A stretch of 64,000 nucleotides of DNA from Utricularia gibba (lineage: Eukaryota; Plantae; Magnoliophyta), in contig CM007989.1 of assembly GCA_002189035.1 (NCBI GenBank), positions 3,658,001 through 3,722,000 of the forward strand, read 5' to 3'. Both the position numbers and the translations under genes were made by a program. Positions 1-64,000 of this stretch are shown here, piece after piece. Under the pieces are notes generated by a model. It was not told the origin of the DNA and did no database searches. It saw only the letters and a list, made by a program, of their open reading frames with translations. Numbering within the stretch: position 1 is the stretch's first letter; every line of letters begins with the position of its first letter.

Positions 1-1
1 C

Positions 2-250
2 ATTGCTGGTGGACTTCTTGACGGAAGTAATGGGCTCTGGAATCCTAAACATTTCATCGGGTGAGTCTAAGTTGAATCTGGTATACGTTGGAAGCTCTTT
101 TTTCTGCGTTCCTGATGTTAATTCTACTGCTTTACGGATGGAAGTTTTCCTTTTGGTTCCCGATTGCAGTTAAATTCAATAGCTACCGAAGCTGGGGTAG
201 GCTATCTTTGGAACTCTCTGGGGGACCCTTGGAGTGATCTGGGGCTTTAG
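2..250 (+). CDS. Partial 3' end (last two exons) of an unidentified gene entering from the left edge
   Basis: Open frame IAGGLLDGSNGLWNPKHFIG, then GTGAGT donor at 61, TTGCAG acceptor at 169 and an 81-nt exon LNSIATEAGVGYLWNSLGDPWSDLGL* ending at 250. The phases join only if one G is missing from the G run at 59-61, the same error type seen elsewhere in the window. Product not recognised. Confidence 0.4.
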
Positions 251-392
251 ACAGCACAGCAGAAAACGCAGCAGCCAACAGAAGCCTGAATCTGTGAGAA
301 GTAAAAGATGATGATATGAGGACAAAGCACTTGTTGAAACACATCTTGATGATGCGCCAAAGAAGCGATGTTGTGAAAATAACCTGTTGTTT

Positions 393-3300
393 TCATCTCA
401 AACTCAAGGTCTTATAAACAGAAGTTCCATCAATCTCCACACAGGGAATTCCCGATATTTTTCCCCAGTATTCTCCCCTGTCTTTCACACACTTGTACTT
501 GAGGGCTTCACAGTCACTTATTTCCAGATGCCACAGTTTTGCCAGCACTTCTTCACTTGGCAAGATCCCGATTTTGGTGCAGTTCATGATCGATAGATAC
601 CGAAGCAACTTCAGATTATCGAGCACCTTTGCAAGGGTAGTCAGTTTGGGGAATCTGGCAATGGAGCACCGTATCAGCGAAGGAGGGAACAGATGGCTAC
701 CGTCATCGCTGAGCTGCTGAAGGTCTTTGAATCCTCCACAAATGGAGAACTCCTTAAGAGACGAGAGTGTGCTGAGACCCCACTGCTTCAGGGGCTTCAA
801 TTTCTTGGAATCCAATACTCTAAGAGAAGATAAGTTTGGAGGCAGATCGAAGTTGGGAAAAATTGTGAGACTTGGACAACTCTGTATCTCAAGTGACAAG
901 AGAGAGGTCATGTTGCTTGGCAAGGACTTGATCTTGGTGCAGTCTTCAATGTGAAGTGATCTGAGGCTCGATGGCAAGCCCTTCTCTGGGAAATGTTTAA
1001 TGCTATGGCAGCTCGATAAGTGCAACTTCACAAGGTGCTTGAGTTCATATAAATGGTGACCAAGATATTTGAAGTTGCTCCAGTTGGATGAACTGAGATC
1101 TTCTAGCAGCATTCTCCCTTTCCCTAGTAGCATATTCTCTGAAATAGGTTCCAGTTGGCTGCAGTTTTTGATACCAAGTTTCCTGAGAGCTATGGGGAGG
1201 ACACACGTCCATTTCTGCAACGACGAACAATCCTTTATTTCTAGACGTTCAAGGTAGAAAATGTTGCTTGGGAGGGACTCCACAGCATTGCAACTGAGAA
1301 TCTCAAGGCGTTTAAGTGAGGAAGGAATGCCAGGGAAAGTGACTAACTTCATACATTTTTTGATGATCAGCTCCCTTAAAAAGCCGAGGCTGCTCAACTG
1401 TCTTGGAAGAAAGGTCAAACTTGGACAGTGAAATAGTTCTAGGACTTCGAGATTGCACGGAAGTTGTCTTTCACCATATCCCAAGGACACGAGCTGCAAA
1501 CAGTCAATGATTATGATTCTCCTTAGGCGGGTAAGTTGTCCTTGTTCAATTCCTTCTGACCAGAGTGCCAACATTTCATTGCAGTTGCAACATTCTAATG
1601 CCTCTAGCGCTACCAAAGACTCTACAAGTTCCTTTGGAAAATGGAGTAGCCCTGAAACAGCCTCAATCTTCAGATACGTCAAGAGGTTGAGGCTCAAGAA
1701 ACTTAGAAGCAGTTCCTTACTGCAGTCCTCGAGATCCAATTTACTCAAAACAGGAAAAGCCAACGGAGAAATAACCATTAACTTGCCACATTTGGTTACA
1801 GCAAGGTCTTTCAGATGAGTGAACTCTATGCGAACGCCATCAGCACTATAAAACCCAATCCATTCTCTCCATTGGGGCATGTCATCAAACCTCAGACTTT
1901 CCAGCTTTGGAAATTTCCTATCTGTACCAGTGCCGTAGAACTCCTCTCCAATGCGTCTGATGTTCGGCAAATTTCCTATCCGTAGATGCTTAAGGCCTGG
2001 AAGCTGTCCCAGAGGTGGTAAAGAATCACATTCCAAACAATTGAGGATGCTGACACGAGATAGTTTAGTATAGGAATGGTCTCCCATCCAAGTAGGGAAT
2101 TCCCTAAAGAACTCAACCTTCAGGCTTCCTATGTTTACATGAGGTTGCAGTTGTTCTATCAAAATTTTTTCAGATTTCTTATCTGGAGATTGATCACTTT
2201 CAGCTCCCCAAGCCAAATGTAAGTCTTCAAGTAAGTGCTTCGATCTTAGATGTGCTTCCATGATGCCTGGATCGCCACACACATTCTGCAACTCAAATAT
2301 AGCTAATGTACCTCGTAAACACTTGAGCCCCCGCATTTCTTTCAATCCAAACATGCCCTTTTTCAGGACTATTTTTGGCAATGTTTGCAGGCTTTCTAGT
2401 TGACCAATCTCAACAGGCATGTCTTTCAGTTGATCAGTGCCTGTGTTGTCAAAATGTCGCAATTTCAACAGGTTTCCCAAGGATCTTGGCAACTTACATA
2501 TAAAGCGACAGTTACGGATCGACAGGATCTGTAAATTGACCAACTTTCCCAAAGATGCTGGTAATGCCACTATTGAAGTCCCAGACAAATTAAGGTAACG
2601 CAGATGTATCAAACTGCATACTGAGCTGGGAATTTCTGTAATGGAGTAACCACTGAGGGATAGTACTCTCAAGCGATGGAGTTCAGGAATTAGCTCAGCC
2701 AATATCCTGTTTGACAGATAGTAAGGGGCACAGCCTTGTGAGACTTCGACCGGCATTGGTAAGAATGTCCTCAACCCTTTTACTCTGTGGAAATACTTAA
2801 ATTTTTCGAAAACTTCATACTCATGACGAATGAAAGAAGTGTGACGAGCCTCCATTGGCAACTTATCCTTTGCATCCATTTTCTCATCCAGGCAGTAGCA
2901 GATCCCCCCAGCAACAAATTGAGCTAGTTCATTAATAAGGTCATGCATGACAAAGGTTGAAGCATTATCACCCGAGGTTTGGAAAAATGATCTCGACAGC
3001 AACTCATCGAAGTACTGAGACCCCTTATTTTCTTGATCATCTTGCCCTTCCAAGAAGCCTTCTGCCATCCATAGATGTACAAGCTCATTCTTGTCAAACT
3101 TATAATCCTTTGGAAATATGGAGGTGTAAGCAAACAAACGCTTCAAGTGCAGAGGGAGGTGATAGTAACTTAATCGAAGAGCTGGAATGACTGGGACGCC
3201 TGGAAGATCCCATATATTGCTCTGTGCCACATTCTCCCACTCTTCCTTGGTATATTTTGTGCGAAGAAGGCCACCCAGTGCCATTGCTGCAAGAGGCAAA

Positions 3301-4394
3301 CCTTTACACTTCTTGGCAAGCCTCACAGTAACATCTCCTAGTTCTGCATCAGCTTTCCCAGCATGACGAGATAGGATGTTTAAGCAATCTTGATCATCCA
3401 GCAGTTTCAGATTGTGCACCAGATTTAAACCAGGAGAAGCAACTAAGGACGCAACATCTTCGCTACGAGTTGTTACTATGATCTTGCTCCCGGCAGGGCC
3501 AAACCGGAAGGGACTGCACAGATCCTCCCATAGATGGTAGTCAACATTCCAGACATCATCCAAGACGATGAGAAACTTGCTGTTAGACAACTTGTCCTTC
3601 AGAGTTACCTGAAGAAGATTCAAGTCCAGAGAGGTAGTTACTGTCTCTGTTACAAACTCGTAGATCAACTTGGTGATTCCAAATACATTAAATTCTTCAG
3701 ATACATAAACCCAAACCCTCACATCAAAGTTTTTCTTCACAGCTGCATCATTATAAACAAGTTTGGCAACAGTCGTTTTGCCGATGCCTCCCATTCCAAC
3801 AATGGGAATGATGGAAATAACATCACTGCTCCCAAGCAGATCCTCGATGATTGAATCTTTGTCTCTGACTCTACCACACACAAAGGAGTCTACCAAGGAA
3901 GTTCTAGGAACCCTTGTGGTTACAGATTGATCACAGGAACCTCCACCATTGTTCTTCAAGTTCAACTTATCTCCCCACTTCCTAATCTCCTGTAACCTGT
4001 TGTTGATCTCCTTTATCCTTGTCATCATGTTCTTATTGAATATGGGTGTTCTACTGTTGAAAATGGGAATGCGGTTCGATACCATCTGCAAATTAGACTC
4101 TTTGATCCTCTCTTGATGCTGAGTCTGGACTCGAGTTTTAATCTCATCCAAAATATCATCCAAGTCATAAGCAATGTTCCTGAGTTCGGACAGCCATTTT
4201 TTTACAAAGTTCACAGTAGACTGCTTTTCCTCAGCATCAGCAAGAATACCTTTGATTAATTCCAAGCTTTGATTCAACTTGTTGAAAGGATTTTCTACTC
4301 TTTGTCTGCGGGCCAGTGCATCAAATGCCTGAGAGGCCAACTCCTGAACTAAAGCTTGAACAATAGCAGATAAAAAGATCTCGCCCACAGGCAT
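393..4394 (-). CDS. CC-NB-ARC-LRR disease resistance protein (RGA/RPP13-like/At3g14460-type), single coding exon, 1333 aa
   Basis: N-terminal CC with EDVID-like YDLDDILDE, P-loop GMGGIGKTT, kinase-2 FLIVLDDVW, RNBS-B GSKIIVTTR, GLPLA, MHD (FVMHDL) and a long LRR region. Uninterrupted ORF. Confidence 0.97.
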   Translation of the reverse strand: MPVGEIFLSAIVQALVQELASQAFDALARRQRVENPFNKLNQSLELIKGILADAEEKQSTVNFVKKWLSELRNIAYDLDDILDEIKTRVQTQHQERIKESNLQMVSNRIPIFNSRTPIFNKNMMTRIKEINNRLQEIRKWGDKLNLKNNGGGSCDQSVTTRVPRTSLVDSFVCGRVRDKDSIIEDLLGSSDVISIIPIVGMGGIGKTTVAKLVYNDAAVKKNFDVRVWVYVSEEFNVFGITKLIYEFVTETVTTSLDLNLLQVTLKDKLSNSKFLIVLDDVWNVDYHLWEDLCSPFRFGPAGSKIIVTTRSEDVASLVASPGLNLVHNLKLLDDQDCLNILSRHAGKADAELGDVTVRLAKKCKGLPLAAMALGGLLRTKYTKEEWENVAQSNIWDLPGVPVIPALRLSYYHLPLHLKRLFAYTSIFPKDYKFDKNELVHLWMAEGFLEGQDDQENKGSQYFDELLSRSFFQTSGDNASTFVMHDLINELAQFVAGGICYCLDEKMDAKDKLPMEARHTSFIRHEYEVFEKFKYFHRVKGLRTFLPMPVEVSQGCAPYYLSNRILAELIPELHRLRVLSLSGYSITEIPSSVCSLIHLRYLNLSGTSIVALPASLGKLVNLQILSIRNCRFICKLPRSLGNLLKLRHFDNTGTDQLKDMPVEIGQLESLQTLPKIVLKKGMFGLKEMRGLKCLRGTLAIFELQNVCGDPGIMEAHLRSKHLLEDLHLAWGAESDQSPDKKSEKILIEQLQPHVNIGSLKVEFFREFPTWMGDHSYTKLSRVSILNCLECDSLPPLGQLPGLKHLRIGNLPNIRRIGEEFYGTGTDRKFPKLESLRFDDMPQWREWIGFYSADGVRIEFTHLKDLAVTKCGKLMVISPLAFPVLSKLDLEDCSKELLLSFLSLNLLTYLKIEAVSGLLHFPKELVESLVALEALECCNCNEMLALWSEGIEQGQLTRLRRIIIIDCLQLVSLGYGERQLPCNLEVLELFHCPSLTFLPRQLSSLGFLRELIIKKCMKLVTFPGIPSSLKRLEILSCNAVESLPSNIFYLERLEIKDCSSLQKWTCVLPIALRKLGIKNCSQLEPISENMLLGKGRMLLEDLSSSNWSNFKYLGHHLYELKHLVKLHLSSCHSIKHFPEKGLPSSLRSLHIEDCTKIKSLPSNMTSLLSLEIQSCPSLTIFPNFDLPPNLSSLRVLDSKKLKPLKQWGLSTLSSLKEFSICGGFKDLQQLSDDGSHLFPPSLIRCSIARFPKLTTLAKVLDNLKLLRYLSIMNCTKIGILPSEEVLAKLWHLEISDCEALKYKCVKDRGEYWGKISGIPCVEIDGTSVYKTLSLR
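3778..3799 (-). promoter_or_regulatory. miR482/miR2118-family target site in the NLR P-loop coding sequence
   Basis: The plus strand reads TTGCCGATGCCTCCCATTCCAA, 3 mismatches from miR2118 UUGCCGAUUCCACCCAUUCCUA as recalled. P-loop targeting by this family is established. Confidence 0.65.
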
Positions 4395-5245
4395 CCTGAT
4401 ACCGCTCTAAAAATCAACAACCAATGATCTGATTCATAGATGCAGTCAGCAAACTCTTCACAGTCAGTCACTAATTAAGTATTCTCTTCAGTAAGACAAG
4501 GGGTTTTCAAATTGTGTGCCAGCAAAGTCAACTGGTTCATTCCTCGAGATAAATACGAAAAACCAACATTGGCAGCTGAGATTCCAATCAAAAGGAGCAA
4601 AAACTAATAAATGAGCCAAAAAAGACAAGATACCTACCCAGTTTCCACAAGGAAAGCATCTTACGGAGGACGGATTATTACCTACAGCATTAAAACATTG
4701 CTGCTCATCTGCAAAAGTGCTCAAGGGCAAAGCATTCTTGATAAGATCCTCGACTGTGGAAAAGATCTATACAGCAGAAAGTCAAAGTTTTGGCTTTTCA
4801 ACAAAGTTGGGCAGTGACATTTTGTTGATTATTCTTACACAAAATAAAACAAGTGGATGGCAACAAATAGACGCCAATTAATTCATTATATGTAAGATAT
4901 AAAAAATTATTTTGATTTATGAAGAGTTGGGAACCAAACCATCCCATTCAATTATTATCTTTGACCTATTATATTGGTCTTCATTTTAATACATTCGCAT
5001 GTTAGTGTTGGTGCAGGGTGGCTCAAAAGTGGAGTTTGAAGAAACGTACTCTAAAACAGTTGTCATCCACTGAAAAGAACAGATAAGAGTCAGCAAAGAG
5101 GTTGCTAACTTAGCTGGCACAACAGTAACCAGAACTATAAACTTTAACTTTCGTCATTGCCCTACAGAAACCATGGAGAGAAAGGCGAGCTCATAACGGT
5201 GAAGTGCAATCCAGAAAAAAAGTTGAGAAGCCATGCTGAGATAGT

Positions 5246-9254
<4,009 letters not shown>

Positions 9255-9566
9255 GATGCAGTTGTGATCGAATGAGAGGAAAAGGGATTGCTGAGACACA
9301 AACCCCCCAGATTCAAAAAAAAAACGTTGCAGAAATCTCAGGGAATACGAAGCTAAAATGAAGAGTTTTGCATCAAGGATCAACGCGGCGCTGACCAATA
9401 CGAAAGCTCTGGCTGACCATCACGGTTATTACAGCATCTCCTCCCCCTCTGTTCCCCAGTTACCACCTACTGTACGCCTGCCTATTCGAGATTAAATAAA
9501 TATATATATAATATTTCTATTTATTTTCTTAATTTTTAAATATTATTTTTTTACAACACTCCTATT

Positions 9567-9603
9567 GAAGCCCACAGTTTTAATGGCCCAAAATGGAAGC
9601 CCA
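9567..9603. promoter_or_regulatory. Site II elements (AGCCCA/GGCCCA) in the 427-bp divergent GFAT/RPL1 intergenic region
   Basis: GAAGCCCA, TGGCCCA and GAAGCCCA lie upstream of RPL1. Site II (TCP-bound) motifs are typical of ribosomal protein promoters. Confidence 0.5.
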
Positions 9604-9681
9604 ATACCAGTAGATCCTTATCTCTCATTTGGATATGTCACTGCCTTCCTTTCTCCGGTCATTGATCACTTGCAAGCTCCC

Positions 9682-11797
9682 ATGGCGTCCGCCGGTGCAC
9701 CACCCGCTTTAAGTCTCTCTCCGGCGCATCGTAGGGAATCTGATCGCGGTTTTCCGGGAGCGTCTACTGTAACGTTTTCGAGGCCAACAAGTGAAAAGGC
9801 GATCTTTTTCACTCCCGCGAGGATTTTCTCTCTGTATCCATTGGTTCTGCAGTGCGGAGGGGCTTTCGATGGCCGTGCGGTGAAATCCATTGCCGTTGCT
9901 GCTTTAGCTGCGGAAGCTGAGGTGGACGATTCTGTGGAGCAGGAGAAAAATGAGGGTGGTTCTGTTGCCGTTGCTACGAAGCCAAAGACAGGCAAGGCTG
10001 CGCTGCCTTTGAAACGGGACAGGGTAAGAAGTCTGGCTTTATACAGTGTGCTGTATATGTTGCGCTAGTCTTGTGAGTGTAGTATCAATTATTGTGATGT
10101 TTGCTGTACTCCGACGGGTTAATTACTGGCTCGATCGTACATTCCTCTGGTTAAGTGGGCGCATTCTAGGAAATTACGTGTCCCTACTGCTTGAATTTTC
10201 GGTTTGCTACAAGCTGGAAAAATGTTTTGTTTCTCTGATGCATCTGCAGGTTTTAGTCATGCATGTTTTTTCCGGAAGTTGCTAGTTTTGTCTTCGCATT
10301 ATGCTGTTTCGGCCAGTTGGTTAATTAAATGTGTCTTCCAGTTGGTTAATTAGCTGTTTCGTTCAGTTTGCGATCCATAATATCGACCTTTAGTTACTGC
10401 ATTTTGATGTCAGGGCTCAACTAGAATCCTTCTAGTCCCATGTCTAGCTGTGTCGTCCGTTGGTTAATTAAAAAATCCTTTTTGTGTTGACTCTAACAGT
10501 CGAGGTCCAAGAGATTTCTGGAAATTCAGAAGTTAAGGGAAAACAAACAGGAGTATGAGCTCAAGACTGCAATATCATTGCTAAAGCAAACAGCAAGCAC
10601 CAAGTTTGTCGAAACAGTTGAAGCCCATTTTCGCTTGAATATTGATCCAAAGTACAATGATCAACAACTTAGAGCAACTGTGAGTATCCTGAATGACATG
10701 CTCAGATTGAATGCATTGTTATGCCAGTCTGATAGTAATGAAACTTATATTTGTAGGTGAATCTACCAAGAGGCACTGGTCAAATAGTTAGAGTTGCTGT
10801 TCTCACACAGGGTAATTCTCATCTGTATAGCGGTCCTAAATTTCTGAAAGGAATATGCATGGATTTAAAGATTTCATACCAGCTTTCACTTGTTTCTACT
10901 AACGTAAAACATGGTGTCATGGTCTTTCTGGGCTCATTTATGTGCGGTTAATTCTTTTATACAGGTGAAAAGTTCGATGAGGCAAAAAGTGCTGGAGCAG
11001 ATATAGTTGGCGGCGAGGACTTGATAGAACAGATAAAGGGAGGATTCATGGATTTTGATAAGTTGCTTGCGACACCTGATATGATGCCCAAGGTATCATA
11101 TGCTGCTTTGTATGTAGCCTCTGGTTCACATTCTCCCTAAATGTATTCCTGCAGATTCGTAGATGGCATTCTTCTTTTTAGCTGTTTCCCGCACCTCTAA
11201 ACATACTTTTCTTTCTATTGATAAGGTCGCAAGTTTGGGAAAAATCCTCGGGCCACGAGGGCTCATGCCAAACCCGAAGGCTGGCACAGTGACCACAAAT
11301 GTACCACAGGTGCAGTTTGGATCCTTTTTACCTTTCTCCCCTAGATTATGATCCCACTTGGAGTCAACTGTCTCCTTCAGCCAATTCATCATCATCTAAG
11401 TTCGTTTGTTACTTGAAGTTTGCTATCTGAATGTTATTAAATGAGAATGAACCACAGGCTATAGCGGAATTCAAGAAAGGGAAAGTTGAGTATCGAGCTG
11501 ATAAAACTGGGATAGTTCATTTGCCTTTTGGGAAAGCAGATTTTTCAGAGGAAGATCTCACTGTAAACTTTCTTGCTGCAGTGGTGAGCCTTAGAATCCT
11601 CTTCTCCTCACGTATTCTTTGTTCCCAACACATGCTTAATGGACAAGATATTCGAATAAATTTTGCAGAGATCTGTAGAAACAAACAAACCTTCAGGTGC
11701 TAAAGGTGTCTACTGGAAAAGTGCACATATATGCTCGTCGATGGGGCCATCCATTCGGTTGAACATCAAGGACATGCTAGACTTCAAGCTTCTTTGA
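9682..11797 (+). CDS. RPL1: 50S ribosomal protein L1, chloroplastic (multi-exon)
   Basis: Ser/Ala-rich transit peptide MASAGAPP, then [87 protein letters not shown], and end DMLDFKLL*. Confidence 0.96.
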
Positions 11798-11996
11798 GAC
11801 AGTGTACATCGTGTAAAGTTTTGTTTGAACCCCTCAAGGAATCTTCTGACGGATAAATTGTAGCACAGAAATGATTCATCAAAACAGAGCAATGAATGAG
11901 TCTCTTTTATCCAACTACTGGCAGCTGAATCTTCTATTGAAAATTATATTGTTTCAAAGGAATGCATGCAAAGAAGTGGAGCCAATGAAATGCACT

Positions 11997-13545
11997 CTAC
12001 ATGTATTTGACGTCTGGCTCAGATTTGTGCAGATTGTGAAGAATATACAAGGAAGCTGATGACAAGAATACACACAGTGAGTAGCTTAACAAGTCTAGGC
12101 CTGTTGAAATTGTAACCATTTTGCTCCTTTCAAACATTTTCACCAGAAGGATCATCACTATGATATGCCCCACTTTAGTTTTCAGCTCATCAAGTGAGCT
12201 GATCTTCATCCACTTTGGCCTCTCCTACAGAAACAGATTATGCTATTTTCAAGCCTAGATCATTACATCAAAAGTTTCCATAACAAAATAGTGTGGTACC
12301 TTGAGTGCAAACATGCCAAATAATGAAGAAACTTTGAGTGCACGATCCACAGGAGGAGGTACATCGTGGGGGACATTGGAGATGAACAGACCATACAATC
12401 CCATACCAAATATCAGCATCACAGTCCCAGCAAGATACACATCTGCTGTTCGTGATAGATCAGTTGCCATTGCAAACATTTGAAAAGAGAACATATGAAG
12501 GGAAAGGTTTCGAGATTTCATGCATTCCTCATTTACATTGCGGAGTAAAAAAACCCAAAGAAACCTGGGGTGGGAGAAGAATTTGCAGAGGTTCAATAAG
12601 CTTTTTACCGATGGCTTCTACCAGTCTAAGAACCATCTTTCCTGTAAGAGCTCCCTTGACACAACTACTCCAGTATACTTTATATGCATCAACAATGTAA
12701 ATGCATCCCTGCATAATAGAGGGTTTGCTTCTCATTATCCTTGCAGGCATATTGACAATGAGGTACGAGTAAGCAGATGGGATGCCTGAGAACATACATT
12801 GAGAAAGCACAGCAAGGAACCAGCTAACGAACCCCCAACCGCAAGAAGTGCCAAAAACCGAAAGTCAAAGATAACCTGCTTTGTCAAAAACATTTATAAA
12901 AAGTAAGAAGCTGAAAATTAGTAAAAACAGGTCACAGAAATGAGCCTAGAAATCCAGCTGTTGCAGCATAAATTAAGCCTCTTATATCCTCATTCATGAC
13001 TAACAACATGATTTCACACGGAACACTTACTGCAAAATCGTACCAACCTCACAACCTCATCCTGAAACCAATAACAGTCAGTCATACATTAATCTAGATG
13101 AAGAGTGCCTTTATAAGGTAATACTTCAGAACCATGCAAGAATTGCACCTCATTGGTTAAGAACACGGGAGAAGCCCAAAGGCAGTCAACAACAATCTAA
13201 CTCATCCACTAAAACAATCAAAGGAAAAAAAAAACCACTTACTCTTTCGATCGTGGATTCAATGGGTTGTACCAAACCCATAAAAGAGTTACTACTCTTC
13301 GGATTTTCCAAGGCATGATTGTAAGAGAAGTCCATTGAATTGACAGATGACCCTTTTGCTGAAACATTAAAATTTTCAGCTCTCGTGGGAATTTTAGGTT
13401 CTTGAGATGATGTTGAAGGAGAATGAGTAGAAGAAGAAGAACTTGAAGAAGCATACAAAGTCAAGCACTTTCTGGGAACACTCTGTGAAGCTGCAAAGCG
13501 GCATAGATAATTTGCGAGAACAGGGGAAGAGAAGGTAGGCATCAT
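11997..13545 (-). CDS. UPF0114 (YqhA-like) domain membrane protein with probable transit peptide
   Basis: Exons FDFRFLALLAVGGSLAGSLLCF, GKMVLRLVEAI/DVYLAGTVMLIFGMGLYGLFIS and KISSLDELKTKVGHIIVMILLVKMFERSK. Ser-rich N-terminus. Confidence 0.88.
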
Positions 13546-13820
13546 GTTTACCAAATCCTGAAAGTCGGTTGGAGAGCAGGAAAATGGAGTTCTTAAAGCC
13601 AAACTCTTGTGGACTGAAAAAGGTGATTTTTTCTCACCTAAATAATTCTGCAGCAACCCATATCTTTGAACGGGGTCGGCTGAGCGCCACGTGGATACCA
13701 ACGGTTTTTCAAACTTCCCGTCACTTCCAACAGAGAAAATTGGTCATTCAAGCTGCAGAACCAAACCGCTCCCCAAACTAACTGTCAACTAAACTGGAAT
13801 TTTGTCAAAAATATTCTCAG

Positions 13821-13945
13821 TCATGTCTTTTCTAATGGGAACAAAAGGGAAATGAGAAATGTGATGATTTTCGTAAAGATCCTGACATCAATTAATCGCA
13901 ATGGTGACGCCCCATTCATGTCTTTTCTAATGGGAACAAAAGGGA
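13821..13945. repeat. Perfect 30-bp direct repeat (13821-13850 and 13916-13945)
   Basis: TCATGTCTTTTCTAATGGGAACAAAAGGGA occurs twice, 95 bp apart, followed by a (GA)n microsatellite. Confidence 0.9.
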
Positions 13946-15272
13946 GGGAGGGAGAGAGAGAGAGAGGTTGCGACAAGTGGCCTACTGGCCCGAATGCTTT
14001 GATTACTTCCAGGAACTCCAGCGCACCCTGGTTTTTCGACTTGAAGAAAGAGGAAGCTTGAAATCCCCTTTCTTACCACACACACACAAAAAGAATATAT
14101 ACCCGTGGCACGTGGCGAAGATCCATTACACCTCAACAAACCAGGCAGCTCCTCCGTCACCTTTATTCTCTCCCCACCTTTCCGATCATTCTAAATGCTA
14201 ATTTATTCTCATGGATTTTTTATGTCTTGTCATGCATTCCCTGGAAGTGCTGTTATATCTACTACTATTCTTCCCAGTGCTTGTCGTACTCTGTTTTTTG
14301 TTTTCGAATTTATTTCTTCATCCGGGTCAGGTGTCAGAAATCTCATTTGGAATTGGTTTTTGGGTAAGAAAACCGAAAGCTGAAGCTTTACTTGTGTGTT
14401 GAATTGGTTTGACGGGTTCTGGCCATGGATACTGTGGTAAAGGTTGGTTCTTTTCCTCTCAATCCATATAGCTTTTTTGATTCTAGATCGTTTCTCTGCA
14501 ATCGTGAAGAAGGGATCTGTGTGTGATACCTTCAGCAGGAGATTGTGGAAGTTCATGTGCGTTTAGAATGATGAACACTGGAACGCATCATTTGACTTTG
14601 TCGACAAAGTGGAGTTTTTGAACACAGCCTTTCATGCTCTTGTTGCATCCTAGAGAAGACGGTGTTGAATGTTAGAGATTAGTGAAATACAAACATAGTT
14701 TTGTTTGAAGCAATGCCGCTGGTTGAGAAGCATGAACAGAGGTCCCCGTGGTCTTTTTGTGGTTGCAGAGAGTGATTGTATTGCAGTTTGGTTGTTCGCA
14801 GGAGCCCAATTTAAGACGTTTGTTGCACTTTATTGTTCAAGATCCATCTCCAGAGGCGTTCCCGATTAAGGATAGTATTGCTCGAAACATGAATCTCTAT
14901 GACGGATGCACTCCTCTGGAACAAAAAGTTCATTTTTGCACTGGCTGCATTTTCTCATCTAATCTATAGATCCTGATTGCATGCCTTCGAATGCCAATGG
15001 CATACGGATGCAGGATACACACTTTTTAGTTAATGGCTACCCAATTTCGCTCCCTACATCAGTAGAATCCAAGTCCATTTACTGCAGATTTGTTTCATAG
15101 CATACACATAAGCCCCCTCAAAAAAGAAAAAAGGAAAATCAAGTCGGATTGCAAACAGTGTAAGTAGCGTGCTTTATTGACATTCGTCCAGGTAGAGCAA
15201 GTACCAGCACACGAGAGTCTGCAGTGCATGTTCAAAGAAAGCAGAGCGTTTTGGCTGCTCGATGGCGGGAGC

Positions 15273-18200
15273 TCAGCAATAGAACATCACCCTCTTGACG
15301 TTATCGCGAAGCGGAGGCAGGGCTCTCACAGCAGGAGCACCACCGGAGCCCGAGCCCCGTGTGCTTCGTGCGCCAACACCACCAGCACCACGTCCAGCAG
15401 CCGCACTGGACATGGAGCCACTGTCAGAGGTTTCAGGCTCCATGTAGAAGCGAGCGCGGAATGCAGCAAGGTGGGCATAGTACGCAGGAGGCACTGCAAT
15501 CAAAGCCACAAAGATTTCATCGTACGCACAAACACATGCAAGAGGCGTGGATGTTGTCTACAAGTTGATACATACCAATGGAAACGGAGCGGGTACACCT
15601 TGCGTAGCTGTAGACCAAAATTTAATGAAATTAAGAGTGAATGACAGCAACGATTGCACATTGTATAATAGGAACAAATCTCACGTGTAACAGAGGTTGT
15701 TAGTCAACGTCTGCAGAGCATCGGCCGAGAACTTGTTTTCATCCCACAAAACATGATAATGTGCGGGGCGGCTAGTACCCTGTTATTGAAAAGTGAAACT
15801 ATCTCAGCTATTGAGTTATTCCAAATAAACACACAATAATTAAAAAAGAAAACACGCTTTACCTGTATCCCAGCATGGCTGCAAAGGTAGAAATCGAACT
15901 CAGTAGGATGGCAGATCTTGGAGTCCACAACAGTACCTGAATGGTTTTAAATGCCACAGGTATGTTAACAGTCACTAAATCGGGGTAAACAAAACAAGAA
16001 TGGCGTAGTGAAGCATACCAGGTAAAATATTCCCACTCTTGTCAACTGATCGTCTATCGTTGTGGTTGCTTGCAAAAAGGCGAGTATGGTGGCGCTTCTG
16101 AACCACAACAAACGTAACAGTGGGCTGGTAGTTTGATTCAAGCGATGCACAGGCCTGAGGTTGGATGTAACCGAAGTCACTCGAATGACCTACTTATATT
16201 GAAGCTTAAGGAGCAATGAACAACTCACCTTTCGTATGGCATCAAGTTCATGGAGTAAAACTTGATAAAACTGCCCTTCACTAACACCATCCCTGAAGGA
16301 GCGTAACATGGCAAAAAATTATATGGTATGCCAACATTCCAGCCTTGTGATGTTAAATCTCTAAAGCTATTACCGATAAAATATAATTCTCTGAGGCTTC
16401 TGCCCAGTAGCTTTACGGAAGGATATAAGTAGTTCCCTGCCAATGCACCAAAAAGTCAATATTAAAGTCCAAGAATATGCATTGAGCATTCAAATTTGCT
16501 AAAAAAATTAAATGCATACTTTATCATGCCGCCATGCACTAATCCCTTGACAGGATCCTGCCATGTCTTGTACAGGTCTTGTATGAGCTCTTGCCTGTGT
16601 GCCTGGGCTGACACTAAACCCGCATACTTCGTAACTTCAGGCCAATCTTGAGATGCAACCACCTTATAAGAGGAAGGAGTGAAGCATAAGAAACTACAAA
16701 AGTTCACTTAAAAACTGTAAATTTTCAACATACTGCTGCAATCGACGGACTAGAATCTTCCCCAGGATGTGGATGTGTAACATCAGCACCAAAAATGATA
16801 GTTGGGCGTTCACTGACAATAGGTATGCGCAGTGAAAGTGCATCTCGAAGAACCGTGTTCCTTCCTCCAACCTTTACATTTATCTTCAATGACACATTGG
16901 CTAGGTACTGTTTGTTCAGCTTGAAAACATGCTTCTGAAGACAACATTGTGAAACAATGCCAAGATCTGTTTCACAAATCCGCTTCAAATCACCTGTGGA
17001 AATCAGCTGAGTTACACACACCTTCAAAAAATTGTGTTTCAGAAAAAATAGCTACCATATAGGGACCCATTGTTGTCAGGAAGCAGTACAATCAGCAAGT
17101 CAAGCTCCTTTCTCTCAGGTGGCAACCTTTGCATTGCGTCATGGTATCTTGCCTTGAGAACTTTCTCGAGTTGATCAGGTTTTGCGGAGATAACAGGGAC
17201 AATTGGATCAGGATTAAAATCCTGCATGCAAAAACTGCATTTTCACCTCGAAAAGTAAATACAAACCAAACACAAAATTTGCATACCATTCCAGACGTAA
17301 TGCACATTTGGACAAGTTCGCGGCAGAAATTGCGTGCAGCAATGTCTTGAATATTCCTTGCGAAGTTAATGCATGTCCAAGAATTTACTGTGCCACCATT
17401 TACCACCCTCTACATAATGCCATCACATCAAAAAATCAGCAAACGTGATAGTAATAAAGAGCGCCATGCAAACAGGAACTGATGCAACATATGCGAAGCA
17501 CCTTGTTCATCATATTCCACTGCCCCACCACTGGAAGACAGTCTTTTTCTCGACCAGAATCATGATACTTTAGCTGCAAAAGAAATAAATAAATCAGAAA
17601 GAGAAATCTAGACAAGTCAAAACTGATTTTATACTTACCCACGGAGGAGGCAAAACACGAGCCTCAACTTGGGCCAAATTTGGACTAATTTTTATTCCAA
17701 ATTCCACAGCATACGGGTCGTTATCATAAGAATTGTGCTTTACAGTCTGTTAAAAACTTATAAAATACCATCAGAACAATTCCATTAATTGAAGGTGATT
17801 CCATATGTATGCAACTATAATAAAGGCAACTAACATCATGTATGTCTTTCTCCCTTTCATGGGGACGTTGGCAGGTGACCTTTAACAAGGCAGTGATCTG
17901 TTTTTCATTTAACCTTTTGGAGTATCGCTGCCCTTGAACGATCTTGCAAACCTAGTATAACAAAAACACAACAGTGAACAAGAGCACAATGCATTTTCAT
18001 CAGACTACGGGATCACAAACCTCCATTGGAAGATAATTAGGCCTCTGAGTGTTGCCAACTTGAAGACACGGCCACTGTGTATGCTGAATAACAAAGCCAT
18101 ATGTCTCACGGAAGTATTCAACCACAGACTTCATAGTTCCTCTTTCATCAACACGAAACCTTGACATCAAAAAGAATTCCATGAACGCAGGTAACTGGTT

Positions 18201-20005
18201 AAGATTGAAAAAAAAAGGGCTCTAATATAATAGTTCGCACAAAATTCGTAACATAATTGACCAAAAAGCATGTGCCCACCTCTGCATGGAAGCAAAAACT
18301 TTCGACAAATTGGTCCCAGATATCTAATCAATTTTTTCGGTAATCAAATTGGTCCAAGAGATCTAAGATAATCAAAAGCTTACGTTAATTCTCGTGTTGC
18401 CTGAGATGTTAAGCCAGAAATGCGGTACTTCCTCCGCATATTCCCCCGGTGGGTAACTTCAACTTTAATGCCTCTTAGAGCCTTTTTGATCTGAAAAAAA
18501 AAAAAATCAAATGAGTATCACCCAGTTCTATCCAACTGTGAATTTCGATATCAAAATAAGAATGGACTCATCTTTTCTGACCTTAACACGATCAGCATCA
18601 GACAAAGGTCTACCTGACACATCCCTATTCAGCAACTTTGCAACAAAATCAATCACTGGAAGTGGTTCAATAAAAGCAGTGGACGACATATCTGTCAAGG
18701 AAAAGGAGATGGATGATAACTTGAAAATTCAGAAAACCAACAATCATATTACAAACGACTGGAGATGCTGAACTCACCTATATTCAATGACAAACCCATC
18801 TGTGTGGGTCGGATACTTTGATAAAAACCACGCCAACTTTCAAGTCCATCCCCCAAAGGCTGCCTTGTACCCAAATCCGGGGAATAAAAAGATCGTCCGA
18901 CTGGACAGTAGCTGGGACTGAAATGATCATGAGTCATTTTAAATAGTCTGTAATTACTAATTTCAGTTATTTAAACCATACCGTTTGGTGGGGAGTTCGC
19001 GTAAAACAATATCCAAGACCTGCAAAGCCTCCTGGGGTGCATCTGCTTGTCTTCCTTGTAAAAACATTGCCAGATGGTGCAAGTCTGCACGCGCTGCAAA
19101 CTTGATCACCACCTTGAAATCTCTCTCCCTCCTGCATTCAAGATTTGAGGTACACGGATATCATGAGACGAGATGGAATATGATTAAAAACAAGTGAAAA
19201 TATGTAAATTAAAAAGGACAAAGACCTGACACCGCCTTGGCCATCATCTTCATCGACAAGGGTGATCTTGAATTCCTTTAAAATAAAGGGCAGTGGCCCT
19301 GCAGTATACAGACTCTTCCTTCCATCATATGCAGGAAGCCTCTTTCCCAGGTGAGAATCCTTGTAAAGCTTCACCAGTTGCTGAATGACAGCTCGATTCA
19401 CTCCACGTGATGTCACCTCAGGCGTAATTGTGACCTGAAAACAAGTTAGCCGTGCTCGACGTTACACTACTAATGTAGTCGACAAGAGAGAGTGTAAAAT
19501 ATAAACAACTTACATCATACTGATGAAAATCCTTATCAGGCAACTCGGCAAAAAAGTGGTTGGCCTTCACCATGCATCTAATACCATCGACACCCTTACC
19601 CGGCCTTGGGGGGAATCTAATGGACTTGCTTGAAGCAGGCTGCATCTGTTGCTGCAGTTTACTTTGATGTGTCGGATCCGCCAACTCAACAGAAACGGGT
19701 CCAGTGTCCCGAGAAGAACTTGCCTCTCCATATGTTTTATGTTCAACTACAGGTTTGTAAGCGGACTGTGTAGCTTGGTGCAGGTCCGGAGCCGCTGGTC
19801 TAGATGACCCACCAGCAACCTGGTACTGCTGAGCAGGCGCCCCCCGTCCACCTCCGCCATAGCCTCGTGGAGGGCCCCGGCCTCGCCCACCATATGGTGG
19901 CTGCTGGAATGGAGGGCGCTGACTGCCACCCCGCCCACCGCTAGCTTCCTGAGGCTCGGATCCCTCACTGCTTCCAGGTAGGTCGGTTCTTCGCTTCCTC
20001 ACCAT
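15273..20005 (-). CDS. AGO1: Argonaute 1 (multi-exon, slicer-competent)
   Basis: Starts MVRKRRTD with a Gly/Arg-rich N-terminus. Motifs [40 protein letters not shown]; PIWI catalytic D ([10 protein letters not shown]), D (RDGVSEGQF) and H ([16 protein letters not shown]); ends VKRVMFYC*. Contains a miR168 site. Confidence 0.98.
19771..19791 (-). promoter_or_regulatory. miR168 target site in AGO1 coding sequence
   Basis: The plus strand TAGCTTGGTGCAGGTCCGGAG compared with miR168 UCGCUUGGUGCAGGUCGGGAA differs only at miRNA positions 2, 17 and 21. Confidence 0.93.
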
Positions 20006-20322
20006 TGCTCCTCTGCAACTAAAAAGGAAAAAAAAAAAAAAACAAATCCAATTCAAAGTGCATACACTATCATTAAACAAGAGATATACAGAATCCCCGT
20101 TCCAATTCAAACACGATCGCACAAAAAACCCAGCACAGAAGTTCTCAACGTGAAAAACAGTAACTTCAGTGCACATCCACCATTCCGGGCTACAAATTTC
20201 AAATCAAGCCGAGAAACCAAAACCACAGCACAAGCGCAAACAACAACCATTAGATCTGGAATCAAGTTGACGCGAATCTGAAACAATCTACCTTCCGCCA
20301 CCAAAGCTCTAATCCTCTGTCA

Positions 20323-21065
20323 AAACCCTAGTCAAGAGGGAACTGCAGCCATAAGGAAAATAAAAAACTGACTTCCAATATCGTAAAAAGTAGGATATAA
20401 CCAAGACGGAGAGGGGGTATACTTTTATAATGCGCCTTTAAAGTACACAAAATAACAAAAATGCCACAGCGTGTGCTCCCATGAAAAGACAACTCAGTCC
20501 CTTTCCATGTTTTGGGTAAATTACACTTTCTACCTTTCAAAACCACATATTACACTTTCAGTCCTGTCCTCTTTCGACGCCTTCAACCAGCGCAAGCACA
20601 CGCTCATCCACTCTTCTATACAATCCACGCTTTTCTCATCTCCAAAGACAACATCTCCTCTGTGTGGCAGTGGGAGGATCCTCAACAGTTGACAGGGAAT
20701 CCGCTTTCTGGACGTTGTTATTTTTGAAGGAAAAGAGGTGCGACAGAATGGGCAGTTGCAGGAATTACGCAAGAAGGGCGGGGCCTATGCGTAATAAATA
20801 AAAAAGTTCCGTGGAGCGCATTGGGCACAGTGAGGGGGACTTGACCCACATGATTGTCCACTACCGGTCTCGATTCGTGCAGACCGGAGGAAATGGAGCG
20901 GGCAGGGGCAGCCGCGGATGCCCGTTCCGTGAGGGCACGCGCCACGGGACGAGGCCACGTTGCCACGCGCTAGCTGTGCGCGTGAGGGTTGGTGGGCGTG
21001 GCGTGAATGACGGGTCAGATCCCTCTCTGGATTTACTGCCGCAGACCTTGTAATAATAAACCCTA
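20323..21065. promoter_or_regulatory. Telo-boxes (AAACCCTA) at 20323-20330 and 21058-21065 in the AGO1/DHHA1 divergent promoter
   Basis: Exact AAACCCTA matches. AGO1 also has a 5'UTR intron (donor near 20291, acceptor near 20015). Confidence 0.5.
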
Positions 21066-21793
21066 TTTTATCCGCTGGGCCCCCTCTTTGTAATAAAATC
21101 CACTCCCTTGCCTTGCTTTTGCTGAGGACGACGGAGGAAGTTGTTTGTGGTATGGAATTGGAAGCGAACGGCAAGACGGTGGAAGCGAGTCGCACTGACA
21201 CGCCGGGCGTATCCATAAATGAATTGGGGGAAATTGGCGCCGTGTCGCGATCCGCGTTGGGAGGGAAAGGTGTTGTAGAACCCTAGTAGACATATCTTAT
21301 CTGCAAGAGAGCCGCGTCGCGCTCCGTGTCGCGCTGGGAAGTAAATTGGCCCTCGAAGGGGTCCCTTCTGCAATGTGAATTTCGTTGGCCCATCGGGACC
21401 ATTTCCGGTCGAGCTTGGAAGCCACAGACCTTCACTCTCAGGCATGGCTGTAATTACAGTGCTGTCGGAGCGCACCGGATTCCGCTTACACTCAAGATCA
21501 AGAGTTTTTTGTATAAATTATATGGCATTTTGAGATTTAATATTGTTTATTTTAAAATGAGATGAATGTGGGTAATTTAGGGTTTTTAAAATTGGGTATA
21601 AAAATATCTTTTTTATTTAAAATTTGGAATGTAAATGGGTATGATAAATAAACGAAATTATTATTGTGGTGATTTTTGGGAATGGATAAATAAGGGATTT
21701 GGTGCGAGTAGTTTTTATTTAATATTTTTGGGTTTTGTTATTTGAGTTTTTAATTCCATATTTATTGACATTTAATTTTTTGGGCATTTGCAG

Positions 21794-24128
21794 GTACAGC
21801 GTAATGATGTCCGCGGTAGCTCGCTGCTGCCGGCGGCCGGGAAAAGGTGTGCGGTGCTGTATCACTATCCGTGCCCCGACGGCGCGTTCGCGCACTTGCG
21901 GCGCATCTATATTTCTCCAGTTTGCGGAGCTCCGCGGCACCACCTCCGATGTTCATTCCGAACACTGTATATTCTCCCCTGAGGTCCCCCTTCTTCCCAT
22001 ACTTGAAAACTGCACAAATCTGCTTCCTTTTTCTTTGCTCGTCCGTGATTTACGGTGCTTTTTTGTGTTTGCAGAACTGAGGATTTACCGCTCGACCAAC
22101 TCGGCAGCGTTTACCTCCTGGATTTCGTGGGCCCTCCTGGGTTCATCCAGCAGCTGTCCCCTAAAGTTGGAAGGCAATTAATTATTGATGTTCCCCAATT
22201 ATTCTGCTCTTAAAGATTATTGGTTGGCTTCATTAATGGTTGTTGATATTGAGACCGATTCCGAAAATGAGAGTTGTTTTGGTGAATTGTGAAATTTATG
22301 GACCCAAACAATGGAAACCTTGTTGTGAAAGATGCCCGGTGTCAGTTTTCTTGATTTGGGATTCACTGATGGTTTGTTTAGACTAATCCTGGGGGTTTAT
22401 GCGAGACTTTATTTGGATTCCCACCAGCTTAAGGAAAGAGAACACCGTGACACGTGTTTTAGTGGAAAGATCATACTTTTTTCTTTACATCCTTTTGTTT
22501 GTTATTAAAGTCAAGGTACTGGACCTAAATCTGATAGGGGAATGGTGTATTTTTATAATAAGCTTATGGCTTCCTTCCCCCTGCATGTGTATCTTATCGT
22601 TTTTTTCTCGATTGGATCGCAGGGTTGTGGTCCTTGATCATCACAAAACTGCACTAGAAATGTTGGGATCAGGGATAGAAAGTAGTGGCAATATTACCAA
22701 AGTTATAGATATGGGGAGGAGTGGAGCCACCATCGCTTTTGACTATTTCAAGCGCAAACTCCTTGGTGGGAATTTGAACGGTGATAAAAATGTTGCCTTT
22801 GAGGAATTTCAAAGAGTACGGAGGCTTTTTGAATATATTGAGGATGCAGATTTGTGGAGGTGGAAACTTCCTAATAGCAAGGCATTCAGCTTGGGACTGA
22901 AGTATTTGAACATTGAATTTGATGTGACATCAAATCCATTCTTGTTCCAGCAGGTAACTCGTCGGTGAATCTCGGAGATACATGAAAATGCTATCGTTAG
23001 GAAATACTGCCCCTAGCACTGAAACATCAGATTTGGACTTCGTATGTTTTCCTGTTGAATAATGTATGACATTGCGTACGACTGAGTCTCAAAAGAATTG
23101 TCCCTTCATCATATGATGTGCAATCATCATCTTATGAGCCTGCATGTTAAGAAGGATTGGTCAGGGAAAAACTATATTCCATAGCCAGACAACATCAATC
23201 ATGCTCAGCGTATCATTAGTGGCTTGTAGTTAAAGTTGTATACTTTATAGAATGAGAATGCACCAATTTAGGTGAAGAAAATTCTCGATTTCACTGTGTT
23301 TGGTTTGGGAAATAAATGTTAGAATTTTGGTTATAAACAAGGAGCAATTCCTTTTTGTAAATTCTTACAGAAGCTCCTGTCTTGCATAGGAAAAGAACTT
23401 CAATGAATTTATTACATATGTGGAAAACCCTGCTAGTATGCTGTAAACAACCTGTATTGTTTTTTTTCTTCAGCTGCTCTCGCTTGACATCGAAACAGTC
23501 ATAAGCCAGGGCATGTCAAGCTTTGATCGCTATCACAGAATCATCAGTGAAGCTCTTGAGACATCCTATGCGATTAGTCTTGGTGGTGGAGTTTTTGGTC
23601 ATTGCCTGGTAAACTATTGATGACAAAAAATCATGTTTTCTTGTACATCTCAGGCAGTTGAGTTGCATTTCATGATCTTCATTTTATTGTGGATTCAGGC
23701 TGTTGAAGTTGATGCTTCTGTCTCTGAGTTGAAAAGCGAGATTGGCAATCAGCTGGCCGCTAAGAGCCTCGAAAAGAACTTGAGGTTTTCACTTTTTATG
23801 TGTATCATCATGTTTACTTGTTTCCGGTTTTTAAACATAGTTTCAACGTCATTATAGAGGAATGGGAGCTGTTGTTTACCGAGTACCACAGCTTCAATGT
23901 GATGGAATGCTGAAAGTCAGCCTCAGGAGTTTAGGCACAGAGGATACCACCACCATATCTCAGGTACGTTCTGCTAATAAAATTTGTTGTGCCCATCTAC
24001 CATACCTCATTTGATGTTTAATGCAGAAATACGGAGGTGGGGGTCATCAGAAGGCTAGTTCATTCATGATAAATGATGAAGAGTTTCAGAAGTGGAAGGT
24101 CTGCACAAATGACTCGACCTTGATTTAA
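21794..24128 (+). CDS. DHH/DHHA1-family phosphoesterase-like protein (uncharacterised plant family); start codon unresolved; one apparent -1 G error at 21892
   Basis: AVLYHYPCPDGAF[A]ALAAHLYF, YLLDFVGP, VVVLDHHKTA, RSGATIAFDYF, YIEDADLWRWKLPNSKAF, KVSLRS, YGGGGHQKASSF. The start coordinate given is the first base after an acceptor at 21793, so an upstream exon is likely. Confidence 0.85.
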
Positions 24129-24608
24129 GATGCAGTCTGGCTCTATCCTTATTTTTGTGTCTGTATTTCATTATTGCTGGTTGATGATAGTTAATTTTTC
24201 AATAAAGAGATTCATTCGCTCAGAGCCATGGACCCCCACCCACAAAGTCGCATGGCAGAAGAACTGCAGTTGTTCCTGATCTGATCTCATGTTTAGTGGG
24301 GGCTGGGGCCTCATGTTGAGGACAAGAAAAGTGATTAGTCTGTGTCCTGTTGCGCCTTTTGGAAATGATCTCAATTTATGTGATAGATTCCAAAGAACAA
24401 ACAGGAATTCCCAAAAGAGAAGGCTCCAATAGTGAAGGGCTTATTACAATGATCCAAACATCACAAAGACATTCCATGGTGAGGGTAAAAACCAAATCTT
24501 TTATAGAGTAGCATCGTAAACTGGCTGCATCAGCCAAAAGTAATAGAACAGAAAGGGAAAGAAAAAAAGATAAAGAAAGCTAAGTACAGTTGAGAATTCC
24601 TTGTGCTT

Positions 24609-26561
24609 TTAGTTTATGAAATTCAGCTGAGAGACCTCTTCACCACACCAGACATCATCTGTGATGAACTGCATCCATGATTCATCTTTGTTCTCGTCTC
24701 TATCTTCTTCCTCTATGTTGCATATCGTGGATGATGATGCTAAGGGAAAGTCTGGAGACTGCGTCTCATGCTCTGTTGGGTACATTGGCCCTTGCATGTA
24801 GTCAAGAAACGACAGGTCCCTGGACAGCCCTTGCTCTTCTACTTCTGAGATCAAAACATTTTTCTTGAAAACGCGGCACAATGCATATGAATCCTGCAAG
24901 ACGAATTTTATACATGCAACGTCACATTAACTTCAGTGCTTCAGACAAATGATATCCATATCAACATATGTAAAACCAAAAACAAGGTTCTGTGATGTTG
25001 GCTTGTGGGGAGGGCTGCGGGAGAATAAAGTGAAAAGTTGGCCGACAGGGCACCTTCTTACAAAAACGAAAGTGGGGTAATGTAACTTTTGGAAATAAAC
25101 AAAAATAATTTCCTTATAAAGAGAGCATGATTCCTACAAGATCAGGGGAATATGATGAGCACAAAAGCAAAAGGACGCAACGTGTTGATGATTGGGCGGG
25201 GATGCATGATAAGATCAGGTGTAGCCTTACGAAAGAATTGCACTTTTGTCTCAACCCCCTCCCTACCCCCCCTGAAAGACAAAGTGACACCAAACCATGT
25301 CACTCAAGAGATCTGTGTGTGATGCCTCTGCAAGAAAAGAATCACATAAAACTCATATTTGCTGTTTCCTATGTCTATATTCGTAGACATATTCAAGAAA
25401 AAATTGTGAAAGTTCTTACAACATTTAAATGTGTAATCTCAGTGATCATGCACGAATGAGCAATGCCATGCAGATCATGATGAAAATAAAAATTCCTGCA
25501 GATGATGACAAGAATAAAGTACACAGGGACAGACATGTGGGCTTGTGGTTTTGAGGCAGGAAGACACGACTGCACATGGATAAAAGCTAAGGCATGATGT
25601 TCTTTTGTATCTGCACTTCTATGAAAGTGAAAAGAGGTAGAAAAAATAGAGAAACAAATGCTTTTTTTCTCACTGTGAATCAGGGGCTGGAAATCAGTGC
25701 TTTTAAGGTCAAATGGTGACATTGTAAGAGTTATCATAACCATGGAGAAACATAAAGCGGAGGGAAAGGAAGAGGTGAAGATAACAATTTCTATGACGAA
25801 GACGCAAGGTTTCTGAGTTTCATGTTTTTCATGGACTCCTTTTATTTGTTTGAAATTGCTTTACCATAGTGGTGGTTAAACCATACGAGCTACCTGGATT
25901 CCAGAGGCCTCTTCCATGTCCTTATCGTCAAGACGATACTCGTGCATCACCCAATCAGTCCTTATTCCCTGTGGTGCTCTTCCTCTATAATAAACAAGAG
26001 TTTTCTTCATGCCAACAGACCTGTTTTGGCTAGTCACTCTCCTGTCCTTCCCTGTAGATTTCCAATATCCTGCTCGAGTGGCACGGTTCGTACGGAACCC
26101 ATTTGGGTACTTCCGGTCTCTAGGCCCAAAAAAGTACCACTCCGGATCTCTACTAGGCAAGAAAGATTTCTCTTCAAGAAAAAAGTACATAAGAATCAGT
26201 TGATGAATTGCCTTGACACTGAAAACAAACCTTAGCTAGCATGTCGAATGCACATATCCAGCAATGAATTTTCTAGTTTTTCTCTATCCAACGTTGCTTA
26301 TATCATCCCTAACATGCATAATATACATTCCATTACATCATAACAGCATAAGACTGGTATGTTTTTTCATGGAAGCAAGAGGAAAAAAAATTTCTTCTAC
26401 TCACCAGCTAAATCCCAAGGCTCACATTTGTAAAGATCAACTTCAGGTATAATATCAAGCTCAATTTCTAGTCCATGGATTTTCCTTTTGAGATAGTAGT
26501 TCACCAGCTCTTCATCAGTGGGGTGGAACCTGAAACCGGGAGGTAGTCCGACTGGAGCCAT
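24609..26561 (-). CDS. NAC057: NAC domain transcription factor, ANAC057/071/086 group (3 exons)
   Basis: [28 protein letters not shown]...CEPWDLA | [32 protein letters not shown]...[10 protein letters not shown] | [11 protein letters not shown], followed by an acidic C-terminus. Confidence 0.92.
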
Positions 26562-27174
26562 GATCACGAGCAACGTCTGCTGTGCAGCATCTCAACTACT
26601 AAGAACAGAAGAAAGAAAACCAGACCAGTTTTGAGCCATTGATCCGAAGGTGTACTTATACCAAGGGATCCCCTTGAGACCATTTAAACTTTTTTTCTTT
26701 TTTAGATTCTGAGAAGCGTTTCCTGAAAGCCCCTTGTCTCAATACGAATGAAAAAAGGAAAATGAGATCACAATTCCATAAACTTGCAGATAATTAGTCT
26801 TCACTGTTTATCAGCTTCAATAGAACTCTACTTTCACATGATGACACTCAGTGTTTGCTTTATTGACTTTCACCAATCAAACTCAAAAGACATTAACAGT
26901 GGCAAGAATTTACAAAGACCATTCTTAAGCATTGTTGTTGCATTTGAAAAATAAACTGCAGTAAGTGAGCTGGCTCCATCTAAATAGTCCACTTTCCACG
27001 CCACTCACATTGAAAAATCGCATTGTGATTACAATACAACATTACATTAAAGACTTTCATAGAAAGTCACGCATGCTATTGCTGCCCTCATTTATTACAT
27101 TTTAAAAGCATAACACGTCCTTGTGGTTTTCCATTTACTACATACATTGTATTAATATGTAAACAGAAGAAAGG

Positions 27175-30100
27175 CTACCAACTTGATAACATCCTACGGT
27201 TCAATCGTTTCCTCCAGTACCTCCACCCAACTTGGATCCTTATGGCTGCTTGCGATCGATAGTATGGTGATTGGTACCTTCAACAAAAAAAAATTATAAC
27301 TTGTATTGGATCTAGTCTTTAGAGCAATTATTTGTTCCAAATTCCTATTGTTGACATGAGGAGTGCACCTTATAGCGCTTTGGACTCGAGGGCTACTCAA
27401 GAATCTGGAAAAGAGGCTGGTGATTTCTTCAAGATCTGGACATCGGAGGACAAACGCTTCCACATTCGTGAGGCATCTCAAAATCCTATTGCTAAGCAGG
27501 ATTCGAGGTCTCTTCCAATCTGGGAGACAAGCATTCATTTATGTTAACTTCATTGATGGTGGATCGATTACCTACGAGGGAAGGAAGAAAGAGTGGGACT
27601 TGCGAGTGTACCTCCTCTTAAAGATGAATTCTCAAGGCACCAAGTGAGGAGTTCTTCTCCACAGACATCGCCTTCTGTCAACGGAACAACGATCTGATCC
27701 TCTCCGATGCTCTCCATCTGGCCACGGATGATGAACACCATTTTGTCAATGATGCCACCTTGGAAGAATATCTTGCCTCCTTTGATAAATGTTCTTGTCC
27801 GTAGTCGTTCACATATGGCGTCTATGATCACATCGTCCAGCAGTTGGAAGATCCTGACCTGCCACCAAGAGAAACGAATTCTAGACTGCACTTATGGATA
27901 AAGTTTCAAGTTTCCTTTTTGGAATGACTAACTCTCTTCACATATTTGAAGAGATGGCGTCGAATGTCTCGCTGAAGGTCTTCAGGCAGATTCTCCATCA
28001 ACCCTTCTTCATCTACTCCACGAGTCGCCGCCCAGTAAAAGCGTTCTGCATCTCGAACTTGCCTGCACGACGTGGCATCTAATTGAAGTTAGTGTCACAT
28101 GGAAGAGGAACTGAAACGTCTTAGAAAGGGACCTGCGGAGATCTTCCGGCAAGCGACGGTGTCTCATCCACTGCTCGACATCACGATGTCTTAAGGACAT
28201 TTCTAATCTCCTGATAAGAAACAACTGAAACTGTTCGGATTTTCTAGAGATGAAAAGCTACGACACACCACTCGTAGTTTTCATACCTGCGGCCAAGAGA
28301 TTGGAGAAAGTTCTGCATGTTACCGATGAGCAGAGCAAAGAGCAAGAGCCCGATTCCAATGATCAACATGGTAAAAAGCACTTCCCAGACGAAGGAACTC
28401 GGAGCTTGATTCCCAGCAAGTGTACTGATTTGCTAGCAAAACAGCAGGAGATGTAGAGTCTAAAAGAACACATGCAGAAACACGGCAGAAATACATACCT
28501 GGAAACCCCAGAACAGAGAGTATATGTATCTTGTGATGACACTTCGTTGGGTGGTTAATAGAATGCCATTTTGGTAAATCCCATAGGCGAAGGTCCCTCC
28601 TACTGGTACAAAACAAGCACTTGCATTGCTATTATTCACCCAGCTTCCCCAAGTCGCATCCTTTTTAAACCCCGGAACGCCACCATGCCCACAGTCAATG
28701 AATTGCATGCAGTTTGCAATGCCGGAGGTGTGGCATGCATCTCTAAGGCACTGGTTCACTCTCTGGGAGAAGGGAAAAGAAAAATAAGACAGAAATGCCT
28801 TAGAAATCAAAGTTATGACAAGGGAGCCAACCTGTACAGCGAAAAGGTACCAGCACGAGCCTATAACATGACCAGCAAGAACAAACATGAGAAGATTAAT
28901 GATAAAGTTTGACCATGCAGACTCAAATATGAAGCCAGTTGAAGACTGTCCAGCTAACAGAGGAAAAAATCTGTACAGCCTTGGAATATACTGTGCGAGG
29001 ATGGCTGTGCGGAGAAGATTTTTTGCATAATTTGCACCAGTATCGCCTATGGAGCGAGGTAAAATCAATAATATGATGATCTGGAGATTGCATCAAAGCA
29101 TCAATGGTTAAAGAAAATATCAAAAGTGTAGGATTGCAGCAGGGTAATACCTGGGGAAGAGGCAGAACAACAAAGAAGTCGAGGATAAAATATCCAGAGA
29201 GATACTTCTGAGCAATTTTTTTAGGGTCATCCACCAGAGCTCCTGCACCCACAACTTTAGACTCTGGCGCAACATAAGCTAACCTAAACTGCAAACAGAA
29301 CAAAATGGGATAACTTGTATGAACCTAACCTGCAGAAGTTGGAAACACACCACTAGAGGGCAGTTACCTGAAGTAGAATATTCAGAAAGTATATGAAGTC
29401 ATTCAAGGTTCGCCAGATTACGAGTGCTTTTGTAAGGGGCCAATCTAGAACTATGCACTTGTTAACCTTCAAGGGAGAATAGGCTACAAGAACTTAGAAT
29501 CTGGCACTAACTTCAGGAGGTAAAATGCCACTAACAAGATAAGCATACCTGATTCGTTAAGAGCAGGAAGAAGAATAAGGGTCAACGAATATGGCGAATA
29601 AACAGGACACAACTAAGAACTTGTTCCACCTCTGTATAATTTTTGCATGAGGATTCATAACACCAGGGATACAAGACCGCATGAAAAGGCACATTCTCCT
29701 TGCGCACCCCCCTCCATCTCCCTGTAACAGATTATGGTACTGCAGAAAAGTTGGAGACTTGAGATTAAAATAAAATCCACATGACGGCACTACATGGTGC
29801 ACAGAGCAACACGAAATCCACATACATTTGCAGCGAATATATTTAGAGCACTTGAACGGTGTAAGGAAGGCCGATCATGGTAAACTGTTGGACACAATGT
29901 ACAGTAAGGATCATTGCACATTCCTAGTTGCCCAGATCTGATAAGATTGTCACTCCTGACTTCATTAGTGTCCACTGGCCAGACTCTACCGCTCGCTCCT
30001 GTTTCTAGAGTCGCCTCTAAAGCATGTTGCTCCAAGGCTACAGAGTGTGGCTCAATGGAGACCTCATGATTATGGCCAGAATAAAGAGGGGCCGAAGCTT

Positions 30101-30236
30101 GTCCGCGACCTCTCAGTGGTCCAGTAGAGCCCTCTGAGTTGTTCTGCTCCGAAGCATCCATAGTGTTCGAACGTAGAGTCATTGAAGCACTTCTGAACCT
30201 AGGCGTATTTGAGTCCCCCCGATTAATTGGTCGCAT
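27175..30236 (-). CDS. CNGC20: Cyclic nucleotide-gated channel, group III CNGC19/20-like; one apparent -1 C error at 29579-29581; start codon uncertain
   Basis: RSGQLGMCNDPYC, PGVMNPHAK, FRLAYVAPES, GANYAKNLLR, FIFESAWSNF, YSLFWGFQ, RDVEQWMRHRRLP, CNBD KMVFIIRG...GDVCGEELLTWC, TNVEAF and C-terminal IQ motif AAIRIQVGWRYWRKR. Confidence 0.93.
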
Positions 30237-33200
30237 TCTTATGTATTTCCTCTGACTATGAAGCTTTCCTACACAATCTGTGAATGAGAAAGATACACAG
30301 GCGAGTGATACTCTGGTCAACGCAATATCTTGGCCAAGAATGCAATATGCACTGCTAAATAAGCATTCCCAGATTACTTCTGCTGATCTAAACCCAACAT
30401 CCACCACTTGTTGCGGAATTCAGTCCTTGAGGATTCACACATAAAAGCCGTAACATGCTTGAACGAAGCGTCAAAGTTCGGCCTTTTCTTCCTCTGAAGA
30501 TTAAAAAACAGGCTGCCGTACTAAATTCTACTGGAACTGTGATATGGTCAGGAAGCATCAAAGAAACCCATTATCTACCTATACAGAAGAAGAAGAAGAA
30601 AAGAAGGATACATACCTGAGAAGTTAACACAGCCGGAAAACGAAAAGGAGCAAATCAAGGTTGTCCCACTCCCACGGCCCCAGCTGAACAAGACCCGGCA
30701 ACTTGGACCAGATAAATTTATCAACGGAAAAGACGGGGTAAATGTAAGAAAGCACACAAGTTGGGAAAGCGCACTGGTGTGACTCTCCAAGCGCCTGCAC
30801 ATAGGCACACACACACACATACACGGACGGGTATCCGTGTTTTCTGGTTTGACCGGTGGCGGGGGTAGGGGCAGGGGAGCGATAGGTGTTGACTTTCTGA
30901 TCATTTTGGCTTCGGAACTGAACATCCGGCATTCATTGCTATTTGCTAGTGAATGTTTTTTACTTGCGTAATTGCGTAGTGGGACATATGAGCCCTTAGT
31001 CTACCAGAAGGAATACAATACGGGCTCCATATTGGGCCGGTTCATGTGGGCCCAACATAACAGCCATGCCATTATGGCACAGCACAGCACCACACAATCC
31101 ATATTTGGTAAGTATGCTTACCCATTTAAACGCATGTGTATTAAAAAATATATTTTAATAAATATATTCTTCAATATAAATGCGATTTTTTTAAAAAAAA
31201 TTCAATCATATATTAAATCTCTTATTTTATGTGAATTTTGTTAATCAAATACGGTTTAATCTTTTTAACATGTTTTTCTTCTATTTTTCCATAGTATACT
31301 AAAAAAAATAATATAAAATCATAGTCAATAAATAAACAACCATTATATTTAAATCTAAGGTTAAACTCATAATTCAATCCATAGAAATCGCAATTTTTTG
31401 GATTTGATTCAGTAAAATCATAAATCTAACCGTCGAATCAAAAAAAAATTGGTGATATCATAATTTTTTATAAAAAAAAATTGAAATTTAAAAATTGAAT
31501 CTAATTCAGTGTATTATAAAGATAGTTCAATTCAAAATATAAATGGTGCCTTTGACCCTTATCAATGTCCGTCTCCCCCGTACTACTAATGAGGCGTGAG
31601 CAAACCCAGATGAGATGGTACCAGTACAGGAATGGATGATATTTTATAAATCTATCCATTGTATCTTTCTTTCTCTCTCGCACAGTAAAATTATTTTTTT
31701 TCACATGGGATATTTACTTTTTTCACATACTAATTTCACATTGGGTATTTTTTTTTTTTTAAAAAAAAACCCAAGCTCTTGTCTGTTAGTAGGCTTCTTT
31801 TTTCAGTGACGTGGAGACTCACTTGTTAAAATTAAAGATTTAATGAGTAATATAAACATATATGAAATATAAATATATAAAAAATATGAATCATATTAAA
31901 AAAAATATTAAATTCAATCAATTACTAATAATATACAATCGCTTCTCTCTATAATAGTTGTTATGATGGTAAACCTAGTAGACTTAAGACTTGGACTGGA
32001 AACCAAGGAAGGCACCCTCTGAGTTTGTCCAGGTGAGATGGTGAATCCAAGAGGGTTGAATTCAGATTAGCAGTTGCTTGGTTTGAGGGTGGATTCTGGA
32101 GTCTGAAAGTTAGGTGGAACTGGCGACCTGTTTCCCCATCAATCTCCTGCATATCATCGCAATCAACTGAAGGTGAAGCATTAGCAGACCTGCCTGCCCC
32201 TTAGCCTCCAGCATTAGGTGGAAAACCAATATATTATATATACTAACACACAGTAACAGGAACAAAGGAGTGCCCACCCGGTAGGCCAACCGTCAAAAAC
32301 TCAAGGCTGCTTCCCCTAACTGACAAAAAATCTTCCTCCCCACCAAACGCTTACGCCTGCCTAATTAAACAATACCGATAGACATAGATAGGCAGTGTTA
32401 AAATTGAAGATTCGATGGATCGAATGAGTTGAAATTCTAAGTATTCAAGAAATATGGATTATATTAAAAAAAAATATATTATTGACAATTTATAATTTTT
32501 TATATATTTGAATATTTTATTTTCAAAATATCAATTTGAAAAGAGGATGGATGATCATTGTAGAATGTTCTTGGGTTAAAAAAAGAGAACTAAGTAGAGA
32601 GAGAATACTTGATCAACTGCGTGGTGAGGTGGTTGTCGCAGGTCAAAAAAGGAGTTGAAACAATCACCATACCAAGATGCGAGTTCAAACCTGAGGACTT
32701 GATCAAAAGCCAATATGTATTTGTGTGACACGTGTGTGCCGGAGAGCAGAACCCGTTTCTTCTGATGCCGTCTTCTTCAATTCCTGTGTGTTGTGTGGCA
32801 CCCTGACCCTTCAAACCCTTCCTGCTAAAGAAATCAGCTCCTGCTTATCCTCCTACTCCCAACGTACTACTTTACAAAACCCATGTAATAAGAAAGAGTT
32901 TCACACTGACTCCTGGGATGGTTTCATTACCGGGTTCCTGGTTCTTTCTTACACAGGCTTTGGCATGGTAACTGGTAAAGAGGAGTAGGTAATGTTGATG
33001 GGGTGTTGTTAAAAGGCGTGTGACTTACGGGATTTAGTTAAATGGTTGCATCATCAGTCAGTGTGCTGGTCTGTCTAAATCCGCCCCTAACGGAAAACAC
33101 TCGTTTATCTAACTTCTACTTGCCTCCACATCTTCTCCTTATATGTGGACCTCGTCTCCTATCCTTTCTACCTCTTTTTTTTATTTTCCACCCTGATGCT

Positions 33201-33296
33201 TTTTTTCTCTTCGTCTTCTTGTCTGGATCTTTAGGGTTTTTGGGGGATGATCATATACTGGGAGTAGTTGCTCTCACGTCTAGATTGGAAGGGGAG

Positions 33297-34305
33297 ATGG
33301 TGTGTACTAGGGGCCACTGGCGGCCGGCGGAGGACGAGAAGCTCCGGCAGTTGGTCGCCAAGTACGGACCGCATAACTGGAACGCTATAGCAGAGAAGCT
33401 GCAAGGAAGATCAGGTGAAGATTTGTTCCTATTTGGACAAGAAAGATGGGATATTCAACTTCACAGTTTTCTAGGGTTTGATGTCCACCATCATCTTTAT
33501 CTCCACCGTATAATATTCTGCAGTGTTCCTTGTCATTCCAAATGAAAATCACGAATTTAGTCATCGAATACTGTCTTTGCGGAGTGCCTTCAATCGTTTG
33601 TGCATTTCCTAGTACTTTTCATTTCCGGATGGTGACAGTTGAGATCTCGTTATCAGGGAAGAGCTGTAGGCTGAGATGGTTCAATCAGCTGGATCCTCGG
33701 ATCAACCGGAGCCCCTTCACCGCCGGAGAAGAGGAGCGGCTGCTGGCGTGCCACCAGATATACGGCAACCGGTGGGCGGTGATCGCCAGATACTTTCCGG
33801 GGCGCACCGACAACGCTGTCAAGAACCACTGGCATGTGATCATGGCAAGAAAATGCAGAGCCAAGTCCAAAAGCTACAACACTTCCAGTGAGCAGCAGCG
33901 ACCCCATAACACCAAGCTTCATCACACCATCGTGCATCAAGGTAAAATCCAAATCTCTGTGCTCATAATAACTCAAACAAAAGCAATTCATTGCATCCTT
34001 CTGACAACATGGGCCGCCATGAATTCTGCCACACAGAAATTGTGTCGGTGGCAGCATGTCGGATAGTGTCTGTTCAGTCCCATTCCAATACACCATTAAA
34101 AAGTGGTCTCTCACTGATGCCCTGGAATCTTCCATCTGCAGACAGAAGCAGTAAGCACGTGCGGTTTTATGACTTCCTACAAGTAAGGAAAACAGAAGCA
34201 GATGGTGATGAGGAGGAAGCAGAGTGGAGTAGCCAAAGCAAGAAGGCTGCGGTGCAGTTCATAGACTTCTTATCCCTCGGAAGCAGCTCTTCTTCATCCC
34301 TGTAA
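33297..34305 (+). CDS. R2R3-MYB transcription factor, subgroup 21 (MYB52/MYB54-like); frame junction near 33941-33950 unresolved
   Basis: [20 protein letters not shown]...[14 protein letters not shown] | [15 protein letters not shown]...[24 protein letters not shown]; C-terminal RFYDFL and QFIDFL motifs lie in another frame. Confidence 0.9.
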
Positions 34306-35056
34306 GTGTGCAAACAGACAAGATTCTTCATCTTAACCCGTGTCCGAAGAGTGCTGGTTTCGATGAAATGAATCTGGGGATGAAAAGCAGTTTTCAACAG
34401 CAGGAGTACAGGCACATAGCAACTCACTCCATCTCTTGATGTTTGGTGTAATGTAACGATCAGACAATTATCGCTGATATGTCTGTAATGACTTTTACAG
34501 CAAAAGGATTTGACCAATAAGAAAGAAAGCATGCAAGATGATTAGTTTATGAGTGCTTTTGTAGGCATTTTCTGGATGGGATTTATTGGAGTGTATTATA
34601 AAAATTGGTTCAAAGAAATTAATCTATGTATAAAATTTTGATGGTAACATGTGAGAGATAAAAATCAGATTATCATTTTACTAAATGACTTGATTTATGA
34701 AGCGTAAATTAAAATGTGGATTTTTATTTAATTTTATAATTAAAAATAATATTCTAAATTTCCGTTACATATTTCATAATATTTTAAAATCGAATTTAAT
34801 CCATATTTCGATTTATTTTAAAAAATATTGAATTTTATTCAAAAAATAATAAATAATTTCGAATTTAAACTTGGCTTTTAACCGGCCCACACGTGCGAAG
34901 CCCAGATGTAAGATTTGCTGGCCCATCAACATTTCTCTGATTCTCACACGTGCGTCACAGAGGTTACATTTTTCCCATAATAAACAATTTTTGTTTTTCA
35001 GAAAAAAAAAAGAAAAGGAAACACCTGGACGTGGGCCCCAACACCTAGTAGCTGCT

Positions 35057-38000
35057 TTAGGATGATATGGGTTCATACGGGTATTGCAACCAGGGGTGCT
35101 TCAGCGCCTCCGCAGCCGACGGCCGCTTCTTCGGGTTCACTTCCAGAAGGTGGGCGACAAAATCCACGAAGCCCTGATCGCCCATCGGCAGCCGGTGCTT
35201 CAGGGACGACTTCTTGGGTATCAGATACTCCAGTCTATTAGAGTCCTGGATGCAGAGCGTTACAGAAAAGATCAGGCAGGCGCAAACATTAACCTCTCCA
35301 TTCAAACTGCAACAAGGAGTTAAGGGAGTCACCTGGTTTCTTTCGTAAAGCATGTGGTTTTTGGTGAAATATTTGTACGTATCTTTTCCTCTCCTCAGGA
35401 TCTCTGGTTCGATTGGCCCAATAATCCCGATTACTCTGGCAAGCAGAGTGGCAGGGGAGTCATTTTGGAATAGCACCTGCAGTGATGAGGGAAGAGAAGA
35501 ACCAACCATGGTCAGATGATATTGGGACTGGGGAGAGATGCAAACTAGCACAACTTACGTTGCCTGTACAGAGTTCTGCCAGGATGCAACCAAGAGACCA
35601 AATGTCAATCTTTTTATCGTATGGAAGTCCTAAAATGACTTCCGGTGCCCGATACGATCTAGATTGAACATATGAACAAAGATGGTCTGTCTCAAAGCAA
35701 CTACTTCCGAGATCAATGACTTTCACCTCGCATCTACTGTAACTTTTCACTAGTATATTCTCTGGTTTAAGGTCACAATGGATGAGGCCAAGGCCGTGAA
35801 GGAATTGAAGAGCTTCCAAGCACTGAATTGTGATTGACTGCACAACGATGACCCTATTAAAAGCAGAACTCACGATGCAGAAAAGTGACTGCCATAATGG
35901 AAACGAACCTGTAACCTTGGCATTGTGAAGTAGACCTCTCCACCAGATTCTCGGTTAAATTTATGGAACTCGTACAGGTTTGCTTTAAGCAATTCACATA
36001 CAATCAATAGATGTTCCTGCATACAAAACAATCATGCTTGTCAGCAGGATCACATGGCATACACGTCAAGATCAGAGAATTATGGTGCTTAGGATCACTT
36101 ACTCGATAATAGAAGTAATCATATAACCGAAGAATGTGATGCTTGTCACCAGGATCATGCTTGTTTACATATTTTAAAAGCTTTATTTCGTCAAGGCTCT
36201 GGTCAAAAAAATCCTTGTTGTTCTTTATTACTTTCACACAGACATCCATGCCAGTGTGCAAATCATGCGCCTGAATAGCCTTACTGAATGCGGCTGACCC
36301 CAGATATTCAGTGACATGATAGCGCCCAGCGATGACAGAGTTCAAAACAACATGAAAATTCTTGTCCTCCTCAAATCCAGTCCTGAAGAAAGTTCACGGA
36401 TTAAATTCACTGGACCTGAAACTTGATGTTTGAATCACATGGAATAACAGCCCCTACAGTTTCAGAGGGGGAAGCACTTTGACTAAAGAATAAGAAGCAA
36501 AAATGGTCACAGCATCCAGCGTAAAAACACGGACTTCAACGAAGTAGCTGAACAAAATAGTCCATACCTGTTTTTCCTGTGTACAATCTTCAAATAAAAG
36601 GTCTCAAACTCTTCCTCTTGTGCTCGTATTTGCTTCACTTGCTCTTGCACAACAGCAGCTTCTTCATCTTCCAAAGATGCTGCAGAATCGCCAATTCTTA
36701 AAACTGCTCCCTTTGAATCATCTTCCCTTGCATGTTTTTTCTCACAATGATTTGAGCAAGAAGAAGGGCTAGAAACAGCAAATTCCCCTGCATTATCAAG
36801 TTTTTCAGCCCTATGGCTTTTGGTTGGAAATGATTCACTGCTTTTATGCCTCCATGAACCAGGCATATCTTCATTAGCTATACCATCTTCATCATTTTCA
36901 TCAATGGCAGCGGCATTACCCCTTATTGACAACAAAGGTTTGCTTGAGCTTTCAGGAAGCAACCCCTCATGTCTAGCATGGGGAATGAGAACCCACCATC
37001 CATATGCCTTTTTGCAAGGGAATACGCATATTGATTTTCTGCATTATGTCTAATAGTTGAATTTGTCTCGTTTTTTGAGTTATCACTGACAGACTTATCC
37101 AACTCATCCTGTCGACATCCATATGTAGCAACGCCAACATCACGATCCAAGTAATACTCTAAATCACCTTCATGACTTCCTCCAACCAAACTTTCATGTG
37201 CTTCACTGCCTATATCAGCAACATCGCTGTTGATTCCTACCCCGATTGACCTGACTGAACCATGTTGATCATCATCAAGGTAGACATCCCCAGGGTGCAG
37301 CCGCTCGCATTCATTGACAACACTTCCTTTACCAAGAATAACGAGTTCATTTGTCTGGGTGACGAAGCCTTGCCATACAGGTTCTGCTTGCATCAAAATC
37401 AGTTCCTCCGGATCCATCAAATGACCATCATAATTGCTTAACTCACTTTTGTTGTTCCTTCTACACAACTGAGTTTTGGACATGCCAACAGGATCATCTG
37501 ACTGGACAACAGAATCAATATTTTTGGACTGGAAAGACTGCTCCCCAGAGATGTATGAATCTTCTTCAGCGAATGACTGATCATCTTCATCATTTTTACT
37601 CTGCCTCCTTTCTTGAGGGTTCGGAATATCTCTGTGCCCTGTCTCTTTTTCATTCTCACTGGGTAATCAATTTCATGAGCCAGAAACCAGGTCTCGTCTT
37701 CAATAGGCTGTCTCATATAACCAACATCATCTTCATCTTCATATTCATCCGAGTCCCAATATTCATTATAGTAGTCAATTTTCTCACTGACTCCATTGCC
37801 CATATTTGCAAAACCAGAAACAAGACCAGATGCATCCTCAGCAATGCTGTGACTTATAGAAAGCCATCTACCTCCTCCGAGCATTTTTCCTGAGCCATCA
37901 TTGATAAAAACAAGAAAAGTGGCATAAAAATAAGAAAGAGCTTTTCATAAAAAGAATTACTTTATTGCAGATACAAGCTAAAATATACAACTCGCATCAA

Positions 38001-39407
38001 CATAAACTTCTTAAAGCTTAACAAGTGAAAGGACCACATCATCAAATGGGCACTCCATCATTCATATGAACCATAGCATCAGAGAAAAACCTATACTAGA
38101 CCTTAAAAGTTAATAGCCTCAATGCTAGTCTTAATTCAATAGCTTCTTTTTTTAAAATATTAAGATAACATTATACTTGAAATCATAGAGTCCTTGGTTT
38201 CAAAACTGATTTTAGGCAAACCTGAGGTGTTGATTTCTTGGCCAACAGGCATATCCAAGAATGACCCGACATGAAGAGCATTTTCCCCATTCGCTATCTT
38301 AGGAACCGGTCCTTCCTGGTCATGTTTCTCATCCCAATGAATATTGAAAGGTTTCTCTTCAGACTTGAGCTTCACTGGTGGAAGTCTTGGGAGCTCTTCC
38401 CGTTGACTCTCAGACACACGAAAATCCTTTAGCTCATTGCTCTGGGTCTTCCCAAAAAAAAGGGCTCTTCCAACCTCATCCATTTGCTCCTTTATGGCTG
38501 CTCGAATCCCATCAAGCTCTGGTTTCCCTTTTCCATCATTTTTATCAACAAGAGGAGGCACGCCATTGAAACTGGTTGAGGTGTCTTCCTTGGAGAAGGG
38601 AAAAACGGTTTTCACTGAACATCCTTTCATTAGGTCTTGTGAATTCGCATGGACATCAATTCTGGAGCATGAATTCCCAATAATGTCATCTTTCACGCAC
38701 ATGTTATTTGGCTTCACCAACTTGTCAGCTAACTTGCATTCAAGTGTATCATACAATCGTCCAGAAATTGGATTACTAGTATTTCCAGGCCAAGAGAGTC
38801 TCCTTTCACTGAGAAAACTCGAACTCTCAAGTGGATTTTTACGCACATTGGCACTACCCAAGTTTTTATATGAATTTGGCCTGGCCTTCCCAGACACCTG
38901 GGGTTCCAAATTATCATCATGATCCAGTGCAACTTGACCATTCATCATCCCATAGTCCCATGGATACAAATCCAATTCATCATCATCAGAACTCCTGGAG
39001 AATGTAAAGTTCTTATCACTAGTGCCAACACTTGCATTGACCTTATTATGCTCACCTACTGTGCTATAGACCATCCACTTGTTCTCCAAACCATTTTTTC
39101 CAGTAGCGCAGTCAACTTCCTTCACAATTAGCTCCTTGGGTGCCTCCACACCACCTGATGCCGCTGAATCCTTTGGATTTTTCACAGTATGCCTAGCGCT
39201 GTTGTTTGAATCTTCTTCCACAACAGTGGCACCATCTGTGTTGTTTGATATGATCCCTGACTCCTGATCTGAAATAATTAGCTTTTTTAGGAATCCATTC
39301 GACGCTGATCTGTTATCCAGTTCACCTCTCAGTGCAGCCTCGGCTTCAGTGAATTTGTTGTTTCTGAGGAACTCCAGCACAACATCCACGGGATTTGAAT
39401 CAGCCAT
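35057..39407 (-). CDS. DYRKP: Plant-specific DYRK kinase (DYRKP type) with LisH-like N-terminus; two apparent -1 C errors (36980-36983, 37661-37663)
   Basis: [26 protein letters not shown]; IGSFLD-like VGSFLDMP; [14 protein letters not shown]; [15 protein letters not shown]; IHCDLKPEN; [26 protein letters not shown]; ends [13 protein letters not shown]. Confidence 0.92.
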
Positions 39408-40215
39408 ACATACACATACACACCGAAGAAGCGCATACAACAAAGGCGCTAGGAACACCACTCTGCCACACGGCCCACGCCTGAAAAGAAGGGAAGCAAA
39501 AAGAAGGAACCAGAGGTCCCTAGTTCAACACCCATTTAAGTACACTGAACGCTAACTATCGAACGTGCAATTTCCAGGATCCACCAGGACTATGCAACCA
39601 AAATCCGAATTATAAGAGCGAAATACATATATACAAAAATACAGAACATCATTACACTCAAGTTGCCGGCACGGAAACAAGGTAAGAAAACAAGAACGAG
39701 TAGCAGAAAGTGGACTGAGAACAACAAAGAAACAAGGAATTACTCCAGCATTCAAAAAATACCGTGCTTGACAAGAAACACCGAGGAGATTTCAGAAAGA
39801 TCTGCTCTTTCTTCCTAAACCCTAAGACATTACCCCAAATAGCTGAAATGGGAACAGAAGGAGCCTCGTAACGAACTGAAGTTGAAAACTTACAGATCGA
39901 CAAAATGTCGCAAGGGGAATCCCCAGTAGCTGCTGCTGAATGCATTCCTGTTCCTGCTCCAAAAACGACAGCGAACATCCCAATTCAAAACTCGTCCACC
40001 TCTATTTTCACTTTTTACCACACAAAGTTACTTTTGTTTTGGAGGTAACTGGACAAGGAAGACTTCGGCGAGGCGAGTGTAATAAATAGATCTCGCTCCG
40101 TACTGCTTCTGCAAAGCAACAAGAGCAATCCCAATTTTTAGGTCATAATGCCCATGCAAAAACATGAAGACGTGGAAAATAGCATATGGAAAGATCTCAT
40201 TTTATATGGATGATA

Positions 40216-40260
40216 ATGGGCTTATGGCCCAAACATGGCCCAGATGATGTAAATGGGCTT
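40216..40260. promoter_or_regulatory. Site II cluster in the divergent kinase/KdsD promoter
   Basis: TGGGCT, GGCCCA, GGCCCA and TGGGCT within 45 bp between two divergent 5' leaders. Confidence 0.6.
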
Positions 40261-40654
40261 CCCCATCAAGTCGTTGCTAGTCACGGGATCACCTTCCGAT
40301 TCGTGCCGCTCCGATCGGCTTTCTTCCTCCGGTGGCGTTTGCAGGTGCGCCTTTGTGTTTTCTGGTGTGACGGAGAATCATGTGTTGCGGGCCGGCGCTG
40401 GTCATGATTTGAATCAGTGTGTGAAGGAGCATTGTCGAATACCCTTAATCCTTCTTGTGAAATGTGGTCATTGTCGGTTGCATTGGAGAAAGCAATCTAT
40501 GGGTAGTTGTCTCTTAATTTGATTGGTTGGCAAGCATCGATCACATTCAATCAATTGTTTCATTGATGATTTGAATGAAAGCGTTCTTCCAGACTTTTGT
40601 CTTGGGGAATTCGACGGCGTCTTGCGTAGGAACAAGGTTTAATCTAGAACGTAA

Positions 40655-41982
40655 ATGGGGTCTCTCTCCAACCAATCAGCTAATGCCGGTGAAGTGAAGG
40701 GATCACCGGAGGGGAACGTGGATCCTACCCGTTTGCTCGATCTCTTCAGATGCCAGCAGAAGTACATCAATCATTTCTTCCAGAATCTTGATCTCTCCCA
40801 GACGCTGATCTTCGCGCAAACGCTCTTAAATGCTAAAGGTACCGTTTTTTTCTCCGGCGTTGGGAAATCCGGCTTTGTGGCACAGAAAATTTCGCAGACA
40901 CTCGTCTCCCTCGGAATCAAATCTGCGTTTTTATCCCCGTTGACGCACTTCATGGAGACATCGGCATTTTGACGGCCATGGATTTGTTGGTTCTTTTCAG
41001 TAAGAGCGGCAATACAGAGGAGCTTTTGAGACTTGTTCCCTGTGCTAAGGCGAAGGGAGTCTATTTGATTTCTGTGACTTCTGTGAAGCCTAATGGTTTG
41101 ACGGGTGTTTGTGATCTGAATGTGCATTTGCCGCTGGAACGTGAGCTTTGTCCTTTCGATCTTGCGCCAGTGACATCGACGGCGATTCAGATGGTTTTTG
41201 GGGACACGGTGGCGATTGCACTTATGGAGGCGAGGAACTTGAGCAAAGAAGAGTATGCTGCTAACCATCCTGCTGGGAGGATTGGAAAAAGTTTGATATT
41301 CAAGGTGGGGGTTCTTTCCTTTTATAGCATTCCGCTTGATTTGCATTTGGTTGGAGATTTTCTTGAAGAAACATTGATCATAAATGTCACCATTACTGTA
41401 TTCGGTGTTACCATGATTCCTTTAAACGTCATTCCTGAGTAAGAGCTTGTGTTAAGAAAAAGGCAATTGCAGAAAAGATTGCGACATGCAGTTCTTTGCA
41501 TTTGGTTTCTGTGAAGTCCTCTTATGAATCTAATCAACAGGTAAAGGATCTTATGAAGAAAAGAGAAGAGCTCCCCATCTGCGGGGAACATGATCTGATC
41601 ATGGATCAGCTGGTGGAGCTGTCAAGCAAGGGCTTTGGCTGTCTTCTTGTAGTAGACGATGACTATCACTTGTTGGGCACTTTCACCGACGGAGATCTAC
41701 GGCGAACATTGAAAGCGAGCGGTGAGGCAATCTTCAAGCTGAAAGTTGGAGAGATGTGCAACAGGTACACAAATCAAAGCGCAATAGTCATCACTGATAC
41801 CCAGCTAATATGGAATCGATTTCAGGAACCCGAGAACCATACACCCTGAGGCAATGGCAGTTGACGCAATGCAGAAGATGGAGTCTCCACCATCAGCTGT
41901 GCAGTTTTTGCCAGTCGTCAGTGGGGACAATGCAGTGATTGGTATCGTTACATTGCACGGCTTGGTCTCTGCTGGCCTCTAG
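40655..41982 (+). CDS. SETH3: D-arabinose 5-phosphate isomerase (KdsD/GutQ family, SIS + CBS domains; Kdo synthesis); one apparent -1 C error at 40935-40938
   Basis: [23 protein letters not shown], [P][66 protein letters not shown]. Confidence 0.94.
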
Positions 41983-42296
41983 TTTTCCATCGTAAAACTA
42001 CATCCTTCTGTTATTCTTGGTATTCTTTCATACTTCCAAAAAGAAGAAAACTTTGAATCCAGAAGTACTTGTCAATGGCCTGCCTTTCTTAGCATGTGTA
42101 TGTACTGCAGTTTGCTATGTTCACTTTCATTTGAGAAAAGTCTGTTTTTAACATGTTAATTAATCATACCCAGTTGTAGCCATGAAGGTCAGTGGTCGTC
42201 CTCACAAGAGTTTCTTCCATGGCATTTGTCGTGTCGCCTCCATATAAACTAGGGTTCTTGGTCGTCGAGGTCAATTTGGAGATAAAATATATCTTA

Positions 42297-42356
42297 AAAA
42301 TGTAATCTTGAAATCTCTATATAATCCAAAATGTAATCTTGAGATCTGTATGTAAT
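42297..42356. repeat. 31-bp tandem duplication (2 copies)
   Basis: AAAATGTAATCTTGAAATCTCTATATAAT and AAAATGTAATCTTGAGATCTGTATGTAAT, period 31. Confidence 0.8.
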
Positions 42357-42458
42357 GACTTGACTATCTATTTTAAAAATCATTGTCTGAAAGATCAGCT
42401 GATTGACGGAAAACTGCTAAAATTTGTTATCAGGATGAAATAGAAGCAACAGAATTTT

Positions 42459-44564
42459 ATGGAGTGTGTTTTTTTGCAGTCGTCACGGCGGCCGCCGCTA
42501 ACCGGCGCTGCGCCTCCGTATCCTCTGTTGTCTGCAATTTGCAGAATCGAATCCTTCGAACACGGGAAGCCTTCGACTCTGGCCTTTCGCGCGTTTCCAG
42601 TAAGTACATCTGACTTTTTTTGTCTCAAGCTCCGAGTGTTGCCTCCTCCGCGAACTGATAGAAGTTTTTGACCTGAAGCTTCTGCAGACTTCACCGACGA
42701 TAAGCAGTTACAGCATTCTTGCTTCAAGGGTCCCGTTAAGGCCTTCCTTTGCATTCATTTCAAGGAACTCTTATGGTATTCGTCGAATTTCCTGCTAATT
42801 ACCTGTTGCTTTTCTTCTCTGTGGGGAAAGGTGAAGTGTAGGTTTTGCGTATTGCTATTCAAGTTACTATGGCTTTTCCTGCCAGAGGGCCAGAGCAGCG
42901 ACGTGTACGACCAAGAGCTCCGATCAGTTCTTGAACTTGCCACCGACTCAGAATTATATGAACTTGAAAGAATCTTATTTGGTGCCAGGTGATTCATATT
43001 TATATTTGAAACATGGTGTTCCGTGGGAATTGTGGGTTCATTTTTGCTTGCTGATGCCAAGCTATTACCCTGTGCAGCTATTTCAGTCCATTGTTGAAAT
43101 CAATTGGACAGAGAGCTGATGTTGATCATATCATGATTGAGGAAGATCCAGATGAGAGGGAACGTTTCATTTCAATGCTGGAATCACGATTTTTTTATCT
43201 CGCAGCTGATGCACGGTCAATATTGAGGTCATTTTGCCACTCTTGCTGGATGCTGCTGAAAGTGTGCTGCTGTATACATGGTTTTTGAATGAATAGGTTT
43301 TCTACTCTGCATCCCTTGTTTCCCCAAGATCAAAATCTGGTGTTCTTAATATTTCAGGGGATGGAGACCATCATACAGAAATGTGTTGCTTGGAGTGAGA
43401 AAAATGTTGAATATACCTTGTTCTGCCAAGCTATCCTCTGAAGGTCTGGAAGTCGAGATTTTTCTTCACCTCACGAATTACTCAAGGTAGACGTGGTAAC
43501 TGAAAAGGAGCCTGTGCTGTTTTACACTACATGGCTTTCCAATCAACATCTTGGCATTACCTACTTTCCTTTCTTTAGTGAAGAAAGTGGATTGTTTAGT
43601 GGAGCTGAAGATAGCTCAAGGAACCGTGGTGCATCTAATAACCTCGAGCTAGGTCTCAGCCAGTGGAAGCTACAAAAACTTGCAGGTCTAGGAATCGGAG
43701 CAGCAGAGCTCCGTGCAGTAATGCTGAAGGTTCAGTTTGATTCTCTGTCGGTTGTTTAGCCTACTACCCTTCTGCCAACTTAATTTTCTTGCTTTTTATA
43801 CTGAAGAGTGGGGGAGTGCTTGCGGTAACGCAACTACTGGAACTGGTGAGGCACTGCACCTTGATCCATATAGATTCAGGCTTACTCTGAGAATCCTGAA
43901 GCAGCATAGCTGCATGTACCTCACTGCAGTTTGGAGGCAGGTTGTCAGGGAAGATGGCGTTGGAACTAGCTAAGTATCATACGAAGAAGGAACTGTTGAA
44001 GAAGGTTTGAACACGGTATCGCGTCTGGCTGCATATTAGTTACACGCTCTTATGTAAAGCATTCGCCTTTGATTTCAGTGTGGGCAGTTGGCGGCGATCA
44101 ATCTTGAATCAGCAGCAGCATTGGTTGCTGCTAAGCAGGTGCCTTGTCGTTCATACATTTTATGCCCATTTTACATTACTTCAGTTTACAGAAGCTTGAT
44201 TCTTGGACACAGGGGCTGAAAGCTGCCGCACTTCGATATCTGGGGCTCAGGAGCGTCGCCCAGTTGCTCGGGCCGCTGTAAGATCATCCGTTCCTGTGTC
44301 ATCGTTTCGTGGTTTTCCGGCGATGATTGATGGGTGTGTTTTGCAGGATGTGGGGCAACTTGTTAGCAGATTTAGTCATCCAGATGCTTGGAACAGACCA
44401 TGCAAGGATCCTGAGAGCCATTTACGCTTTGGCTCAGGTAACAGCACACCCCTCCACAGATTCAGACTGCCCTGAAACCTCAAAGTTGGAATTTTTCACC
44501 CCTTTCTCGGCGTTTCCAGATACGAATCTACCGCTCGCACGATACATCGTCGGACAGAGCTTGA
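42459..44564 (+). CDS. Conserved uncharacterised multi-exon protein with probable transit peptide (resembles At1g73470 as recalled)
   Basis: GT-AG exon chain giving YDQELRSVLELATDSELYELERILFG, SYFSPLLKSI, LESRFFYLAADARS, GWRPSYRNVLL, QLAAINLESAAALVAAK, MWGNLLADLVIQMLGTDHARILRAIYALAQ | IRIYRSHDTSSDRA*. Confidence 0.82.
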
Positions 44565-45066
44565 ACTGGGCTCAAAGGGATCAAGAAATCCAGCGACTCC
44601 CCGTCCACGCTCACTCCGGCGAGACGGTCAGCAGTCTGCTACATTATGGGCTCCTTTTTAGACCGTGTGTGGCCCAATGGGCTCGACAAGTTCTGAACAT
44701 GACGATGACCACCGCTAAATAGAAAGCAACGTGTGGTGTGGGACCCACACCTTCCTAATTTGTATAGTCCTTTTCCGCCTACGTCATCTCTGGGGGATAT
44801 TTAACATGATAAAATTATAATACCAATATTTTAAGTTTCGATTAATATAAATAATTTAATGCATAAATTTAAAAATTGCAAAAAAAAAACCTTCAAGTTA
44901 CTAAAATATTGTAATTAAGATTCAAATAATTTTCAAAATTTTTAAAAATTAAACTAATTCATGATGTTGTGAATCGTTTTTTATTTCAAATCCAACAATA
45001 TTTTGCATTAAAGTTTTTCGTATTTGCATATGAATTTCAATGAATCAAACGATATCCCTGTTAAGT

Positions 45067-45185
45067 TTATATCACGTTTGTGTATCGTATAATTCAAAAT
45101 ATTGATGGTTATATCGCGTTTATATCTTATATGATTCAATTTGATGATGATTATATCACGTTTCATATAATGCACTGTTATAATG
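45067..45185. repeat. Degenerate 42-bp tandem repeat (about 3 units) in AT-rich intergenic DNA
   Basis: Units begin TTATATCACGTTT, TTATATCGCGTTT and TTATATCACGTTT at 45067, 45109 and 45151; units 1 and 2 match at 30 of 42 positions. Confidence 0.75.
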
Positions 45186-46790
45186 TCTTTAAGATCAAAA
45201 CTATTTAGTTTTGCTAAAATAAGGAATCTATGATGTAATTTTATAAGTTTGGAGTACAAATGTTTATAAAAAATGTAAATTGAATGATATATATTGAATT
45301 TTGAAACTTGAAAATTAAAATATTTATATTAGTAACTTGGATGTCGCCCACTAAATCCACCCTATTTAATATATATTTATTTTGTTCAAGTACACCCTAA
45401 TTTGCAAAGTAAATAATAAAAAATAAAAAATTGTGTAATAATGTTTCGGAATCATAAGTTTCAACTCTAATGTAATGGGAAAGTAAACTGATTAAAAAAA
45501 ACATATTTTTTATTAAATAAAAAAGTCAATAAAAATGGTGGGGCCCATGGAGGCCGGCATTTAGGCACGCTTCAAGGCTATCTCTGCCCGTCTTCCCGTG
45601 GTAGATAGGCTATGCGGATGGACATATTTATTAGATTATCTGCTATATTTTTTTATTTTAAATGGAATTTAATAAACAATATAAATATGTAATAATAATT
45701 TTTAATGTGTAATACTTTTTATAGTAAGAATAAGACAACTTCACACCGTTGTCGTGTCGTGGTTGACCCGTCCCATTCCCTCCTCGTTTTTTTTCTTTGG
45801 CGCCAATGTCCATGCATGCATCTATTCATGTCCCCTGAAAAATTTATTGATGTGGTTGCATTATTTTCTTGAATCGCAGACTATTTGTAATTAAAAAAGT
45901 TTAAAAAAAGTTACAAGTTGAAGCTATTACACAAGTGGAGAAGCATATAGTACAATAATCGTGTTCTGGAAGATGGATATAATGCAATAAAGTATTGAAA
46001 AGGGTATTCATTTGGTGTTGTTAATTTATCGCAGCGGGAGATCCATTCCAGTGTCGGTTTTTTCTCATTTACTGTGGGTCAGGTAAACTTGTTCTTTGGT
46101 GAAGGATTATGTTTTGTTTTTCAGACGGGGTTTGGTTTCTGGTTGGGGAGATAATGGGTGTTGGATTCAGTTGGGGGGGATTCGATTTTTTTAACTTGAT
46201 TTGATGGGTTTAGACATTAGCGATGCGGGCTTGTGTAAAGTCTGTGCATTCATTGTTGTGGGATTTCTTATTGGTTATCTTGAATTGTTGTGGGGTTATG
46301 TACTGTGAAGATCTTGGAGAAGTTTTAGATTTTATATTATCATGCATTGTAAAGAATCCATTTTTAATTTGGATTCGAGCCGTGCTCTCTCAGTCCCAGA
46401 ACAATAAGCCAGAAATCATTGTCCCCACATTCTTGATTTCTTTATTTGTACAACTGCCAAAGGAAATGCCTATCATGCAATATTTTATACGGGTGGATTA
46501 TTTAACTCTCTAGATGTCCGGATTCTTTATCAAGTGGGGAGATTTTCAATCGGTTTTTTTTGTCATTGCTTGATGCGATGAGATTCTCGAGGATGAGTTT
46601 TTTCAAAGCCGTATCCCACTCTGAGTTGCTGTTCTGAGATTGATTTATTATGCTCGTGTTGTGAACCCTCACCTGTGCTTGGACTTTGTGTTCTGATTCT
46701 TGTTTTTCTCTGGTTGAGTAATCTTTTCAGCGTTTTTCATCAACTGGATCTGCTCTCTGCTTGGCGCTGTGCCCCCAGAAGTTGAATGAG

Positions 46791-47838
46791 ATGCTGTGGT
46801 CATTTTCAAACAAGAGCTCTGGTCCTCAGTTCTTATCTTTCAATGGCTCTCAAACTGAAAGGGCTATGATCCATTTTGATTCTCTCCCGTCATCTCGATT
46901 CGATATCGATGAATCCGATAGCAACAATTATCCTGCATCACAGGTAGCCTATGAGACTGACTTTCTTTTTGGAAGGATCTTTGTTTAGCTAATAGCTAAT
47001 AGCATTTTTCTTGATTATCTCTATTGTTTGTCGAACTCAGATAGCTTCGATTCTCGAGAGACGAGGGGGTCTTCCATGTTCAGCCACAACCTCACTTCCC
47101 ATTCACCGTTCCCTGCGTCTTGGTCAGAATCCGCTCATTTCTTCAACTCCACAGCACCATGCCGGAGTTCCGGCAATGACTTCTGTTTGTCTTAAAAGCC
47201 CTTTTGTCGCAACAACAGATGTAAGGTATGATATTAGCGTTTCTTGTGGGCTAGTCTTTTTACTGTCGGCAGAATGCGCTCGATTTCTGTTTCATAGAAC
47301 AAACATAGACGGGTTTGGGGTTTATCTTTATTTGGGTTTAGAAATTTAACAACAAGCAGCTTAAAGCATTCGAAACCCGCTTTCTGTTCTTCCCAGGAGT
47401 GACTCTAAGATCTCAGCAGCTCCCTCCGGCCAGCTAACGATCTTTTACAATGGCTCTGTGTCGGTCTACGACAACATTAGTCCTGAAAAGGTGGTTCCCC
47501 CCCGAATCCAACATGCTTCTCAGATGGGTTGCGTACACTCTCTGATGGTGTTGTTGTGGTTGCAGGCTCAGGCGATCATGTTACTTGCCGGGAACGAAGC
47601 TCCTGCAGCGGCTCCCCTCACTGCCCCTGAACCGGTGACATCCCGATTGACGTTGGCTCAGCCTCGCTGTTCACATCTCGAATCCAACAGCCATGACTCC
47701 GGTGCTACCAAACGCTATGAAGTTCTTGATGAGTGCCGCCTGATGCATTCCAAGGGAGTTTTTGTTGTTCCCACAAGACAGTTTTCAGGGGCCGTTTCGC
47801 AATGCCGCGGGTTTATTGAAAAACGCCGGAAGATATAA
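46791..47838 (+). CDS. JAZ3: TIFY/JAZ protein, JAZ3/JAZ4 clade, with a degenerate Jas motif
   Basis: WSFSNKSSGPQFLSF matches the JAZ3-type N-terminal WSFSNK...QFLSF. ZIM domain GQLTIFYNGSVSVYDNISPEK | AQAIMLLAGN (TIFY at 47437-47454). Terminal exon GAVSQCRGFIEKRRKI*. Confidence 0.85.
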
Positions 47839-47940
47839 CGAGAATAACGATGATGTGAGTAGTGATGGATCAGAAAGCTGTTTCGTTGTTTAGGATGGAT
47901 GATGAAGATGGCTGAGTTGGTTGTAGCGGCAAGAGATGAC

Positions 47941-47985
47941 CAACAATTCTTTCTTCATAATCTGGACCAATAATTCTTTCTTCAT
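47941..47985. repeat. 27-bp period direct repeat
   Basis: CAACAATTCTTTCTTCAT (47941) and CAATAATTCTTTCTTCAT (47968). Confidence 0.75.
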
Positions 47986-48331
47986 GCGAAAATAACACAT
48001 CAAATCGGGGAATTTTCCGATGCACCTGAACATGGCCCGGTTACCATACATTGATGGGCCTAGAATACAATGCAACCCATTCTAAAAGTGGACCCTTGGA
48101 GCCACATTTGTTGGTTTTCGCTCAACTCATTGCCTTCTTCGTGGGCCGTGGCTGCTCCAAGACGAGTTCAATCGTGGCGCGATTCAGCAAGTTTCAGTCT
48201 CTGATTTCATTTCAGTGAAAAGATGGCAACGGTTGGTTGCTACGTTCCGGGAGAGGATAACATTTGGGCATAAAGTTAAGCAATGGGTGCCGTCGCTTTT
48301 CCTTGTGAAGCTGAAGGAATTACCATCAGCG

Positions 48332-49876
48332 ATGGCAGCAAACGCCATCTCTCCTCCACTCACAGCGTCCCCAAAGAGCTTCCTCACCGATCAGACACAT
48401 TGGTCGCCGTCGCTTTCCTCCTCCGTGCGTCTCGGAGGCTTACGATATTCCCATCTGCCCATCAAGACAAGAGCTTTGAATCGAAGGGGTGGGTTCAGGG
48501 GAACGAAGCGCATCGTTTCCGCTTCGCTGTCGGCTCTCCCCGAAGCCCTTTTGTTCGATTGCGATGGGGTTCTGGTGGACACCGAGAAAGATGGCCATCG
48601 CGTATCGTTCAACGATACCTTTGATGAGGTACTCACTTCTGCCCCCTTTCTATGTTTGAGCTGAAGGCTGGTGCTGATTGAACTTCACATTCTGAAACGC
48701 AGAAAGAATTGGGAGTTACATGGGATGTGGACTTGTATGGAGAGTTGCTGAAAATTGGGGGAGGAAAAGAGAGGTAATTAATGAGCATTGAAGGTGAATG
48801 CTACCTCAGTTGGCCTGTTTTCACTCTGCTTACTGTAATGTGGATCCAACATAACATACTTTGGATCAGGATGACTGCTTACTTCAACAAAGTCGGCTGG
48901 CCGGAAAAGGCGCCGAGGAGCGAAGAGGAAAGAAGGGAGTTCATAGCATCACTTCACAAGAGAAAGACACAGCTTTTCATGGTACTAATAGAGAAGAAGC
49001 TGCTGCCTCTTCGCCCTGGAGTCGCGAGGTAAGCCCCTACAGATCTTGATTCATTCAGCTTTTGTAGATAATTTGCTTGTTCGTTGTTCTCTGGCAGTAA
49101 TGTCTGTAGCCTTCAACAGATTAGTTGATCAGGCTCTGGCAAGTGGAGTTAGAGTTGCTGTCTGCAGTACTTCAAATGAGAAAGCAGTATGATAATCAGG
49201 CTCCTTTGTGTATAATGCTGCATGAGAATCTAACTCAGGCGAACCTTTTTTTTTTTGGCATGTTTCATAGGTCTCTGCTGTAGTGTCATTCTTGTTAGGA
49301 CCAGAACGAGCAGAGAAGATCCAAATATTTGCAGGAGATGTTGTTCCTCGTAAGAAACCGGATCCGGTAAGACTCTGATCCTACAAAGGACAGTTCTTGA
49401 TGTTAAATAAAGCATCAGAATCAAATGCAGAAACCTTATGTGTATCATACTTCACTGCAGGCCATTTATCTCCTAGCTGCAGAAACTCTCGGAGTTGATC
49501 CTTCCAGGTTTACTCTTCACTTGAAGAAGGCGAAAGCATCAAAACCGTGATCAATTCTAACATGGGGCTTCCTGTTTTACTGAACGCAGCTGTGTCGTAG
49601 TGGAAGACAGTGCCATCGGTCTTCAAGCTGCGAAAGCAGCAGGCATGAAGTGTATAGTTACAAAGAGTGGGTAAGTAGATCAAAGCTTAAACCAAACCAT
49701 CCAAACCCTGTTCTTGTTGTTCTTGACTCGTTCTGCATCTTCTCACTTTCAGGTACACCGGTGATGAAGATTTCGTGAATGCAGATGCAGTTTTCGATTG
49801 CATCGGTGACCCACCGGAGGAGCGCTTTGACCTATCCTTCTGTGGTATCCTTCTCCAGAAACAGTTTGTTAGTTGA
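48332..49876 (+). CDS. CBBY: CbbY-like HAD hydrolase (xylulose-1,5-bisphosphate phosphatase type), chloroplastic
   Basis: Transit peptide, then ALLFDCDGVLVDTEKDGHRVSFN, LLKIGGGKERMTAYF, LPLRPGVA, AVCSTSNEKA, FAGDVVPRKKPDP, VVVEDSAIGL, ends LSFCGILLQKQFVS*. Confidence 0.94.
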
Positions 49877-50366
49877 TGACCAGCACTCACATTACACAAT
49901 CCATGAATCCAGTTACATACAACACCATCGAAGCAAATCTTACCATAAGAAGCATCCTCTTAAGTTGGCGAATTTAGCAGTGAAACAACAACGATCAATG
50001 AACTCCATGTGGATGATATACTAAGGTCTAACCCAATCCAACCGATTTGCCTTACACTGACGAGTTTTGAAATTTTGAACAACTTCCTCAGACTGTACAG
50101 GCCGAGTAATTTATCCACCCGGTCCAAGATCAACACCTGAACAACGCATGATCGCACACATTCAATCCCGACGGAATACTCAACTCCGACCGGAGTACCT
50201 ACGCGGAGTGATTTCGATTCGTTAAACCGGAGACGCCTGTCCTTCGAGCTCTCGAAGAATCGGCAGAAAACCTGCAAACGCACGTCGGCTGCAAAAGAAG
50301 AAAATTGGTATAACCGTTCCATAAATATTTTTATTAAAAAAATTAAATGCATTTTTCCTGTGAGTT

Positions 50367-50436
50367 TGGGCCTGGCCACAGACACTAGGTAGAAAAAGCC
50401 CAATTTAGTTTAAACGGCTCATTTCGGCCCGGCCCA
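50367..50436. promoter_or_regulatory. Site II cluster with no assigned downstream protein-coding gene
   Basis: TGGGCC (50367), AGCCCA (50397) and GGCCCA (50431). Confidence 0.55.
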
Positions 50437-52539
50437 TTTAAATGAATCGTCTCTACAATCTACATCCCATCTCTGTGCTTGATCCCAGACAAATTGAAGT
50501 TGGCTTTTGTCTCTCTTGTGTTTTGTCTGAGAACAGAGTAATTCCATACAAAATGTGTTTTGTTTTCAAGATGTGGGGGGAGTGCGATGGATGACGGGTC
50601 AGATCACCATGTGCATATGGCCCACGCCAACCCAATCGACAAGCATCATGTGCTCAAATCGCCCCCTCAGGTCAATTCTGTACCTCACTTGTCCTTCAAT
50701 TCGTGAAAGCAATCAAACTCACAATGCAATGTGACCACCCTTCTGCAAGTGCACTTATCGGAAACTACACTCCCACAAGGCAAGGCGTCAGAAGAGAGAG
50801 CTGAGTTGAGAAATGGCCACATTGTGTTGTTCTTCCTGCTGCAGCAGCCCATGTAACTGGAGTGATCGTGCTCCAAACAGTGAAATGATTTTTTTGTAAT
50901 TAGGCAAGTTGGTGGAGAGGTTTCGGTGTCAGCATCCATCAAGAAAAGGAGGGTAGCAGACACCTAACATGCCTCCCTTTGAAAGGGTATCACCCAACCT
51001 CTTCACAACGTGCAGCCTACTACCTGCGTTTCTCTGGTGTGACTCGTGCTTGTCGTTGTTACATTGTGTCTGCTCGTCGTATCAGTGTTTTGTGCACATG
51101 GGGTTCATGTGCATTATAGCCATAGGTTTAGAGCATCATTGAGGAGATGTAATAAGGGGAATCGATGCATGTGTGAGAGTTTCTGACATGGAAATCCGCA
51201 GAAGCGGACAGGGGGAAATGGGAGGGGATAGCGGCGGCTACAAGATCCACATGCGTTTTTCTCTCTTCAACTTGTTAAATTGAATGGATTTGGATTGGGA
51301 TTGGGATTGGATTCCCACGCACACAGACTATCTATTTCCATATTACAGCACGCACGTGGTTGTTTGTCTTTCCCTGAACCAATCAAGGGGTTGGCTGCAG
51401 TCACTAACTGCTTTTGTGGGTCGAATGTCCCTCTCCTAGTAAACAACGAGTCCCCATTCAATCCCCTCCACGCAAGTAAACCAGATAACTCGCAGAAGAA
51501 AAAAATCACTTCCGCGATCGGATTCCATAGAAATGAACACTGAGATGATGGTAGCAGAGGCCGATCCATCGGAGCGTGGGGAGGGGAGGATATATGTCGG
51601 GGGAGGCAACGGAGATCCGCCACGTGGAAAGATATGACGCCGGAGTGATTGGCTAACCATCAGGGCGGGATTGGCGGTTCTTATTTATGCTCCGGAGTTG
51701 GACTTTTGTGACAGACAGTCCATGTGCGTGGGGGGGCTGTCCTTTCAATTTTTAACCGACGCATCGAACCGGAAAAGTCCAGAACATTAAAAACACCCCA
51801 ACTCTTCTAGACTGGGACTCGTCCCCTTCCTCGCCGCAAACTTCACCATTACAGAACATGTATGGCGATAGAATCCACAGGCCGAGGTAAAAATACAACT
51901 GGTTTTCTCTGCGCCCCAGATCACGGGGTTTAACTTCACAGCGCCGGAAGTACCTGAGCCACCCGCACCTCCGTCGGTGGAGGCAAAAGAATGTCATAAT
52001 TGAAACCGTTACCCGGTGGCAGTAAAAAAAAAGTCGACCCACGATGCTTAAAGTTTGAATTCGGTTGGAAGTAGGTAACCGTTTTACGTGGCATGAATGA
52101 TGGCGATTAAAAGAGCCATTTTTTTCTTCAGTCAAAAGACGATCGCCACTTGCAGGCGTCTCCGCCTCGGCCCACGTTACCGTCAAGGCGGATCCCGGTA
52201 ACAGTGTACAGATACGCAGTAAATGGCTGTGTAGTAAACTTCCAAGGTTTCGGCGGCAAATGGAGAAAAAGAGGAAGATGATGATGATGGGGATTCATCA
52301 AGTGTGGGGCATTCTCTTTCAACCGCAAAACCCACGCACAGTTGAGGAGTGGGCACTCTCGTCGTAGGGTATGAAGAAGAAAGTTAGCACAGAATCAGTG
52401 CGTGGGGCTACGCCCTGACTCCATCTCTTATTTTAACTCAATAATTTTTCTGTCTTTATAAATTGCGGCTTCGTCTTCTTTATTCCGCAGTCCCCGGTGT
52501 ACCCGCTCACCAGTTTCTCGTCTCCCTCCATTTTCTACT

Positions 52540-54148
52540 ATGGGAGTTTGTGGGCAGTTACTGCTTCTTCTGGCTGTCTTCCTCACTGTTGCGGTCGCCG
52601 CCGAGGCTGCAACTGCTCGAGACCCTGAGGTCGTCGTTGAGGAGATCCACAGGAAGCTGAACGAGTCGAGGAGGAAACTCGGGTTTCTGTCTTGCAACAC
52701 CGGGAACCCGATCGACGACTGCTGGCGGTGCGATCCGAATTGGGAGAAGAATCGCCAGAAGCTAGCGGATTGCGCGATCGGGTTCGGGAAGGACGCCATC
52801 GGAGGCCGTGACGGGAAGATTTACGTCGTGACGGATTCGGGGAACGATGACCCGGTGAACCCGAAGCCGGGGACGCTCCGGTGGGGAGTCATCCAAGAAG
52901 AGCCGTTGTGGATCATCTTCGCTAGAGACATGGTGATTCAGCTGAAGGAGGAGTTGATCATGAACTCGTTCAAGACGATCGACGGCCGTGGCGCTAGCGT
53001 ACACATAGCCAACGGCCCATGCATCACTATACAGTACGTGACCAACATCATCATCCACGGCGTGCATATACACGACTGTAAGTCCGGCGGGAATGCAATG
53101 GTGCGGGACTCCACCAAGCACTACGGCTGGAGAACCATTTCCGACGGCGACGGCGTGTCCATCTTCGGCGGCAGCCACGTCTGGGTGGACCACTGCTCCC
53201 TCTCCAACTGCAACGACGGCTTGATCGACGCCATCCATGGCTCCACGGCGATCACCATTTCCAACAACTACATGACCCATCATGACAAGGTGATGCTTTT
53301 AGGCCACAGCGACACATACACTGAAGACAAGGGCATGCAGGTCACCATTGCCTTCAACCACTTTGGGGAAGGCCTGGTGCAGAGAATGCCAAGGTACCCT
53401 CTACCCATTATCATCGTCATCATCATCATCCATTCCTGACTGATCACGACGCTACTCGTCGGCGATGTTTCAGATGCAGGCATGGCTACTTCCATGTGGT
53501 GAACAACGACTACACGCACTGGGAGATGTATGCGATCGGAGGAAGCGCAGCGCCGACGATCAACAGCCAAGGCAACAGGTTTCTTGCTCCGGATGACAGA
53601 TTCAAGAAACAGGTGAGATGAGGTTAATTTGCTGAGTGGGGTAGTTGATTGGATTCCTTATGAGTAAATGAGGGTAGGCCATAGCCATAGGGCAGGTAGA
53701 GTAGAGGGATAAAGAGAGAAAACATTCCAGCACAAAAAGCACACAGTGTGAGACTATAGCAGATGTGGGTCAAAAAGGGGAATTGATGAAAGACCAGGGA
53801 CTAATTAGCAATAACGGGATGATGACTTCTTTTTTCAAAGCTCACATAAAACAGACCTGCCCTGCACGCCGGGGCAGCTAGGTACAGCATGTATTGGGTG
53901 CATTACACTGCGTCCTGGTTGAGTGCAGGTGACAAAGCATGAGGACGCCGCCGAGAGCGAGTGGAGAAACTGGAACTGGAGGACGGAAGGGACTTGATGC
54001 TGAACGGAGCCTTTTTCGTGACCTCAGGAGCCGGCGCGATCTCTAGCTACGCGAGGGCCTCTAGCTTGGGGGCGCGCCCTCCACTCTGGTGGCCTCCATA
54101 ACCTCCACCGCCGGCGCACTCAACTGTCGGAAGGGTGTCCGCTGCTAG
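52540..54148 (+). CDS. Pectate lyase (PL1 family, secreted); two apparent -1 errors in the last exon (53989-53991, 54077-54079)
   Basis: Signal peptide, [52 protein letters not shown] | [23 protein letters not shown][D]LMLNGAFF, ends [15 protein letters not shown] at about 52457. Confidence 0.95.
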
Positions 54149-55381
54149 CCACCACCGTTGTTTTGATGGGGCACTCCCGTTTTCCATTTTTTTTTTAAAG
54201 AAGTTGCTTTTGAGTTCCCAAGGGGGAAGGTACGTACAACCTCGGCATGCCATGTTTCAGACCAAAGACGGTTGCATTTGGTTCCATGGAAGGCATGGGC
54301 TGCAGCGTTGATTATGTGTATAAGTAAGTACACCAGTTTGTGTTTGGTGCTCGGTTTACTGCGATCAATCCAATGAAGAAGAATTTGTAGATTTTGCGGC
54401 AGTAAGGAAAAAAAAACCGCATTGAAAGAGTAAATAAAATGGCAAAGGATTCAACGCCTGGCTAAGAAAGGCGCCTTGCCTGTGTTCTCTAACACCGGAT
54501 ACGAATGGATGGTGGGTCAGCAAGGAACTTCGTGTCCGTTTTCATACAATGGGTCATACAGCTCCCACGGGTAGTTCTGGCGTCTGCGGCTTCCATATGC
54601 AAAACACTCGATATCTAGGAGGGAGACCGAGATTCCATCTCCGGCGGAGGAACAGAATGTGAAACTTTGGTATGCGGGAATCCTCGGGCGAGCGGGGTGC
54701 GCTGGATGAATCCCGATTCGGAGCTCATTTGCTCGAACGGAGATGGAAAGGAGAAGCATGTACATTGTGAATCTTCGCTTATCCTTGTAGACGTCGGGCT
54801 GGTCATAGGAGGGGAATCGAATTGCGCTGCCGTTAAGGAGGTGAACGTACGGTCTCCGTGGATCCAGGATCAAATTTCCTTGCCCAACTACGTTTTATGT
54901 ACACTGCATTTGCCAGAATTCGGACTGGAAATGGATCGATTGCATGACTCGAAATAATTTCCTTCACGAGACCCTTCGTTGTTGTTTCCTTCTTGACTGG
55001 CCCATGGTTTCTGCCACTTGAACAGCCTACGCAGATGAAACTGTGCTTTTGTTTCAAAGAATGAAGCTTTGAAAATCGACTTGAGCCGAAGCTAACTCGA
55101 AAGAGCGTGTTGATAAACCGACCGCTTCAAGTTTGGGGCACCCGCCTGCGAACATCCGGTCGCCAATGTGCGACGAGCGGGAGAGTAGTTCTCAGGCATT
55201 ATTGAAATACAGAAACCGAGGAAAGCCATCAAAGCAAAACATTTCGCTTTGTTAAGGATAAAGCGACATCCGTTTTCGAATGCTATTGTAATCTGAGGGC
55301 ACAGCAGCTGCTCTGCCCATGAATGCACTCCGGCGCTGAGATAAGACGGTGGGAGGCATTTTCCTGATCGCCGAATAAACT

Positions 55382-55525
55382 CGTGAATCGCTGGAGGCGA
55401 AGCAGAAAAATAATTATAACTAAAATTCTTCCAGCAAAGAGGTTTTACAGCGCAGAGGAATACCATCAGCAGTCTGTGGAGAAGGGTAGAAGAAATGGGA
55501 AGAAACAGTCATCAGATGCTATGAT
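55382..55525 (+). pseudogene. MSRA: Relic of peptide methionine sulfoxide reductase A (C-terminal part)
   Basis: RESLEAKQK, frameshift, KIIITKILPAKRFYSAEEYHQQSVEKGRRNGKKQS, deletion plus frameshift, IRCYD. Canonical MsrA reads TEILPAKKFYRAEEYHQQYLEKG...KQS...PIRCYG. No intact GCFW active site upstream. Confidence 0.75.
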
Positions 55526-55684
55526 TGGTGCTTCTTTATCCTGAATGCCAAGTATCAGGTTGAAGTGGTTTTGGAAACAATTCTGTATGAATGTTTATGA
55601 TACATCTATTCATTGTGTGAGGGGTTCCAGCACTTGTGCAAGTTTATCAGAAAGGCCCTTGGAACATATGAGCTTCTTAGTGTT

Positions 55685-56980
55685 CTAGAGTTCATCCTGT
55701 GATAGTGTGTCTACTGGTATTTGAGGATTGTTTGAGTTCTTGACAGGATAAGATGCTTCCATGGCAATCCCGCATCGACCTTCTTTTTCTTGGACTCCAC
55801 GTTCGATACGAATGTAGCCTTTTTCTCCCCACTCAGCACCCCATGAGTTCTTCACTATCCAGTACTTAGTTCCATCCAGAGTTGTACCGTAGCCCACAAT
55901 TGCAACTCCATGGTTCAGCTCAGTCCCACAGCTCCCTGTAAATACCCCCTGAGAAAAAAAAAAAGGATCGTTGTGCAGGCTTTGTAGGGTGGATAAACTT
56001 GCCTTCTTATGGTTTACCTCCGAGTAGAACTGGAAATCTGATCCTCCTGCATCTATGGCAACTGCGATAGGATGATGTGCCACTGCTTTCAGTAGGTGAT
56101 CTTCATTATTTATTGGAACAGTCTCATGCCCATCAATTGTCACAACAGCAGAGTTCTGTGTCAAAACAAATAATCACTCATACAGTTAGAATGGAGGTGT
56201 GCTGGAAGATCAAGGATTCAGCTTCTCCCATTTTACCTTTTTTGTGAGATTGTGACACCTTCCCCGTATGCCCTTGTATGGATAGCTGGTATCTGCTGAA
56301 AGACCACCATTGTTTTTTATATACTCAAATGCGTACTCCATGAGTCCTCCATTACATCCATGGTTGTGCTTTCTGTCACAATCAATAAGTTCTTGCTCTG
56401 ATAAGGAAACCAGCTTCTTTGTTTTCAGATGGTTTATTCCTTCAACTGCAACTACAGCTGCAAAAGCCCAGCAGCTTCCTGCAAAGGGAATCCAATAAGA
56501 TTATTCATGTTCCTAGTAATAAAAAGACACCATGCACAACTCATTACCACACTGGCCCTGATCTTTGACAGTGGTGACAGCTCCCTTCTTTCTCCAATCA
56601 ACTGAGGTTGGAAGACTTGCTGCATCCTGGCACATGAACGTCTCATTTTCCTGTATGCTTCCTTTCAGCATCCGATGATGCTTGATCTTCGATCCGGTGT
56701 AGACAGCTGCAAACTCGTGGCTGGTCATATCTGCAAACTTGTTAAGCTTTAGCTTGTAAGGGCTCTCCCTCTTGTTGAAACTGTGCACATAGTGAACATT
56801 GGCTTTGAAAACGTTATAGCGCAGGTGCTTCTCTTTGATGCTTCTCGCAACCGTGTAGTGGCTTCGCCATCTCTCATACATTTCCCAAAGCTTCTCCTCT
56901 GTTTCGAGCTCCATCTCATGGAAATCAAAGCTCTCCACTAGAGTAAGAGAGAGGAAGATGATCAGGAGAAAGGTTCTCAT
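55685..56980 (-). CDS. CEP1: KDEL-tailed cysteine endopeptidase (CEP1/vignain type, papain C1A) ending in QDEL; 4 exons
   Basis: Signal peptide, ERFNIN-type prodomain, [30 protein letters not shown] | [43 protein letters not shown], ends QDEL*. Confidence 0.95.
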
Positions 56981-57716
56981 TTGCAAAAAGGATGCAACTT
57001 AAGGAACAGAAGGTGATCCCTTTATAGAGGAAAGTCTCAGAGAGGCGGATCCATTTGAAAGACACAAACTTAAACTTGACACTTATCCAGATGCCTGTCT
57101 TGGGAGGTTTTGACATGATGTGGTTACAATACCAGAAGAAAATCGAACAGTAAGTTACAATGGAGGCTGTGTGTGATTACTTGTGAAAAACACAATAACT
57201 TGTAGTGACATCACCACACTTTACCTCAAAAATCAAGGATTACCGAACTGTGCTCTGTAGCGCGGTTAGGTAGTTCATATGTAGACACCACAACTTCATT
57301 CCCTTCACGCCAAAGTTTCTGCTACTTGCTGCAAAGTTTCTTTCTTGTATCTCTATCTAAATAGTAAGCACAGCTCATCAAAAAGTTGCCTTGTGAAGAG
57401 TTCATCACCTTGAAATGGAAACGGCATTCGTAAAAGAATGGCCTCCCCTGTAGTTTGCATGTGCTGCAGAGCGATGTTTCCACCATGTCTGAGTATTCCC
57501 ATGTTCAGAAAAGTTTTTTTTTTTTCTGTTGGAACTGGTTTTTCATCATTCATTAACTGGTTTTATTCTGTTTTCCTGTTTTCATTGGCACCAAGCTTAG
57601 GAAAATGGCTTACCTGAACAAGATATAAATGAGAATCCCTATGAAGTCTGAGCAAGAAATACAAATAAAGAGTTTTGGCCGTGCAAAATGATGAGTAGCA
57701 ATGCCTCTTGGTCATC

Positions 57717-59102
57717 TCAGAAACCACCGCGCCTTGGCCGGTCCTCTGCGACATTGACTCTGATTGCCCTCCCATCCAAGTTCTGCGATTCATTCATGGA
57801 AAACCATCAAAACCCAACATTTTAAACGGCTTGATTTCAGTCACATTGCATTACTATCATAAGAATGGTAAAAATTGAGCACTGAGAGATGGAGCATCTG
57901 TGCAGCAAGACAGCAATGATGGAAATGACGTTGCTTATCAAAAGGAAAAATGTATACCTGTCCATCAAGATTAGCAATGGCATCATTCATTTCAGATTGG
58001 CTTGCCATCACCACGAAGCCAAAACCACGTGATCTCCCAGTCTCTCTATCAGACACCACCCGAGCACTCAAGACTTTCCCATGCTCACTAAAAAGTTGTT
58101 CCAGGCGGTCATCGTTGACACTCCATGGCAAATTACCAACGTATATTCTGTTTGAACTTTCAAAAACCCGGGGAGGACGCTCAGCCTTTGATCCTTTTGG
58201 AGCAGCTTTGCTAACTGTTAGAAATCTTCCACCCAAATCCTGTTTGAAAGAGCGATGAATGAATGAAAACATCACTGTGCACATGTGAGTCTGATTCCTA
58301 ATACATTTTGCACCGAATGTTTCTCAATATTCTGCGGTGTCCCATATAAAAAAAACTGGCTCATAGGCACAACATTTTGAAGATAAAACACCAATCTCAA
58401 TATAGAACTCACATATCGGTGGAACATTTCGACAGCCCTCTCAGTTTCTTCAGGCGTGCTCATCGTCACAAAACCGAAACCTCTGCTCCGATCAGTATCT
58501 CTGTTGTAGATAACCTGTAAAGCCACAATCATCCCAAGTTTAAACTCAGCAAGTTTCATATCCTCTACAATATTTCCCATCATATTGTAAAACCACTGAA
58601 TCTCAGGCAAAGTTTCCTATGCGACGAAAAAAGGCAAACAACGAAGCAAGACGCGATCTTTCATACTTACCTCGGCAATTTCCACCACGCCAGCCTCCTC
58701 AAAAAGCTTAGCCAGGCCCTCGCTATCTACATCATATGGCAAATTTCCTACATAAATCTTCAACTCCTCCGATGGCTCAGCAAACGCATCGCCCTCCTTT
58801 GCGTCCCCTGCATTTTCGTCTTGCCCCTCAGTCTCATTTTCCGGCCCATCCCAATTGAAGCTCCCCCCATACTCTTGCTCTTCCAAAAGAACAGGGCTGT
58901 TTTCCTCACGCTGAGCCGCTATCACCGCAACTCCCACGATGGGCTCCTGCTTCTTCAGAAAAAACATAGAAGGGAGAGAGAGCGAACAAGAGAGTTGCAG
59001 TTTAAGGGGTTTGGCGGGAATCGCGACATGCGTCTGCGAGTAGGGAGCTTTGGAAGCAGTAAACGGCGATGGCACCGATGTTAGACATCCATTTGTCGCC
59101 AT
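57717..59102 (-). CDS. CP31: Chloroplast RNA-binding protein cp31/cp28 type (acidic region + 2 RRM)
   Basis: Transit peptide MATNGCLTS, acidic linker, RRM1 KIYVGNLPY...[13 protein letters not shown]2 RIYVGNLPW...[10 protein letters not shown], ends [21 protein letters not shown]. Confidence 0.93.
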
Positions 59103-59973
59103 TGACACACAATTCACCACAGACCTCGCCGCACAAACCATTCTCCGCAGTTGCGCAGTCCCCCCTGAAGATTTACGCACAAATGATGAATGAACGGGAA
59201 GGAAAACAGATAGATGGATAAGGAGAACCGGAAGCAGAGAAAAAGGGCTGCTCTCTGGAGAAAACGCGGTACCAATTCCCCTCCAGCTATTTCGGGCCTC
59301 CCGCAGTCTTCTAACCTTCTCCGACGACTAATGGGCCTATTTTCTTAAATTGGGCCTGCAACCTTTTTTATTATTCTAAATTGTATCAATATATTTTTAA
59401 TAAACATATTTTAAATATATATAAATTGTATAATATTCTAAATTAAGTTTTTAAAATTCATTTAATTACTGAAGAATAAGAATAAAAAATAAATGATCAT
59501 TTGTTAATAATTATTGTAAAATATTTATTATGCACCTAAAAAGTATAATATTATTTTAAAGTTTATATTTTTAACAAATTCTTAATTTTAAGACACGCGA
59601 TAAACACAAATAAATTAAATATATTATTAATTAAATTATCTTAATTAACTAGAGAATTTAATTTATGCGCCTTGCCCATTATTTCTTTCCCTTGATATAT
59701 TGAAGAGCCTACTATGTACTGTGTAGGCACCTAGTGACATGATCTACGCAGCTATCGCATGGAATTTGCTTGCCTTCTGGTCCTGGTGTGTTCAAGGGTC
59801 AGAAGTCAGATGTAGAAACAATACCTTCGTTCCCAGTTTCAGTTCCACAATCTGTGCTTCATCCAGGGAGAGTGCAGGTACTTCTTTTCATCCTGGACAC
59901 TGAACTGTGAGCTTCTTCTTCTGTTTTGGACATGGATATGGGTATATGTATCCTGTGAATTGTGGCAGGAAAT

Positions 59974-60286
59974 ATGCAGCGGTCGACGACTGCGAGGCCG
60001 TCGGAGGAGTTCATGGTGAACATCACCCCCACGGTGGTTGTGAAGAGCCCAGGTTTGAAGGAGGATCTGTTGCCGTCATTCAACGATGGCAGCATCATCA
60101 TCTCCGATGATGCGGAGAAGAAGGTGATTCCGGCGAGGCCTCCATTGGGGAGAGAGCCGTTCACTTCATCCCACTGGTTTTGATAGTCTGTGGCTTGGTT
60201 CTCTGGTGGTTCTCGGAGCCTGCTTCTTTAGATCACAAGTCAAACATACCATAAATACGGCCTGCAGTAAGAAGGAAACCTGGTAA
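59974..60286 (+). CDS. Small single-pass membrane protein of unknown function (about 100 aa); one apparent -1 G error at 60147-60150
   Basis: MQRSTTARPSEEFMVNITP...; restoring one G gives LGERAVHFIPLVLIVCGLVLWWFS (hydrophobic TM segment resembling a recalled plant family motif), then stop at 60284-60286. Confidence 0.7.
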
Positions 60287-60657
60287 CACAACGGAAAATG
60301 CAATGAATCTGTGCGATTCCAATTCAATTTGCAATATGAAGGGAAATATTTGCAAAATGAAGAGAAATCTGCAATAATCTGTGTGATTCCAATATCAACA
60401 TCAATGCATATTGCCATAGATTCTATAGAAAAATTATCGATGCAATGGCAGTCAAAGCCGAGATGATTATCAGCATAACTAGTCATTTGCAGAATAGCAG
60501 GGAAGAACATTCTGATTGTAGACCAGCTAATGAAGAGAAGACGTATCTGTAATAACATAGTGTCATGGAAATAAAGGTTATGCCGACAAGTGAATCAATA
60601 GCAATAAAAAAGAAAAACGGATCAGTAGTAGACTGCAGACAAGTGATTGCAGAGTTG

Positions 60658-61759
60658 CAGTTTAGCTTTATCCTTGTCTCAGTTGGTATCGACATATAGG
60701 GCATGCTGAAAGCACTTGTTTACATACGCAGCATGTCTGCGTGAAAGTAGAAGAAAGCAAAACAACCACAAAAGAAGCGAAAGCACTTGGGAACCACTTT
60801 GTTCAACAATGGAGATAGCCACTTCAATAACTAGAGCAAATGATGTTGGACCTGTGGAAACCAGGAAAATTAGGTGCTGCCTTCAGTTAACACTAATGAG
60901 GAGAACACGTGCACAAAACCTGCAAGCTGTAGTACTAGTTCTTTCTACTGCATCGGTGCTTCCTCCTCGACAGAATCTCCCATCAGGACAAAAGCTTAAG
61001 ACTTCTAGGTCATGTGTGGAAGCTGCAATGCTGGAATTCGAAGAGAAATGTAATCTATTCCTAAAAGATTCAAAACTCCAAACTTCAAGGAAAATGCCAT
61101 CTCCGAATCCAAACCAAGGAATTAGATTATCCTCATCAAATCTGGATAGGCTTCTTCTAATTATTGAGATGGCTTGTTCATACGGGTTTTTCTCAACACT
61201 GATGTGACGAAAGCTTCTCCGATTAAATGACCGAATACCTAAGCAAAAAAGACCTCTTGTATCTCACCAAGTCATTTGCACCATCAAAGCAATGCCGAGT
61301 TAAAAGTGTTCATAAGTACACCTCCACTCATTGCTCTTGGTGACGTCAATACCAACAATCAAGTGAGAGGATTCCAGGCCATCTCGAGCAAGTGCGTCAC
61401 TAACCTGTAGCAATTACTCATTATTCAGAAGGAGTTCTGATAGCTTCCTCGAAGCAAAGACGACCCAAAAAACATTTCAATGCTCTAGTCTTCTAATCCT
61501 GACCCTTATGGTATACAAAAACATTGACACACCATTTACCTCATCCAGGGAATTTTAATTGTCACCTATTCTTTCCCTCCAGTCTTCTATTGAACTCAGT
61601 AAACGAGCCATCATAGATTGGAATTAGACATCCATGGTCATAAGCAGTCAAGGGCTCGGGATCATCGGTATGAGTGGCTGATATTTCCACACGAATTTGA
61701 ATCCGAGGCAAAAGACGATACTGAATCGATCTTATCTTTCTAAAACTCTTCCCACCCAT
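60658..61759 (-). pseudogene. RGLG5: RGLG (copine/VWA + RING E3 ligase) pseudogene, RGLG5-like
   Basis: MGGKS start; GDN*NSLDE | VSDALARDGLESSHLIVGIDVTKSNEW | IRSFNRRS...NPYEQAISII...FDEDNLIPWFGFGD | ASTHD...; GPTSFALVIE...VEQSG; then directly TCCVCKQVLSACPICR..TRIKL. Stops at 61555-61557 and 60945-60947, several frameshifts and a large internal deletion. Confidence 0.88.
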
Positions 61760-62858
61760 AAGTTCTCCGCAGCTTGGATGATTCAAACAAGAACATCAGA
61801 ATGCAACAAAAAACCCCTCTAAATATTTTTTTTAAGAAAAGGAATTAGAACTCCAACCTACTCCTCATACGGATATGAACACTGCTAAAAAAATGCCTAA
61901 AGAGTCACCGAAAATCTTCCAACACGTTTCTCAAAGAAAGACGCACAATGCACAATCTAGCATCCCATTTTCCACTGGAAACAGAGATCTACCTTACGAA
62001 GCAGGACACATTTTCTCCACGATCAACATCGACTCCAGTCAAATATGAGCGAAGAAAACTCTAGACGAATGCTGAGGACGCCACATCAGTAGAAAGCGAA
62101 GACATTCGAAGCCTGGAGGGTTCCAGGAGAAATTTTCAAAGAATTCTGGAGCGCGGGCAGAATTTCGAAAAGACAAGGGACGTGGAGAAAAGAAACTTCC
62201 AAGAGTAACGAGCCCGGCCCATTAATGAACGCATGAGCTAACCCAAAATAAACGTCTGAGCCGACGTCATGGGCTTCAAATCCCACGAGCCCAGTAAATC
62301 AGTCGACGTCAACACGACTTTTTTTTTTTTTTTTCAATGGCAACGCATCAACATAACTAAAAAGTCTTCGCCTTCCAGCCGTTAGCTTTGAAGTTTTGAG
62401 CTGGGCCTCTGATAAAAGAAAAAGAGATGCTCAACTGAATGTGTTGCTGGCTGTAGCGGTTCATCGCTCTGCCGGAGAATTGGAATCGGCGGCAGGTTAA
62501 AGGCAAGGACAGAACAAGCAAGCGGTAAGCGTATGGTAATATTGATTTGTTTGGTTTATTAGCGACCATGAGGCGTCTATTCGTCGTCGGGTGCTTCTCC
62601 AATGAATAAAGTGCACATTTCAACGGAGCTATTCTCGTGTCGTCGCATTCCTAGCTGCGATTTTGATGATTTAATATTCCACGAATCTGTTGAATTATAG
62701 TGGAGAATTTTTCCAGGAGTTCTGTGATGATCATCGACTTCTTTTTAGCCGTGCATTTATTATCTTTTCAGCACTGATACTAGCCATTGAGTTATTTAAT
62801 TCAAGGATCGGTGGAAATGTCAAACTTGTCGGCCAATAGGTTATGTGCTTCACCAGAA

Positions 62859-62880
62859 TGGCTTTTTAATGAGCCAAGAG
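62859..62880 (+). promoter_or_regulatory. Candidate nitrate-responsive element (NLP-binding) upstream of NRT3.1
   Basis: TGGCTTTT-N9-AAGAG fits the TGNCYYTT...AAGAG pseudo-palindromic NRE pattern, 213 bp upstream of the ATG. Confidence 0.5.
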
Positions 62881-63092
62881 TGTTTGACTGGGGTTCGTGG
62901 CCCATCTCCTAGGTAGTATGTGAAGCCACTTACCATTAAAAAATTCTTATAGTGGCGTTGAATTTTTTTGTCGTTTGTCCTGTTTAACTTTTGCTGGTGC
63001 TATAAAGTTGTTTCATCAGATCATCAGTTTCACCCCTCAAGATCAGTTTTTTCTTCCTTCTTTTTTTTCAAGTTTGTGCAGATTAAGAAGGA

Positions 63093-63766
63093 ATGGAGAT
63101 GACCCGGAGTTTAGTTCTTCTGATCCTTGTTTGCTGTCTGATTCGTAGTGGTGGCGCTGTTACCTTCTCATCTTTGAAGGATAGCCTAGTTGTCACTGCT
63201 TCACCCACTACTGGACAAGGTAACATGCTTCTTTCTTCTAGGTTGGCAATTCTGAAGCTTTTTAATAATAACATCAAATCGAATCTGCAGTGCTGAAAGC
63301 AGGGGAAGATGAAATCACAGTTACCTGGTCATTGAACGAAAGTCTACCATCTGGGATTGATTCTGATTACAAGCAAGTGAAAGTAGAGCTTTGCTATGCA
63401 CCAATCAGTCAGGTGGACCGTAAATGGAGAAAAACAGCAGATGATCTCAGCAAGGACAAGACTTGCCAGTTCAAAATTGCTGCCATACCCTATACCTCTT
63501 CCAACAACACCTTCACCTGGACCATCACGAAGGAAATCCCTACAGCTACATACTTCATCCGGGCTTATGCTTTGGACTCTACTGATCAACAGATTGGGTA
63601 CGGACAGACCACAAATCCAAAGAAAACCAGCAACCTGTTTGAAATAAAAGGGATCTCTGGGCGCCACGCCTCCATAGACGCTGCTGCTGCTTGTTTCTCT
63701 GCTTTCTCCATCTTCTCCTTGGCTGGATTCTTTGTGCTGGAAAAGAGAAAAGCCAAGGCTCAGTGA
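63093..63766 (+). CDS. NRT3.1: High-affinity nitrate transporter-activating protein NAR2/NRT3 (2 exons)
   Basis: Signal peptide, intron 63220-63290, LKAGEDEITVTWSLN, VELCYAPISQVDRKWRK, KDKTCQFKI, PTATYFIRAYA, ISGRHASIDAAAACFSAFS and C-terminal TM + EKRKAK. Confidence 0.95.
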
Positions 63767-64000
63767 TCCTCCCCTACAGAAACGTTTTCCACACAATTCT
63801 ACAGGTCTTTGAGGCTCTAGAGTAGGCTGTCATAAGCATAATACCAGTAGCTGCTGGGATGCATAATGGGAACTTGCCAACTTCAGTAGTCTCGCTTGTT
63901 GTCAGTAACCTAATAAGGCACCTGAAGAAATGCTTTGCTTTGCTTTTCTTCGGCAGCCTCATGTGATGGGGTGCCAGTTCATGTCATGTACATAATATGT

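Follow-up and report, generated by a model that had tools for sequence, protein, structure and literature searches.

A transcribed TIFY6B-like gene with an intact TIFY domain and a disrupted Jas motif in Utricularia gibba

COI1 binding requires two basic residues, R205/R206 in JAZ1 and R223/K224 in JAZ9. In the COI1 pocket, R206 contributes to the coordination of inositol pentakisphosphate (IP5), and JAZ proteins that lack Jas (delta-Jas) are dominant and stable (PMC3355530). The Jas intron divides the motif into parts of 20 and 7 residues, and alternative splicing at this intron yields stable repressors (PMC7450174). JAZ sequences without degrons have also been found across land plants (PMC6829463). 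Jas-defective JAZ proteins are already known, and the gene described here, located in a 64,000-nt stretch of Utricularia gibba DNA (hereafter, the window), is a natural and hard-wired case derived from TIFY6B.

The delta-PY isoforms (Chung et al., 2010), as far as they are summarised in PMC7450174, likewise read through the Jas-intron donor into an immediate stop and lack X5PY. In the genomic TIFY6B loci of four Lamiales relatives used for the Jas-exon comparison (Sesamum, Castilleja, Erythranthe, and Fraxinus), retention of the Jas intron would give AGG-TAA at the homologous position. The delta-PY isoforms are regulated, whereas the read-through is hard-wired here by a GT-to-AT mutation of the donor. 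According to the same summary, they also keep the 20-residue N-terminal part of Jas for transcription-factor binding, which is broken here by a 15-nt loss. Arabidopsis jai3-1 (JAZ3 without its C-terminus) and JAZ1 delta-Jas offer a second comparison: the gene shares its clade with JAZ3, a splice-site lesion removes Jas function, and TIFY is retained, and by this likeness an escape from COI1-dependent turnover would be expected (PMC3355530). However, those are induced or engineered alleles of full-length genes with an N-terminal region, whereas this is a natural copy without exon 1 whose dominance is only putative. The natural splice variant JAZ10.4 is also a JAZ without a working Jas and shows TIFY-dependent repression (PMC7450174), but it holds MYC through an N-terminal cryptic MYC-interaction domain; none is evident here, where the N-terminal exon is gone.

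JAZ7, JAZ8, and JAZ13 are further genome-encoded JAZ proteins in which the canonical LPIAR(R/K) degron is lacking, and they withstand degradation induced by jasmonate (PMC6829463). Unlike the present gene, they keep the Jas helix and X5PY, bind MYC, carry EAR motifs, and belong to a different clade. TIFY8, a non-JAZ protein with only the TIFY/ZIM domain and no Jas, would act through NINJA and TIFY partners and represents an old, separate subfamily. The gene studied here resembles TIFY8 in being TIFY-only but, from its homology and exon structure, is instead a recent TIFY6B derivative.

Homology searches assigned the gene by descent to the TIFY6B / JAZ3-4-9 clade. The top homologues were all Lamiales TIFY 6B proteins (Sesamum, Erythranthe, Castilleja, Andrographis, Salvia, Rehmannia, and Fraxinus), three of whose matches (P0004, P0012, and P0019) were intron-retaining mispredictions. 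The clade signatures, an N-terminal M(Q/L)WSFSNK..LSF block and a VxTTDxR block, were both present. By tblastn, exons 2, 3, 4, and 5 of the relatives were placed along the window in order, with boundaries that agreed with Sesamum and Castilleja; coding exon A matched residues 23–64 of the relative protein P0008 with an E value of 2e-8. The JAZ3-like identity proposed in the initial annotation was thus upheld. Word-indexed and exhaustive HMMER protein searches returned nothing nearer than other Lamiales families. A pectate lyase exon in the same window (52540–53439, + strand) was 82–88% identical to pectate lyase 5/18 of many eudicots; because no match exceeded 88% identity, the proteome of the source species seems to be absent from the protein collection.

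A second copy was also detected. Across the TIFY exon junction, the RNA contig X3 record 7 (47469–47588) matches the gene with a single mismatch; beyond it, the contig departs into a sequence encoding ..AGNGPPQKAP.., which indicates an expressed paralogue with a canonical-looking linker. An alternative splice at the loose end of this contig (47588) was rejected: this position lacks a GT, and the part that fits, with its one mismatch, represents the paralogue. The supplement of PMC6829463 lists 11 JAZ entries for U. gibba, none of which matched the TIFY string of the gene or the paralogue fragment. On these comparisons, the gene is best described as having arisen in a Lamiales plant by duplication of a TIFY6B repressor gene, the type of Arabidopsis JAZ3/4.

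The gene model was built from RNA contigs of X3 and X14 placed on positions 45700–48700 (Table 1). A 234-codon ORF is open on the + strand from an ATG at 46791 to a TAA at 47836–47838 and is carried by four transcribed exons, the first reaching from at least 46502 to 46943 and the last from 47566 to approximately 47990. The three introns of 97, 171, and 75 nt are all GT..AG and were correctly spliced in two runs from different studies, both of which supported the first junction (46943|47041). The transcript ends approximately 150 nt beyond the stop codon. The terminal exon was unspliced over its whole length, and no RNA contig had a splice junction at 47788 or past the stop. The Jas remnant had been annotated as a separate last exon beginning at 47789. 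This does not agree with the transcripts: the acceptor-like ttttcag|G at that position is present, but no RNA contig carries the junction, and the exon start was rejected. The annotated stretch itself was confirmed, with its true start at 47788, so that 47789 lies one base inside a Gly codon.

Table 1. Features of the TIFY6B-like gene, in window positions
Feature	Positions	Strand	Evidence or remark
Possible exon 1 relic LDLMGLDISDAG (relatives MERDFMGL...DAG)	46198..46233	+	Weak; sole D[FL][LM]GL match in three frames of 38000–46800
5' leader	46502..46790	+	Occupies the position of the relatives' intron 1; X14 record 3 starts at 46502, X3 record 5 at 46574
Coding exon A (MLWSFSNK..LSF..FDSL)	46791..46943	+	Counterpart of the relatives' exon 2; first in-frame ATG
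Coding exon B (ends ..VATTDVR)	47041..47225	+	Homologous to exon 3; junctions in X3 and X14; weak tblastn matches
Coding exon C, first part of the TIFY/ZIM domain (QLTIFYNGSVSVYDNISPEK)	47397..47490	+	Pfam tify E = 2.1e-11; RNA junctions
Terminal exon, coding part	47566..47838	+	AQAIMLLAGN, short divergent linker, Jas remnant, stop; contiguous in X3 record 6 and X14 record 3
Jas remnant GAVSQCRGFIEKRRKI	47788..47835	+	Net 15-nt loss aligned between codons R (47806–47808) and G (47809–47811)
Former Jas-intron donor	47835..47838	+	GTAA in 4/4 relatives, ATAA here; collinear alignment
3' UTR (former Jas intron and beyond)	47839..47992	+	Transcript end at ~47980–47992, from contig ends

Several other genes were observed in the window. 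A multi-exon gene on the + strand (48231–49900) starts approximately 240 nt after the end of the JAZ transcript; it is HAD/CbbY-like by eye (..LFDCDGVLVDTEKDGHR..), and its contig depth was approximately 5–10 times that of the JAZ contigs in both RNA runs. On the minus strand, an intact single-exon ORF of 1333 codons (393–4394) encodes a CC-NB-ARC-LRR resistance protein (Rx_N, NB-ARC, winged helix, and LRRs), an ORF at 5286–5966 contains a SIS (sugar isomerase) domain, and an ORF at 19418–20176 contains the glycine-rich N-terminal region of Argonaute 1 (PF12764). The last of these is likely to be exon 1 of an AGO1-like gene that extends downstream on that strand.

The stretch was present in 18 public runs of one organism. 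Nine of these runs, from three studies, were labelled as RNA and contained 41–63% of the sampled words, as expected for exons only. No differences from the window were found in the RNA contig X3 record 6 across 47564–47980 or in the DNA contig X1 record 1 across 47701–47945. The RNA contig X14, from another study and another accession, spans 47564–47992 without indels. Over approximately 1.15 kb, the X14 transcript differed from the window at 11 listed sites between 46577 and 47826 (~1%), again without indels; it comes from a separate accession or haplotype, under the same organism label. Within 47788–47838, X14 differed only by an I-to-V change at 47815 and a silent change at 47826. Since the identical sequence was recovered in both RNA and DNA contigs, the sequence is real and the gene is transcribed and spliced. 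Single-base errors elsewhere in the window, pointed out in the initial annotation, would be in line with an assembly or sequencing artefact that conceals a true gene with a canonical Jas. This explanation is extremely improbable, as it is refuted by the DNA contig and by the RNA contigs of two independent studies, one of which used a diverged accession that differs by 11 SNPs but by no indel. The view of the same annotation that the stretch is not a sequencing error was borne out, and neither RNA nor DNA contigs restored a canonical Jas.

At the 5' end, the RNA contigs start at 46502–46574, inside the would-be intron 1, and run unspliced through the position of the relatives' exon 2 acceptor. 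The resulting 289-nt leader contains six upstream ATGs, one of which overlaps the start codon. In-frame stops lie upstream, and the first usable ATG is therefore that at 46791, where the protein reads MLWSF, equivalent to the conserved MQWSF of the relatives. Exon 1 of the relatives (MERDFMGL..) gave no significant tblastn match, and its DNA alignment had a p value of 0.38. The possible relic at 46198 (Table 1) has no ATG, an in-frame stop just upstream, and an RNA depth of zero. Because of the six upstream ATGs, translation of the transcript may be poor.

The TIFY/ZIM domain is intact. The protein matched PF06200 (tify) with an E value of 8.8e-13, beyond the curated cutoff, and TIFYNG is present as the TIF[F/Y]XG motif that marks the TIFY family within the ZIM domain. 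The initial annotation was correct in describing both this domain as intact and the reading frame as open.

The Jas region presented a different picture. In all four relatives, the TIFY6B locus has seven exons, and the N-terminal part of Jas forms its own exon of approximately 61–63 nt ending in ..KRKE-AG|GTAA. In the nearest Lamiales proteins, the Jas region reads (T/A)VPQFR(R/K)KSLARFLEKRKERV..SPY, and the Jas consensus of the nearest relatives is TVPQFRRKSLARFLEKRKERV. At the corresponding position here (47788–47838, + strand), GAVSQCRGFIEKRRKI is followed directly by TAA. The Jas core, counted from the GTN codon for Val through the codon for the Glu of KRKE, measures 54 nt in 4/4 relatives and 39 nt in this gene, where a cag|G that is collinear and acceptor-like precedes it and the former donor position follows it. 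The net in-frame loss amounts to 15 nt. Under the most parsimonious alignment, it removes the equivalents of (R/K)KSLA, and the Arg that follows them is Gly here. The exact site of the lost nucleotides within the exon is ambiguous, with many co-optimal alignments to Sesamum. A deletion-free protein alignment (QF-SGAV-S-QC-RG-F against QF-RRK-S-LA-R-F) was dropped, as the exon is exactly 15 nt shorter than in the four relatives between collinear boundaries. The in-frame loss that had been proposed is accordingly real, and it takes the second basic degron residue together with S-L-A. As for the residues, the loss and the R-to-G change were both confirmed, but the missing block corresponds to (R/K)KSLA rather than to KASLA, the consensus of the nearest relatives being TVPQFRRKSLARFLEKRKERV and not AVPQARKASLA.

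Intron 5 of the relatives (90–130 nt) is unspliced in this gene. From the alignment, it would have been either precisely lost (FSG|AV against SSG|AV) or shrunk to a 33-nt in-frame remnant (47756–47788).

The donor of the Jas intron is also altered. The AG|GTAA of the relatives is AT|ATAA here, with A in place of the G at intron position +1 (47835), and as a consequence the stop codon TAA corresponds to positions +2 to +4 of the old intron. RNA contigs were contiguous across the former donor and gave no sign of splicing there. The arrangement in which a spliced Jas intron separates the 20-residue part from X5PY is therefore absent, the donor being AT and not GT. No X5PY exon was found downstream, either in the RNA contigs or by tblastn or Smith–Waterman alignment up to 48230, and neither DNA nor protein alignments of the former last exon downstream of the stop were significant. 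The Jas and X5PY parts of the relatives had no significant tblastn match in the window. The +1 frame of the 3' UTR (..VSSDGSESCFVV-stop, 47855–47896) was considered as the old C-terminal tail and rejected (p = 0.89 for the P0018 tail; p = 0.30–0.94 for DNA). The absence of X5PY had been noticed before, and no downstream exon restores it; the donor mutation, the undetectable X5PY exon, and the missing first exon are observations beyond the initial annotation.

The consequences for the Jas motif were evaluated against known profiles and structures. PF09425, which describes the Jas motif as SLX2FX2KRX2RX5PY, gave no Pfam match even at E ≤ 1; S-L and X5PY are absent, and only F-I-E-K-R remains. 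The remnant matched no JAZ peptide in the PDB at E ≤ 10, whereas the Jas of a relative, used as a control, matched the crystallised JAZ9, JAZ10, and JAZ1 peptides. The JAZ degron has two basic residues at positions 5–6, as LPIAR(R/K) or VPQ(A/F)R(R/K). Here it reads VSQCR and then G, and since the second basic residue falls in the deleted 15 nt, the two required basic residues are not both present. Because the second basic residue, S, L, and A are deleted and X5PY is absent, the protein should not form a COI1/JA-Ile complex. The predicted insensitivity to COI1/JA-Ile, which the initial annotation had also put forward, is structurally sound given the degron residues lost. The Jas helix is in addition the MYC-binding surface; with this helix broken and no N-terminal exon, the protein is also unlikely to bind MYC directly.

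These features bear on the proposal that the gene encodes a classical dominant JAZ repressor, in which MYC would still be bound, COI1 escaped, and jasmonate genes constitutively off, as with JAZ1 delta-Jas, jai3-1, and JAZ10.4. The loss of X5PY and of the degron core parallels known stabilised isoforms (PMC7450174; PMC3355530), the F-x-E-K-R basic stretch of the helix survives, and the TIFY domain needed for repression is intact. However, the published stabilised isoforms keep the 20-residue N-terminal part of Jas or an N-terminal MYC-binding motif (PMC7450174), whereas this gene has lost 5 of those 20 residues, differs at 6–7 of the 15 that are left, and lacks the N-terminal exon, and no Jas signal was obtained from Pfam or PDB peptides. 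We consider a dominant repressor of this kind improbable. The earlier description of the product as a stable dominant repressor was overstated, as such a repressor needs MYC binding, and the deletion and the R-to-G change break the helix that would provide it.

Evidence for selection on the gene pointed both ways, and all counts were small. The TIFY block was identical to those of the relatives at 25–29 of 30 residues and departed from their consensus at 1 of 30 sites, whereas the Jas block was identical at only 7–8 of 20. Among the relatives themselves, the Jas block is as invariant as the TIFY block. The difference between 6–7 changed sites of the 15 remaining in Jas and 1 of 30 in TIFY was significant (Fisher p = 0.001–0.003). 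The far better preservation of TIFY suggests that purifying selection has continued to act on this domain after the loss of Jas. Between the window and X14, where polymorphism counts are tiny, exons 1–3 showed three synonymous and no non-synonymous differences (p = 0.014), and the whole CDS showed five and four, respectively (dN/dS ~0.26; p = 0.045). In the last exon, two synonymous and four non-synonymous differences gave a dN/dS of ~0.66, indistinguishable from neutral, and this exon alone is compatible with neutrality. The initial annotation had staked its reading on the gene being expressed and not evolving neutrally; expression was confirmed, and the TIFY domain and the upstream exons gave signs of constraint.

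The copy might alternatively be an expressed pseudogene, a TIFY6B duplicate lost piecemeal after whole-genome or segmental duplication, with transcription and an open frame as leftovers and no functional protein. Several independent lesions are gathered at both ends of the gene (exon 1, the Jas core, the Jas-intron donor, and the last exon), the leader loaded with upstream ATGs derives from a former intron, and the last-exon dN/dS fits decay. The rate acceleration is specific to the gene: the end branch of the protein measured 1.49 substitutions per site where the family median was 0.44 (~3.4 times), and that of the control pectate lyase in the same window 0.27 where the median was 0.14 (~1.9 times). 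Moreover, the canonical-looking paralogue is co-expressed, and this copy could therefore be redundant. On the other hand, pseudogene decay does not readily account for a TIFY block left nearly unchanged beside a heavily altered and equally conserved Jas block, for the purely synonymous differences between accessions in exons 1–3, for three correctly spliced introns with RNA in runs from three studies, or for terminal-exon indels that keep the frame, leaving 234 codons free of frameshift or stop. A processed or unitary pseudogene would be marked by no transcription or by neutrality across its whole former CDS; this gene is transcribed and spliced, and its upstream exons and TIFY domain appear constrained. 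We regard decay as a serious possibility, though well short of probable.

We favour the reading, with a probability of roughly 55%, that the locus encodes a TIFY-only derivative that is blind to COI1, and probably to MYC as well, but remains under some constraint. The Jas domain of a TIFY6B duplicate would have been destroyed by two DNA lesions. The 15-nt in-frame loss would have taken the second basic residue of the degron along with the beginning of the Jas helix, and the +1 G-to-A change would block splicing of the Jas intron, such that every transcript ends in I-stop; the TAA is the one within the intron at which normal JAZ genes also terminate when the intron is retained. With the X5PY exon and the MERDF first exon apparently gone and transcription starting inside the former intron 1, the predicted product would be a 234-aa protein with an intact TIFY/ZIM domain. 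It would not enter the COI1/JA-Ile co-receptor complex, would hence escape jasmonate-driven degradation, and would probably not bind MYC factors through Jas. If translated, it could act only through TIFY, binding NINJA and pairing with other JAZ proteins, as a hormone-insensitive modulator or decoy. Against this TIFY-only derivative stand the missing first exon and the ATG-rich leader, as well as the long end branch and the near-neutral last exon.

It is a further step to suppose that selection has kept the copy for a TIFY-only protein that is encoded as such in the genome and is blind to both jasmonate and MYC. Such a protein would be a lasting counterpart of the transient isoforms made by intron retention, and it would tune the pathway by sequestering NINJA or by forming pairs with canonical JAZ proteins. 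We put this forward only tentatively and consider it rather doubtful. A lineage-specific rewiring of jasmonate signalling, as envisaged in the initial annotation, is without evidence, no sister-species orthologue having been found in the homologue searches; nor is rewiring shown by this gene alone, because the canonical-looking paralogue is still expressed.

If the gene is only a fading duplicate, it represents ordinary gene loss after duplication. If the protein is made and retained, it would be a natural experiment on a JAZ with only the TIFY domain, relevant to the long-standing question of how repression by delta-Jas proteins works in the absence of the transcription-factor-binding motif (PMC3355530). 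The locus also illustrates how a regulated splice isoform can become genomically fixed by one donor mutation.
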